Below, piece after piece: positions 1 through 64,000 of a stretch of DNA of 64,000 nucleotides. Every line of letters begins with the position of its first letter. The stretch's first letter is position 1. Both the position numbers and the translations under genes were made by a program. The stretch comes from Lama guanicoe (lineage: Eukaryota). Location: assembly GCA_013239625.1 (NCBI GenBank), contig MU057342.1, positions 11,072,556 to 11,136,555 of the forward strand, read 5' to 3'. The notes under the pieces were generated by a model. That model saw nothing but the letters and a program-made list of their open reading frames with translations, searched no databases and was not told the DNA's origin.

Positions 1-329
1 TATCAGTACTTCAGCTTTGTGATTTTTTTTTTAATTCCTTGATAAAGTAAAGCCTGCCTGGCAACCCAGAATATTTAGGCTGAAATCAGACTCATGTTAA
101 TGTAGAAAAGATTGTCAGCTGGTCACCTTTTTAGTCACTGCCAAGAAATTCAATTACTGTTAAAAACAGACTGCTAAAATTCACATCCAATTTATTGCAA
201 CATAAATAAGGAAATTTTCACCTGCGATAACAGCAATGCTGACTATTGGGTTTAAATCACGTGAAGGAGAAAGGAATTTATCTTTATCTAGTTTCCATAA
301 TACCAGACACTTGAAAATTTTAAGTCATT

Positions 330-497
330 TAATTATCACAGCAATCCTGTGATTTAAGTTTTCTTACATTTATTTTACAGAAGAGGCTAATTTATCTCAA
401 GACTAGGTAAATTGACCAAGTTCTCATATTTGGTAAATGGAGAACCAGAATTGACTACTGATAATTCTGACTCTAAAACCGAGGTCTGGCGCTATAC
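330..497 (-). mobile_element. MIR SINE, degraded
   Basis: Matches the reverse complement of the MIR core (cacagcaatcctgtga...ttttacagaagagg...ttgaccaagttctcata...tggagaaccagaattga...ctgactcta). Confidence 0.7.
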
Positions 498-780
498 AGA
501 GAGTTTGTTTTTGTTTCTGTTTTGTAATCCAGATAGTTCACCTGTGGTAGTCTTAAAATTACTCACAACCTAAAGAACAAAATCCTTGAGGACCATGAAA
601 TTAAGAAGATTAAAAATGAGAAATACACATGCTTTTCTCCTCTATAGTGACTATGGTAGAAGATGAAATAAGAGATAACAAAGAATCGGAAAAAGTACGC
701 AACTGAATACTCACTGAGGCCGTGTTTTCCAAACCAAGAGTCAGGACAAAAGTTTTAAACATATGAAATAGAAGTAATAT

Positions 781-816
781 GTGTGTGTGTGTGTGTATGT
801 GTGTGTATGTGTGTGT
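781..816. repeat. (GT)n microsatellite with GTAT interruptions
   Basis: gtgtgtgtgtgtgtgtatgtgtgtgtatgtgtgtgt seen directly. Confidence 0.95.
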
Positions 817-1064
817 TTATACTGGCATCTTTCATATTATTTGTAAATACCAAATAAAAGTCATGATTTTTTACTGACTTTCAAGGGAACATTTTAATTA
901 TTCCACAAAATAACATAATCATAAAATCAAATAATACAAAAAATATGTGAGGACAGAAGTAAGAACTTCTCATAATCCTACAGTACAAAAATAGCCATTG
1001 CTAAGTGGCAGCTTCCCAGACTTCTTTCTATTCATGTACATAAGATCACAGTAGCGCTTAAGAA

Positions 1065-1160
1065 AACAAAGGTTGGGTGAATTGGCCAAGCTCTATAGTT
1101 AGTGACATGACGCAGGGTTTGAACAGGTATCTGTTTAACTCCCACAATAATGTTCTTTCT
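1065..1160 (-). mobile_element. MIR fragment
   Basis: ggttgggtgaattggccaag...agttagtgacatgacgcagggtttgaacaggtatctg resembles the antisense MIR head. Confidence 0.55.
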
Positions 1161-1284
1161 ACCTCCTCATTTTGGCTGGAGTAGGGGAGGGATTGGGCGG
1201 AATACTCCAGAAACACAGAAATTGAGGGGAAGAGAGTTTTAATGTGTTTGTTTTTAAAACTTCTACAGAATTCAAAGTATTAGA

Positions 1285-1430
1285 TGTCTGATCCTGCCAT
1301 TTACTACTGTTTTCCTTTGAGCAAATAATTTAATTCCCCAGGCTGAATGCTTCCATCAATAAATAATGGCGATAAATCTCCAAAAGTTCTGAAAAAAGTC
1401 AATGACTCAGTGACTAAATGGAATTATATC
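1285..1430 (+). mobile_element. MIR fragment
   Basis: cctgccatttactactgttttcctttgagcaaataatttaattcc resembles MIR 'ctctgccacttactagctgtgtgaccttgggcaagttacttaacc'. Confidence 0.55.
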
Positions 1431-2314
1431 TCAGTACTTAAGAATATCAGTTTTAAAGCAACACAACATACTCAATATAAAAGTTCAACGCTATCCTTTA
1501 GAGCTATAAATAAAGAATTAAGATACCATTCGGGCCATGTGTACTGATAACCTATTCTGCAAAGAGGAATGATATTCAGTTCACCAAATAATAGTTAGCT
1601 GTTATACTTTCTGCTACATAATCTTGGTATTCTACCAAGTTTAAAAATAAATCTCTAACTCACCTTTAATTTACTCTCTCTCCTTACATTATTACTATAC
1701 CCTACTATGAAATGTCTCCCTATGCTCAATTAAAGTGTATTTTCAGCATTAGTACACCAAGGATCAGACAAAGGTCAAAGGGTTTCACATCTCATTATTC
1801 TTTTCCAAAAGCAGTGCCTAAAAATTACCCAGAATTTCCAACAATTCTTTCAGCCCTGATTCCAAGGGTGAGGATCTTTAATCATTCAAATAGCAATGGG
1901 TTCCAGTAGGTGCTGTTCATGAGGACACTGGGCTGTATTAAGTGAAGATATGCCCTCAACCAGGCAACAAAGAGGAGAGACTGCCCAGGCTTCATGTAGT
2001 GATAGGCCTACTGTGCAATGCAGTTATAACATCCTTTTGCCTTGTGGGATATAAAGGGATAAGTTTCTCATCAAGTCACATACAATCCAAGTGACCTGAA
2101 TTCTTAAAGAAATTTTCACCAAGTGATAATCACTTTCCCTCAAGGTAAATATGTGACTTTCCTTTCTGGAAAGGGTCCTGGGACCTTGCAATGTCTTGTT
2201 TAAGAATAATAATCATCATATATCACTCTCATCTATTTCCCAAAGAAGTAAAATGTTCTGACTGCTCAGCCTTGGGCACCGTTTCAGGATTTTCCTGAGA
2301 AATACCCATAATAT

Positions 2315-2510
2315 GCTATCACTCACTAATGATATAGTCTTAGGAATGTCATTAAACACTCTGGCCTTTATTTTCTCATTTACAAAATGCAGCTTATAAT
2401 GCCTATTTCATAAAATTGCTGTGAATATTAAATAAGATCAATTATATAAAGGCCTTCATTTAGTGACTAGCACATTGTAAATGGCCAAAAATTGAAACCT
2501 ACAATTTCTA
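2315..2510 (+). mobile_element. MIR SINE
   Basis: Core (ttttctcatttacaaaatg...cctatttcataaaattgctgtgaatattaaataaga) plus the 3' tail (tagtgactagcacattgtaaatggcc). Confidence 0.75.
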
Positions 2511-2900
2511 TTACTAGTCATAAACAATATTTAAATAGCTTTCTCCTCCCTCTTCTGAGAGGGCTATTACAATGTCTTTTCATTGTGTGTGCATGTGTGT
2601 TTTCTTGCAGTATTTTTTAAGGTGGCTGTAGGCTCATTTTGGCCCTTTTTCTAGAAGCTTTACAATACAGTTTTTAAAATCCTTTTAGGATCCATAATCC
2701 TGTTGAATCAGGAATAAAACATGTACTTAGGTTCAGGCAAACAATTGTTCAACAGAAGCCCCTTCAATTTTTAATTACTCCCTCTTCTCTCTCCAAATTC
2801 ACTGTTATTCTCTGATTTTTTAATCTTGAAAGCCATTCAGGGTACATTATTTATGTTATATTCAATAGGGGGAAAAAGAAGAAAAGGAATTTTATTCAGG

Positions 2901-3064
2901 NNNNNNNNNNNNNNNNNNNNNNNNNNNNNNNNNNNNNNNNNNNNNNNNNNNNNNNNNNNNNNNNNNNNNNNNNNNNNNNNNNNNNNNNNNNNNNNNNNNN
3001 NNNNNNNNNNNNNNNNNNNNNNNNNNNNNNNNNNNNNNNNNNNNNNNNNNNNNNNNNNNNNNNN
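2901..3064. other. N-run, 164 nt (gap or masked segment)
   Basis: Seen directly. Confidence 0.99.
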
Positions 3065-3884
3065 AATATGATTCAATAGAAGCTAAGGTAATTGAACATT
3101 AGCTATATGGTTCAGCCAGAAGAAATTTTCATCTACACTGAAGCTTTGGAGTCAAATCTTAGGCTATTATCCTTTGAGATACATTTTACTTGAAAAGAGA
3201 GTTAACTAAGTCGTTTCTTGAAATCCTTCACTGGCTTCTCAGTTTTCATTATTTGAAGACTGGAAGTCATGGAAGCCTTTGTCAGCGTCTCTCTTTTAAA
3301 TAGAGTACCAATAAAAGCATGCTCCACAATGCATATGTCTGAACAAGAAGAATGGCTACAAAGCCCATGGAATATTTTCCTCCACTTAAAGAAAAATCTA
3401 TTAATAGAAGTCAAAGAATAGTTATGATGCTGACCAATAACACATACCACATGCCATCATCTAAAGAGTTTATTATCCTTCAGGAAATGTACATCATTGC
3501 CTGATCCTGTTTCAGACTCACAGACAACCTCTGTCCCATCTAGAAGTTCATACTTGGTCTTCCTCAGGCATATCGTCCTGAAAGTAAAGTATTGAGAAGG
3601 TCCAGATGGGAATAGCAAAATAAAACGAAGGCCTATAATTAATCCTGGCTCTGTTTTCAAATGAAAAGTGAAGTCCATTTAATTTTAAAATGTTTTTCCT
3701 TTTGAGAAGTTACAAAAGATACAGTTGGATAAAGAAAGGGAGATTAGGGTATATAACAAAAATTTTGATGTGCTCATGAGCAAATATTGCATGAATGAAT
3801 GATTGAATGGAAAGTCATAACACTATTAGAAAATCTCAATAGATTTAGTATCCAAACCCCTTCTTTAAATATTTATTATTTATT

Positions 3885-3998
3885 ATATGTAAGTTTCATG
3901 AAGCTACTCTTTGTCTTTTTCAATACTGTATCTCCAGTGCCTAGAAACACACTTGACAGAGGTAGCTTCTTAACAAATTATTTGCTGAATGGATGAAT
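3885..3998 (+). mobile_element. L2 LINE 3' end
   Basis: tgtaagtttcatgaag...ctgtatctccagtgcctagaaac...tatttgctgaatggatgaat, the canonical L2 tail. Confidence 0.75.
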
Positions 3999-4080
3999 AC
4001 ATTTTCATTTTATTTTTATTTCCTTTTTAATCTTTCAATCATTTTTAAGGATGATTCACAATTATTTTTCTGAACCTTTG

Positions 4081-4121
4081 AGAATTCCCCTTTCAACACT
4101 CAGAATTCCCCTTTCAACACT
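4081..4121. repeat. Perfect 20-bp direct repeat, period 21
   Basis: agaattcccctttcaacact at 4081-4100 and 4102-4121. Confidence 0.95.
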
Positions 4122-6424
4122 AGAGAGACGAGTTAAGAGAAGATGAAGTTGTGATTCCTTAATAAAATTTTCATGCAAGAAATAATATTTGGCTAATTTA
4201 CACATAATACATGAATTAAGCCTTTGAGAAAACTAGTTTCTAGGTAACATCTTTCCTTATTAAATGGGCGAAATGCAAACATACACACATACTGGATATG
4301 CATTGACAATTTTTTTGCATCATCCTGATCACGAAATCATTGGGTAGAAAAGATAAGAGCGTGAAAACTTCCCTAACCATTTCATTTATAATTATAACAC
4401 AACACAATAATCAGAATTGCCTACACATTTACTTTTTAGGAAGAACAAGGGTAAAACCGTAGGTATGAAAGAAAGGTAGGCAGCAAGCAAATAACAAAGG
4501 AGAACAAAATGTCAAAATCCAAAGGAGGTCTCCATCTGGACTATGTTGTGTCAAATATATTTAATAAAAAAGTACTTTGTTACAGTGGAATTTCTTTTTC
4601 TTTTTGCAGAGGTTTAGTTGTGCTTTATTGAATGGTGAATTAAATGTGATATGTGCCAGAGATTGGTGTTCAATACCTTTCAAATTTATTTCTAAAATGA
4701 CATAATTTATTTTAAAACTCCCAAACCTCCACAACCACATTTCTGAGTTTCCAGACTTGGACTTTCAGAATAGAATACCTACTTCCATACCAGAGGCAGC
4801 TCTTGTTATGGTGGTTAAATGTTCAATAGCGAAAAATCGTTTTTCTTTCTTAAATTACCAAACACCTCTTTCATACCTTTCAAAGTGACCTTTTAAAGTA
4901 GAATGTGAAATGCATAAAAGAGTGTGTCTCTCCACAAGCACATATTCACAATGTCCTGGGGCATTATTTCAGGAAGGAAAATTCCTGATGTTTTAAAGTC
5001 AATTTTTAAAATGCTAAAGAAATAACTACATCATATAGCATTTAAGTACTTCTCTTTTACCATGTTAAATAAAAGGCACATCTAAATTTAGACATATGTA
5101 GATAAACATGCCAATCCCTGAAAAACCCTAGACCACAGAAGTTCTAGGGAAAAGTCTGTATTATATTAAACATGAGACTCCATTTCCTTGTTTTGAATTA
5201 TTGGTGTTGCTGTGGCAACAGCACAATAGAGAACTTTGTTGCACTCTCAGCAGAGCTATTTATATTATTTAACCTCTTCCCTGGGAGTTCTTCCTCTACT
5301 AAGTTCTTCCATTATTTTAATAAAGCAGTCCATTCAGAGTTTTCAAAAAAAATTGTTGCTAAATGTGAACAAACAAAACTTAGCTTTGAACCAGTTAGGG
5401 CAAACATTTTGGACAAGAAACTCATATCTTGAAGTGTTTTAAGAAACTGAATACCCATTTCACAGATCACAGAATTCTGGAATAAAAGGATACTTTCAGA
5501 AACTGAATAAAGTGGCATATGATTTCTAAATGCTCTGAAAATTAACCAAAATATCCAGAAATGGAAAATAGCTGGTTAATAATTAAAATACTCCAAAGAG
5601 AACTTCTCAAAGAAAAGTTCAAGATGGTATTCCTTCCTGATTATAGGATGGAGCAAGTGCAGTGACACAGACGTGGAAAAGGACTAATGTCATCTAGTTG
5701 CATAAAGATATACATGACAAAATTTCCTTTAATATTTACCGCTGGAATGGTTAAATTAACCAAGCAAAGAGATGAATTAACCAATTGGATTGAAACAAGT
5801 AACATACTGAATTATATAAACCATTCACTTTAAATTAGTAAATTGGCTAACCATTTAGTTGGAGCATAAACAAGACATTTTGATAAAATCTTTTGTACAC
5901 AGTAACCGAAATTAATTCCCATGTTTGGAAATTAACCAAGACAGTTGAAAGGAATTGATTAGGAAAGAGAAAATGAAGTAGGAAAATTAACTACCGATTA
6001 ATCTGTTCAAATGACTGAGAAACATCCGGGGTCAGGGGTGGTGTAAGACAAGTGCATAGAACCAGGCAGAAATGATCAAAATAAAAGAAAAAGACTATAA
6101 GTCCTATTTTTAAATGAAAAGCTCCTCTTCTCCAGTTTCATCTGTCATTTACCCCCGACACCCACTACTCCAGGTACAAGGAATTTCTCTTTCTTCTTTA
6201 AACAGCAAAGACCTTTTACTCTTCTACTCACCGCTCCACCTGTTGGCCCTTCTCCAACCCTTTTTTGCTGACAAGCTCACATTCACTTTTTTGGATCAGT
6301 TGTCTTCTCTGTCACCCCACCCAGTGTCCCCACTCAACCAGAGCTCATCACTGCTTCCTCAGCGCTACAGGCCATCATTGCTGCCTCTGCCTGAGTGCTA
6401 ACATCTTGTTATTATAAAGGGCTT

Positions 6425-6545
6425 TTTGTGTCTAGTCTCACACTAAACTGGGGCCTCCTTTAGGGCAGAATCCACAGAAAACTTATTCACTCATCTTTGT
6501 ACCTCCATTTATTTTAGAATTATGCTATAACTACTAAATGACTGG
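6425..6545 (+). mobile_element. L2 3' fragment
   Basis: tgtctagtctcacactaaactggggcctcctttagggcagaatcc...ttcactcatctttgtacctcc. Confidence 0.55.
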
Positions 6546-7469
6546 TAATAATGGTTTCAAAATGAACTGATAATTAGTAATATAAAACTATATGTTTGTA
6601 AAAATTACGTATTTCAAAATGTAAGTTTGCTCATATAAACAAATGCAAGAAGAAATTTAGGATAAAGAAAACAAGTGGTAAGGATACTGAAAAAGAATTT
6701 AGAAGGCAAAGACAAAGAAGCCACTTTTCACTGTGTACTATGACTGCAAGCAAACTTATTTAGTAAATACTTTCCTATTAAAATTTATTTTGAAGTGAGT
6801 ATTATAAAGGCTAAAATAATAAGCATTATTTCTAGTTTTATATTTGGCTCCTGAAAAATAAGCAAATTGGATAAGCTGTCATTTCTACTATTCATTATTT
6901 CATTATAAAATGTAACACCACCCACTTTCTGTGGAAGAAAAAAAATCACACATTCTCTCTTATTAAAACCTATGCCCTCTAGAGGTGCTCTGTCAAGTTG
7001 AGAAATGGCATGTCAGTAGACATAATATGCTGCAGAGACAGATGTCCCTATTCAAAATGCATGTACAATGATCAATCACAACTCAGAACATTCCTGAAAA
7101 CTCAAGTGCCACACTAAAAAAACAATTACAGAAAGACATGTTAAAATAATATCAAGAAGCAGATATGCACTGAATGCATTACCCAAGACATTCAAAAGAA
7201 TATTCGTAGAACATGAGAGGACTTTTTTGTTTGCTAAGGTTCCATATAAGAGTTTAAAATGTATTGTTAGAGGAATTAATGTGCCAAGGTCCAAACTTGC
7301 TCTAGGGGAACTCCCCCTTGCCTTATCCTACTTTGCTCCGAGCTATCCATTCAATATGCACACGTGGCCTGTCATTAACTTCATTTCTAGTTTCACATAG
7401 AATTTAGTATTTATTACTCTTAAGCCTGTCATTGATTTTATTTCAAACCTAAACACATAGCAGTCTAAA

Positions 7470-8410
7470 CATATTTTTGAGATTCATCCATGATTATTTA
7501 TACATATATGTATATATAATATGACTAATTTATTAATTTTTAAAATCACATAATATTCCATTGCATGAAAATACCTCAAATTATTTATCTGGATTCCTAT
7601 TAATGGGTATTTAGTTTGAGTCCAGTTTTCCAGTACTATAAACAATGATGAAATAAACATTCCTGTGCAAGTTTCTTTGTGTACACTATGAGAGAGTATC
7701 TCCATGGGATTATACCTCTCAGTGGAATTGCTGGGTCTTTTAAGATACACAACTTGATGACAAATGTATGAAAAAATTACTCTTTTCAGTGGTACTAACT
7801 TACATCCCCAGTATTGTGAAGTTTTCTACTGCTCCATATCCTCACCAACACTTGGTATTGTTGAACTTTGTATTTTGTCCATCTGATGTGTCTGAAACTG
7901 AGTAACAGTGTAGTTTTAATTTGCATTTCCCTGATCACTATTTTGGCTTTTAGTGGCCATTTGGATTTCATTTTATCAGTATTGACTATTCTTATTTGTC
8001 CTGTTTTTCCCTTCGGTTATTTGTCTTTCTTTTTGATATCCTGAATGCTAATCCTTGATCATATTTTTGTCATACACATATTTCTCTGGTCTTTGACTCA
8101 TTTCTTTTTCTCTTTCATTATACAAATTTGAAATTTAATATTATATTTATTGCTCATATTATCAGTCATTTCCTTTTCTGTATTTTGCTTAGAAAATTAT
8201 CCCATTCTCTATATCATAAAGATATTCTCCAATTTGCATTTCAAATTTAAATCCTTAATTCATCTGGGATTGCTTTTGAGCTTTTATGAGGTAGAGATGC
8301 AATTTCAACTTTTTTCCCAGTTCTATTTATTAAATAACTCATCCTTTTGATGATGAACAATGTCACCTCTATCATATATCTGGTTTTCATATATGTTTAT
8401 ATGCATATTG
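7470..8410 (-). mobile_element. Old L1 (L1M/L1ME type), end of ORF2 and 3' region
   Basis: Typical antisense L1 phrases: tttttgagattcatccatg, taatattccattgcatg, aaacattcctgtgcaagtttctttgtg, agtggaattgctgggtc, ccatatcctcaccaacacttggtattg, ttttaatttgcatttccctgat. ORF 7484-7750 (-) has decayed L1 ORF2 C-terminal character (TCTGMFISSLFIVLENW). Confidence 0.9.
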
Positions 8411-8820
8411 ATTCTGAATAAATAAATGACAAACTATCACCTCCTTTATAAAATGTTGTAGCATGTAAATGAGAAGTAAAATTCTATAATGATGGTGATC
8501 TATAAGCATACTACTGGGTATCATTTTGTTTCAATTTCAATTGTGCTAAAATAAACATATAAAAAAAATTGAGACAAGAATTACCTAAAACTTTAGAGAT
8601 GATTTCAAAACAAACTGTCTAAAAAGGGGAAGAAAATATTGCAGAAGGCTGCCTTTCAGACAATATCAAGAAGAGAAAGCTAAAACCAAGAGAGAAAAAA
8701 ATTTTAATTAAAAAAATCTGTCATAATAAAGGCTCTAGAATTACTTATCGGAGAAAAAACTTATGCCTACATCTCACTGACTCCTTGAAGGTGTTTTACT
8801 ACAACACACAAGCACACACA

Positions 8821-8864
8821 ATGTATGTATATGTGTATATATGTGTGTATGTGCATGTATGTAT
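8821..8864. repeat. (TATG/TG)n low-complexity microsatellite
   Basis: atgtatgtatatgtgtatatatgtgtgtatgtgcatgtatgtat. Confidence 0.85.
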
Positions 8865-9334
8865 TTATTTTCATCTTAACTATGCCCCTGTCAAGAAAGA
8901 ATTAATAGCAGAATATTAAAGGTTCAGAATATAATCTGGATACCGAAAGGTGTGTATCTTTCCAGATTAGAAACAGCACTCACCCAACACTGTTAAGACT
9001 TAAAAATAATATTTCTTTTAACAGAAAATGTTTGATCCAAAAGCGAAAACTAATATTCTTACTATAGCTAGCATTCATATTAGAAAAAAGTAATAAATAA
9101 ACATTTGGAATATTGCTGTTCTATAACAATTTATTGTGTAACTAAAATTCACATTTCCAAAATTCCATATTATCAAATCAGAACTCTTGGCAGTAAAAGA
9201 AAAACTGAGCATTTGATGCCCTGTCATTGTTCAGCAAATGTTGTACTACTCTACATTATTTGAGAATTGCCTCTGAAATTCTCTGATGCATCTTACACTT
9301 TACTCTTCAAGAGGCTGAAATTATGATTTCTGCC

Positions 9335-9790
9335 TTCATTCAGGCATGCATTAATTCATCAAACACTTACTAAATTTTATCTATGTGTTGGGCACTTCGT
9401 TAGATGCTAGAGATATTGTGGTAAATGGAAAATACCTGATTCCTGCTTTCACAGAAGCTTACAGGCTCCTGGAGAAGACAGAAATTAAAAAAAGAGTTCA
9501 CCACCCTGTATTAAAGTGCTGCGGGCAAGGGAAGCGCAGGGTGCTATGAGCACAACTGGGGACCCAAGAGACAAGGCATCATGGAATGCCCATCTTGAGG
9601 AAGTTCTGTTCAAACTAAGGCTTGAAGTAAACTCAGGAATTGAGGACCAAAAACGTGTTCAGACTGAGGGGAAGGCATGAGGTGTACAAAATGTGAGATC
9701 ACAGTATTTCTAGGATCCAAGCTAAGTCTATACAGTTGGATAAAGGAAAGCAAGAGGGAAATTAGTGCCAAGTGTTTGATCTTTGACTTC
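9335..9790 (-). mobile_element. L2 LINE 3' region
   Basis: ttcattca...ttcatcaaacacttactaaa...ctatgtgttgggcact...tagatgctagagata...cctgctttcacagaagcttacag. Confidence 0.8.
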
Positions 9791-10991
9791 TTACTCAAAC
9801 ATATGACAGCCTGAAATACATGAACTTTCAGGTCCAACATGATGCTGACAAGGCAAAACTGGGAACTCCTAACATTCTAAGCTGTGGATCTTTCTAGAAA
9901 ATATGTATGAACCTAAAATATACTTATGCAAGAGAGTTTGGATTAAATCACAAATAGCTCCAATGCAATCTCACTTAAATGTCCACATCCATACGTAGAG
10001 TATACATGCAGCTATATAGCTACATATGCGAATCCCTCTGATGACTGAGAACATGTAATTCTTTTAAAATCACACATTGTATACTTGCAGCATCTACATT
10101 TCCTCCCCTAATTATAGTTTCTACAAGAAAATTTTATTGTAAAATAATGACAAGGAATAATGGTAAGAGATGATCGATATTACACAAGGATGTTTGCAAT
10201 TCAGACAAACTATGGAGAAATTGTTTCTTCTACATTTTAAGGAATTTCCATATAATAGTTATAACATACTTTGAATATTTTTCCTAGTCATGTTTAGTAT
10301 ACCAAATCAATGTTAATACTACATTTGTTCTTGCCAAATAACAATCTTAAAACAAAAATCAAATAATATAATTATAAGAAAATTTGGGTAACTTAATTTC
10401 AGAAACAGCAAGTAGAGCTTGTAACTTATTCTTATCTTTTCACTAAAAAATGAACAAAATGTCATTTTAAATGGCCACATAAAATTCACTCAGACTTAGC
10501 TGGCTTTCTATTCATTTTATTTGGATTTTCTAGAGACCAAAGAAAAAGAAGGCATCTTGTCAATACAGAAGGTGCACATAAAATCTAATCGTAATGCCAG
10601 AAGCAACCAAGACTAATAATTTAGCACTTATCCTCCTGTTTTTGTTTTTTCACCTAAAAATAAGATATATATATATATATTAAAAAACAAATTATTCTTT
10701 CAGTTTATATCCAACTTTTTACAAAAATAGTATTACTTAAGAGATCTGCTAGATAACTTATTTTATGAATGTTTAATATTCCACAGCAGAAATTCTCCAT
10801 GTTAAGTTGGCTATTTTCTACATTAATAGGCATTCAGATATTTCTCTAATTTTTTTTTTTGGTTTGTGTAAATAATGCAGCATCAAGCCTTTTAATTCTA
10901 TGCTTATTCTACTAATAATATGGGAAATCATGGGCAGAGAAGGAGATAGTAAAATAAATCACCTTTCTTCTCTAAATCACATTTTAAAAAA

Positions 10992-11095
10992 ATTTATGCA
11001 AACAATTATTGAGGTCCAATGCTATATCAGGCACCTTGACCTTGAGGATACAGAGATGAGAAAGAACCAGTATCACTTGGCAGGAGCCCACTGCC
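10992..11095 (-). mobile_element. L2 3' end
   Basis: caaacaattattgaggtccaatgctatatcaggcacc...gaggatacagagatgagaaaga. Confidence 0.65.
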
Positions 11096-11100
11096 CATCC

Positions 11101-11322
11101 CAGTGGTTCTCAACTGGGATGACTTTACTCCACTGGGGACCTCTGGCAATGCCTGGAGACATTTTTGGTTGTCACAACTTGTGAGGAGGATGCTACTGGA
11201 ATTTAGTGAGTAGAGGCCAGAGATGCTGCTAAATATCCTACAATGTACAGGACAGGCCCCCACAACAAAAAATTACCAGTCCAAAAGGTCAATAAAAAAG
11301 GTGCTGAGGTTGAGAAATCCTC
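11101..11322 (+). mobile_element. MER20 non-autonomous hAT-Charlie DNA transposon, full length
   Basis: cagtggttctcaac...ggcaatgcctggagacatttttggttgtcacaact...gtagaggccagagatgctgctaaatatcctacaatg...gaggttgagaaatcct, with both TIRs recognisable. Confidence 0.95.
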
Positions 11323-11613
11323 AGTCAAGTCTTTTCCTGTAGTCTGCACACCTCTATCAAACTTAAGAGAGTTTCTCATTCCAACAATAACATTTAATAA
11401 GTTATAAAAGTCAGTGACAACACCAATAATCCCCATGAAACTACATATTTAGATGAACAGAATGGCCTAATTTTCATACTCATATTTCAAACACAATGAC
11501 TCCATATACTGATTAATGAACTCTGGAGACTGGCAAGTGTGGGAGTCTTACATCTGCAGTGTACACTTCAGGCTCAATTCAGTGGCGCTTCCTATATACT
11601 CTCTTTGAAACCT

Positions 11614-11769
11614 NNNNNNNNNNNNNNNNNNNNNNNNNNNNNNNNNNNNNNNNNNNNNNNNNNNNNNNNNNNNNNNNNNNNNNNNNNNNNNNNNNNNNNN
11701 NNNNNNNNNNNNNNNNNNNNNNNNNNNNNNNNNNNNNNNNNNNNNNNNNNNNNNNNNNNNNNNNNNNNN
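11614..11769. other. N-run, 156 nt (gap or masked segment)
   Basis: Seen directly. Confidence 0.99.
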
Positions 11770-14700
11770 TCCTCAATGAAGAAATGTAATTTTTCAAAAT
11801 AGCTTAGACAGTTTGTTTTATTTTCCAAGCTGTTTATTTTGGAATATATATAGATGTAGATGTACATCTGCAAGACAAATAACCATGAATTTGCTGCAAA
11901 CCCTGCAACAGCACCTTCTCCAAAATTCTACAAGACTCATTTTAATAGACCTACATGAGCCTTCAAAGGGCAGCAAACTCATTATAGCAATGGAAATCTA
12001 AGTAATTATAAGTTCTTCAACTACAAATGTAGTATTTATTAGGCAAAAGAATCCTGAATCTGTTAATGCTGTATATAATGAGATTGTATAATTCCTTTAG
12101 TCTTCCATTTGTTCAAATAACCATAGCACAGCTGGTGGCAATAAAAGCTACTCCATTGTTTTCTCACTGTCTGAACTTGGAATAAACGGTCCAGCTCTAG
12201 AAAAGAAGTTGTTCTTTTGTCTGATAAATTTCTTTCAAGTGGTTATCAATTTAAGGAAGAAGTCAAAGCTGCCCATGAGTAAATACCTCATCACATAAAA
12301 CATCAAATACCAACCACCCTCCATTACTGAAAACATTGGTTTGGAAAATAAACAAGGACAAAATGGCTCACTGCTTTTAATCAGTGTAATGAATACCATT
12401 AACTCAAACTGCAAACTCCCTATTCACCAGAAGTGAATTATTTAGTTCCAATATCTTTCCAATGGTTTCTTTTTCTCTTTAAACTTTAATTAAAATCAAC
12501 CACATTTGAAAATTGAGAAACCTAAGCCTAAGAAAGGGTTTTCAGCAACAACAAAAAATTCTTTTTATCTTTGGTTCTGACAACCTCTCTAACATCTGAA
12601 AATTCTTCAACCCAGTTAGAAGCACAGTTCATATAATGCAAACATCCATAAAGCAAGATAAAAAATCCGATCTATTCAACAAACTTTCGTGGAGAAAACT
12701 CAATGTGTTGAATACTACAGGTACATGACAAATAAGATATAGTCATCAAAGAAAGTATCAGCTCAAGCAATTTGTGTATCACTTGTATGTTTGTTAATGA
12801 AACATGGAAATTGATAACAAGTTTTTAAAAAATTACTATGAAATATATAACATTCTTGATATTTTGTAAGAATATCAGCATTCTATCACGTTCTAAGCAG
12901 AATAGTAAAATTGGAAATACACTATGAGAATGGTTTCACAGGGTTTTTTTGTTGAGATTTTCATACTATTTATGTATCCACCTAATACTTATCATCTACC
13001 ATGTACCTAGCTATGTAAGAGACAGAACCAGAAGCACAAAATATTTCCAGCTGAGGAAACAAATGACAAAAGAGCCTTTTGTAGGAGTATACTGGATATC
13101 ATGAGAGATACAAACCCCAGACTAAAGAAATATGCATATACTCTCCTTCTGACCCAACTCTAACTTCTTGGTATTTATCAGCTACACACACAATAGTTTT
13201 GTCAAAAAATGAAACTATTTGTAAACTTATATAATATCCCTCTTCAGTTAGTATTTAGATTTTTTAAAAAATAGTGTCTGATCTCCAAACTTAAAATTTG
13301 TTGAAAGAAAATAGCATGAGCAGATAGCTCATAAGATATTGCTTCCAACAAAATTTTTGATCGTATTGTGATTTTTGCTTTGATCTCCTGTTTCAACAAT
13401 CACAGAGAATATTATAATTGAAAGTGAAACAGTACTCAATTGAAAACACCCAATATTGATTCCTCCTTTTTCTGAAGAAAGAGTAAGTTTTCTCTGAATA
13501 ATTGCAGGATGTATTTTTTTCCACCATCTAACATAGACTGAAATTAAATCAAACCCACTACTTACAATAAAAGTTCCTGATGTTTTTCAGTAAGCATCAA
13601 GACATTTAAACACATGTGCTCTGAACTTAACAATGCATTATGATGGCCATACATAGATGCTCCTGGGCATAATGTTTGAGTATTTCTATAGTAACTAGTT
13701 TTCCCTTAATGGCATTAATGTATACAGCAAAAAAAGTATATGAAAAATATGCGGCCTATCTAGTATCACTTAGATAGAGTCAACATTTTTAAGGAAATTT
13801 TTAGCAAGCTAAAATCGCTCATACTTAACTTTAACATAGCTATAAAATACTTCACTTGTACAATAGCACATGTAATTTTGTAAAAACCATGATATGTCTA
13901 CAACTTCTTGAAATTTAATTTATTAGTATTTATGTATATATGTTTACCCATTTTGTTCTTCTTTGACCCATTGGTTATTTAGGAATATGTTAATTCCCAC
14001 ATATTTGTGAATTTACCAAATTTTCTTCTGTTTTTGATTTCTAATTTTACTCTATTGTGGTTGAAGAATATACTTTGTATTTCAACCCTTTAAAATTTGT
14101 TGGAACTTGTTCTATCGCCTAACATATATGGTCTACCATAGACAATAGTCCTTGTGCACTTAAGAAGAAAGTATACTCTGCTCCTGTTGGGTAGAATGCT
14201 TTATAGATGTTTGTTAGATCTAGTTGGTTTATAGTATTAAAGTCTTCTATTTTCTTGCAGATCATCTGTCTAGTTCTTCTACCCATTATTTAAAATGGAG
14301 TGGTGAAGTCTCCAACTATTATTGTTGAATTTTTCTATTTCTCCGTTCAATTCTGTCAGTTCTTGCTTCATGTATTTTGGGGATTATTATTCAGTACATA
14401 AATGTTTACAATGCTATGTATTTTTCATGGGTTGATTCTTTTGTCATTACAAAAAATCCTTTTTTGTCTCTACCAACAATTCCTGTCTATTGTGTCTGAT
14501 ATTAGTATTGCTACTTCAGCTCTCTTTTGGTTATTGCATGGATGGTATATCTTTTTCCATCCATTTACTTTCAACCTATGTCTTTGTATCTAACATATAG
14601 CTCTTATATACAGAATATATATATGATATTTTCTTATTCATTCTGCCAATATATATCTTTGATTGAATTATTTAATCCATGTCCCTTAAATAAATTACTG

Positions 14701-15532
14701 ATAAAATAAGATTTATGTCTACCATTTTGTTATTTATTTTTTATGTCAGGTCTCTTTGTTCTTCTATTCTTCCATTTCTGACTTCTTTTATGTTTGACAG
14801 ATATTTTATAGTGTACCATTTTACCATTGTTGTTTCCTTTAATATATTTTTTGTTTCCATAATCTCTGGGATTAAATTTAATTTATTGTACAATCTAATT
14901 CAGATTAACACTAATTTAATTTCCATAGTATAAAATTTTTATCTACTATATCACTTTTTAATTCCCCCTTTCTTTGTGTTCTCATTGTCATAGAAATTAC
15001 TTCTTTATACACTATAAGCCCATTAATGTGGTTTTATAGTTTATGTAGTTGTCTTTCAAACCAGGAGAAAAAGACAGTTATAAACAAAAATAAATATATA
15101 CTACCTTTTATATTTACTTACATAGTTACCTTTATCAGTATTGTTTATTGCTTCATGTGGATTTGAATTGTTGTCTAGTATTTCATTTCAGCCTAAAGGA
15201 ATTTTTTTTTTTTTGGTAGTATTTCTTATAGGGCAGATCTGCTAGTAACAAGTTTACTCAGTTTTTGTTTATCTTGGAATATCTTAATTTCTCCTTCCTT
15301 TTTGAAGTACAGTTTTGCTGAACATAAAATTTTTGGCTAATTTGCCCTTAAGCACTTTGAATATGTAATTCACTGCCTTCTGGACTCCATGATTTCTGAA
15401 GTGAAATCAGTTATCAGTCTTGTTGAGGATTCCTTGATTTGAGTAGTAACTTATCTTTCACTGCTTTCAAGATTCTCTCTGCTTTTTGCTTCATCAATTT
15501 GATCATGAGGTATGGTTCTCTTCAAGTACGTA

Positions 15533-15853
15533 CTATTGGTTTTGTTGAGCTTCTAGGATGTGTAGATTAATGTTAACTACCAAATTTGAGGACTTTTGAG
15601 CCATTAGTTCTTGAAATATTGTTTCTGCTCCTCTCTTTCTCTCTAGTCTTTTTGGGATTTCCATTATGCACATGTTGTTACACTTTATGGGGTTCCAAAG
15701 ATCTCTGAGGCTCTGACCACTTTTCCTCATTCTTTTACTTCTCTGTTCAACAGGATGAATAATCTCAATGGACATGTCTTCAAGTTCACAATTTTTTCCT
15801 CCTGCCAGCTCAAATCTTCTGTTAAACTTACCCAGTAAAATTTTCATTTCCAT
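15533..15853 (-). pseudogene. Decayed LINE-1 ORF1p fragment
   Basis: Translation ...ELEDMSIEII...KSGQSLRDLWNPIKCNNMCIMEIP...GAETIFQELMAQKSSNL...NLHILEAQQ matches ORF1p coiled-coil/RRM motifs (SLxELWDxIKRxNIRIxGIPE, IFEEIMAENFPNL). Confidence 0.9.
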
Positions 15854-16225
15854 TATTATACTTTTTAACTTCAGAATTTCTATGTTTTATAATGTCCAAC
15901 TCTTAAATGAAATTGTCTATGTGGTGATACAGTTGTCATACTTTTCTTTATTTCTTTAAACATGGTTTCCTTTATTTTTTTAAATATACATATAATAATC
16001 TGATTTAATTTATTTTTCTAGTGAGTCCAATGTTTGGGCTACCTCAGAGGCAGTTTTTATTGACTTTTTTTCTGTGTATGGGCCATACTTTTCTGTTTTC
16101 TTTGCATATCTTGTAGTTTTTCTGTTGAAAACAAGACATGTTAAATAACACAACGTGATAACTCTGGAATCAGATTTCTCTCTCCCCTCCCTGGTGTTCG
16201 TTGCTTTGTTTCTTTGTTGTTTTGT

Positions 16226-16246
16226 TGCTGCTGCTGCTGCTGCTGC
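16226..16246. repeat. (TGC)7 trinucleotide repeat inside L1
   Basis: tgctgctgctgctgctgctgc. Confidence 0.9.
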
Positions 16247-18959
16247 TTCTACTGCTGTTTTCTTAGCAACTTTTCTGAATTCTCTAAGGTTTGTGTTTTG
16301 TCATGTGTGGTCACTGAAGTCATTACTCAGATTTGTGATCAGCTAATAACTAGACAAAGATATCTTTAAATGACTTGAACCAATATGTTTCCCAGCCTTT
16401 GCCAAGGGGCACAAATGCTTTGCGCATTTGTCGGTCATGGATTTCCCCTTCTGACAGGCAGTTTACAACTCTGCCTTAGCCTTCACTTCCAGCTTGTACA
16501 AATGCTCAAGGTCGGACAGGAGTGAGAGATTAAGTCCTTATCAGGCCTTTCCTGGGCATGTGTACATCTCTATGCATGCTCCCTAAAGTAGAACTTGACA
16601 AAAAGTCCATTTTTATATAAAGCAAGACACTGAAGTATCCTCAATATGAATTCTTATTAAATGACACAGAACTGAATTTATTGTGGATCTGTCCTTTTTC
16701 CAGTAGCTAATATTTCTCTGGCTGGCTCTGAATGAATCATGGTCCCATGTTCATCAAAACAAATTTCTCTCTGCATATTTTATAGATGATTTAAAAAACA
16801 CAGAACCCAGTCCAAGTATTAAAAGTCAGAATGTTACAAAGTTTGCATATTTCAACAAAACCTTGAAGATGACATTGTCCAGAAAACGCCAAAGTGCTTC
16901 TTTCTTCGAATTAAAATTCTAAATTGTTGTATGAAAAGCTCCCAACATCAGCATTTCCTCCTACAGCCTGCCTCGCAACCAGAAGTTCTATGGTTTTCAC
17001 ACATGCTCCACACATACAGCTTATTTAGAAGAGGGCTTATATTGCTGCAGACTTCACAGGCTTGTTCAGGAACCTTCCTTTGAAATGATAAATTGGCTCT
17101 TTCTAGAGCTGCTTTCTTATTCAGAGACCTTCTTATGAGTGCTCTCCATGAGGATGAGAAAGAGCACAGCGGTACATCTAACACACTCAATTCTTTCGCT
17201 AAAAGTCATCAGAGACTCTGTACTATGATATTTCTGGGATCGATCAGTCATTTTTCCTTTTTGACCCTAGATATAGTTAGGTAAGAGGGGGTTAGCCAAA
17301 TAAGAAAACTATTATGCCTGGAACTCGACGTATCAAAATCAATTCACACATTTTAAAAGTTCCACCTGACTAAATTCCTACAAGATGAGAATCTGCCTTT
17401 AGGATGAGTCATTTGATTTCATGTTATGCTGGTGAAAATCAATGTGTGAATACAATAGGTGTTTCTAAACTTTATTAAACATGGCAAAAGGTTTAATTTT
17501 CTGAAATAAGTAAGTTGACTCTTATCAAATGATACACAATTGCGGTAAGAGATTATTACAATACTACTCTATTTTTAACTCTTTGGAAAGAAAAAAATTT
17601 CGTAAGTGGGAAAATCTAATGAAATGTAAATTGCAAATTTATACACAAAAGAGCCAAGAAAGGCAAAAGTTAAGGTGCTCAGGTTAACAACCATTCAGTT
17701 ATGTTAAACTTAATACATGCTTAATTAGGCTATTAAATGTGTATTTTAATGCGCCACAGGTGAAATGCAGAGGAGTTAGAGTTCCTATGAGAACTTAACT
17801 TCCACACTTCCTTACTCCCCCGTGTTTAAAATGCAACGTTTTGGGTTAATATAGCCGTTTGAAGTTAACTGCTTTGTTTTATTTTTATTTTAAAAAGAAA
17901 AGAATAAAGCAACCCACAGTATTTAATATTATTCATGTTTAAATGGTCCTTGTTGGTTTTTAAAATATGTTTGTAAAAGGAATACATTAGAGTCTGTGTT
18001 TATATCTTTGCTGGGGCCAACCTGCCTGACTAGAGATCACTTTCGGTTTTTTGCTAGATTATATTAATAAGCAGCAAATCACGATGTTACAATGAATCAA
18101 AAGAAATAATAATTTAGTTGTATTATTTTATTTTTAGAATAAGTAGCCACAATGCACACGTGAAATCCTTAATGTCTCCACTCATTTACTTCAGCAAGAA
18201 CAGAAAACTAAGAGAGTATACCTTTGACTTCACTAACTCCACTCCATAAAACTTCTAAACATCAGCAGAAAAAGACAACAAAATTTCCTTTCTTGGTGTT
18301 TAAGAAAAGATTATGCCCTAGGAAACCCATCTTAACAACAAGCTTGTTTTCTTTAGAAGCCACCAACCTTTTCGCTGGTGCTCTCTACTGTATCTTAAAT
18401 GCAGAAGGTAAAACTTATTTTATAGTGGGAATGAAGATGAAAAGCCTTCCCATTAGTCCCATGGAGTTACAGCCTCATGGTTTCCGGACTTGTGCAATTA
18501 CCCTGTGATATTCTGGCCCAGTGGACTGGACTGTGATGCATACACTGTGATCCTTTACAATGTATTCCTAAATGAATAGGAGAGAATGGTAGTGCTGACT
18601 TCAGAGAAGCAGAGTCGGGTTCCCATTAGAATATGTTTTGTTGGGTCAGAAATAGCTATAAAGTTGTCCTATATGCCCACTTATGTTTCATAGCCATAAA
18701 GTACCCATCTTAAGACTGGTTCTGTTGATTTAACAAACTGACTCTTACTTTCTCTGTACACAGCTATTGACCTAGCTCTGGATGGCTTCCCAAGCATGAG
18801 TCAAGCCAAAGCCAATTTCTAGGTAGAGAAGACTATAATGTCCAAAATCAGCCCTTTTTGTATATTTATGCTCTTTGACAATAAATGGACTGGTCATTCA
18901 TTACCTCCTAGTTACCCACTTACTCCTACTCCTGTGCAGTAAGTGAAGTTTAAAAGTAA

Positions 18960-19105
18960 ATCTAAATCCCAGCTCTGCCACTTACTAGCTCCATTACTTG
19001 GCATAAGTTGTTCTTTAGACTGTTGTGCTGACTAAATGAGATATAATGTTTTTAAAACCCTAAAAATTGTCCCTGGCAAAGAATAAGCATCCAATAAATG
19101 CTAGC
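18960..19105 (+). mobile_element. MIR with internal deletion
   Basis: aaatcccagctctgccacttactagct...cttggcataagtt...actaaatgagatataatg...cctggcaaagaataagcatccaataaatgctagc. Confidence 0.85.
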
Positions 19106-19257
19106 CTCCTCAACAGCAGTAAGGTAAATACTCAAAAACGTTGTCAAAGAATACCTTTGATCAACAAGGCTTTGACCATGTTTAAAAGACAGCCCCTGGG
19201 AACTGATTAAAGGCATAGGTTGCTAGACTAGATCTGACTTATAATTATTGTAGTGAT

Positions 19258-19500
19258 CATCATTCATTGTTTGATCAAATGTTTACTAAGCACCTCCTGA
19301 GTGCTAACTAAATTCTATGCAGGAAAGAAAAATACGACAATTTCTCCAAAAGGCTTACACTACTCCAGAAATACAAGACAGATAACACACATCAGTATAA
19401 TATGGGGGAAATTGTAGCCCATGTCAACTGAAGTATAAAGTGCTTAGAGGTGGGGAGCTCATAACTGGTAAAAAGGATTAGAAATATGAAATATTTCTGA
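19258..19500 (-). mobile_element. L2 3' region, degraded
   Basis: catcattcattgtttgatcaaatgtttactaagcacctcctgagtgc. Confidence 0.55.
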
Positions 19501-19597
19501 AGAAGGTAAGACTTTAAAAATTCTGAATACACCCTTTTTATTATATTTGCCAGGTAAAATTGGGCTCCAAACGAGGTCTTAAAGGTAAATATTAAAT

Positions 19598-19695
19598 TCT
19601 TTCATTCAATATTTACTGAGAACCTACTATGTGCTAAATACGTCAATCCACTAAACCTCACACAATATTCAGAGATAAAAATCACTTATCTTCAT
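19598..19695 (-). mobile_element. L2/MIR shared 3' tail
   Basis: ttcattcaatatttactgagaacctactatgtgctaaatac...aaacctcacacaa. Confidence 0.65.
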
Positions 19696-19979
19696 ATATC
19701 AATAAAATCTTGTGTTTATTTTAGGAAAAAAAAACTGCAGTCATGATAACCCTATTTTGGCAAAATTCCTACATGAATATTTCCTGAGGGAAACTGTAGG
19801 ATTCATTCACTTTGCATTAACTAAAAATTGCCCTAAAAGATATGAATCAAAATTACTACTTTATCTAAACAGTGAAGTTGAATGGAGATGTCTACTCATT
19901 TATAAGACTATTTTTCTCACTTTTTAAATGGCTTTCCTTCTCTTTTTTTCTTTTCTTTATGAAACTGTATTTTAAAAGT

Positions 19980-20110
19980 GCAAACCGGATTTAGGATCAC
20001 ACAGATCTTAAGTTCAATTGTTAGCTAAGACAAGTTATTTCTCTGAGCCAAATTTCGTCATCTGTAAAAATCTGTAGAATAGGAATAACTATCACAGTAC
20101 CTTGTGATTC
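19980..20110 (+). mobile_element. MIR fragment
   Basis: acaagttatttctctgagccaaatttcgtcatctgtaaaa. Confidence 0.65.
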
Positions 20111-20401
20111 TTACTTCATTCCGTCAACTTGTTTACAACTTAGAAACTCCTGCTAGCTTGCTTCTTAGAAACAGCAATCATATCTTGTTCATCTTTACAA
20201 CCCCAAAGTACTTAAACATAATAATACTTAGCACATATTAGGCCATAACTAAAACCTTTCCCCTGGCTTGGATGCTGGCAAAAACATCACATCTACCCTT
20301 AACCAGTAAAATAAAATATTTTTATTTCACGTACTTTGTCAGAGAAACAATCTCCAAATCCACTGCTATGTAAGGTCAGCTAAAGAGATATATTTCTAAA
20401 T

Positions 20402-20695
20402 TTTTTATTTCTTTATTTTTGACAAATAAAAATCACATATATATTTAAGGTGTACAACATAATGGTTTGATATACATATATATTTTAAAATAACTGCTAC
20501 AGTCAAATTAATTAACATATCTGTCACTTCCCATAGTTGCCACTTTGTGTGTGTGTGTGGTGAGAACACTTGAGATTTACACATTTGGCAAATTTCAAGT
20601 AGACACTGTCTTATTACTAACTCTAGTCACCATTCTGTAAATTAGATCTTCAAAACTTATTCATCTTACAATTGAAAGTTTGAATCCCTTGATCT
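20402..20695 (-). mobile_element. L1 3' end (L1MA8-10-like)
   Basis: gacaaataaaaat...atatttaaggtgtacaacataatggtttgatatacatata...gtggtgagaacacttgagat...gcaaatttcaagta...tagtcaccattctgtaaattagatct. Confidence 0.9.
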
Positions 20696-20744
20696 ATAAA
20701 AGAATATCTAAATGTCCAGTAAGTCATCTTAGATACTTGAAATC

Positions 20745-20870
20745 TGTGTTCCTCAATAATCCCCTCAAGATTCTGATTCAGAGGGTCTAAGATGGGGTCT
20801 GAGAGTCTGCATATCTAACAAGCCCCCAGGTGATGCTGAAGCTGCTGGTCAGCAAACCACACACTTACTG
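20745..20870 (-). mobile_element. MER5A (hAT-Charlie), partial
   Basis: gattctgattcagagggtct...ctgcatatctaacaagcccccaggtgatgctgaagctgctggtc. Confidence 0.85.
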
Positions 20871-20949
20871 CCCTAGCTCAAAATCACTCTTAGAGTTTGT
20901 GCCTGGTGTTCACTTTTTGGCTTCTATAGAAGTGTTTTCCTGGATGCTA

Positions 20950-21440
20950 CTTAGGCATTAAACAATTCACCAAAAACATTATAAGAGTATACTTTTAAAT
21001 GCCCTAAGACAAGCTTTGTCCTATTTACTTGTAAGGATGTTTTTGAGGACATCCATTATTTATTTCATTCCATAGGGCTTCTCTCAGAGGACCCATCACA
21101 GAGATTTCTCCCTGAACTTGATATTACGAAGAGTGCTGGTGCTCCTCCTGAGAAGCTGGCTTGTTCATATGCTGCAGAGAGTATCAATCTTATAACCTTA
21201 TGGTCTTTCCCTTATGGCTGCTAGAAAACTGAGAGACAGCTGCCTTTATTTATATAAAATGGGTATCACCTTGACACCTGGATTTTATGTACGACCTCAT
21301 TTTAAATAATTCACCCGCCTTTTTCTTCCCTTATTTTTTACTGGCTCTTATTTCCCTCCATTTTTGGCGTTTGTGTTGTTAAATTTATATATTTTAAACA
21401 GACTTAAAATCCTGTTCACAATGAGAGAGGAATGGAAGTA
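20950..21440 (+). mobile_element. Ancient RTE-X/L4-like LINE 3' end
   Basis: Frameshifted translation KLCP/TCKDVFEDIHYLFHS (21011-21072) resembles a C-terminal CCHC knuckle. The tail ttttaaacagacttaaaatcctgttcacaatgagagagg resembles the L4 3' end. Confidence 0.45.
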
Positions 21441-23824
21441 GAAAGGAAAAAAAGGACCTATTATAAGCAGAAAACACTTGCACAATAGTTCTTAAACATT
21501 CCACTATTATCTACTATAAGAACTACAAGCAGCTAACTAAAATTTGTATTAACTGACTTAAAATTACTTTTAAGAAAGTCAGGGTTCCAGGAATCATCAC
21601 TGTCATTCTTGTTTACTGATAGCAATGGATTATCTTAGAGTGATAAGATAGAAACACTGGCTGGAAAGGTAGGAATGTCTTGTCATTGGCTGCCTGATTT
21701 AGTGAAGCTCCCTGATGATATACCACCAATTTCATCACTCAGTCTGGAGGTGAAGGGTCCTTGCAATTCTACCACCTGTCTTCTCTGAAATCTAATCACA
21801 ACTCTGAACTCCTAAGGGATTCTATTTTTGCTATCCCCCAAATGCTATGCTGTGTTGTTACTATAACATCATATTCTTATATTTGTCCCTCACTTCACCT
21901 AGCACCCTACTTTCCATGCAGTCAGAATCAATATTACTTTCTGTTTATTAAGTAACAGCATTGCTATTTTTATACAGGAACTCTACAATAGGAGACATTG
22001 TATAATAATCTTGGACATTCAACATTGTAATAAGAAATAAAAATCTAAAAATCTGGGGCAAAAAAGAAAAAAAAAGCTCTTCAAGTTATTGAGAAGAAAA
22101 GACCTTGATCTGCTATGATGGCAAAGTTTCTGAAGAGCCAAGTATAATTATTAAGTCACCTAAAAACTAAGACTTTTTAAATAATAGTTTCAAAGATCTC
22201 TTAATTATTTCACCTGGTTGTAGAAATGCATCAATGTTTCATCAAAGCTGTCCATAAAGGTGACTGTTTTTTAAGGCTAGCGAGGGTATGGCCACAATCT
22301 CTTTCCAAGCTGAATTATTTCCCAAAATTCTTCTCTGTATCTAATTCTCCAGCCACATCAACCCTTTTACTCACTGCAAATGGCTCCTCTATCATCCCCT
22401 TGTCTTGTTCACTGAAGTGAGCTGTTCTGAAGTACTGTTTATGCATGTTACACAGCTAAATCCTATCCCACCTCCAAGAACCCATGAAAATGTTCCTCCC
22501 TCATGATGCTGTCTTTCCCTGTTCTCCAACCTGAAAGGAATCTCACTCTGCCACATTTATACCACTTATAATCTAACTCCTGACTCCTTACAAAATACTG
22601 CCTTTGACTACATTTTTCTTCGGTATATGATATCTGCAAACTGGTTAGCTCTCTGAAGAAAGTTATGGCTACTTTTTGCTAATACCCTGAAGACACTTAG
22701 CTTAATCCCTACAACTTAGTCTTCAAATGCCTGTTGAATGAATCCATTGACAAAATCCTGGTAGGCATGCATCAGCAGGTCATCACAGCAAAGAGAAGGT
22801 TGCCTGTGTTTATTTGTTCAACTTATGAAACAAGGCTCTTTTAATCACATCTACCATTTCTCTGTGTGTATGTGTGCATAAGCATATATTCATAATTTTG
22901 CAAAACACATGTTCAATATATAAATTGCTTAGTCTGTGTATTTCCAGCTTTGATTATTCATGGTGCAGTCCTTCATAGAGGCTGATAAGAGCTACTCATA
23001 AAATGCAACTCTACATAATAGTACTCGCCTTGGTACTACTGCACTTAATAAAGCACTTCAAAATTCATACTGAAGTACAGAATGCGCTAAACTACAGGAT
23101 TCAAATTATCTTAGATGTGTGATTAAATATGCTATAAAATTATTCTTCAGAACACTTATTTTATTTGTTAAAGAGCATATGTTCTTCCTCAAAATAACTT
23201 GCTATTTTTGAACTATTACTCAGCCACATACTTCCTACAAGCAGCAAAGGTTACCTCAGATAAACCTAGGTTTTACAATATTTGAAAGACTTTCCTCTGC
23301 TACTCTATGCCAAATGAAAATTCATGAGTCATGGGTGAATGACAGGAGCAGTCTTGGAGGTAATTTTTTCTTAATGCTAGTAGCTTGAAATAAAGTTTGT
23401 TTAGTAATAATATTTTATAAGCCCCCTCATACACTTGATTATGTTTGCTTCAAAGCAAGGATGAAAATAAATATCAGTATAATCTACATTTTTCAGAGGA
23501 TGCAATCAAGTCTTAGAGCAATTACATGAATGGCTCAAGGATGCATGTGTAGTGAATGGCCATATCCATATATCTAACTGTTAACACTATCACCTTTAGT
23601 TTAAGATTTGAGGCAGGGAATTTGTCCCTTTCATTTCCATTTGAACTGACATTTGATAACCATTTTTTTAAAATATAACTGCTTCCAAATTGGCCGGTTA
23701 ATTTGATATATCTTTCTTCTTCTGCTTTTGGTCATTCCTTTTCATTTAATCCACTGACTTTATGTTAAGGTGGAAACTTCCAAATGATCAGAAAATTTTA
23801 AATCAGCGCACCATGTTTAAACAC

Positions 23825-24232
23825 TGTGGCAGAGACAGTGCTTTATGTTTCCGAACCCTGTTTCCTTTTCCTCTAGGACATAGGACTAGATTACATTTCC
23901 CAGGCTCCCTTAAGTTCAGTGGAAACATGTGCTTAAATTATGGCCATGGAAAGGTGGTTAGAAGTGATGGCCTGGTCAGAAGTAGCACTTCCAGGCCTGG
24001 GCTACAATAATTCCTTCAATGCAGGCCTCCACATTCGCTTCTCTTATTTACAGGCCAGATGCAGAGGATCCACTGGGGACTCCAAGGCCTTCACTGACAT
24101 GAAAGCCACTCAATGAAAGAAGCCAGGATTCCTAAATGACTAAGGAGAACAACGGCTCCTAACACCTGCCCCATTACCACTAACTTGAATTGGATGATGA
24201 CATGGTGAAAAACAATCCTTTATAATATTAAA
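23825..24232 (+). mobile_element. MLT1J-family MaLR solo LTR
   Basis: tgtggcagagac...ctagattacatttcccaggctccctt...agaagtgatg...cacttccaggcctgg...gatgcagaggatcca...gaaagaagccaggattcctaaatgac. Confidence 0.88.
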
Positions 24233-24671
24233 GGATCCAATAAATAGGATAGGATAGGTTATTTTTATAGGATATATAATTAATTACTCGTTTATAGTTA
24301 TAAAAATATTAAAAGTCTAATATTTATATATATAGCATTCACATTTTAATGACACAGAAAATACTATTTGTCATCCATGAAAGGGGAGAAGGTTGACACA
24401 CTCCCCAGCTTTCAGCCAGCTATCTATGGTTCTCTGTACCATTCCTGCAAGCAGTGACTGCAGTGACTCAAGGCATCCTTCTGGATTTGAGGATCACTGC
24501 AACTGGTTGTAGTTACACATTTCTCTTGTTGATGACCTCAGATATTTCATATATTTTTGGTCCAACTTCCTCATGAAACATTAACTTCATGAATGCATAA
24601 GACTCTATCTTTTACTTATTTATATTGCTCTGTGCTGGTACATGCTGAGTGTTCTCAAGACCAGCTTACTG

Positions 24672-24830
24672 AGGAGGGAGGGTCTAGCTCAGTGGTACAG
24701 CACTTGCTTAGTATGCATGGGATCCTGGGTTCAATCCCCAGTACCTCCATTAAAATAAATTAATTAAAAAAAAAACCCTAATTGTCTTCCCCTCAAAATT
24801 AATAAAAGTTTTTTTTTAATGGAAAAAAAA
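24672..24830 (+). mobile_element. Camelid tRNA-Ala-derived SINE (Vic-1 type) with 15-bp TSD
   Basis: Head gggagggtctagctcagtggtacagcacttgcttagtatgcatgggatcctgggttcaatccccagtacctcca (A and B boxes), A-rich tail, and TSD aagaccagcttactg at 24657-24671 and 24831-24845. Confidence 0.93.
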
Positions 24831-24875
24831 AAGACCAGCTTACTGGCATGTAAAACTATTTGTAGATATTTTCTT

Positions 24876-25008
24876 TTTTGTTGTTGGTGGGGGGGGTGGA
24901 GTAATTAGGTTATCTATTTATTTACTCAACAGAGATACTAAGGATTGAACCCAGGACCTTGTGCATGCTAGGCATGCACTCTACCCAGAGTTATACCCTT
25001 CCCCAACC
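24876..25008 (-). mobile_element. Camelid tRNA-Ala-derived SINE (Vic-1 type) with 16-bp TSD
   Basis: Reverse complement reads ggggaagggtataactctgggtagagtgcatgcctagcatgcacaaggtcctgggttcaatccttagtatctc. TSD ttgtagatattttctt at 24860-24875 and 25009-25024. Confidence 0.93.
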
Positions 25009-25509
25009 TTGTAGATATTTTCTTATATGATAGGATAGGAGTGAAAAGTCTAGAGGAATATAAAAATGCAATGTATCATTTTTGGAAAGCATACTCTCAA
25101 GGGACATACTTTCCTTATATCATACCTCAACTATTACAAAGTATGTTTCTGATGCTAACCTCATAGTAGTTTGCAGAACTGGTAAATACCTAAATCTGCA
25201 AGGCACACACACATACATACAAAGTCATTCACCTGTTATCACTCAGATTGTTAAAGATCATATATTAAATAGAAATTTTATGAATGAAGGTGGCAGTATT
25301 GACTTGATACAACACTAAAAGCTGCCCATTTTTTTTTTAATTGCAGGTAAAGTCCTATCTGAAAAGGCTCAAAGGATCAACTGCTAATGTAGCTTTCATT
25401 TGTTTTTATTAATATCACAAAAATTTGCTCTTAGAACCCCCACCCCTCTACCTGCCCCAAATTCTGCCCTAGAGCTTACAATAGTAAAGGTTTTGATATT
25501 TGGGTGATA

Positions 25510-25610
25510 ACTCATTCACTAAAAAATATTTATTGAGCATTGACTATATACCAGGCTCTAAGCTAAAGGCTAAAGGTATAGAGTAGTTTACTAATTTTGC
25601 CTTCCTGTTG
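25510..25610 (-). mobile_element. L2 3' end
   Basis: ctcattcact...atatttattgagcattgactatataccaggctctaagctaaaggct. Confidence 0.7.
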
Positions 25611-26859
25611 GGAGTGAGAAAAATAAGATGATGGAAAGGCAAGTGTTAACCACCAACAACAACTGAAAGTTTCAGCAATGTAAAATTTGGGAAGTTGCTG
25701 AGTGAGAAGCATCCTATTTGCTTTTTTCTGAGGATTCAGACTATACTAGAAAAACATACAAGGTATGTTTTTAGTCATCTAGGAAATGTATTCTCTTTTA
25801 TAAGACATTAGTTTCTGTTGGGAGCAAATAATTACTTCCTTCTAGATGTTGCCTCTAAACTCAATGCTGTTTTTCTCTTCTGATCCTTCTAATGTATCTT
25901 ACATAGGTCCATCCCAACATCAGTAATATGATAATTCAGAGAGATAAAAGCATTTTCACAACTTCACACAAGTATCATATCTAAACTCCGTAAGAACTTT
26001 TCCTTCCTATTTCAACAGTCCATCACTACTCCCATTTAAAAAATCTTATTGGAGGGAGCTTTTTAATGCAATTCCATCTAAATAATGTGTGGTTCTCTCT
26101 GTGTTCCCACTTGAAGTAGACTGTTATCTACTTCAGAGCTGGAAAGAAATAGTTCTCTTTGGATTTCTTCAGATGTTAGAGTAGAATCTTGGCTAAAATT
26201 AGCAGGCATATTTATAATTGAGTAAATCCTTATTTAAAAAATATTTACAACCTCTCATCTTTGTCTTCTACCTGCAGAGGGGGTATCACCTATTTATTAA
26301 AAGGAAGATTAACAGCTATTAAAAAGAAATTTTAAAGACACTTGTACCTAATTACTTAATTGGTATTTCCCCCCAGAAAAATAGAAATATTATTCATTGA
26401 TAAGGAAGAGTTAATTTGGGGATGGGAGGGCAGATGGCTGTAAGCAGCAGCAAATACTGACAGGTATGCCCACTTGAAGGAAATTTAAGAAATAACCCCT
26501 CACTATAAAAATATCCACTTAAAAAATAGATTCTTTGGAAAGATTTCATGAAAATACCCTGTTTTCTATTTAAAATCCATAAAATCTTTGCCTATCTTAA
26601 AAAATATATCCTGAATAGGGAAATACAAAGAATATGAAATATTAAAAACAAATTAAGTTTTTCTTATAAGCTTTATGATAAAAGATGTAATAGCTTTTTC
26701 CCCAAATGTATCCTCCTAAGAGTCCAGCTGCAAGCAGTTTGAATCTGAGACTCAAAACTAGAAATGTAAGTGATGCTGGATAGCACAGTCCTTTATTTGA
26801 TTAAGTTACAAAGCAAAAAATAAGTCATCTTTATTTTCAATTGCTGCAGAATGACTGTT

Positions 26860-27015
26860 TTAGATATTTGTTTGAATAATCCAAACAATGGTGGATAAAT
26901 GTTGATTGAATGAAAAAATTAATTATTGAATGAATGAATCTAGCTCTCTTCTTTGCACATTTAACATTTAACACAATGCTTGGCACATAGTATGTACCCA
27001 ATAAATGTTCAATGG
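26860..27015 (+). mobile_element. L2/MIR 3' tail fragments
   Basis: ataaatgttgattgaatga...tgaatgaatgaat, then acacaatgcttggcacatagtatgtacccaataaatgtt. Confidence 0.6.
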
Positions 27016-28229
27016 ACGCTCCCTCCCATAGCCTGGTGAGAAGACATTTGCAGAACCATTTCTCTCAGACTTCTCTCAAATGTCATAGTTTGACCTCTTT
27101 CATCTCATGTAGTGAATTAAAGAAACTGACCTTCATTTGGAATTATTCAGGTTACATAACAACTATCAAACGAAAGAGCAGAGTAGCATGCCTCAATCCA
27201 GTGAAATCCTCAGTTTTCAAGCATCCATAAAATTATCTGTTAGCATTTATTAACATTCATTTGGCACTTAAGTGGGTAAAGGAACAAGTTAGGCATGAAA
27301 CAATGTACCAGAAAGTACTGTGAAAGGTGATGGCTCAGAAACTGCAAACAATCAACCAAGTTTGATGTTAAAACAGCAAGTCCAATGAATGCAAGGGTTC
27401 CCTCCTCTTTACTGTAGAGCTACTTTCCAGAAAACTCTAACAGTTTTTAATTTCATAAGAGCTTGAAACTAGTTAAAATAGCATGTTTATTTGTAATACT
27501 AGTATTGATGGTTTTCCAGTGTTCATCTGCTTTTCAGTTACCGGAACATGTAAGAAAAGTTAAATTCTTCTCACCTCAGCAAATTTAGAACCCTGTTGGT
27601 GATTTACAGAAATTAGAAACATCAAAAAAGCAAATTCAATTGGCAAACATGCAATTGCTTTCTTAATCTACCATATTTTAAAAATTTAATCAACCCAGAC
27701 AAAACTTCATTAGCTAAGTTATACATAAATGCATTTTCTGTATCTAAATAGATTAAGCTTTATAAGGCCTTAAAATAAGTATTGCATATAATTTCCTATT
27801 TTTCTAAGGGGCTAGGAGGAAAGACTATTCAGATTCTCTCTATGATTTCAAATTTTCCAAATATTCTTATTTTTTGTGGAAATAGTTATAAAATAATCTA
27901 TAAGAAGTACACAGACAAAATTTTTACTGGATAGTTTTTAAAGGTATTTTATTTTGTAAAACACTAGGCTTATCATTAGTGATTCAGAAAGAGAATCGTC
28001 CCTCAGATCTGTTCCTTATCCCTCACTATCTTGCTCATAAACTCATCTGTCTTCTTAAAAGATAAGGGTTGCCCTGAGAATTTCTGGGGAAGAAAATAAA
28101 ACAACACTTTGCAAAGAAAAGAATCACTCACATGAATTAACTATATAATTATGTTATAAAATAGGAGATGATAAAATTTCTAGTAAAAGTGAGGAGCTGA
28201 AGAAGGATGTACTGTCCCCATTTCTTTCA

Positions 28230-29945
28230 GGCCTTTTCCAAGAAAATCTTCCAAATATTTGTCTCTACTCACTATTTCAGTTCCTCTTTTCCCATTTTTC
28301 TTCAAACCCATTCCATTCTGACTTACAAGCTAATCACTCCACTGAAAGTGCCCCATAAACTGCTAGATCCAATAGTTAGTCAATTCAACAGCACTTCAAT
28401 CAGTTGACCGCTCTTTCCTCCTTGGTTCGCTTTCTTTACTTGGCTTCCAAAACACTACATGCCCATGATTTTCCTCCTACTTTGGTTGCTCCTTTTCGGT
28501 TTCCTTCTGTAGCTCTCATCATTTAAGGAGGATATGCCCCAGTGCTCAGCACTTGGCCTCTTCTCATTATCTGTTCACATTCAATTCCTTGGTGACTTCC
28601 TCCACTCTCATGGTTTTAAATAACCATGTCTAGTGACTAATGGTATTTAATGACTCCCCGAGTCATTATCTCATTTTTATCTCCACTCCAGGCCACTTCC
28701 CAGAACTCCAAACACACATACCTAACCATCTACTTGGCATTTTCATTTGGATAAACATCTCAGATTCACTCTGCCCAAACTGTTTTCCTAATATTCTCCT
28801 CCCTGCCCCACAGAACCTGTTCCAGCTGCAACTTCCCCATCTCAGTTGATGGCAACTTCATCCTTCTAATCACTAAGGTCAGAATCATGGAGCAATCCTT
28901 GATGTCGCTTTTCTATCATATCCCAAATCCAGTTCATCAGCAAATCCTCTTGGCCCCAGCTTCAGAATATTTCTAGAATTCAACCCCTTATAAGCAATTC
29001 CACTACTGCCAACCTTGTCTGAGCCAGTATCTTCTCTTACCTCTTAGACAATCGTCTTCCTTCCACCCTTGTCTCTCTGTCTCTCTCTCACACACACACT
29101 CCCCTAAATTTACTCTCCCGTAGAGCTTTTTAATCCCTCAGTTTAAAACTCTGCAGTGGTTCTCTATTTCACTCAGAGTAAAATCCATTGTCCTTAAAAG
29201 GGCTTAAAAGGAATTCAGCTCTCCATTACTTCCCTGACTCCCCCTACTAACCTGCCTTTCACTTACGATGCTCCAGCCCACAGAAACTTCTTGGTCTTCC
29301 TCAATATGTCAAGCACATCTATAGAAACAGAAAGCAGATCAGTGGTTGCCAGAGGCTGGGGAAGGGGAGAACGGAGGAGGTGACTGCTTAATGAGTATAG
29401 AGTCTCCTTTTGGGGAAACGAAAACATTCTAGAACCAGACAGTAGTGACAGTTGCACACTGTAAATGGACTAAGCGCCACTGAATTATACACTTAAAATG
29501 GTTAAAATGGTGAATTTTATGTTACGTGTTTTTTGCCACAATTTTTAAAAATACCACACTTACAGCCTTTGCAGTAGTTGTTTTTCCTCTGCCCAGAGAA
29601 TGTTCTCACTCCAAATCCTCACTCGACTAACTCCCTTCCACTGATAAGTGTTTGTTCAACACCACGTTCTCTATGAGGCCAACTCCGACCACTGTATTAT
29701 GGAAAACTGCTCCTTACTCTGTATCTCCCTCACCCTTTTCAACCTTTTTATTTTTTTCCACAACACTTATTTTCTAACATACTTGATAACTTAGTTTTGA
29801 ATTTATATATTGTTTATTGTCTCCTTTGCTCAAATGAAAGTTCCATGAGGGCAGGGGTCCTTGTCTATCGTGTTCAGTGCTGGATTTCAAGGGACCAGAC
29901 AGTGCCTGGTGCACATAAGCACTTTCGAAATATCTGTGAATAAAT
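28230..29945 (+). mobile_element. L2a LINE, long 3' portion, interrupted by an L1
   Basis: cactccactgaaa...gttgaccgctctttcctcctt...cttggcttccaaaacac...ttccccatctcagttgatggcaacttcatccttcta...aaaactctgcagtggttctctatttcactcagagtaaaa...aagttccatgagggcagggg...acagtgcctggtgcacataagcact. Confidence 0.92.
29316..29551 (+). mobile_element. L1MB-type L1 3' end nested in L2a
   Basis: tagaaacagaaagcagatcagtggttgccagaggctgggg...gtgactgcttaatgagtatagagtctccttttgggg...ccactgaattatacacttaaaatggttaaaatggtgaattttatgtta. Confidence 0.92.
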
Positions 29946-30029
29946 ACTCTTGGTGTTCTGTTTTCCCAGAGATGGGCAATGACTGAAACAGTCACATTAA
30001 CTGATGTCTGGTAACTATTTAATTGCCTA

Positions 30030-30165
30030 ATTCATTCACTATCTATTAAATATACATATACAGACACACACACACACACACACTAGGCCTACCATAAGCC
30101 AGGCAATTTGCTAGATGTTAGAAATTCAATGGTGAACAAACAAACACAATACTGCCTTTTCTCAA
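30030..30165 (-). mobile_element. L2 3' end containing a (CA)n tract (30065-30083)
   Basis: ttcattcact...cctaccataagccaggca...gctagatgttagaaattcaatggtgaacaa. Confidence 0.65.
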
Positions 30166-31189
30166 ATATAGCAAGGACTTTATGGGGAATTCAGTGTGTC
30201 AAAATAACCTCCTGGTAATTTAAGTTAGTCTGTTATTTCTCACATTTAGCTTCACCAAAGAGGAATAAAAAGCTTTTTTTTTAAATCTCTACATCCTCCA
30301 TAAAATAACCTTAAAAGCAGCCTCAGTATCCTTGAAATTGGCCTTTTTGAATGATTAGTCTGAAAAGAAGGTCCAGATGGGTGGGCGCCCCAGAGACAAA
30401 TCCTAACCGGGCCTCTGCACTGGAAGGCCAAAACTACTATGCTAGAGTTTTACATGAAAATGGAGGAGGTGATGAGGGCTCAGTGTTAGAAGTGTCCCCA
30501 CCCCTTGAGGAGGTCTAATAGTATCCAGATACTTATGAAAGATAGGGATTGCAATTCTACAGGGCATAAGATGCATGAATCCATTTGATAGTGCATCTTT
30601 GAGGTGACAATACCGCAAGAGGATGCATGCTGGCAGCCTGTGAGGGGGAAAGAATTTGTCTTAAACACTAAAGCTTTGGGAGCTGAAGCAAAATTTCCCC
30701 AGCTGTTCCAGAGAGAAACCAGCTGCCTGTAGAGAAATCCAAATTGAACTGACACCACAGGCTTAAGTGACGAGCCCAGAGGAAGTGACCGGCATGGTCT
30801 GAGGATTGAACCCCATCTCTCCTCCATTTTCTTGAACCAAATAAGCCAGGATATGCTTATATACATGTAGGAAGAAGGAGGAATCCCCAAAACTGAATGA
30901 GATCTGTTTTCTGGTCAATCTTGGTTACAAAAGAAAAACTGAAGACTGAGCTCTTTCGACATCTTATTAAGCAGTACTGATCTGTAAGCTCATAGAAACC
31001 AAGGACAATATGCCATCTGTCTGTAACTGCTGTTGTAAATAATGCAGCCCCTTCCACAGAGTAACATGTCAAGCAATGAATGAATAATGACTTAAAATGA
31101 GATGAATGGAAATCTGCATTTTGTAGTAGTCTAATACTTTTCCAGAAAACTACCACTTCATTTCAGCTGCAAATACATATGGTAGTGAG

Positions 31190-31225
31190 GTTTTGTTTTT
31201 GTTTTTGTTTTTGTTTTTGTTTTTG
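31190..31225. repeat. (GTTTTT)n hexanucleotide repeat
   Basis: gttttgtttttgtttttgtttttgtttttgtttttg. Confidence 0.95.
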
Positions 31226-31490
31226 GTCCTGGAAATGTTGTCTCCTATTACTAGAACTCCAGTTTCTGCTGCATAAAAAGAATCCTGTCTCCACTCCCTT
31301 GGCCCCTCACCCGCCTGCACAATTCGCTTTTCTTTTACCATTGCTCAGCTGTTCACTTACTCATATTTGGGAAGTTACTCATTTTATTTTAAAACTTACT
31401 TTTAAGCCCTTGCTTCAAAAAAGAAAAAGCCTTATTGTCATGCTGGGTTATTCAGCAACAATCTATTGCCCTACATGGGATAAACTCAGC

Positions 31491-31638
31491 NNNNNNNNNN
31501 NNNNNNNNNNNNNNNNNNNNNNNNNNNNNNNNNNNNNNNNNNNNNNNNNNNNNNNNNNNNNNNNNNNNNNNNNNNNNNNNNNNNNNNNNNNNNNNNNNNN
31601 NNNNNNNNNNNNNNNNNNNNNNNNNNNNNNNNNNNNNN
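31491..31638. other. N-run, 148 nt (gap or masked segment)
   Basis: Seen directly. Confidence 0.99.
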
Positions 31639-32299
31639 GCTATATCTATCCTCTCATGCTGTGAAATTGGTGTGTTCCATTTTCACGGAAGCTTAATGTA
31701 ATCACAAATGGAAAAATAAAATACATATTTTAACTAGGCTGCATTTTATTGATACCATTGTGTTATACAGGAATTTAAAATAGCTCCATGTTTCATTCAA
31801 GTAAACAAAACAAATGTGTGGGTGGTCATGAGGGTTGATCTTAGCTAGCTCTATGTTTTCTTCCCCAATCTCATCTTTCTGGCTTTTGTCATATCATACA
31901 GGACAGATTCAATGTGACACTCCCTCACTCAGCAACAGAATTTTCCCCATCCTGAGTGGAGTTTGGAAAAAAAGCCGTGATTCTAGGGAGATTGACCCAG
32001 GGGCTGGAAGTCATCACTGTTTAATTGTGCCTTCTCCATGTCCAGGTAAAGTCACAATGGATATCCAAACTAAATTTCTCCCTTGGTCACTTTGACAAAA
32101 AAATGAGCCACTCTAACTTTATGAAGAAGATATAATCCATGCCCTCCAAAGCTTAAAAGAAGTAGGCACTGGATGTTTAGTCCTCACAACCAAAGAAAAG
32201 AAAGTTAAGAAAATTTTATAGCCTCATCGGTCAAATTAAATCACCAAAGACTTCATATTTATGTCCATAGAACTTTTCTTTTTTATGTATTTTTGGTGT

Positions 32300-32560
32300 T
32301 TGCATTTAACACTAATAATACATAAAATTTGAAAATAAAAATAAACACTTAAAAGAATGAATAAATGACAGTGAAAAAAAGAGAGAAGGAAAACTGCAAT
32401 CACCAAAATTCCAACCACTCTCAAATAATCTCAGTTAATATTTTGGTATTTAACCTTCCACATCTTTTCATACATAAATGACTGAAACAAAATATTTATG
32501 TTCCAAAAAATTGAATCACCCAACATGTATTGTTTTGTGCTCTTATTCACTTTACAGTAG
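32300..32560 (-). mobile_element. Old L1ME-like 3' end, degraded
   Basis: aatcaccaaaattccaaccactc...gttaatattttggtattt...cttcca...tattgttttgtgctcttattcactt. Confidence 0.5.
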
Positions 32561-34479
32561 TGCATGAAGGTCTTCCCTGACAATAAATGTGATTACAGAT
32601 AAATTTATTTTTTCTAATGAGACTCTTCCATTCTAAAGGCACATAATAGACCAGGAGATTCATAGAAACTGAACTGAATAGATGTGGGAGACAACAGAAA
32701 CATTTAGGAAAATGTGAGAGAAGAATCCAAAGTGAGGATATAGGGAAAAGTAGGAGGCAAAAAAGAAAAATCACAAAAAGCTCTGATTAGCATACAAATT
32801 AAGAAAAATTTTACTCTGATCTGAAACACAGATTAAAGAGAAAATAATTATTATTGGCCCTAATCTTTAACAATAGAGAATGATATAAACATATGCTATA
32901 TATTCCTCTTTAAAGAAGAACAACAGAAAAACTGAGGAACTATTATAGATTGATGGTGATACATTATCGATTAGATCAACCCAAGGGTATAAATTCAACT
33001 TTACATCCCTAACTTTCCTATCCAGTAATCTTTTCTCAAAACAAGTCAATTAGACTCCTGCTTTTTCCTTTTAACTTAGGGATTATAAGATAAAATTCTC
33101 TCCATGCAAAAGTAGTACAAGGATTAATAAAAAGAAAATAATAACTGTAAATCACACAATTTCAATTCTTCATCAAGATGTATCAAATGCTTTCATATAT
33201 CAGAAGCTCTGCTATATGTTCAGAAATCCCCTCAAAGAACCACAAGCTAATGGAAGAAAACAGTAATAAGGAAACTCTAAGTCAGAGAACGTGGCAAAGC
33301 ATTGTGTACTGAGGAATGACAAACAGATACCCCAGTGGCTCCCTTATCATGGACCAGGGAAAAACACAAGATTCATAAGTGTCTGAAATAGGTAGAGCAC
33401 CCCTGTGGTTGGAAGCTAGGCCTTTAAAGGCCATAAACTAAAACTCAATCCATGCTATTCCCAAAGGTTTGCTAAAGTCCCAGAACTGAGCTGGTGTTAT
33501 ATAACAGAAGTTAGTTATATAATTGAAGCACCCCAATCTCCAGATAGACTCATACTCTGCCTTACCCTCCTCCATATCATAGCACCTCCTTATGGCATAT
33601 ATTTAAAAGCTGTTTTATTTCATTTGCCCAAGAAGCAAGTCCCACTCTTCTATTAGCTACTCCGTGTTGAGACTTATACTGCAATCGGCAACAGCATCCA
33701 GTCAGAATATAACCACTATGATACTGGGGAAATTCAGTATCAGGAATACCAAAACTTGGCATGTAACCAAGAGTAAGCCAAGTGACCAGAAAACTCCTAG
33801 CTAAATTAGACTAAAGTGTTGTTGACCTGGGCTTTTAACTGAATGATGGCATTATAGCATTTAAAATCATTGACTAAGTACAATTTATTTACAATTTTTC
33901 TTTATTCTTTATTCTTAGTGTGACACTTTAGCATTACCTATAGTGGAAAACACAAGGAGGCGGTAAGTGAGAAGCCACAGTTTAATTCATAGAAACAGCT
34001 GTAAACAACTCCTGAAACAGCGAAGAGTCTAGGAGAGCAGGAACAGTGCAGAAAAAAAGAAAACACAGGAACGAAAAGATCTCCTTTCTCTGTTAAACAC
34101 TAGGGAAGGCTATAAACCCATCTATGGTAATAATGGGGCATTTCCCCGAAGGAATTCCAAAGAGAACATTAGCAGATCACATTTTCATTTGAGAAGAGAT
34201 GTGATCTCTGAATTTTTCATATACACTCAGTTTTGTTAAGTAGCGATTAACAAACTAAATAGCTAAAGAAACACAGCTGATAAACAGTATAGCTTGAACA
34301 GAAAGTATTTATACTTTAAACTTAATCACATTTTGGCCCCAGCTAAGGGCCTCCTTGGCCCTAGACAAGACTGTCTTTTCAATTCTAGGGCCTGGGAGGC
34401 CCTAAGTCTAGTAAGGATATCTATTAATTCCTAAAGTAAACCTTTCATAGTCTGGACCCTGAATCCACCTAGAATAGTA

Positions 34480-34918
34480 GTGCTATTGAATTTCAGATGG
34501 CCAAGGAAGGTCTCAATGATAAGATGACACATGAGTGGAGACCTGAAGGGAAAGAGGAGTAGCAAGTATTGCAGATATCTGGGGGAAGAGGGAAAGGGAA
34601 ATGCAAAGGCAAGTCTGTGTTTGCTGTATGTAGGGACCAGCAAGGAGGCCAATGTGGAGGAAAACGAGCAAGGGAGAGGGTTTTGGAGATGAAATCAGAA
34701 AGGTATATGTGGAGTGCACATCACTTACAGTACTAGAGAGGAACATGGGAATTCTAGATTTTGCTCTGATGAGAAGCCACTGGACAGTTATGAGCAAAGG
34801 AGTAATGTGATATGACTTTCAGTAAGATCACTCTGGCTACTGTGTGAGAAACTAATCACACCAGAGGCAAGGCAGAAGCAGAAAGTTAAGTTAGGAGACT
34901 ACTGGGAGAGGCCAGGCA
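34480..34918 (-). mobile_element. L2a fragment
   Basis: tggccaaggaaggtctc...gagacctgaagg...gatatctgggggaagag...cagcaaggaggccaatgtgg...gagaagccactggacagttatgagca...aagatcactctggctactgtgtgaga...gttaggagactact. Confidence 0.9.
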
Positions 34919-37163
34919 ATATTTTTTCTCAGAGAAATTCTAACAGCTGTTCAGAGAATAGAACAGTCTTCATATTCTTATAGTAAAAATAGAAATTTGA
35001 ATAACTGGTGGATTACAAATTACAAATAACTACAATCTCTTAGTAAGTTCCAATACAAGGAAGGCCCTTTTTCCGTAGGGGAAAGTGCAGTATAGAATAG
35101 AAAATCATCACACAATGCAAGTCCAGCACAACAAAAGATAATACTCAAATCAGAACTGAAATCTTAAGAGTCTAACCTAGCCACTTTTGGTTAAGTTTTT
35201 CATCACTGCTCAAGTAGGAAGAATCCCGAGGAATAAGATAGAAGTTTCAATTGTGTAGTATTAGCAGGTATAAGTCTAGGAAATAGCTAGACATTATTAA
35301 AAATAATTTACTCCGAAGTGCTTGCATTTGGATTCCAAATAATATTTTCTATTACCTTTATAAATTTCCAAGTTAAAAGATGTCTTCTGACATTGCAAAG
35401 GAGATGAGACTGACCACGTGGACATAAGGAACATTGAAATTTGCTGCCTTGGAAAAAGTCCAAATTATCCAGAGAAAATATGCAGGACATCTCATAGAAA
35501 AGGGAAGCTGAATAAGGATTACATCCTTTTAAATATGTCGCCTCTTACATTTCATGCAATATGACTTTAAATGTTATTTGTCTTTATTTACCTTGGAACT
35601 TTTACGTGTATTATGATAAAAGTAGATTAATATTCCGGGAACTATTAACTGTTCCCAAAAGGCACTCCTATTCTCCTGTGGCAACTTAATATATTTGAAG
35701 CTGAGCCCATTTCTGATTAAACTATAGGAAGACTCTGCCAGGTCTCTGCTAAAATTTATCACTCTATTTCTCTTTCCTATCATCTGAAACGTTTTTGAAG
35801 AAAATCAAAGGTACATCTAAAATAGAACTTTATTTTTAACTTCTTTTACCACTTGAAAAGAACAGGGTTGTCAATGACGCTGATCTATGGCTGAAGGAAA
35901 GAAACCAAAGTGGTCAGGAAGGCAGCTCAAAGTTTTCACAAAGTCCTTGGTCAGCTTTTATGTACATCAAAATGATACCTATGGCCCCTGGTGACTGAAA
36001 GCCTTCATCCGCTCACAGCCTCTCTCCAACCTCCCCTTCATGCTGTGTGGTTGCAGGGCCCCTTCCTTTCCAAGACAGAATTCATATTCCTCCTTTGTGA
36101 GAGTAAGGTCTGTTCAAAGCAACCCACATAAAATGGGGTTCCTTCTATTTCTCATGGCAGTTTAAACTATTTTAAAAGGATGTGTCCTTCTGTTTGCACA
36201 TGATCCTAATTTTTCTCCAGTATGCTGAGGATATTCTGTCGCCTTTTATTTTGGGTATTGTCTTTCAGGGAGAAAAAAAAGTGCCAAATTTGATATTTGG
36301 AAGTATGGTGGTAAACTAGGCAATTTCCAACCGTGAGTGAAAAAACAGTGAAAAATCTTTTACACTTAAATACCCATTATTGGGAGAAGGATTGTACCCA
36401 GGGTTAAAAATTACAGGGAAAACAACTTGTAAGCATTACCATTACAAAGCTGAATGCCTAAGGCAATGTTCCTGACCACCACAAAAGCTGGTGATTTGCC
36501 TCTGGAGTCTGTTCCACACCTCCCTAATAGGCCTAGAAGTTACAGACAATTAATTATTAGATTATGTAACTCCCACTGCTTAAAGTTAGCAGAACATTCT
36601 ATGGTTTTACTGCAACTGTGCTGCTTTTCAGCGAGGGGTGCAATTTCATCAGCTCACTCATCTGCATCTTTGTGCTACTTAATCCTGGCTTCCCAGGGTT
36701 TTTCTTTAATTGGCTCAGCCTTCTTCTGCCTTCAATCAGCCTGATTTTATTCATGGGTTCCTAGTGAAGATGACTGAATCTGAAAATTATGGTGCCAAAG
36801 TTTATAGCAGTGCTAGATACATGCATTCATCTAAAACTTCTAGATTTAGAGGGTCTTTCTTGGACTAATGAAGGCACATCTCTGTAAGCTTCTGAAATCT
36901 ACAGTGGCTTCCACTTCCTACACTAGAGTTATGTAGTAATGAGAGGTAGTATGCATGTGTAACACTGTGGAAAGCACATTGGCCAAGGAATACAAGGCCT
37001 GCCTTGGCTGCAGTTTATTTTACCATATGTCTTTGCAGACAGTGCCAGTGTTCTGAGCCTCAGACTACTCATCTATAAATTGGAGGTTAAACCACCAAGG
37101 GGTTTTGGCCAGAGATGAATAAAATAATAAAGGGTAAAATGTTTTGCAAATTATGAATGCTAT

Positions 37164-37310
37164 TTAGATAAACAACAAGGACCTACTGTATAGCACAGAA
37201 ACTAGATTCAATAATTGTAATAATCTATAATGGAAACATTTTATTATATATATTATATATATATAACTGAATCACTTTACTGTACACTCAACTATACTGC
37301 AATTTAAAAA
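37164..37310 (+). mobile_element. Short 3' end of a cetartiodactyl-type L1
   Basis: agataaacaacaaggacctactgtatagcacag...ttgtaataatctataatggaaa...atataactgaatcactttactgtacac...tcaactatact. Confidence 0.9.
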
Positions 37311-37500
37311 GAAAGAAGGGGAAATTTGAACATAAGATACACATAGAAGGAAGACAATGTGTGAAGATGCAGGGAAAAGACAGCCATCTACAAGCCAGGG
37401 AGAGAGGCCTCAGAAGAAACCAACCCTGCTGACACTTTGCCTTTGAACTTCAAGCCTCCAGAACTATAAGGCAATAAATGTCTGTTGTTTAAGCCCCCCC
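37311..37500 (+). mobile_element. MLT1B MaLR LTR internal piece, ending just after its AATAAA
   Basis: gaaatttgaaca...gacagccatctacaagccagggagagaggcctcagaagaaaccaaccctgctgacactttg...cctccagaact...aataaatgtctgttgtttaagcc. Confidence 0.92.
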
Positions 37501-37879
37501 AAAATTATGAATACTATAGAAATTAAGGGATTAAACTATTATGAGCATCTGCAAACCCTAATTTCCTTATCATTGTGGCAATAAATAGCTCATGAGAACT
37601 TGATGATTTTTTTATTAAAAAGTTAATTAAGAAGACCTTCATTAGCATGTGCAATTAAGTTCACTGTTCTAATTGGTTCACTGAAATTTCTACTACTCAA
37701 ATAACATGGAAGGAACCACAATAAAATCCTGAATAAATAAATGTTAATTACATAGCATTAAAATATATTGAGGAATGACCAAAAGATTTAAGGCCACTGA
37801 TATAACTCAACTCAGCTGTCCGCTCTTTCTTGACACTATGATCCTGCCAAGGCATCACCCATCACCTATGATAAGAGGA

Positions 37880-38240
37880 CACAAATGATCATATGCAGCC
37901 CACTCCTTTCTCCAAGGCCTGAACCCAAATCTCGAACTGTTTGGAATCATCTGAGTTTCTGACACTTATCAATACTAAAATTGAGTTCTTTTCAATTGTC
38001 TAAATTTGGACATCATCAATGTCTCAGTCACTCAGGTTAGTACTTCATTCTTCCTTCAAATATATTTCAATAATTACTTTCTTTTATTCTAACTATTCAC
38101 TCCCTCATATGGCTTTATCATCATAATCCTGAACTAACAGAAGTGTTTCCCTACGTGCCTTTTCACCTCAGAACCCTTGTATTCTATTCCACAAGTGGCA
38201 GGATTAATTTTCTTAAAACCCACTTTCAGGTATCACCCAA
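37880..38240 (+). mobile_element. L2 body fragment, degraded
   Basis: cagcccactcctttctccaaggcct...cagtcactcaggttag...attctattccacaagtggcaggattaattttcttaaaac. Confidence 0.5.
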
Positions 38241-38621
38241 ATAATCAATAGCCCAGTGACAAGCCAAGCTTTTAAATGCCACTCTGAGTGATCTTCCTTA
38301 ATTGAAGTCACTCAATAGCAAGATGTTTCCAAGCTTTAATATATTGCAGTTAGTAATCTGGCTGTGTCAGTAATGTGACTAGGTATTTCCAAATCAGTAA
38401 GCAATACTACACATGGTGCTAAACATAACTACTACTCATGCCTTCTACAGATATTAGTTGAGTACAGGAGGCAAGTGACTGTTTCATGGGAATTAGTAGA
38501 CAGCTGCCCTGGAGCTCCCCAAGAGCAGCATACAGCCTGTCAGAGACATGGGACCAACCTGCACCAGTGAAAGAAGCAAAGGAAATGCCCAGTCATGGTC
38601 TTAAATTAAGTGGGTTAAGAT

Positions 38622-38734
38622 TACGGTGACCAACTATCCCAGTTTGCCTAGGACTAGAAGGTTCCCAGAATATGAGACTTGCCATTTCAAAACTGGGAAA
38701 ATTACAGGCACTCTGGGATGAGGTGGTCACCCTA
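38622..38734 (-). mobile_element. MER81-like hAT-Blackjack MITE with perfect 8-bp TSD
   Basis: TIRs tacggtgaccaac / ggtggtcacccta. TSD gttaagat at 38614-38621 and 38735-38742. Confidence 0.9.
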
Positions 38735-39329
38735 GTTAAGATCATGGTGAGATACACCATACTGAAGGAAAAGCACAAAGCACAATCAGTCAGGTCAGGG
38801 AAGTCAAAGCCAGGGGTTTAGGGCCAGAGTCACAGTGCAAAGGCCAAGGAAAAGTCACACGGATCAGATTTCGCCACAGCTTATTATTTCATACGCTTCA
38901 CCTCCCCACCCCACAGTTTATATAATGAGTCTTAATTCAGTCAAGTGCATGAACTGCCATCTGACACCATAGGAGGTACCAAGGTCTGTGTGTTCACTTC
39001 ATGTTTGGTTCATTTCAGGACAAAATTCCAAGTGCATCCAAAGTGTACATAGAAAATTCAGTTTTATAAACCATAAATCCAGGTGTGTATGTAGTATAAC
39101 TATCTTAATCTCCCTTAAACTGAACTTAATATCTACCTTAAATCCCCAGTTCCAGCTAACAGTAGACAACTTAATTGAGTCACTTCAAGTAAATGCAATC
39201 AAATTAGTGATTACTCAGTTATTTCTGATTTAAACTCTGTCAGCTTGGAATGAGACACCCAGGTCTTCCCTTCTTTAAGATTCCTCAACCTCTCTAAGAT
39301 TCCTGGGTCTGGGGACTGGGAAGACCTAA

Positions 39330-39521
39330 GGCTCTTCTCAAATTTCAGCAAGCATCAGAATCACCAGAAGGGCTTGTTGACTGTGATTACAGATCTCTGA
39401 CAACAGTGGCAGTTTCAGATTCATAGTTCTGAGGTGGGAGGCCCAAGAATTTGCATTTCTAACAAGTCTCCAGGTGATGCTGATGCTTTTGGTCTTGGGG
39501 ACCACACTTTGAGAGCTACTG
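39330..39521 (-). mobile_element. MER5A (hAT-Charlie), near full length
   Basis: ttctcaaatttcagcaagcatcagaatcaccagaagggcttgtt...ggcccaagaatttgcatttctaacaagtctccaggtgatgctgatgct...ggaccacactttgagagctactg. Confidence 0.93.
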
Positions 39522-39824
39522 GCACACATTTAGAGCTCTTTGAAGTGACTTTAGTGCCTTAGTTTTCTTCTGCTCTCTGAATTGTCTTCCTTGAGCTTTT
39601 GACCTCTCCATGTAGCTAGAAAACAATTGTGAGTGAGGATGGAATGAATGCTTTACATGTCTTATTTGGGGATGGGTCAAATAGTAACACAAGGAACACA
39701 TGGGGCTGTAAAAGTACTGCAACTACTCAGTACTATCTCAGAACTATCTCTTTGCTGCAACCATAGTTATCACTCTCTCAGCATTGACACAGCTCCCCTT
39801 GGATGTGTCCTGTAGCTTCACAGA

Positions 39825-40050
39825 GTGAATGAAAATGACTTGAGCAGTAGTCCAGAAACTTCTAAGTCAAGCTTTGCCTCTTAATAGTCATGTAACCTTT
39901 AATAAGTTCTTTATATTCACTAGCTCTCAGTTTTCTCTTCTATAAAATAAAGCTAATATTATCATACCTGCCATGGCAATCTCACAGAATATTTGGAGGA
40001 TTCAAAGGTAATGTTTGAGTACATGCTTTGAAAATAATTAATGGTTATAT
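39825..40050 (+). mobile_element. MIR SINE
   Basis: gctttgcctcttaatagtcatgtaacctttaataagtt...tctcagttttctcttctataaaata...ctcacagaatatttggaggattcaaa. Confidence 0.8.
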
Positions 40051-40124
40051 TTAAAGTAAAATCTCTGTTATCATGCACATAACTTCCCATCAGCCTATAC
40101 AGTTAACTTTACAAAAACTGGATA

Positions 40125-40283
40125 CAGTCGTTCCTCAGTATCTGTGGGAGACTGATTGGTTCCAGGACCCTCCTCCCCATACCAAAATCTGTGGATGCTC
40201 AAGTTCCTTACATAAAATGTTTTAGTCGGCCCTCCATTTCTGCAGGTTGCGCATCTATGCATTTAACCAATCAGGGATCAAAA
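40125..40283 (+). mobile_element. MER2-like TcMar-Tigger element, partial
   Basis: TA|cagtcgttcctcagtatctgtggg...ttggttccaggaccc...ataccaaaatctgtggatgctcaagttccttacataaaatg. Confidence 0.88.
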
Positions 40284-40304
40284 TTCTTGTTTCCACATTT
40301 AATG

Positions 40305-40412
40305 ACATTAACTTGGTAACTTGAAACCAGTGAACACTACAGATCAGGACTTTTGTGTAGTTGGGTTGTTTATTTTCAGAGAGCTAGTTCTTCAACATTT
40401 ATCTGCATCACT
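40305..40412 (+). mobile_element. MER63-like hAT-Blackjack terminal fragment
   Basis: ggtaacttgaaac...aacactacagatcaggac...tttcagagagctagtt...aacatttatctgcatcactg. Confidence 0.6.
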
Positions 40413-40587
40413 GCTTATAGAACATATTGGGCCTTTAAGAGGTATATTTCCAGTGTCAGTTTTTGATAAAGTGATAAACATATATTTTTCTTTTACCTTT
40501 TACAGCACACAAAAATTTTTATGATCTAAACAAAATATCCTAGAATATATACAAATATGATCTGTTATCAAATTCTCTTATCTGCAG

Positions 40588-40770
40588 CAGTGATATTCAA
40601 CCTGAAGTAGGATAAGAATCACCTGGGGCCCTTGTTTAAAATGCAAATTTCAGAGTCCTACCCCTAAGAATATGAATAAGAGTCTGAGAATGGATCCTGA
40701 ATGGGCATTTTTTACAAGCTCTGGGAGTATCCAAACAGGAGGTCCTAAAATGACATGTGGAGCGATAGGT
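40588..40770. mobile_element. MER5-family hAT-Charlie MITE
   Basis: cagtgatattcaacc...agaatcacctggggcccttgtttaaaatgcaaattt...gcattttttacaagctc. Confidence 0.75.
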
Positions 40771-42099
40771 GACACTCAAATCCCACATTCTGGCTTTCAA
40801 GTCCTATACCACATGGTCACAAAATCCCTTCTCCCCAAAATCCCACCTCCATCTTTTCCCCAATGTATGCCTGCCCTGAATTGAAAAGATATCATCACTC
40901 TCCTGCAGCAGAAGCCTTGAAATTTTATTTTACCTATTTGCCAAATTTCCTATAATGTGAACCGTGAGTTGAGAAGATAAAATAGATTTTATAGCCTTTT
41001 ATACTAGCAAACTTATCTGTTTCAAGGGCACATGGTGGCAACAAGCCAAGACCAACTGAAATCTTGCAAAAAGTGTCAAGGAAAGGGGATCAAGAGAGAA
41101 GGATGAAAGTCTGTGTATGCGTCATTCCCCCACAAACTACAGAATAATGCTGAGCATTTTTTGTCATAGCAATTTTACTTTAATCACAAAAGTCTTACTA
41201 TGTAAAAATTACTTGTTTTATAAATTAACTGTCAAATCCTTAGAGAAGCCATCCATGAACAATTTGTTGTTGGTTATATTTCCATTATTGTCACTATTTA
41301 ATCCACAGTTTAGGTGATTAATGATTTTCTAAGAAAACTTGTTTGAAGTATAAAGAATGAAATTTGTTAAACCAAGTAAGACCCAACAAGATTCATTTGT
41401 CTTGGTGTCTCATCAGTACTGAAACCACCATGGCATAATTAATGGTTCAAGAGATGAAACGGGACTCCTGTTCTGTCAAGTCTCCTCTATTTAAGTCTTC
41501 AAAAATGAAAAATAATGAGTAAAGGTGTAAAACAAATTGCTTGATATGCCAAGAAGCAAAATAATCCCATTAAAACAATTATAATTTCATCTCAAATTAT
41601 TAGACATTGGAGAAAATCCCAGTCTGGGGTGATCCCCTGATATATGTGGGCATAATTTATGACATTATCATTAGAAATGTTTGAAAAGATGTACTTTCTG
41701 AAGCCTTTAGACATGGTTCTCTCAGAATTAAAAGGTTGCTTTGGGGCAACAATCTCTTAAAAGTTTTATACTTATTGACAAAATTGTTTATTTAGTTTAA
41801 TTAAGAGTCCCTTACATACCTGAAGAAGAGTACAGAATCAAATTGGAATCTATATTATAAGCCTATGCTCATAGATTCATAGAAACTATGTTTGCAAATT
41901 TACCAAACTAGAAAAGGCAACAGAAAATGTTAACAATAGTTTGTTCAGGAATAGGAGACTGGGCATTAAATTCTCCACTGAACAGTACATACAAATTAAA
42001 AATGCTAACAGTAACTCAACTTGACTGTACAGCATATGGGTCATCAATTTGTGTCCCTGAACAGTTCGTAGATAAAGCATTATTTTAATCCACTCTGAT

Positions 42100-42360
42100 T
42101 TCATGCAATGAACTATTTTTGAGCACCAACTATGAGACAGGCTGACATCATGAGGAATAGAGAGTCAAGGATATTCATTTGAATCTATGACATCAGGAAA
42201 TTTGAAATCTAGTGAGAAATAAAGACACGAATAGAATTAACTATAATAGAAAAGTAAAATATGAAGGGCCCTGGAAAACACCAGGGAGGAAGTGATTAGC
42301 TCCAAACAGGGAGATGGATGAAGATTTTAGAGGAAAGATAGCAATAGACAGAAGCCTATA
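42100..42360 (-). mobile_element. L2 3' region
   Basis: tatttttgagcaccaactatgagacaggc...caggaaatttgaaatctagtgagaaataaagacac...gggaggaagtgatta. Confidence 0.7.
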
Positions 42361-43284
42361 ATTTTCCTAATATGAAGATTATTTCAACAGTAGTTGAAAG
42401 GTGCATCTCTGAAAGTATTGGGGGCCACAAGGGGAGAAACAAGGAAGAGAGGTTCGAATCACACCATGCATTAATTACACCTTAACCCTGGGGGTTTTGG
42501 TTGTATGCAGCATGCTTGGCACACAGCAGGCACTCAACCTGTTTGTGATAGCCAAGCAAGTGTAAGGTTCTACCTAGAAAATAACCAGCATTTTAAATGT
42601 GTAAGTGCAGGCTAAGTCTCATTTCATATGTGCTTAAATGTCATGTCTCATGATTATGATGAGCAAGCAGCACAAATCACAAATGTGCTCATTATTTTAT
42701 CTTCAACATAAATTAACTTGCTCTCATTTTGCTATCACAAAAATGTTATCTAATTTATCCATGTGTACCCTTCCATGTATACATATATGATTTTAATGTT
42801 TTTATTAATTTTAATAAGGGAATACAAATATAATTTATTTGATACCTAGAGGATAAGAAAAAACCCAAAGAATATTACTCCCAAGTCAAACAGTACTTCA
42901 ATTAACACATACAAGTAATAGTTCAATTAACAAATAACCTTGGAAGATGGTACCTGAATCAAAGCCAGTGTGGTGAAAAACACTGTATCTATTTCCTTTA
43001 GCATCCATTTCTCCCATCCCTGGTCTCCAACTCACGTATAAAGGCTCTGGCTCTTCATACACCACAATCATACCAAAAAAATGAAGAATCGCTACTGTTA
43101 CCCTTCTGTTTTAACCAGTACTCATTCACACTGAAATTAACTCAAAACACTTTGATTTTTAGAGCTCTCTAAGTGGAAATAATTTTTTATTCCAAACAAG
43201 AAATGGCATTTTTCTCACTTTAAAGGACTCCTCAACACTCAGTTTCTCTACTAAGCCTACTTAGCTGGTTCTTGGATTGTCCTA

Positions 43285-43445
43285 AACACCAGCCCATAGG
43301 GTGGCCCTTCTTGCAGGGGTAACAGCCCCATGTGAGGGAATACAGTTCGATCTTCATAAAGTGGGGAGGAATTCAGATGCTACTTGCCTATCACCCGCTG
43401 GATCTGTGCAGTGAAAACCCTTGCACGACTGAACATAGCAGCGTT
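43285..43445 (-). mobile_element. MER91B/C-like hAT-Tip100 MITE
   Basis: agcccatagggtggcccttc...cagcccc...tgtgcagtgaaaacccttgcacgactgaacatagcagc. Confidence 0.6.
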
Positions 43446-44305
43446 AACTGGAGGACAATCCAGTTTAACTCTCGTGGGATGACTTAGGGAGAGAGGTACA
43501 AAGCACAATCTCCATAAGCCAGACTGGCTCCTTATTCTTCTGGGATGCTGGCTAAGGTTGCAGGAAACTTTAGGGAACAGAAGAGCATATGTTACATCTG
43601 AAGTGAACCTACATCACCCCAGTTAAGGGCTGTCTGTTGGTAGGTCCCTTCCCTCTAAGCTTGTCCTCAATGGATTTTCCTTCCACAAGTATAAATCAAG
43701 CCCCAATGTTTATCTCCTTTAACCTTAACTGCTTAAAGTTTTGCTTGACTAAGATATTTTTATTGCTATTTAAAATTTCTGACATGCACTCTTGCTTTTC
43801 TGAAATGCATCCTACTATTTCCTAGATTATTTCAGCCTGAGGTTATAAAGTCTCTAACAAATAATTATGTTGTTGGAAAACATAAATTTCATTAATAGCG
43901 CTATTATTGCACCCAGTAAATAATGCTGCTGATGATAGGCTTTTAAGATTAACTTCTAAAACCACTTTAAGAATTTTGTTTGTTTATGCTCTTTACCTAC
44001 TTCCAAGAGAGAATTTAAGATGGCGTCAAACACAAAAGACCAAAACCCATTAACACTGTATACAAAGCCAAAGTCAAATAATAAAGAAGAAATTACATCA
44101 GAAAACCCAGACTGAGGAACCCCATTTGAGCACAACACTTGGCTCTGGTATTCAAAGGAACCTTACAGGTTATTTTGGGTGATAAATGCTATTCTGGTGC
44201 TGTGATCAAAAAGGAATTTATCATATGAACCTTTCTTCATAACTGACCAGGCAACATAGTAAGGTCTTTTACAGCAGCTTTCACAAGCCACACAAACGCA
44301 TCTTG

Positions 44306-44480
44306 CAGGGTCAGCTTCATGAGTGTGTGACCCACGCAGCTGCACAGGCCCCAAGCTTAGAAGAGCCCTATATTTGGTTTAACAGTCTGCTGTTGTTAAT
44401 TCTTAATTCTTAATTTTTAAAATAAGAGTTCCCACATTTTCATTTTGCACCGGGCATGGCAAATTACATAGCTGGTCATG
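44306..44480 (+). mobile_element. MER91A hAT-Tip100 MITE
   Basis: cagggtcagcttcatgagtgtgtgacc...gcacaggcccc...ttggtttaacagtctgctgt...cattttcattttgcaccgggc...gcaaattacatagctggtcatg. Confidence 0.88.
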
Positions 44481-45291
44481 TCACCTTTCATACAGCTAGC
44501 TGTTATATCAGCCTGTAAATTTCTTGTTTTAAGATGTTTCTCCTTTGGCAATATAAGCTACAGTATTTGCAGAATTTACCCTACGTTTTTCTGAGTATAA
44601 AGAATAATTCACCATGGATATATAACACTCCCTCACAAAACCCACCGATCTTAAATCTTGTAATTACTAAACATGAGCAATAGCATTCTTCTCTTCTGGG
44701 GAAAGCAGAAAAGCCATTATTTTTCTTCCTTCATATATTTAAGCTCAAGACACTTTCATCAGAAATAACATATTTATTATGATGTCTTAGATACAGTTAG
44801 ATGTCTTAGCTATGAAGTCTGTAAATAGACTTTTGGTTTAAAATCAGTTACCCAGTTAGATGAAGTACAACTTCATCAAATTGAAACTTTAATCTCTGAA
44901 TTATATCTTCCATGTTTCTTCCCTGGAACGTACTGTCTTAAGAAATAAAATTTTTAATGTGTTCAAAGAGAAGTAAAATACCATCAGAGGCCATTTTGTA
45001 CCTTACTCTGCCTTCATATCTGTTATGATTACTCCTTCATACCGGAGGGATGGACTCCTAGCCTATTCTTTATGAACGACTGTGCATAGTTGAAAAACAT
45101 CTTTCCCATGTATAACACACTAAGTAAAAGAGAACTTGGCAACTGCTGTTCACATGATTGATGAAAACTGCTTCTGCATGTAATAGCACTAGAGGCTTCT
45201 GTTAGCACATCAAGTACAATACCACAGCTGCTGTTGGAAGGTGTCTGAAGGAAACCTGATCCCAGCATCCCTCCAGTCTAGTTTCAACAAC

Positions 45292-45485
45292 TACACTCTT
45301 CCAAACACAGTGCTAGGCACAAGAGATACATCACTGGGCAAGACATCTCCACCTGCCTGTAGCTTAGAATCTAGCAGGCAATACAGACAAATAAGTGTAT
45401 AATTACTTCACTGTGAATATGTGACATAGTGGAATTACAAAGGAAGGAACCAGGGAAGGTTTCCCTAAGAAAGTAACATTCAAAT
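45292..45485 (-). mobile_element. L2 fragment
   Basis: ccaaacacagtgctaggcacaagagataca...agcttagaatctagcagg...cagggaaggtttccctaagaaagtaacatt. Confidence 0.75.
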
Positions 45486-45580
45486 TTATTTTTAAATATT
45501 TAGCTTTATTGTCAATTCAGAATTGAACTTAATAGGTGAAGCTTGATTATCAATTCAGAATTTAACAATATGCATGAGGC

Positions 45581-45754
45581 TAGAGGTGGATTTACCATGA
45601 ATTAATAAAGCTTAAGTTTAGAGTCCTTTACTTGCATAGGTACCCTCCAAGACTTTTTCATTTTTTTTTTACTTGTAATTTTGTATCCCCTTTCTTAAAG
45701 AGGAAACCCAAATTATATAAGATCCACAACCCACAAAACCTGGGTCCTCCTCTG
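45581..45754 (+). mobile_element. Arthur1A/MER69A-like hAT-Tip100 MITE
   Basis: agaggtggatttaccatgaa...aagcttaag...cttgcatagg...gtaattttgtat...ttcttaaagagg...caaattatataag...cccacaaaacctgggtcctcctctg. Degenerate 8-bp TSD catgaggc/catgggtc. Confidence 0.85.
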
Positions 45755-47729
45755 CATGGGTCATACTGACTTCTAATGTCCCCCCAGGCCCCCCTTCAGA
45801 ATGACAGGTTCACACAGCTGTACTCTGTTAGCTAATGGAAGTTCCATTTTACTTTCTCATGGACTCATAAAGATAACAGGACTAGCTTAGAAGATTGCAA
45901 ACATTATCCTGTTCAGCTGAATTTTCTCAGACTAAACTCTCTTTCTGAGCTCAAAGTTGTAGTGCTAATTTCAGCCTCTCTCCTACAGAGAGCATAAAGA
46001 CAAGAGCAGGAGGGCATATGCACTTTCATGTTGATCCTAGAATCAGAGAAGGAAAGGGTCAAAGAAGAAAAAGGTGGGCAGGAAGGAAAAAAATCATTAG
46101 ACTTTGGCTTCTTTCTTGAACTTCTCACTTTCTGGTCCTACCCCACAATCTGCTTGAGCTTTCTAGACTATCTCCTTGGAGGGAAGGAAATATAATTTGC
46201 CTATTTTTCTCTAGAAGTACTTCCTGCCAATGTCAGGTTTCCCTTATAACAATGACAGAGAACATCAAGATTGTGTGGGTGAAATTATGTTTTAGGGGAT
46301 ATGGTATTATAAAATGGTCTTTAATCAAAGGAGTATGTATCTGTCACAAAAATTGTTTTAAGCTTCATTTTCAGTAAGTTCATCCATTTTATTCAACAAT
46401 GAAATTATCTATAAAGAACAATGGAGTTATTTATAAGGATAATTTTTCTTTATGAAAAAATGTTTGACAACAATAAAAATAACAAAATAAGAATAGGAAT
46501 AATAAATTCTTGGAGCTTTAAGCAACCACCTTTATTTTATGAAAGTACATGTAACTAAAGGTGGGTTTAAAGGTTTCTGAAATTCTTCTGCCAGCAAACA
46601 TTAACATTCCCACCAGATAAAGCACAGTGATTAGGAACTGCAAGCTAAAGAAATTGAATTCATGTAGTGTTATGTCCAGCAAATTTTATTTTTATTTATT
46701 CTGGATAGACATGCAAATAAATATTTTGAGCACATATAGACCAGAGGATTGCCATGGGAGTAAAATATAATTATTATAACACAAGGGAAGGTAATAAAAA
46801 AATGTATTAGCACAGTGGCTTAGAAAAAGTGATATTCAAAGCATAGAATTCATCTGGTAAGCACAAACAGGTCACACTGTTTCAAATCAAGAGTACAAAC
46901 AAAAGTTCTCAAAATGTTGGGAAAAAAAATTCTTTGGAAGCTATTATAACATGCCACAAAAGCTATAAAAATAATAATATGATAAAAATTTTAAAAGAAG
47001 AAAAATTATACCAGGCAGCAGGCTGCTTTGTTAGCTGTTGCCAAGGGACCTTCAGCTAGGTAATGTAAGATTATCTTTGCAAAGGCCTTTCTTATATAAA
47101 TTTGGAAGCTTTATCAGATACAGTTCCAGGCTCTTTATCTGCACCTAAGAAGGTAGATAACAAATTTTTATCTTCTGAAATTTTGCAACCTTTAAATAGT
47201 TGTATTTTTGTAGCATCTAAGAAAAACTGGTCGTACAAAGCATTGTGGGTATGATTATGCACTTTTAGCAAGTTGAGTTTCAATGGAAATGTGCCTTCCC
47301 TAAAATAAACTTAAACTTTCCTTTATTCTCCCCTAAACCAATACACTTACAAGACTTTAACAGCGCTCTGTAGTAGTAAACAGTGGCAGTAAACAGTGAA
47401 TTTGTATATATTCCTTTGAAAATTTTCTTAAGAAATTTTATTCAAATTATTCAATTCACCAGAAGAGTAAAGAGAAAATTCAAGAATATTTGAAAGTTTC
47501 TATCAGAAAGTGAGAAGTCTAATTAAATTTACAGCTGCCTAGCTTAACATAAATTAGTGAGTTTGATCAATATTTCAAATACAAGGCATTAATAACAGAC
47601 GTACGTGTATGCACTCAACTAACCTATCTCTACTTGAATGTTTGCCCTTCAAGGGCAAAATGTACAAAATTATACTACTCTCCTACACATCTCCTGCCAT
47701 AAATCTCCTTTCCTTGCATATCACTAATA

Positions 47730-48160
47730 GGTCTCCCTCCCTCTAGCTTTACTTCCCTCCAAGCAATAGCCAAAACGACCTTCCCCTTAAACATAAATCT
47801 GATCATGTCATTGCTCTACTTGAAACTCCCCAAATGTTTCCAGTCATCCTTCATTCACCTGAATTTGGCTCAAGATGCACTCTGAGAGTTGATCACAGCT
47901 CACAGACCTTGCTGCATCACTCTGCACTTTCTGGCTCTCAGTCTAGGCTGTTATCAGTCATGCTGAATAGCTCTGAATTCCACAGATGTATCTACATGTC
48001 TCTCATCTTGCCCAAAAAATCTTTCCCCAATACGATCTCCTACTCCTTCAGCTTAAATCCCACTTGCACTGAAGCCCTAGAATAGCTTAGGTTCCCAAAG
48101 TATTCCATACTTCCTTTTGTATAAACCCTAACTTATCAAATATACTGTTATTGTTTTATT
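47730..48160 (+). mobile_element. L2 fragment
   Basis: aaacataaatctgatcatgtcattgctctacttgaaactccccaaatgtttcca. Confidence 0.7.
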
Positions 48161-48639
48161 GTTGGGAGAAGTGGGGAAATACTTCTCCCTTACTCTTGAA
48201 ATTTCTCTGACGTGAGAGAAGCACTACTAGTGTGACACTCTTACTCTTCCCCCACAGAAAGAAGAAAGACTATCCTGGTAACTTGCAAAGGGGCAACAAA
48301 GAGCCTCTCTGCTTTTGCTTTCCTGGAGCCATCTTACCCACAGGGAACATGAGCTTCGTGTCTCAGCGCTGTATCTCTCACAGGGCCAGGTGCTTGTCTC
48401 TGTAGAGGAGTCTGCAGTTGTCCACCACTCCAGGAACACCATGAGTAAATCACTCAGACTATAGGAAAGCACCCCCTGATACAAACTACTCACTCTTAAT
48501 ACCAGCTATATCAGCATAAAGGTGATATTTTATTTCCCATCCACCATCTTCTCTTCTTTCTTTCTCACTTTGTTTAGAAATCAGGAAGGGACAATAAGTG
48601 AACACTGAAACCCCTAAATCATAATTAATTATATACTGT

Positions 48640-48777
48640 CTTTGGTGATAATCTATAAATTCTGAAAGACAGGGAATATATGCCTGGTTTACTATGATAC
48701 TCCCTGTCACCTAGCAGGTGCCTGGCTAATAATAGGTGCTGCATAAGTTGTTATTTATGGAATAAATAAATAAATAT
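48640..48777 (+). mobile_element. L2 3' tail
   Basis: tataaattctgaaagacaggga...cacctagcaggtgcctggctaataataggtgctgcataa. Confidence 0.75.
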
Positions 48778-51744
48778 TTCACTATTTCCACTATTCCAGC
48801 AATACTACCATCATCAGTTAAGTTGTAGCTACTCTTAATGTATTACTTCCAAACCCCATCCAACATTTTCTATCTAATAAATTTTAGACCTTTGACATAA
48901 ATCTGATACACATTTAAAATTCCTTTTGCTAGCACTCTATTTAAATAAACCCTAGATTGGAAACTGATGAGCTAGCACATTAAGAATTCACTAATTTGCA
49001 AATCGTTTTCATCCATTAGTTCATTGCAGAAAAATCACACATTCAGAAAATAGTTCAAACAGCAATTTCACCAACATTTCAGCCTTAAACTTCCACATAT
49101 ATTCTAAATTTGCCTTATCCAGGAATATACAATAAAATGTAGAAACGTTGAGATAAAGTATAGTTCACGATAGCAAAAAGAGGCAAGTTAGCATTTTGGA
49201 AAGTAAAATAATGGGTTAATGAATTATATTATGAATAAAGTTAGGAGAGATAAATTAATATTCTATGTTAAAAGCTTCTGGAACTCTCTCATCTTTAATT
49301 TAAAATTTTTTATTGAGCACAAGTACAACTGTTAATATTCTAAATATGTTTGCTAATAAATTTTACAAAATTACTATTTTATGTTTAAATATATTACTTT
49401 GAAAAGACTGGTACATTCTTGAAATATGACTTCTTATTTAAAATCCAGGGACAAGTTTTCCCTTTGATAAAACAAATCTATAATTTTATGATGAAATCTA
49501 AGAGGCAAATATAAATCGTATAATAAAAATATCTGTCAGAGAACTTTTTCTTGTAAAGTATCTGATATTTTAAGTGAAGAATGCCTGCATAAACTAATTT
49601 GTGGCAACTTCATTTTTATTCATTCAATTATATTTAAAAGTCTATGTATATGCATGAATACATAATTAAACATTCTTGTAAGATTTGTCTCTATACTTGA
49701 AGAAAACATATATATACTCTCAAGATTTGAGAATTATGATGCTACTGCATAAAACATAGTGAAGGATTATATGTCAATATCTTCCTTTTGTATTTATGAC
49801 AAAAGGAAAAATAGTCCACAAAGAATTGTAAATTGTAAATCTAACTCGTACAGGACAGGAACAAATGTGGAATAAGCAGAAGTCTTTTGGGATGTGTTTT
49901 TAAGCAGGAGGTTTTGAAAACTCCAAATTTAGCTTCATAAAAAGAGGTAGTGCAAGTGTGAACCATGTGGTCATTCTGGCATACTCTGTGTAAAACTTCT
50001 CTCTTTACCTAAATAAGGATATAATAAAGCTGCAGAAATGTGCAAAGCAGAAATCCTCCAGTTCTGTTTATTCACTTTCAGTCAGGTAGTAAAATATCCT
50101 AATGTTCCATGAAGAAATCTTCAAAATGCAATACTAAAATAGCCTGCTAAAGAGAAATCAACAACTTCTTTATTTAGATACTGAGCAGTTTAAAGAAAAA
50201 GATGGGTGGAGGTTTTGAGTTTTAGGGGTTTTTTTTAAGCCAACTCTATCTGTAAGGATCAGTTTTACTAAATTTTCATCATCCTTACTTTGTTGCATTT
50301 TTTTTCATACAGTCATGCCCCTTTCTTCCTCTTCTATGTCCCATATCCTCCAACTTCCTCTCAAACATTCTGTGGAAGTGGGACGGGGGAGCAGGGGGAG
50401 CAGTCTCAATGTCTTTCATCTTTTTCCATTTCATTTCTTCTTCATTATCCTTTCTCCTTTTTCTGGCTCCCTCTGGCCTTCTTTCACTGCTGTAATTACT
50501 TTTCAGCCCATAATTCTTTTAGAAATTCAATTTCTAAGACACTCTCCATTCACTTCTAATTCTACAGTCTTTGGTAACGCTTTGTAAAAAAAAATGTAAA
50601 CTAAGCCCTTCTTTCTCTTGGTTTTCTGAGACACAGCAGCAGTGGAAGGAATAACAAAGAGTATCTTCATGTGATGAGTGCGATGTTACTGCGACCCTCA
50701 GGCTCAAGGGAATACTGAACTCTTCCTATAACATACATGTATGACAAAAACATCCACTACTTGCGAAAAAAAATCAAATCTGTTCACACAGAACTATTTG
50801 TGCTGACAATTTAAATGTGAAATTCTGACTATTTTAATGGACCTATGTGACTTTAAGTTTGATTTTGAAGAATTTTGGTCCCTAAAGACCACTGCGCTTT
50901 CAAATATAATTTTAAATGGATGTCCAGAATCTAAATCAACAAATTACTATAAGCATATGAACAAATCATACAATCTATAAGAAAACCAGATTTTTAGGTA
51001 CTAATAGCTCATTAAGTAGTGTCTTTGGACATCAAGATACTGCAACCACTCCTCACTCTCTGACACTGAGTGCAAAAAGAGGACATGAACTAGTATAACA
51101 ATCACAAAATTAATGATAAGTAACATACCCTCACTGTCAAAATGGCACACAGTTATAAATCTGAACGATAAAAAGCACAATAACTATATAACCCAGGAGT
51201 ATACTTAAAATAAAATGTCCAAAATCTAAATGAAGACAACTGAACAACTTTACTAAAAATGTTAATTAAAAGGCATACTATTTTCCTGAATAGAATGATC
51301 AATGTTGTAAAGATACTAAATGTTCTATTACGATTATTGCAATTACAAACTATTTTAAAGAGAGAATTTGCACACTGAACTTAACATATTGATTCTGGAA
51401 AAAAGTGTGTAAGAAGAGTTAAGAGGAGTTGTAAAGAGAAAAATGATGATAGAAACTTTCCCTTAGATATGCAAATTACTCTAAACTAGAGTAATTTAAA
51501 CAGTATGATACTAGCAAAGAAATAATGTGATTATTACAGTATAAAAGTCTACAAATACCTGTGTATATATAAATTTAGTATAAGATGAAAATGAAATTAA
51601 ACCAATCCTTACCTCACAGTGTTAAAAAAGATAAATTCCATACGAATTATTATGTTTTAAAATGTATAAAGAAAATGAAAAGTAGAAACAACAGAGGAAA
51701 TTTTATTGTTTGTTTATTTTAGTAATCTTGGGGTTAAGGAGGTA

Positions 51745-51930
51745 TCTGACCGCCTGTATTTGAATTGTGGCACTATCATTTAAATTGTGTAACCCTGAAT
51801 AAGTTAATTACCCATCATCTATGAAAAGAGGATTAATAGTATCTTATTCATAGGGTTTTTGTGAGGATTCAATGACAATATGCACATAAAGTGCTTAAGG
51901 GCCCAACAAACATTAGTTGTAATTTTTATT
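51745..51930 (+). mobile_element. MIR nested in L1
   Basis: gaccgcctgtatttgaat...tgtgtaaccctgaataagtta...catctatgaaaagaggattaatagtatcttattcatagggtttttgtgaggattcaatga...taaagtgctta. Confidence 0.88.
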
Positions 51931-52053
51931 CTTAGCATGGAAACAAAAGTCTGAAACCATAAGCAAAAAGAATGACATGTGAATATGTCAATTTTTCAAG
52001 TATTTTTTGTAATGAATATCACAATAGAAGTAAAAGAAAAAAGTACATAAATA

Positions 52054-52202
52054 CAGTCGGCCCTCTGCATTCACAGGTGCAGAATTTGCAAACACAGGCT
52101 CACTATAATGGGCCAATTTACATAATGGACTTGAGCATCCGCAGATTTTGGTATCTGCAGGAGTCCTGGAATGAATGCCCCATGGATACCCAGGCAGAAC
52201 TG
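52054..52202 (-). mobile_element. MER2-like TcMar-Tigger MITE with TA TSD
   Basis: TA|cagtcggccctctg...ggacttgagcatccgcagattttggtatctgcaggagtcctggaa...ccccatggatacc...aactg|TA. Confidence 0.88.
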
Positions 52203-53887
52203 TATAACATCTATCAAAGAATATTAAAAGTTCTTCAAATTAGTATGAAAAATAAATACTTTAAGAAAAATGTTTCAGATGTCATAAACAAGCTATTCCC
52301 AAGAGAAATATAAAAGCCCACAACATGACATTTTTCAACCTCACTAATAATGAAAGAAACACATTTTGTGTATGTGTGTGTGATTAGCAAAAATTGCTTA
52401 CTCACACTATTGTAAAAGATTAAGTCGAAAAAACTTTCTCATGCAATTTTGATGAGAGAATAAATTGGTAAAACCTTTTAGACAGCAGTTTATGAAGGCA
52501 TATGGAAATTCAAGTATGCACTGCCTTTTCCTTAACAATTCTTTTGATATGAATTTAGCCTAAAGAAACAAAGTGTGCGAAAACATACAAAATAGGTATT
52601 TCTTCACACTGCTATTAAAATATCAAAACAAACATATCAATAACCTAAGAGGTAAACCTCTAATTATTGAAGCAGAAAATACATCAGTTGATCAATATTC
52701 AGTAAGAAAAAGCAAGTTAAAGAATAGTGTATGTAGTATATGTAATCTATCCTCTTTAAAACATAAGTAGGTAGCAATATAGGTTTACAATCGTAAAGAA
52801 AAACTTCTGAAAGAATATATATTAAACTGTAATTAGTGGTCATCTCGATGGGATAAGATTATAGGAAGCTTTCACTTTTTAATTTACACCATTCAGTATT
52901 GTTCGAATACTTCCTAACATTTAAGAATTGCTTTTATAATAATAAAAAGGGACATCTCCATTTTGGAAAAAACAAAAGATTAAGAAACTCATATAATAAT
53001 TACTTTCCAAGTTTCAGATTTTCACATAATTCTAAGAGCTACCTGCCCTTTTAAAAAGCCTTTTACTTAGGTTCAATGAGGTCCTTGTCAAGAATTAATA
53101 TATACTTAAGTGCTAACTTCTTTTTTAAAAGAACTGCAATTAAAAGAGCCACTTATAAAGGAATTCACAAGCATGTTTCCCAGCTCAGAGTTTAACACGC
53201 AAGTAACATCTCTATTAGTACTTGAAACCAAGAATTATAACCCATAGCAGGCAGAGCATTTAAAGAAAGCTTAATAACAAGAATGGGCCCAATTTAATTC
53301 AACTTTCAAAATGTTTTTTATACTTCAGAAACTAAGAAGTTTTCTACAGCCTATAAAACTTGCACATTTCATCACTAGGTTTAGGAGAAAAAGTCATTTC
53401 TTACCATTAATGGTTAATTAATCCATTTATTTCAGACACTATAGTTATGTGAAAGACTCACGATTATTACAGTAGAAACAAAACTTGATAGTCTTTTTCA
53501 TCAGCAAAGAGTATCAGAATATTAAGATCAAATATTTTGCATTGTCCATGGTTTTTAACATTTTCACTAAAGCAAGCTTTTACTATATTTAAATATGGAA
53601 GGCCACCACCAAATTTAGTGAAGAATTTCACTTCCTCAGGAAGCAGAGGAACAGCTCTATGACCAGATATTATACCCCTCTGTAAGAATTAAGTTGGATT
53701 CCTCCAAGGGAGACTAACTTCCTTATCTCTATGGCATAAAAAGTTAACGATACCTTTCTTGGTTTAGGGTTCATCCCTCCTACCAAACGTTGTATATCCC
53801 CATAATCTCTTAGGAAGCATCATGTTACAAAGCAGAATATTCCACACCAACACTCACCAGATGTCTAATTTTGAGAAGGGTTAGCGT

Positions 53888-54002
53888 ACATATCTGTAAA
53901 ATGGAAATAACATCACCTGCTTTATAAGGATGTGTGGAGACTAAATGGGATGCTAAGACTACTATGCATAAAACAACACAGAAGCTCAAAAATTGCTACT
54001 TC
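53888..54002 (+). mobile_element. MIR 3' half
   Basis: atctgtaaaatggaaataacatcacctgctttataaggatgtgtggagactaaatgggat...agaagctcaaaaattgctact. Confidence 0.75.
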
Positions 54003-55089
54003 TTTTCCAGCTTGTCTACAGTCAGGATAACTCATAATGAACATAACAAAAAAAACTGTAAAATATTACATTAATTATAACTGTATAATTATATGATTTT
54101 CAAAGTATGTGTTTTCTTGAACTACTTAAAACATAAAGTGCTATAAAAAGTGCAATCAACCCAAGGAAAAGAACTATTAACCAACCACCTTACACTTTAA
54201 TTTTTTTTCCCCCATTTTAAATGATACATTCATAAGCAAACAACAAGAGATCACCACTGGAAGCTTCATGAGCAGGAGAGAAGTAATTCCAGTATTTGAA
54301 ATCTGATCACCTCATCCCTGAGTTGCTGAGCTGGCTTTCAGCAAGCATCTTCATATCTGTATTATGACAGAGGCACTGCATCACTTCTCCTCAAGTCCCT
54401 CACACACTAGAATCATCACTTCTTCTCCTGTTCCAGAAGCTTCAAGTCATGGCCTATGTCTGTGTAACCTCTTCTGCCTGATAATCAAGGTTCTTAGTAT
54501 TCTGATTACACCTTCCCTACCCATATGAATCCCAAACACAGATTCTCGAGGCTAGGTCAGTTTACTCACAGCAGAACACCACACAGATGTTGGTTTCTGT
54601 GTAGGTGTTCATTCCATCCCCACACTTAGGACACTCCTCCTTTACTCTCCTGCCAGCTAATCCATTCTTTAAATCCAGTTCGAGACCTATCCCTCCCTCA
54701 ATGAAATCATGAATGTAGATGTATTTATATACTTAAAGCCAGTGCCACAGAACTTATCACATCTATCTAGACTGAGCCATCTTAGTCTATGGCTTGCTTT
54801 GCCTGGCATCATCCTCAGTTCAGAATAGAGAGTCATGACTACTATGATTCTATTTTGAATCATTTAGAAAAGTTTTATAATAAGTATAACAGCAGCAAAA
54901 TTCTTCACTAGTGCAAAAATAAGCATTTGCCTGTGCCATCTCCCATCACATAAATTCTTGGTCAGAATCATGGCATAAATTTAATATTTAAATACAAATC
55001 ACTGAATTTTTCATTTTGTTTTGGTCTTATGAAGATATTGCTTTCTAAGAATAGCATAAATTTCTGTCATGTGTTGCTTCATACACATA

Positions 55090-55290
55090 TCATGCACTTG
55101 TGTGTGCCAGGCACTCTGTGTATATTATATAATATAATTTTGAAGAAAATGTGGAAAAGTAGGAATTTTTACTCCTTTTTTAAAGGTGAGAAAACAGAGA
55201 CTGAAAGGGCCAAGGCCACAAAGCAAGTAAGCAAGAGCTGACTGTCAAATAAGAACCTTCAGATTCCAAGGTCCCTCTGCTATGCTCTGC
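55090..55290 (-). mobile_element. MIR SINE
   Basis: gcacttgtgtgtgccaggcactctg...aagtagga...ttttaaaggtgagaaaacagagactgaaag...ccaaggccacaaagcaagtaag. Confidence 0.85.
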
Positions 55291-55964
55291 TCCTGCCTCA
55301 CCAGCCAGTGTGTTCTCATATTACACCTCCTGCTCAATGGCTCAGCCTCTTAATAGCATAAGTTTAAAATCAATAATTATCAAAATACCAAAAAAAAATT
55401 TTTGAGATCCAGAAAACTGTTCAGCAGTTAATTATTTTCCATATCACTGGAAACACCAGTGATATGAAAATGCTGGGCAGGAAATGTTTCTTCAAGTATT
55501 AACAATCATTTTATCACATGAGAATACTGAGAATTTTTTTTTTCTTGACAAGACCACTTCAGTCATGCTTTAGCCCTGGACAAATGTTCTTCAGTACTCA
55601 TCAAATTTTGGCAGATGGCTGGCAACAACAACAACAAAAAGCAGTTTTAACCCATTATTCTAGCAAATGTTCAAACAAGTTAGGGAAACCTTAGTAACTA
55701 TCAAACTGATTGATAAGCACTTTAAAAGTGCTTCAGTTGTCCAATTATTTTCCAGTATTTCCAGGTTCAGTACAGAACACTCTCACTGTGTAGCCTGAAT
55801 GGAAAAGTTCAGAGATATATATTTCTGAAGAAAACAAAACATAACAATTTTCAAAGAGAATTATTTACACTCCTTTCAAAGTAATTATGAGAAAGATATA
55901 CTTTTAAAAATCAAGAAGAAAAATATAATACAGATTCAGGAGTAAGACTTTAGAAATAATTCCC

Positions 55965-56548
55965 CTACCTTATTAGTAATACAAAAATAAAAATAAAAAT
56001 AAAAATTACAATTAGGCTTTTATTATTTTTCAAATATAGTACTTAGTATTGACAAGTATACAAGAAGTCAAGTAATCTTTATTATGGCAACGGGAGCATA
56101 AATTTGCTACAAATTTCCAGAGATTATTTGGCAGTATGTGTATAAAGTCTTAAAACATTTATGTGCCTTGACCAAGCAGTAACATTTTTAAGTATTTATT
56201 TTAGGTAAAGAGTAGAAGATGTTCTCAAGGATTAATGAGCAAAGACATTTAATAAACAATTCATAATAGTCAAATACTCAAAACAACCTAACTAATATAA
56301 AATAGCATTAGTAGATTGGTAAAAATAAATTATGAAATGCCCACACAATGGATGCTCAGCATTCATGTAAAAGTCCTACGTTAGAATAATATTTCATAAC
56401 ATAAAAATGTTTACTACCTGCTGTTTTGTGAGAAAAGATTATATGCTCTAATTTTTTTTTTTTAATGTTCAAGGTCATATCTGCATTGGGAGGCAGAAGA
56501 AAATCCTCGAAGAGCTACTGTGTGGATGGTGGATTTAGGGTAATTTTT
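55965..56548 (+). mobile_element. Old L1ME-like 3' region
   Basis: gggagcataaatttgctacaaatttccagagattatttggcagtatgt...tgccttgaccaagcagtaacattt...aataaattatga...cccacacaatgga. Confidence 0.7.
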
Positions 56549-56549
56549 T

Positions 56550-57340
56550 AAATTATTATATAAGTTTTAAGTCACTGTAGTTTAACATCTATATACACAG
56601 CAGAGTGATCACCACCATAAGTCTAGTCACCATGTATCACCATATATTTGAACCCTTAAGTACTTTTGCTCACTCCCAACTCTTTTTCCCTCTGGTAACC
56701 ACTAATTTGTTCTCAGTTTCTATATGTTTGCTTTTTATTATATTGTGCTTGTTCATTTTTTGTTTCTTTTGCTTTCTTTCTTAGATTTCACATATGAGTG
56801 AAATCATACAGTATTTGTCTTTCTCCTTCTGACTTATTTCATTTAGTATAATACCCTCAAGGTCCATCCATGTTGTCACAAATGACAGTATTTCATTCAT
56901 TCTTTTTTATAACTGGATTGTATCTCTCTCTGTGAGTCTGTGTGTGTGTGTGTGTGTATCACATTTTTTTATCCCTATATCCATCAATGGACAGTTAGGC
57001 ATGAGGTTGTTTTCATATCTTAGCTATTGTAAATAATGCTGCAGTGAACATAGGGGTGAATGTATCTTGTCTGATTAGTGTTTTGTGTTCTTTGGATAAA
57101 CATCCAGAGGGGAATAGTTAGGTTATATGGCAGTTCTAGTCTTAATGTTTTGACAAATCTCCATACTATTTTCCATAGTGGCTGCATTAATTTATAGTCT
57201 CATCAATAGAGTACAAGAGTTCCTTCTTCCTCCATATTCTCTCCAGCATTTGCTATTCCTACCTTTCAATAACAAGCATTCTAACAGGTGTGAGGTGATA
57301 TCTTACCATTATTTTAATTCACATTTCTTATTATTTAGTT
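56550..57340 (-). mobile_element. Laurasiatherian-type L1 3' end, with (TG)n at about 56939-56957
   Basis: gtgatcaccaccataagtctagtcaccat...cctctggtaaccacta...gatttcacatatgagtgaaatcatacagtatttgtctttctc...ataataccctcaaggtccatccatgttgtcacaaatg...gctattgtaaataatgctgcagtgaacatagggg...cattctaacaggtgtgaggtgatatct. Confidence 0.95.
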
Positions 57341-57714
57341 AGATAAACACAAAAAGTAGGACTTAGCTTTCGTAAATTATACAAACATTAGCTTCGTATG
57401 CTGTTTTATATCACACAAATGCTTATCAGTTTCTCCAAGCACTACATCTCAGTATAATTCTTACCTACTTACTGGAAAAGCACCAAAATGTGACTTTCCT
57501 CATTGATACGACTTTTACTTTTAAAGCACATCAGTTACAGCGTATCTAATGAAGTGGAGCAAGAGAGATTAGACCCTTTCACATGTTAATCTGAGCTTAA
57601 AGTAAATTTGAAGAAGCATCACTGTGATACAAAGATGGGCAGAGGCATGTGTTTATCTCTGAAAAAGACAGCTCTGGCTAAGTCAAATGCCACTTTTCAT
57701 AGCTTAATGGGTGG

Positions 57715-57960
57715 AATTAAAGAGCATGAGTCAGACAGACCATTAAAACAACGGTAGCTTCAAATTCTGACTCTTGACACTTTCTGTATGATGCTGAATA
57801 ATTATACTCCAGAGCTGTGCTTCTTTATCTCTAAAACAGGATAAAAATATGCACCCAGTAATGTTGTCATGTTGTTGTGAGGCCTAGACGCAGTAATGAT
57901 AAAGTGATTAGCAGAGTTCCTGGTACTAAAGGAAAACTAAATAAAACTGTAGCTATTATT
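57715..57960 (+). mobile_element. MIR SINE
   Basis: aagagcatgagtcagacagacc...ttcaaattctgactct...gttgttgtgagg...aaagtgattagcagagttcctggtac...agctattatt. Confidence 0.8.
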
Positions 57961-58903
57961 ACAGTGACGTTAATGTTCTAACATCACTAATTCTATACAT
58001 GAAATATCCTCTCCTCTTCAAACTGAGTAAAGAAGAAATAAGACTGTTAAACTCACAATGCTGGAAGGCTTGGCACCATGGAAAATTTATGACACAAGGG
58101 ATTTTTCAGAGGTACATAGTAATCTATTATTTGCTGCCTGGTAGATGTCTCAAGAAATAAAGTAGAGAATACTTCATCACATGCAATGGGAGACATGGGC
58201 TTCAAAGTGCTTTTCCAAGAAGTAGTGTCACCAGTGAAAACAGAACTGCTAGTTTCACAAGTCTTAAAAGCAGGCTGTATCTGAGCTTAGGTCTGAAGAG
58301 TGTGAATAGCCCCAAACACTGAACTTTGCTGTTTTATTGGAGCCAATTGAGAGCAAGGTGAAATTCAAAAGCTAGCATCAATGACTACGTATGCAGTCAT
58401 CTTCAGTAGATGAAAATCGGTCACTGTTACATCAGGCTAATAAATAAAATTCCTTCTCAAAGAACATGGTAATAAAGGAAAAATCCCCATAAATATCACA
58501 TTAATAATGGCCTGTAGACAAACAATAATTCAATAACTACTATCAGAGTTTATAGTAATTAGATCTGTGTAGAAGAAAGTTGAAAACTAGCCAAACCATC
58601 TTTTTACACGTAAAGCGAACATAATTATAAAACATGGAAAATCATGGCCCCTTATAAATACACTAGATTCTAAGAAGTAAAATGGATGGGGTAGATGATG
58701 AATCCTCATCACCACTGTCTAAATGCCAAAACTAAAAATTAACCACTGGTGTATAATAACTCTTAAATAGTACTATCTCCTGTGAACAGATATTTCTGTA
58801 ACCTATTAAAAGTGTTCTTTGTCTCACCCTAGAGGGAAAAATTATTAAAATAAATTAACATTTTACTGGGTCTCTAATTGGAAGTGGTTGTTCTCAACAA
58901 ATA

Positions 58904-59075
58904 NNNNNNNNNNNNNNNNNNNNNNNNNNNNNNNNNNNNNNNNNNNNNNNNNNNNNNNNNNNNNNNNNNNNNNNNNNNNNNNNNNNNNNNNNNNNNNNNN
59001 NNNNNNNNNNNNNNNNNNNNNNNNNNNNNNNNNNNNNNNNNNNNNNNNNNNNNNNNNNNNNNNNNNNNNNNNNNN
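58904..59075. other. N-run, 172 nt (gap or masked segment)
   Basis: Seen directly. Confidence 0.99.
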
Positions 59076-59374
59076 ATTTATATCCCTGGAAGTATATTTT
59101 TAGGGTTCACACATCCAAGGCACAAGGCATTTGCATTAATAAGTGAACAATTACCTTCGTATTAGTTAAAGGTTTCTACGAAACTGTGGTTTGGTCTTCA
59201 GCTGTACAAGATGAACTGTATGTTGAACATGACAGTCTGAAACCAATTTTGAGAATCTGCCCCTCAACATGCCCACATGTTTCCATGTTTCAAAGGAGGG
59301 ACACAGAAAAGACGCCTCCTCCACCTTATAAAATAATCAAAAGAAGATAGCTCAGCAAGAAACTTGACTATATT

Positions 59375-59545
59375 ATTTTATCCATCCTAGGAGGTCGGTA
59401 CAATTATTACCCCCATTGTGCAGATAAGGTAATAACGGCTGAGAGCGGCTGAACAACATGTTCATTGTGGAAAAGGCAGTGAATGATGCAACCAGATTCA
59501 CACCCTTACCCCCTGCTCTACAGCCTGAGCTATTAACCACAGAAA
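59375..59545 (-). mobile_element. MIR SINE
   Basis: cctaggaggtcggtacaattattacccccattgtgcagataagg...ggctgagagcggctgaacaac...ccagattcacaccc...gctattaaccac. Confidence 0.8.
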
Positions 59546-60199
59546 TATAATTTCTCACCACTGACAGGGTTAATAACGAACTTGAATAATTCATTTTATC
59601 ATAATAAAATTTAATAATAACATACAAAGAAGTAATCATAAATTTTGAGGGAAGAAACATATTAGAACACTCTAGATCTGAGTCTTATAATAATAAAGAT
59701 GATGAATAAGAAAGACAGAAACTTTTTTCTTCCAATTTAAATCTCCACAGTGGTATTACTTATCATCCTATTCATCATCATCCTAATCATCAAATTAAGA
59801 TGAAGCCAGACTTGGGAGCTAGATAGAAACATGCAGAAGACATTTAGGTTACCAAAAAAGACATGGCCATTCTAACTGTTACGGATGTCTGTCCAAAGAA
59901 ACACATTAGTGAATTACTGGTCCCAGTGAAGAGTTTGGTCATTTAGTAACTAAAGAATTCTTTCCCAAGAGAATTTTGTCCCTCAGATACCCACTCTCCC
60001 CCTTCCCTCTATAATTCCTTACACCCTTCCGAGTCTCCTTCTTACCCTTCATTCCTCCTTCTCCTCAGCTCAGTGAGCCCTCTCACTCTTTCCCCATTAT
60101 ATTCTCACACAACACTCTGTACTCATCATAATAGGAAAAAATCTGATGGCCATACTTCACATTAACAAATCTATGCCATATGTTACTTTAAACATTATT

Positions 60200-60325
60200 T
60201 ATTTCTATCTTTCCAGCTAGACTGCAATGTCTATCATTACAGGGGCCGGGTCTTCACTGCACATTTTTAATCCTCAGAGCTTAGCACAATAACCAGCACT
60301 CAGAAGCACTTGCTGAATTCATGAC
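60200..60325 (+). mobile_element. L2 3' end
   Basis: ccagctagactgcaat...caggggccgggtctt...cctcagagcttagcacaataaccagcactcagaagcac. Confidence 0.7.
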
Positions 60326-61729
60326 CACAAAAATCATTCTTTCCAGAACAGGCTTAGAATACCATGTCTCCCCAGTTCTCTCCAGATGAAAGCTTTCTTC
60401 CTGTTCATCAACAATTTAGGAAATACTAGTGAACATCTACATAACTTTGTCATAAGGACCAGTCAAAAACAATCATAGAATACTAGGACTGTATCAGAAA
60501 AAAAAAATCGAGACGATATCAGCACCTTCATAGAAGTTTATCATCGTTACATGCAATGGCAAAAATCAAATCATTTCTTTGATATTGGAATTCCCTCAAT
60601 ATACCACAGCTCTGTCAGGCTCAGAACATCAGAAACTCACTCACTTAGTGCCATATTTATATCTAAGATATTGCAGCAGGGCCTGAAATTCTAATTTTTC
60701 AAAGTTCTTAAACTTATAATGTTGGGACTGAGAGTTAATGGGCTTCTCTGCCCGATGAGTGGATTTCATACAAGCACAATGATGCTGAAACACAGCCCTA
60801 CAAGCCCATTGTAAGCTGCTTTAAAAGGCAGATGAAATGCTGTTGTGAAGATGATCACTGATGGAATTTCCAAACGACGGCTCTAAGGCTGGCATTTTCT
60901 CCTTTTATTATTAGACATTCTCCTTCCGCAGCTATAATTACATGCTGTTGCATTTCCTGGGGGCTCCACGTGCATTTTAAGTAATTATGGTCATATTTAC
61001 CTTCATGACTCCAAAGGAAAGGCTTCCCTGTATAAAAATGTCAGGGAGTATTTCATTCCTATCCTTGACGTCATTGCTGCATTCTCCTTACAAATAAATA
61101 CCTTCTGATGGTAAAAAACAGATAATAATGAGTGGTTGCCAAGTTTCCTCTCCTCTGGACTGTCATAGAAGATTAAGGGTTAAAATGATGAACCTGGCTA
61201 TAAATAAAAAGCATTATTTCATTATGAATAAATTAAAATTGTCAAATTATAACAAGAGAAACCACTTCACGCTCAAATTTAGAAGAGGAAAAAAGAAAAT
61301 TTCAATTTAATTCACTACCATGAGCCAAACACCACTCATATTAACTTAGTTTTGGTTCCACATAATATAGCAACTCCCTAAAAACAAAAACAATACTTCC
61401 CTAATTCTGGAAGTCTACATGTCACAGGGTACAAAGAAAGAAAAGGAAGTAACTGGTTTAAAATAGGCTTGGTATGTGACTCAATTACATTATAATGAAC
61501 TCTTTTCAACATGCTTTAGTTCTAAAGGTAAAATGTGGGTTATATTTGAAAGTTTTAAAGTCATCATACAAGCTGGTCTACCTTAGGTTATCTAAAATAA
61601 GGAACTCTCTTAACCGAAACTTACATACTTTCTTAGATAAGTGGTAAATGCCCAAAGCTGATGATTCTAGTTTGCAATTTAATGAATTATAAGTTTTTTA
61701 AAATTTAGCTATCTTCTTATAAATTCAAG

Positions 61730-61830
61730 GTTTCTCCACTAGACTGTAAGTTCCCTAAAAGTCAGATCTATCTGCTATTTAAGCAGAAAATCTGGATTAT
61801 TCTAGGTGCTCAATAAATTTCTGATGAACA
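61730..61830 (+). mobile_element. L2 3' end
   Basis: ccactagactgtaagttccctaaaagtcaga...taggtgctcaataaatttctgatgaa. Confidence 0.7.
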
Positions 61831-62184
61831 CAACTAAATTTGAAAAATATACATTATGTGTCTCAGTTTTACTAGTGCTCAAAAAGAGCACTAACATCAG
61901 TGTCAAAAAAATTACATACTTTTTGCCTCTAAAGAAATGTTCCACCTTTTCCTCAAGCTCCAACCACTCCAATTTCAATCAAGGGGAATTTGATCCCACT
62001 CTTCTGGTTGTCACTTGTACAGTCAACAACAATCAGAGCTGCATCTCAATGCTTCAGCTCCAGAATCGGACTCAGAGAACAACAGTAGCCTTAGACTCAG
62101 CTTACTTAATAGAAGATTATATTCAAAACAAACATAATAAACAGAGAGCAAAGTGTATCATAAGTAAAAGTCAGAATACTTAGC

Positions 62185-62425
62185 AAGAGACATAGCTGTG
62201 GAATTTCAAGGTCAAAGACTTGGGTTTGAACCAAAATTCAACACTTAGCAGTAATGTGACCTTGGGCTCATGTCTCCCTAAGATTAGCATTCTCCTATAT
62301 TAAATGAGGATCATAAAGTACTTTCTTCATGGAGTTATTATAGGAAGTAATGTGTGATAAGATATGAAAAAGCTCCTAGCATTGTGCTATTATTACATAA
62401 ACAGGTGATCAATAAAGTTTTGTTC
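62185..62425 (+). mobile_element. MIR SINE
   Basis: agacttgggtttgaacc...cacttagcagtaatgtgaccttgggc...aaatgaggatcataaagtactttcttcatggagttatt...caggtgatcaataaa. Confidence 0.88.
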
Positions 62426-64000
62426 AATCAGAAAGTAAATGGTCACAAAACCAGAAAAGTTACTAGCTCTTTCCATTAAATGGAAATGCAATGGTATATG
62501 GGTAGTAGCAGACCAAAAAGACTAAAGGAGCCTAGAAATCATGACATAATTAAAAAAAATAAGATTTAAGGAAAAGGAAAGCTACTAAATAAGGTATGTT
62601 GACAGTTACTTTTGTTTATTCAGTGGATTAGGACTTAACTACTGGGCAGTAAAGTGGTACATAATAAAAATCAAATGCAGAAAACACACATCTGTATAAG
62701 GCAGGGGTCCTTTTCTGACTCAGTATCATTTCAAGACTCTTACTCAGGATTTACACACCACATACTTTATATGACATCTTCTAGTCGCTCACTGTTTTTC
62801 ATTTCCTGCAAGTTTAATTTTTATTATTCAACTTTCTTTCCTTTCTCACTGACAGCTAGGATCAAAATCTTTCGTTAAATTTTCTTCCTGTTCTCTATGC
62901 TATCAATGATGGCTTGATTGCAATTAAAAATGGACACAGTAGGGCATTTTAGATACAAGTGACTAAGTCCAATCCACAAGTTAAAAATGGATTCAGATTG
63001 GAGGACTTTGTTTGCTGCAGGTGATGTTAAGGGAGAAGAGGGAGTCAGATGTTGAGGCAGAAAATATGAAATGTTGTGACCTGGGAAACTAACAGGAAAC
63101 ATTTGAAGTTGTCTCTCAACAGAAGATTCAGTAACTTTTCTACATCACGTTTGTCTTGCTTACTCTTCTCTCCCAAACATTTCTTTTCCCTCCACTTTTA
63201 AATTAGGTACCTAACAGATTGATGTGAAATCACCAACAGGTAAATCAGTTCTTCAAAGGGAATCATTTAAAAGTGCTACTAAGCACATCACTTGGTACAT
63301 GCTTTATAAAGGTCCGTATAAGAATTTTTTTTTAAGAAATTAGAGATTCATATAGCTGTGCTTCTCCCAAGAACCAGGAATACAATTTGCTTTTTTTTAA
63401 ATAACACAAATATAAAGATTTAATATACATAAAACAGATAATTGTAATAAAGTAATGTGTGTATGTAGTAAGAGACATGATATGCGTAATATATTTTTTA
63501 AATATTTATTTTCTTTTTGTAGTTAAGACTTCCTACTTATTTATGTTTTCCTGATAATGAGTCTTTTCTTCTCTATACTTTCCCTCACTATTAAGTTGAT
63601 TATGTTCTTATAAGATATCTCAAATCATTTTTTTAATGAGGCAGTGCATATATTAAATAAAGTAAACATTTGGACTAAATTTATCATCAAATGCCTGCCA
63701 CTGATCTACCTGCACTTGAAATTCCTTTGAAGTCACAGAACTTGGACCACTAAAACAATTTCACAATGCCCCCAAAAGGAGAATTGTTTAAAGCCCATCG
63801 ATTTTTTCAAGTCAATGGCCCTGTGTATACTCATATTGTTTTATATGATTCATATAGGAAATGAACTTCTCATTATTCTTTCATCTCCCATAGCCACAAG
63901 AATAATCATGTAATTGAAAGGCTGAAATTCAAGGAGTCTCTCTGGGAATATTTTTACCCCCACCTTTCTTTTCTTTTTTATAATGGGATCCTGGCCAGAG

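Follow-up and report, generated by a model that had tools for sequence, protein, structure and literature searches.

A duplication-flanked insert joining an L1-type 3' end to an MLT1B-type LTR piece in Lama guanicoe, probably the product of a single L1 3' transduction

A 338-bp insert in the genome of Lama guanicoe carries on one strand, in this order, an L1-type 3' end, an A-rich remnant, 191 bp of extra sequence of LTR type, an AATAAA signal and the end of the insert, and a single 16-bp duplication surrounds all of it. We consider it probable that the insert is the product of one L1 3' transduction, in which the transcript would have been polyadenylated at the signal of the LTR itself and the copy truncated at its 5' end upon insertion. 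The DNA analyzed is a stretch of 64,000 nucleotides of contig MU057342.1 (hereafter the window), a gene-poor mammalian region with a G+C content of about 34%. It contains four stop-free frames of at least 120 aa, none of which lies near the insert. The features of the locus, in window coordinates, are the following.

36945 (start approximate) to 37163, plus strand: host element, an old SINE that we take to be of MIR type, whose 3' tail holds the target site
37148 to 37163, plus strand: left target-site duplication, 16 bp, in the context GC/AAAT (bottom-strand nick ATTT/GC)
37164 to 37501: insert, 338 bp, bounded by the two 16-bp repeats
37164 to 37310, plus strand: 5'-truncated end of an L1 3'-UTR, presumably cetartiodactyl in type; length about 147 bp, A+T content 77%, (TA)n tract near 37245-37265
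37300 to 37317, plus strand: imperfect L1 poly(A) signal and putative A-rich remnant of the donor tail, 10 A in 15 nt
37311 to 37501, plus strand (same strand as the L1 piece): internal piece of a MaLR LTR that we take to be of MLT1B type, 191 bp, presumably without the 5' part and U5
37473 to 37478, plus strand: AATAAA, the sole canonical poly(A) hexamer inside the insert
37494 to 37501, plus strand: end of the insert, a C-run and one A, the presumed cleavage site, without a poly(A) tail
37502 to 37517, plus strand: right target-site duplication, with a single G/A difference from the left copy

The insert at 37164-37501 is a real structure bounded by a duplicated repeat. The sequences at 37148-37163 and 37502-37517 are identical at 15 of 16 positions and the repeats do not extend leftward, which bears out the repeat coordinates, the 15/16 identity and the insert length of 338 bp that had been proposed in an earlier sequence-only reading of this DNA. 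Pairs of 16-mers with at most one mismatch and a spacing of 60-1000 bp occurred 8 times in the window, versus a mean of 1.4 in 20 shuffles, and two of the 8 were SINE duplications. Because 1.4 such pairs are expected in a shuffled window, the repeat pair of the insert is on its own suggestive only and could be due to chance. The probability of a 15/16 pair is 8e-8 at fixed boundaries and rises to 1.3e-4 if each end may shift by 20 nt, the boundaries themselves depending partly on presumed element ends. Two anchors mark them: on the left, a match to a pig primer begins 11 nt inward of the repeat; on the right, 23 nt separate AATAAA from the repeat.

Two tRNA-headed SINEs, which face each other about 45 bp apart at 24672-24830 (plus strand) and 24876-25008 (minus strand), show perfect duplications of 15 and 16 bp. 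We take them to be SINEs of camelid type, and they served as controls for the tail and nick comparisons. Between their heads, 55 of 74 aligned positions are identical, and the single Rfam tRNA match in the window (24678-24749) is the head of the first one. The duplication of the insert resembles those of the two SINEs in length. At 16 bp and enclosing both the L1 piece and the extra sequence, it also corresponds to the single duplication of an L1 3' transduction, since duplications of target-primed insertions range from 4 to 25 bp (PMC4862182). Compared with the L1 endonuclease site TT/AAAA, the target GC/AAAT is A-rich at its start and its two upstream bases misfit. The nick would be ATTT/GC instead of the canonical TTTT/AA, from which the control SINEs deviate less (TCTT/GA, and TA/AGAA on the element strand). 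One mismatch in 16 positions gives a 95% interval of 0.2-30% and is uninformative for dating the insert.

The sequence-only reading had described the host as a MIR interrupted by the insert, a description that is borne out in part for the left flank and not borne out for the right one. On the left, 36977-37161 aligned with 39845-40045 (z 4.7, 200 shuffles), and the alignment ran through the left repeat. The flank reached a z of at least 3 with 4 of the 9 candidate copies, and a profile built from nine other MIR-like copies matched it weakly (E 0.38). Judged from these alignments, the left repeat belongs to a putative MIR-like flank. To the right of 37517, resumption of the MIR was not significant (background fraction 0.12-0.59 over five lengths). 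Neither an Rfam family nor, at a score of 50, a tandem repeat was found at the insert locus.

The 5' part of the insert (37164-37310) presumably represents the 3' end of the L1 lineage of pig, cow, whale and camel. A full-text search of the literature with a 16-base motif from the insert led to the reverse primer of the pig microsatellite Swr1941 (PMC10618572), which, compared by eye, matches 37175-37198 at 24 of 25 bases (24 consecutive). This sequence therefore occurs in pig too; the L1 identity of the piece stays an assumption of ours. Comparison with an older L1-like end in the window gave a z of 1.5, which is not significant. The string caatttaaaaa, described in the sequence-only reading as a degraded L1 poly(A) signal, is present at 37300-37310, and the exact L1/LTR junction was placed within about 37306-37317. 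The A-rich stretch at the junction (10 A in 15 nt) counts as a tail under the relaxed definition used for dog L1s (PMC13141329) and corresponds to the remnant of the donor tail that lies between L1 and carried sequence in 3' transductions. In our analysis, the L1 signal itself need not have been degraded before read-through, because intact L1 poly(A) signals are read through as well (PMC4862182; PMC9311842). Splicing is an unlikely source of the junction, as only 8 pyrimidines are found in the preceding 20 nt. At 37245-37295, in the region that holds the (TA)n tract, the L1-type piece seems to be without some 20 bases of this L1 end directly before the terminal signal; if private, this deletion of about 20 bases would serve as a tag for the donor or for sibling copies.

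The 3' part (37311-37501) is presumably the distal half of an MLT1B element, ending where U5 would start. MaLR insertions are flanked by duplications of 5 bp. The piece, at 191 bp, covers about half of the 390-bp MLT1B consensus (RepeatMasker rows in PMC1914374), and instead of the full length and the short duplication of its own that characterize an ordinary MLT1B solo LTR, it has a 16-bp duplication in common with the L1 piece. No significant relationship was found with two LTR-like stretches of the window (z 0.7, -0.2 and 0.5), and the within-window comparisons gave no relative of the piece. Behind AATAAA, the last C (37500) is reached after 22 nt and the final base of the insert after 23 nt, in agreement with the signal position and the 22-nt spacing given in the sequence-only reading. 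Poly(A) signals of 3' transductions lie 10-40 nt before the end (PMC9311842), a range that includes the spacing seen here. A random window position has a chance of only 3.2% of falling 10-30 nt behind an AATAAA; the place where the insert ends therefore favours an RNA intermediate. MaLR LTR poly(A) sites are described as functional on the plus strand and as adopted by 292 human poly(A) sites (PMC2553571).

A terminal poly(A) tail, the near-absence of which the sequence-only reading had rightly pointed out, was not found at the 3' end of the insert, where one A is followed by the AAA that starts the right repeat. The best 15-nt window before the right repeat contains 6 A, versus 12 A for a control SINE. 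Of the dimorphic L1s in dogs, 27.2% are flanked by a duplication yet lack a 10-bp tail; under relaxed criteria, 12.4% are tailless, a figure that includes 4.9% not assessed (PMC13141329). Since tailless L1 insertions occur in dogs, the missing tail of the insert is tolerable, though real.

In 3' transductions as published, a duplication frames the 3' end of an L1, followed by an A remnant and by downstream sequence that closes after a poly(A) signal (PMC4862182; PMC9311842). The order of the elements in the insert is the same, which counts for transduction. Human transductions are 8-997 bp long with a mean of 206 bp (PMC9311842), and the 191-bp carried piece is close to this mean. In human, younger elements frequently break up MLT1B, with 3,435 interruptions listed among 14,061 units, and a chronology of 360 ranks places MIR3 at 12, MIRb at 13, MLT1B at 154 and L1MA9 at 156 (PMC1914374); a younger L1 within an MLT1B would thus be a common donor arrangement.

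We infer the following course of events. An active L1 elsewhere in the genome would have inserted, in sense, mid-way into an older MLT1B solo LTR. Polymerase II would have passed the weak L1 signal and a short A-tail into the remaining LTR, and the RNA would have been cleaved about 22 nt after the LTR AATAAA, whereby U5 was dropped. L1 proteins would then have nicked the A/T-rich tail of the MIR and used the 3' end of the RNA as the priming point for reverse transcription. This would have halted once 338 nt had been copied, with 147 bp of L1 and the 16-bp duplication as the result; these last two steps are visible in part in the locus itself. The tail may be missing either owing to priming on the first As past the cleavage site, the target repeat beginning with AAA, or through later loss. 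Such read-through from a nested donor followed by one insertion, already put forward in the sequence-only reading, fits the anatomy best. It gains support from two features to which that reading had put no figures, the A-rich remnant at the L1/LTR junction and the position of AATAAA relative to the end. The lack of a terminal tail, the ATTT/GC nick, the non-significant MIR continuation on the right and the non-significant within-window comparisons of the two pieces count against it. With no terminal tail and no source locus found in the window, the insert is classed as transduction-like and not as a confirmed transduction. Today it is a dead, promoterless and non-coding fossil, for which no function is proposed. 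A coding role was rejected, as the longest stop-free frames measure 53 aa and two protein searches with junction-spanning frames of this length gave no match and brought up no sibling.

The same hallmarks would be left by a retrocopy made in trans from a host mRNA or lncRNA that ended at an MLT1B poly(A) site, had an L1 fragment upstream and was 5'-truncated inside this fragment. Two of the TIGER calls turned out to be retrocopies of genes (PMC4862182), and host transcripts do use MaLR poly(A) sites (PMC2553571). However, this origin requires that a young L1 end in sense should lie, by coincidence, less than 200 bp from the poly(A) site, an arrangement that transduction supplies by necessity. 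Rough base rates would favour transduction about tenfold or more, and we regard a retrocopy as improbable. Slightly less probable again is a copy made at the DNA level, in which a nested L1/MLT1B fragment would have been copied into a staggered break during repair, without an RNA step. The absence of a poly(A) tail and the poor endonuclease site would suit such an event, but it leaves unexplained why the distance between AATAAA and the 3' end is that of poly(A) cleavage and why the duplication has a length typical of L1.

A purely local history is about as improbable. It supposes that an MLT1B was first present at this site, that an L1 inserted into it later and that deletions took both LTR ends, the 16-bp repeat being due to chance. 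L1-in-MLT1B nesting is common (PMC1914374), 1.4 repeat pairs are expected per shuffled window, the insert is tailless and the right-hand MIR continuation is not significant, all of which is compatible with this history. Against it, two deletions must end exactly at a 15/16 repeat (1.3e-4), one of them must fall 22-23 nt behind AATAAA (3.2%), and the left repeat appears to be part of the MIR-like flank. Least likely of all is a template switch from LTR RNA, on which reverse transcription would have started, to the 3' end of an L1 RNA, with a nested donor never having existed: template-switching chimeras are described in the literature and the junction is A-rich, but the LTR piece presumably starts at a TATA-like site of L1-endonuclease type, upstream of the LTR transcript start, which suits genomic nesting better.

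Each ingredient of a 3' transduction ending in an MLT1B has been published: the transduction process itself, the poly(A) sites of MaLR LTRs, retrocopies that L1 made of RNAs ending at an LTR poly(A) site, and composites of L1 with MLT1. The process behind the insert is most likely ordinary and well described, unless many identical copies exist elsewhere. With described L1 3' transductions (PMC4862182; PMC9311842; PMC13141329), the insert shares a duplication around what we take to be an L1 3' end, an A remnant and sequence that ends past a signal; it differs in having no terminal poly(A) and in that its carried sequence is wholly repeat-derived. The canine transduction pipeline requires 25 bp of unmasked sequence and discards cargo made only of repeats (PMC13141329).

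HERV-W processed pseudogenes (PMC5016936) are likewise copies made by the L1 machinery from an RNA ending at an LTR poly(A) site, in which U5 is missing at the R/U5 border of the LTR and the duplication is long instead of about 5 bp. These, however, are tailed copies of proviral RNAs, in the order R-U5, internal genes, U3-R, whereas the LTR of the insert is a passenger behind an L1 end. The colinearity with a proviral RNA (R-U5, internal region, U3-R) was not found in the insert, which contains neither an internal region nor a coding frame. L1MC3 and L1MD3 carrying MLT1F1 are L1-MLT1 composites that spread by L1 retrotransposition, in 114 and 93 copies (PMC1914374). In these elements the LTR was inserted into the L1, which supplies the 3' end, while in the insert, known as a single copy, the downstream LTR supplies it. 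SVA and LAVA elements (PMC5753468; PMC12593883) are also L1-mobilised composites, with an LTR fragment as the 3' part before the A-tail, but SVA is a multi-copy family with subfamilies and with hexamer, Alu-like and VNTR parts, none of which is present in the insert. Finally, tailless retropseudogenes (PMC5322556) are flanked by duplications, made by L1 and devoid of an oligo(A) tail. They arise by internal priming on A-rich RNA, whereas the insert ends at poly(A)-cleavage distance and is preceded there by a C-run; at its target, the AAA that starts the right repeat alone could have paired.

The MLT1F1 carried by L1MC3/L1MD3 and the LTR-derived 3' end of SVA are precedents for a possible L1-MLT1B family. 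We nevertheless find it improbable that the insert belongs to an L1 sublineage of camelids or cetartiodactyls that is so far undescribed, or to a non-autonomous derivative of one, with the MLT1B poly(A) site as its standing 3' end. On this same improbable reading, such composites would number dozens to hundreds, and the insert would be one 5'-truncated copy. Self-comparison of the 64-kb window by blastn, fuzzy 20-mers and nhmmer revealed 0 siblings or donors of the insert and thus gave no support to the composite family suggested in the sequence-only reading. Collections of plasmid, phage and prokaryote genomes gave 0 matches to it, a result with no bearing on a mammal element. No description of an L1-MLT1B composite in camelids was found in the full-text literature, a scope outside which most subscription papers and the Repbase and Dfam entries lie, and the terms 'MLT1' and 'chimer' are absent from the main text of a camelid repeat survey (PMC8605555).

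A small number of siblings would be ordinary, given that, of 58 human L1 sources, 27 produced at least two transductions and the most prolific one 91 (PMC9311842). Camelid genomes contain 350,000-397,000 L1 fragments and abundant MaLR sequence (PMC8605555), and L1 transduction rates are about 2-15% (PMC13141329). By a rough estimate from these figures, such inserts, each of independent origin, would be expected to number in the tens to hundreds per genome. If an L1-MLT1B family did exist, it could have gone unnoticed, as repeat annotation splits the composite into two known parts and pipelines drop repeat-only tails. It would be a case, outside primates, of an LTR end used in the manner of SVA, and would put to a natural test the idea that capture of a stronger poly(A) site helps an L1 lineage.

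As a single event, the transduction would mean that the poly(A) site of an MLT1B was still functional when the LTR family had long ceased moving. The insert would point to the L1 locus that had been active in the germ line, and its presence or absence could be scored in phylogenetic work on camelids or cetartiodactyls. A blind spot is also revealed, since repeat-only transductions are removed by at least one pipeline (PMC13141329). To specialists, a lone event of this kind would be unsurprising, and it would gain larger importance only if many copies have the same junction.

Other repeats were observed in the window. Older fragments that we take to be L1-like, with 3' ends of other types, lie at about 13900-16600, 20400-20690 and 56540-57340 (all on the minus strand) and at 7450-8400. 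A strong T skew was seen at 14001-16000. Older remnants at about 23820-24230 and 30340-30950 are presumably LTR-like, and neither aligns significantly with the LTR piece of the insert. Self-comparison also revealed small dispersed repeats, at 20768-20944, 39411-39594 and 40609-40686 and at 40122-40219 and 52114-52205, which are presumably old DNA-transposon fossils. Five further near-perfect 16-bp pairs, where about 1.4 are expected by chance, have no obvious tailed element between their copies; their positions are as follows.

27850-27865 and 28244-28259
50920-50935 and 51215-51230
57921-57936 and 58467-58482
13291 and 14090
13909 and 14872

A perfect 21-bp tandem duplication is present at 4081-4121.
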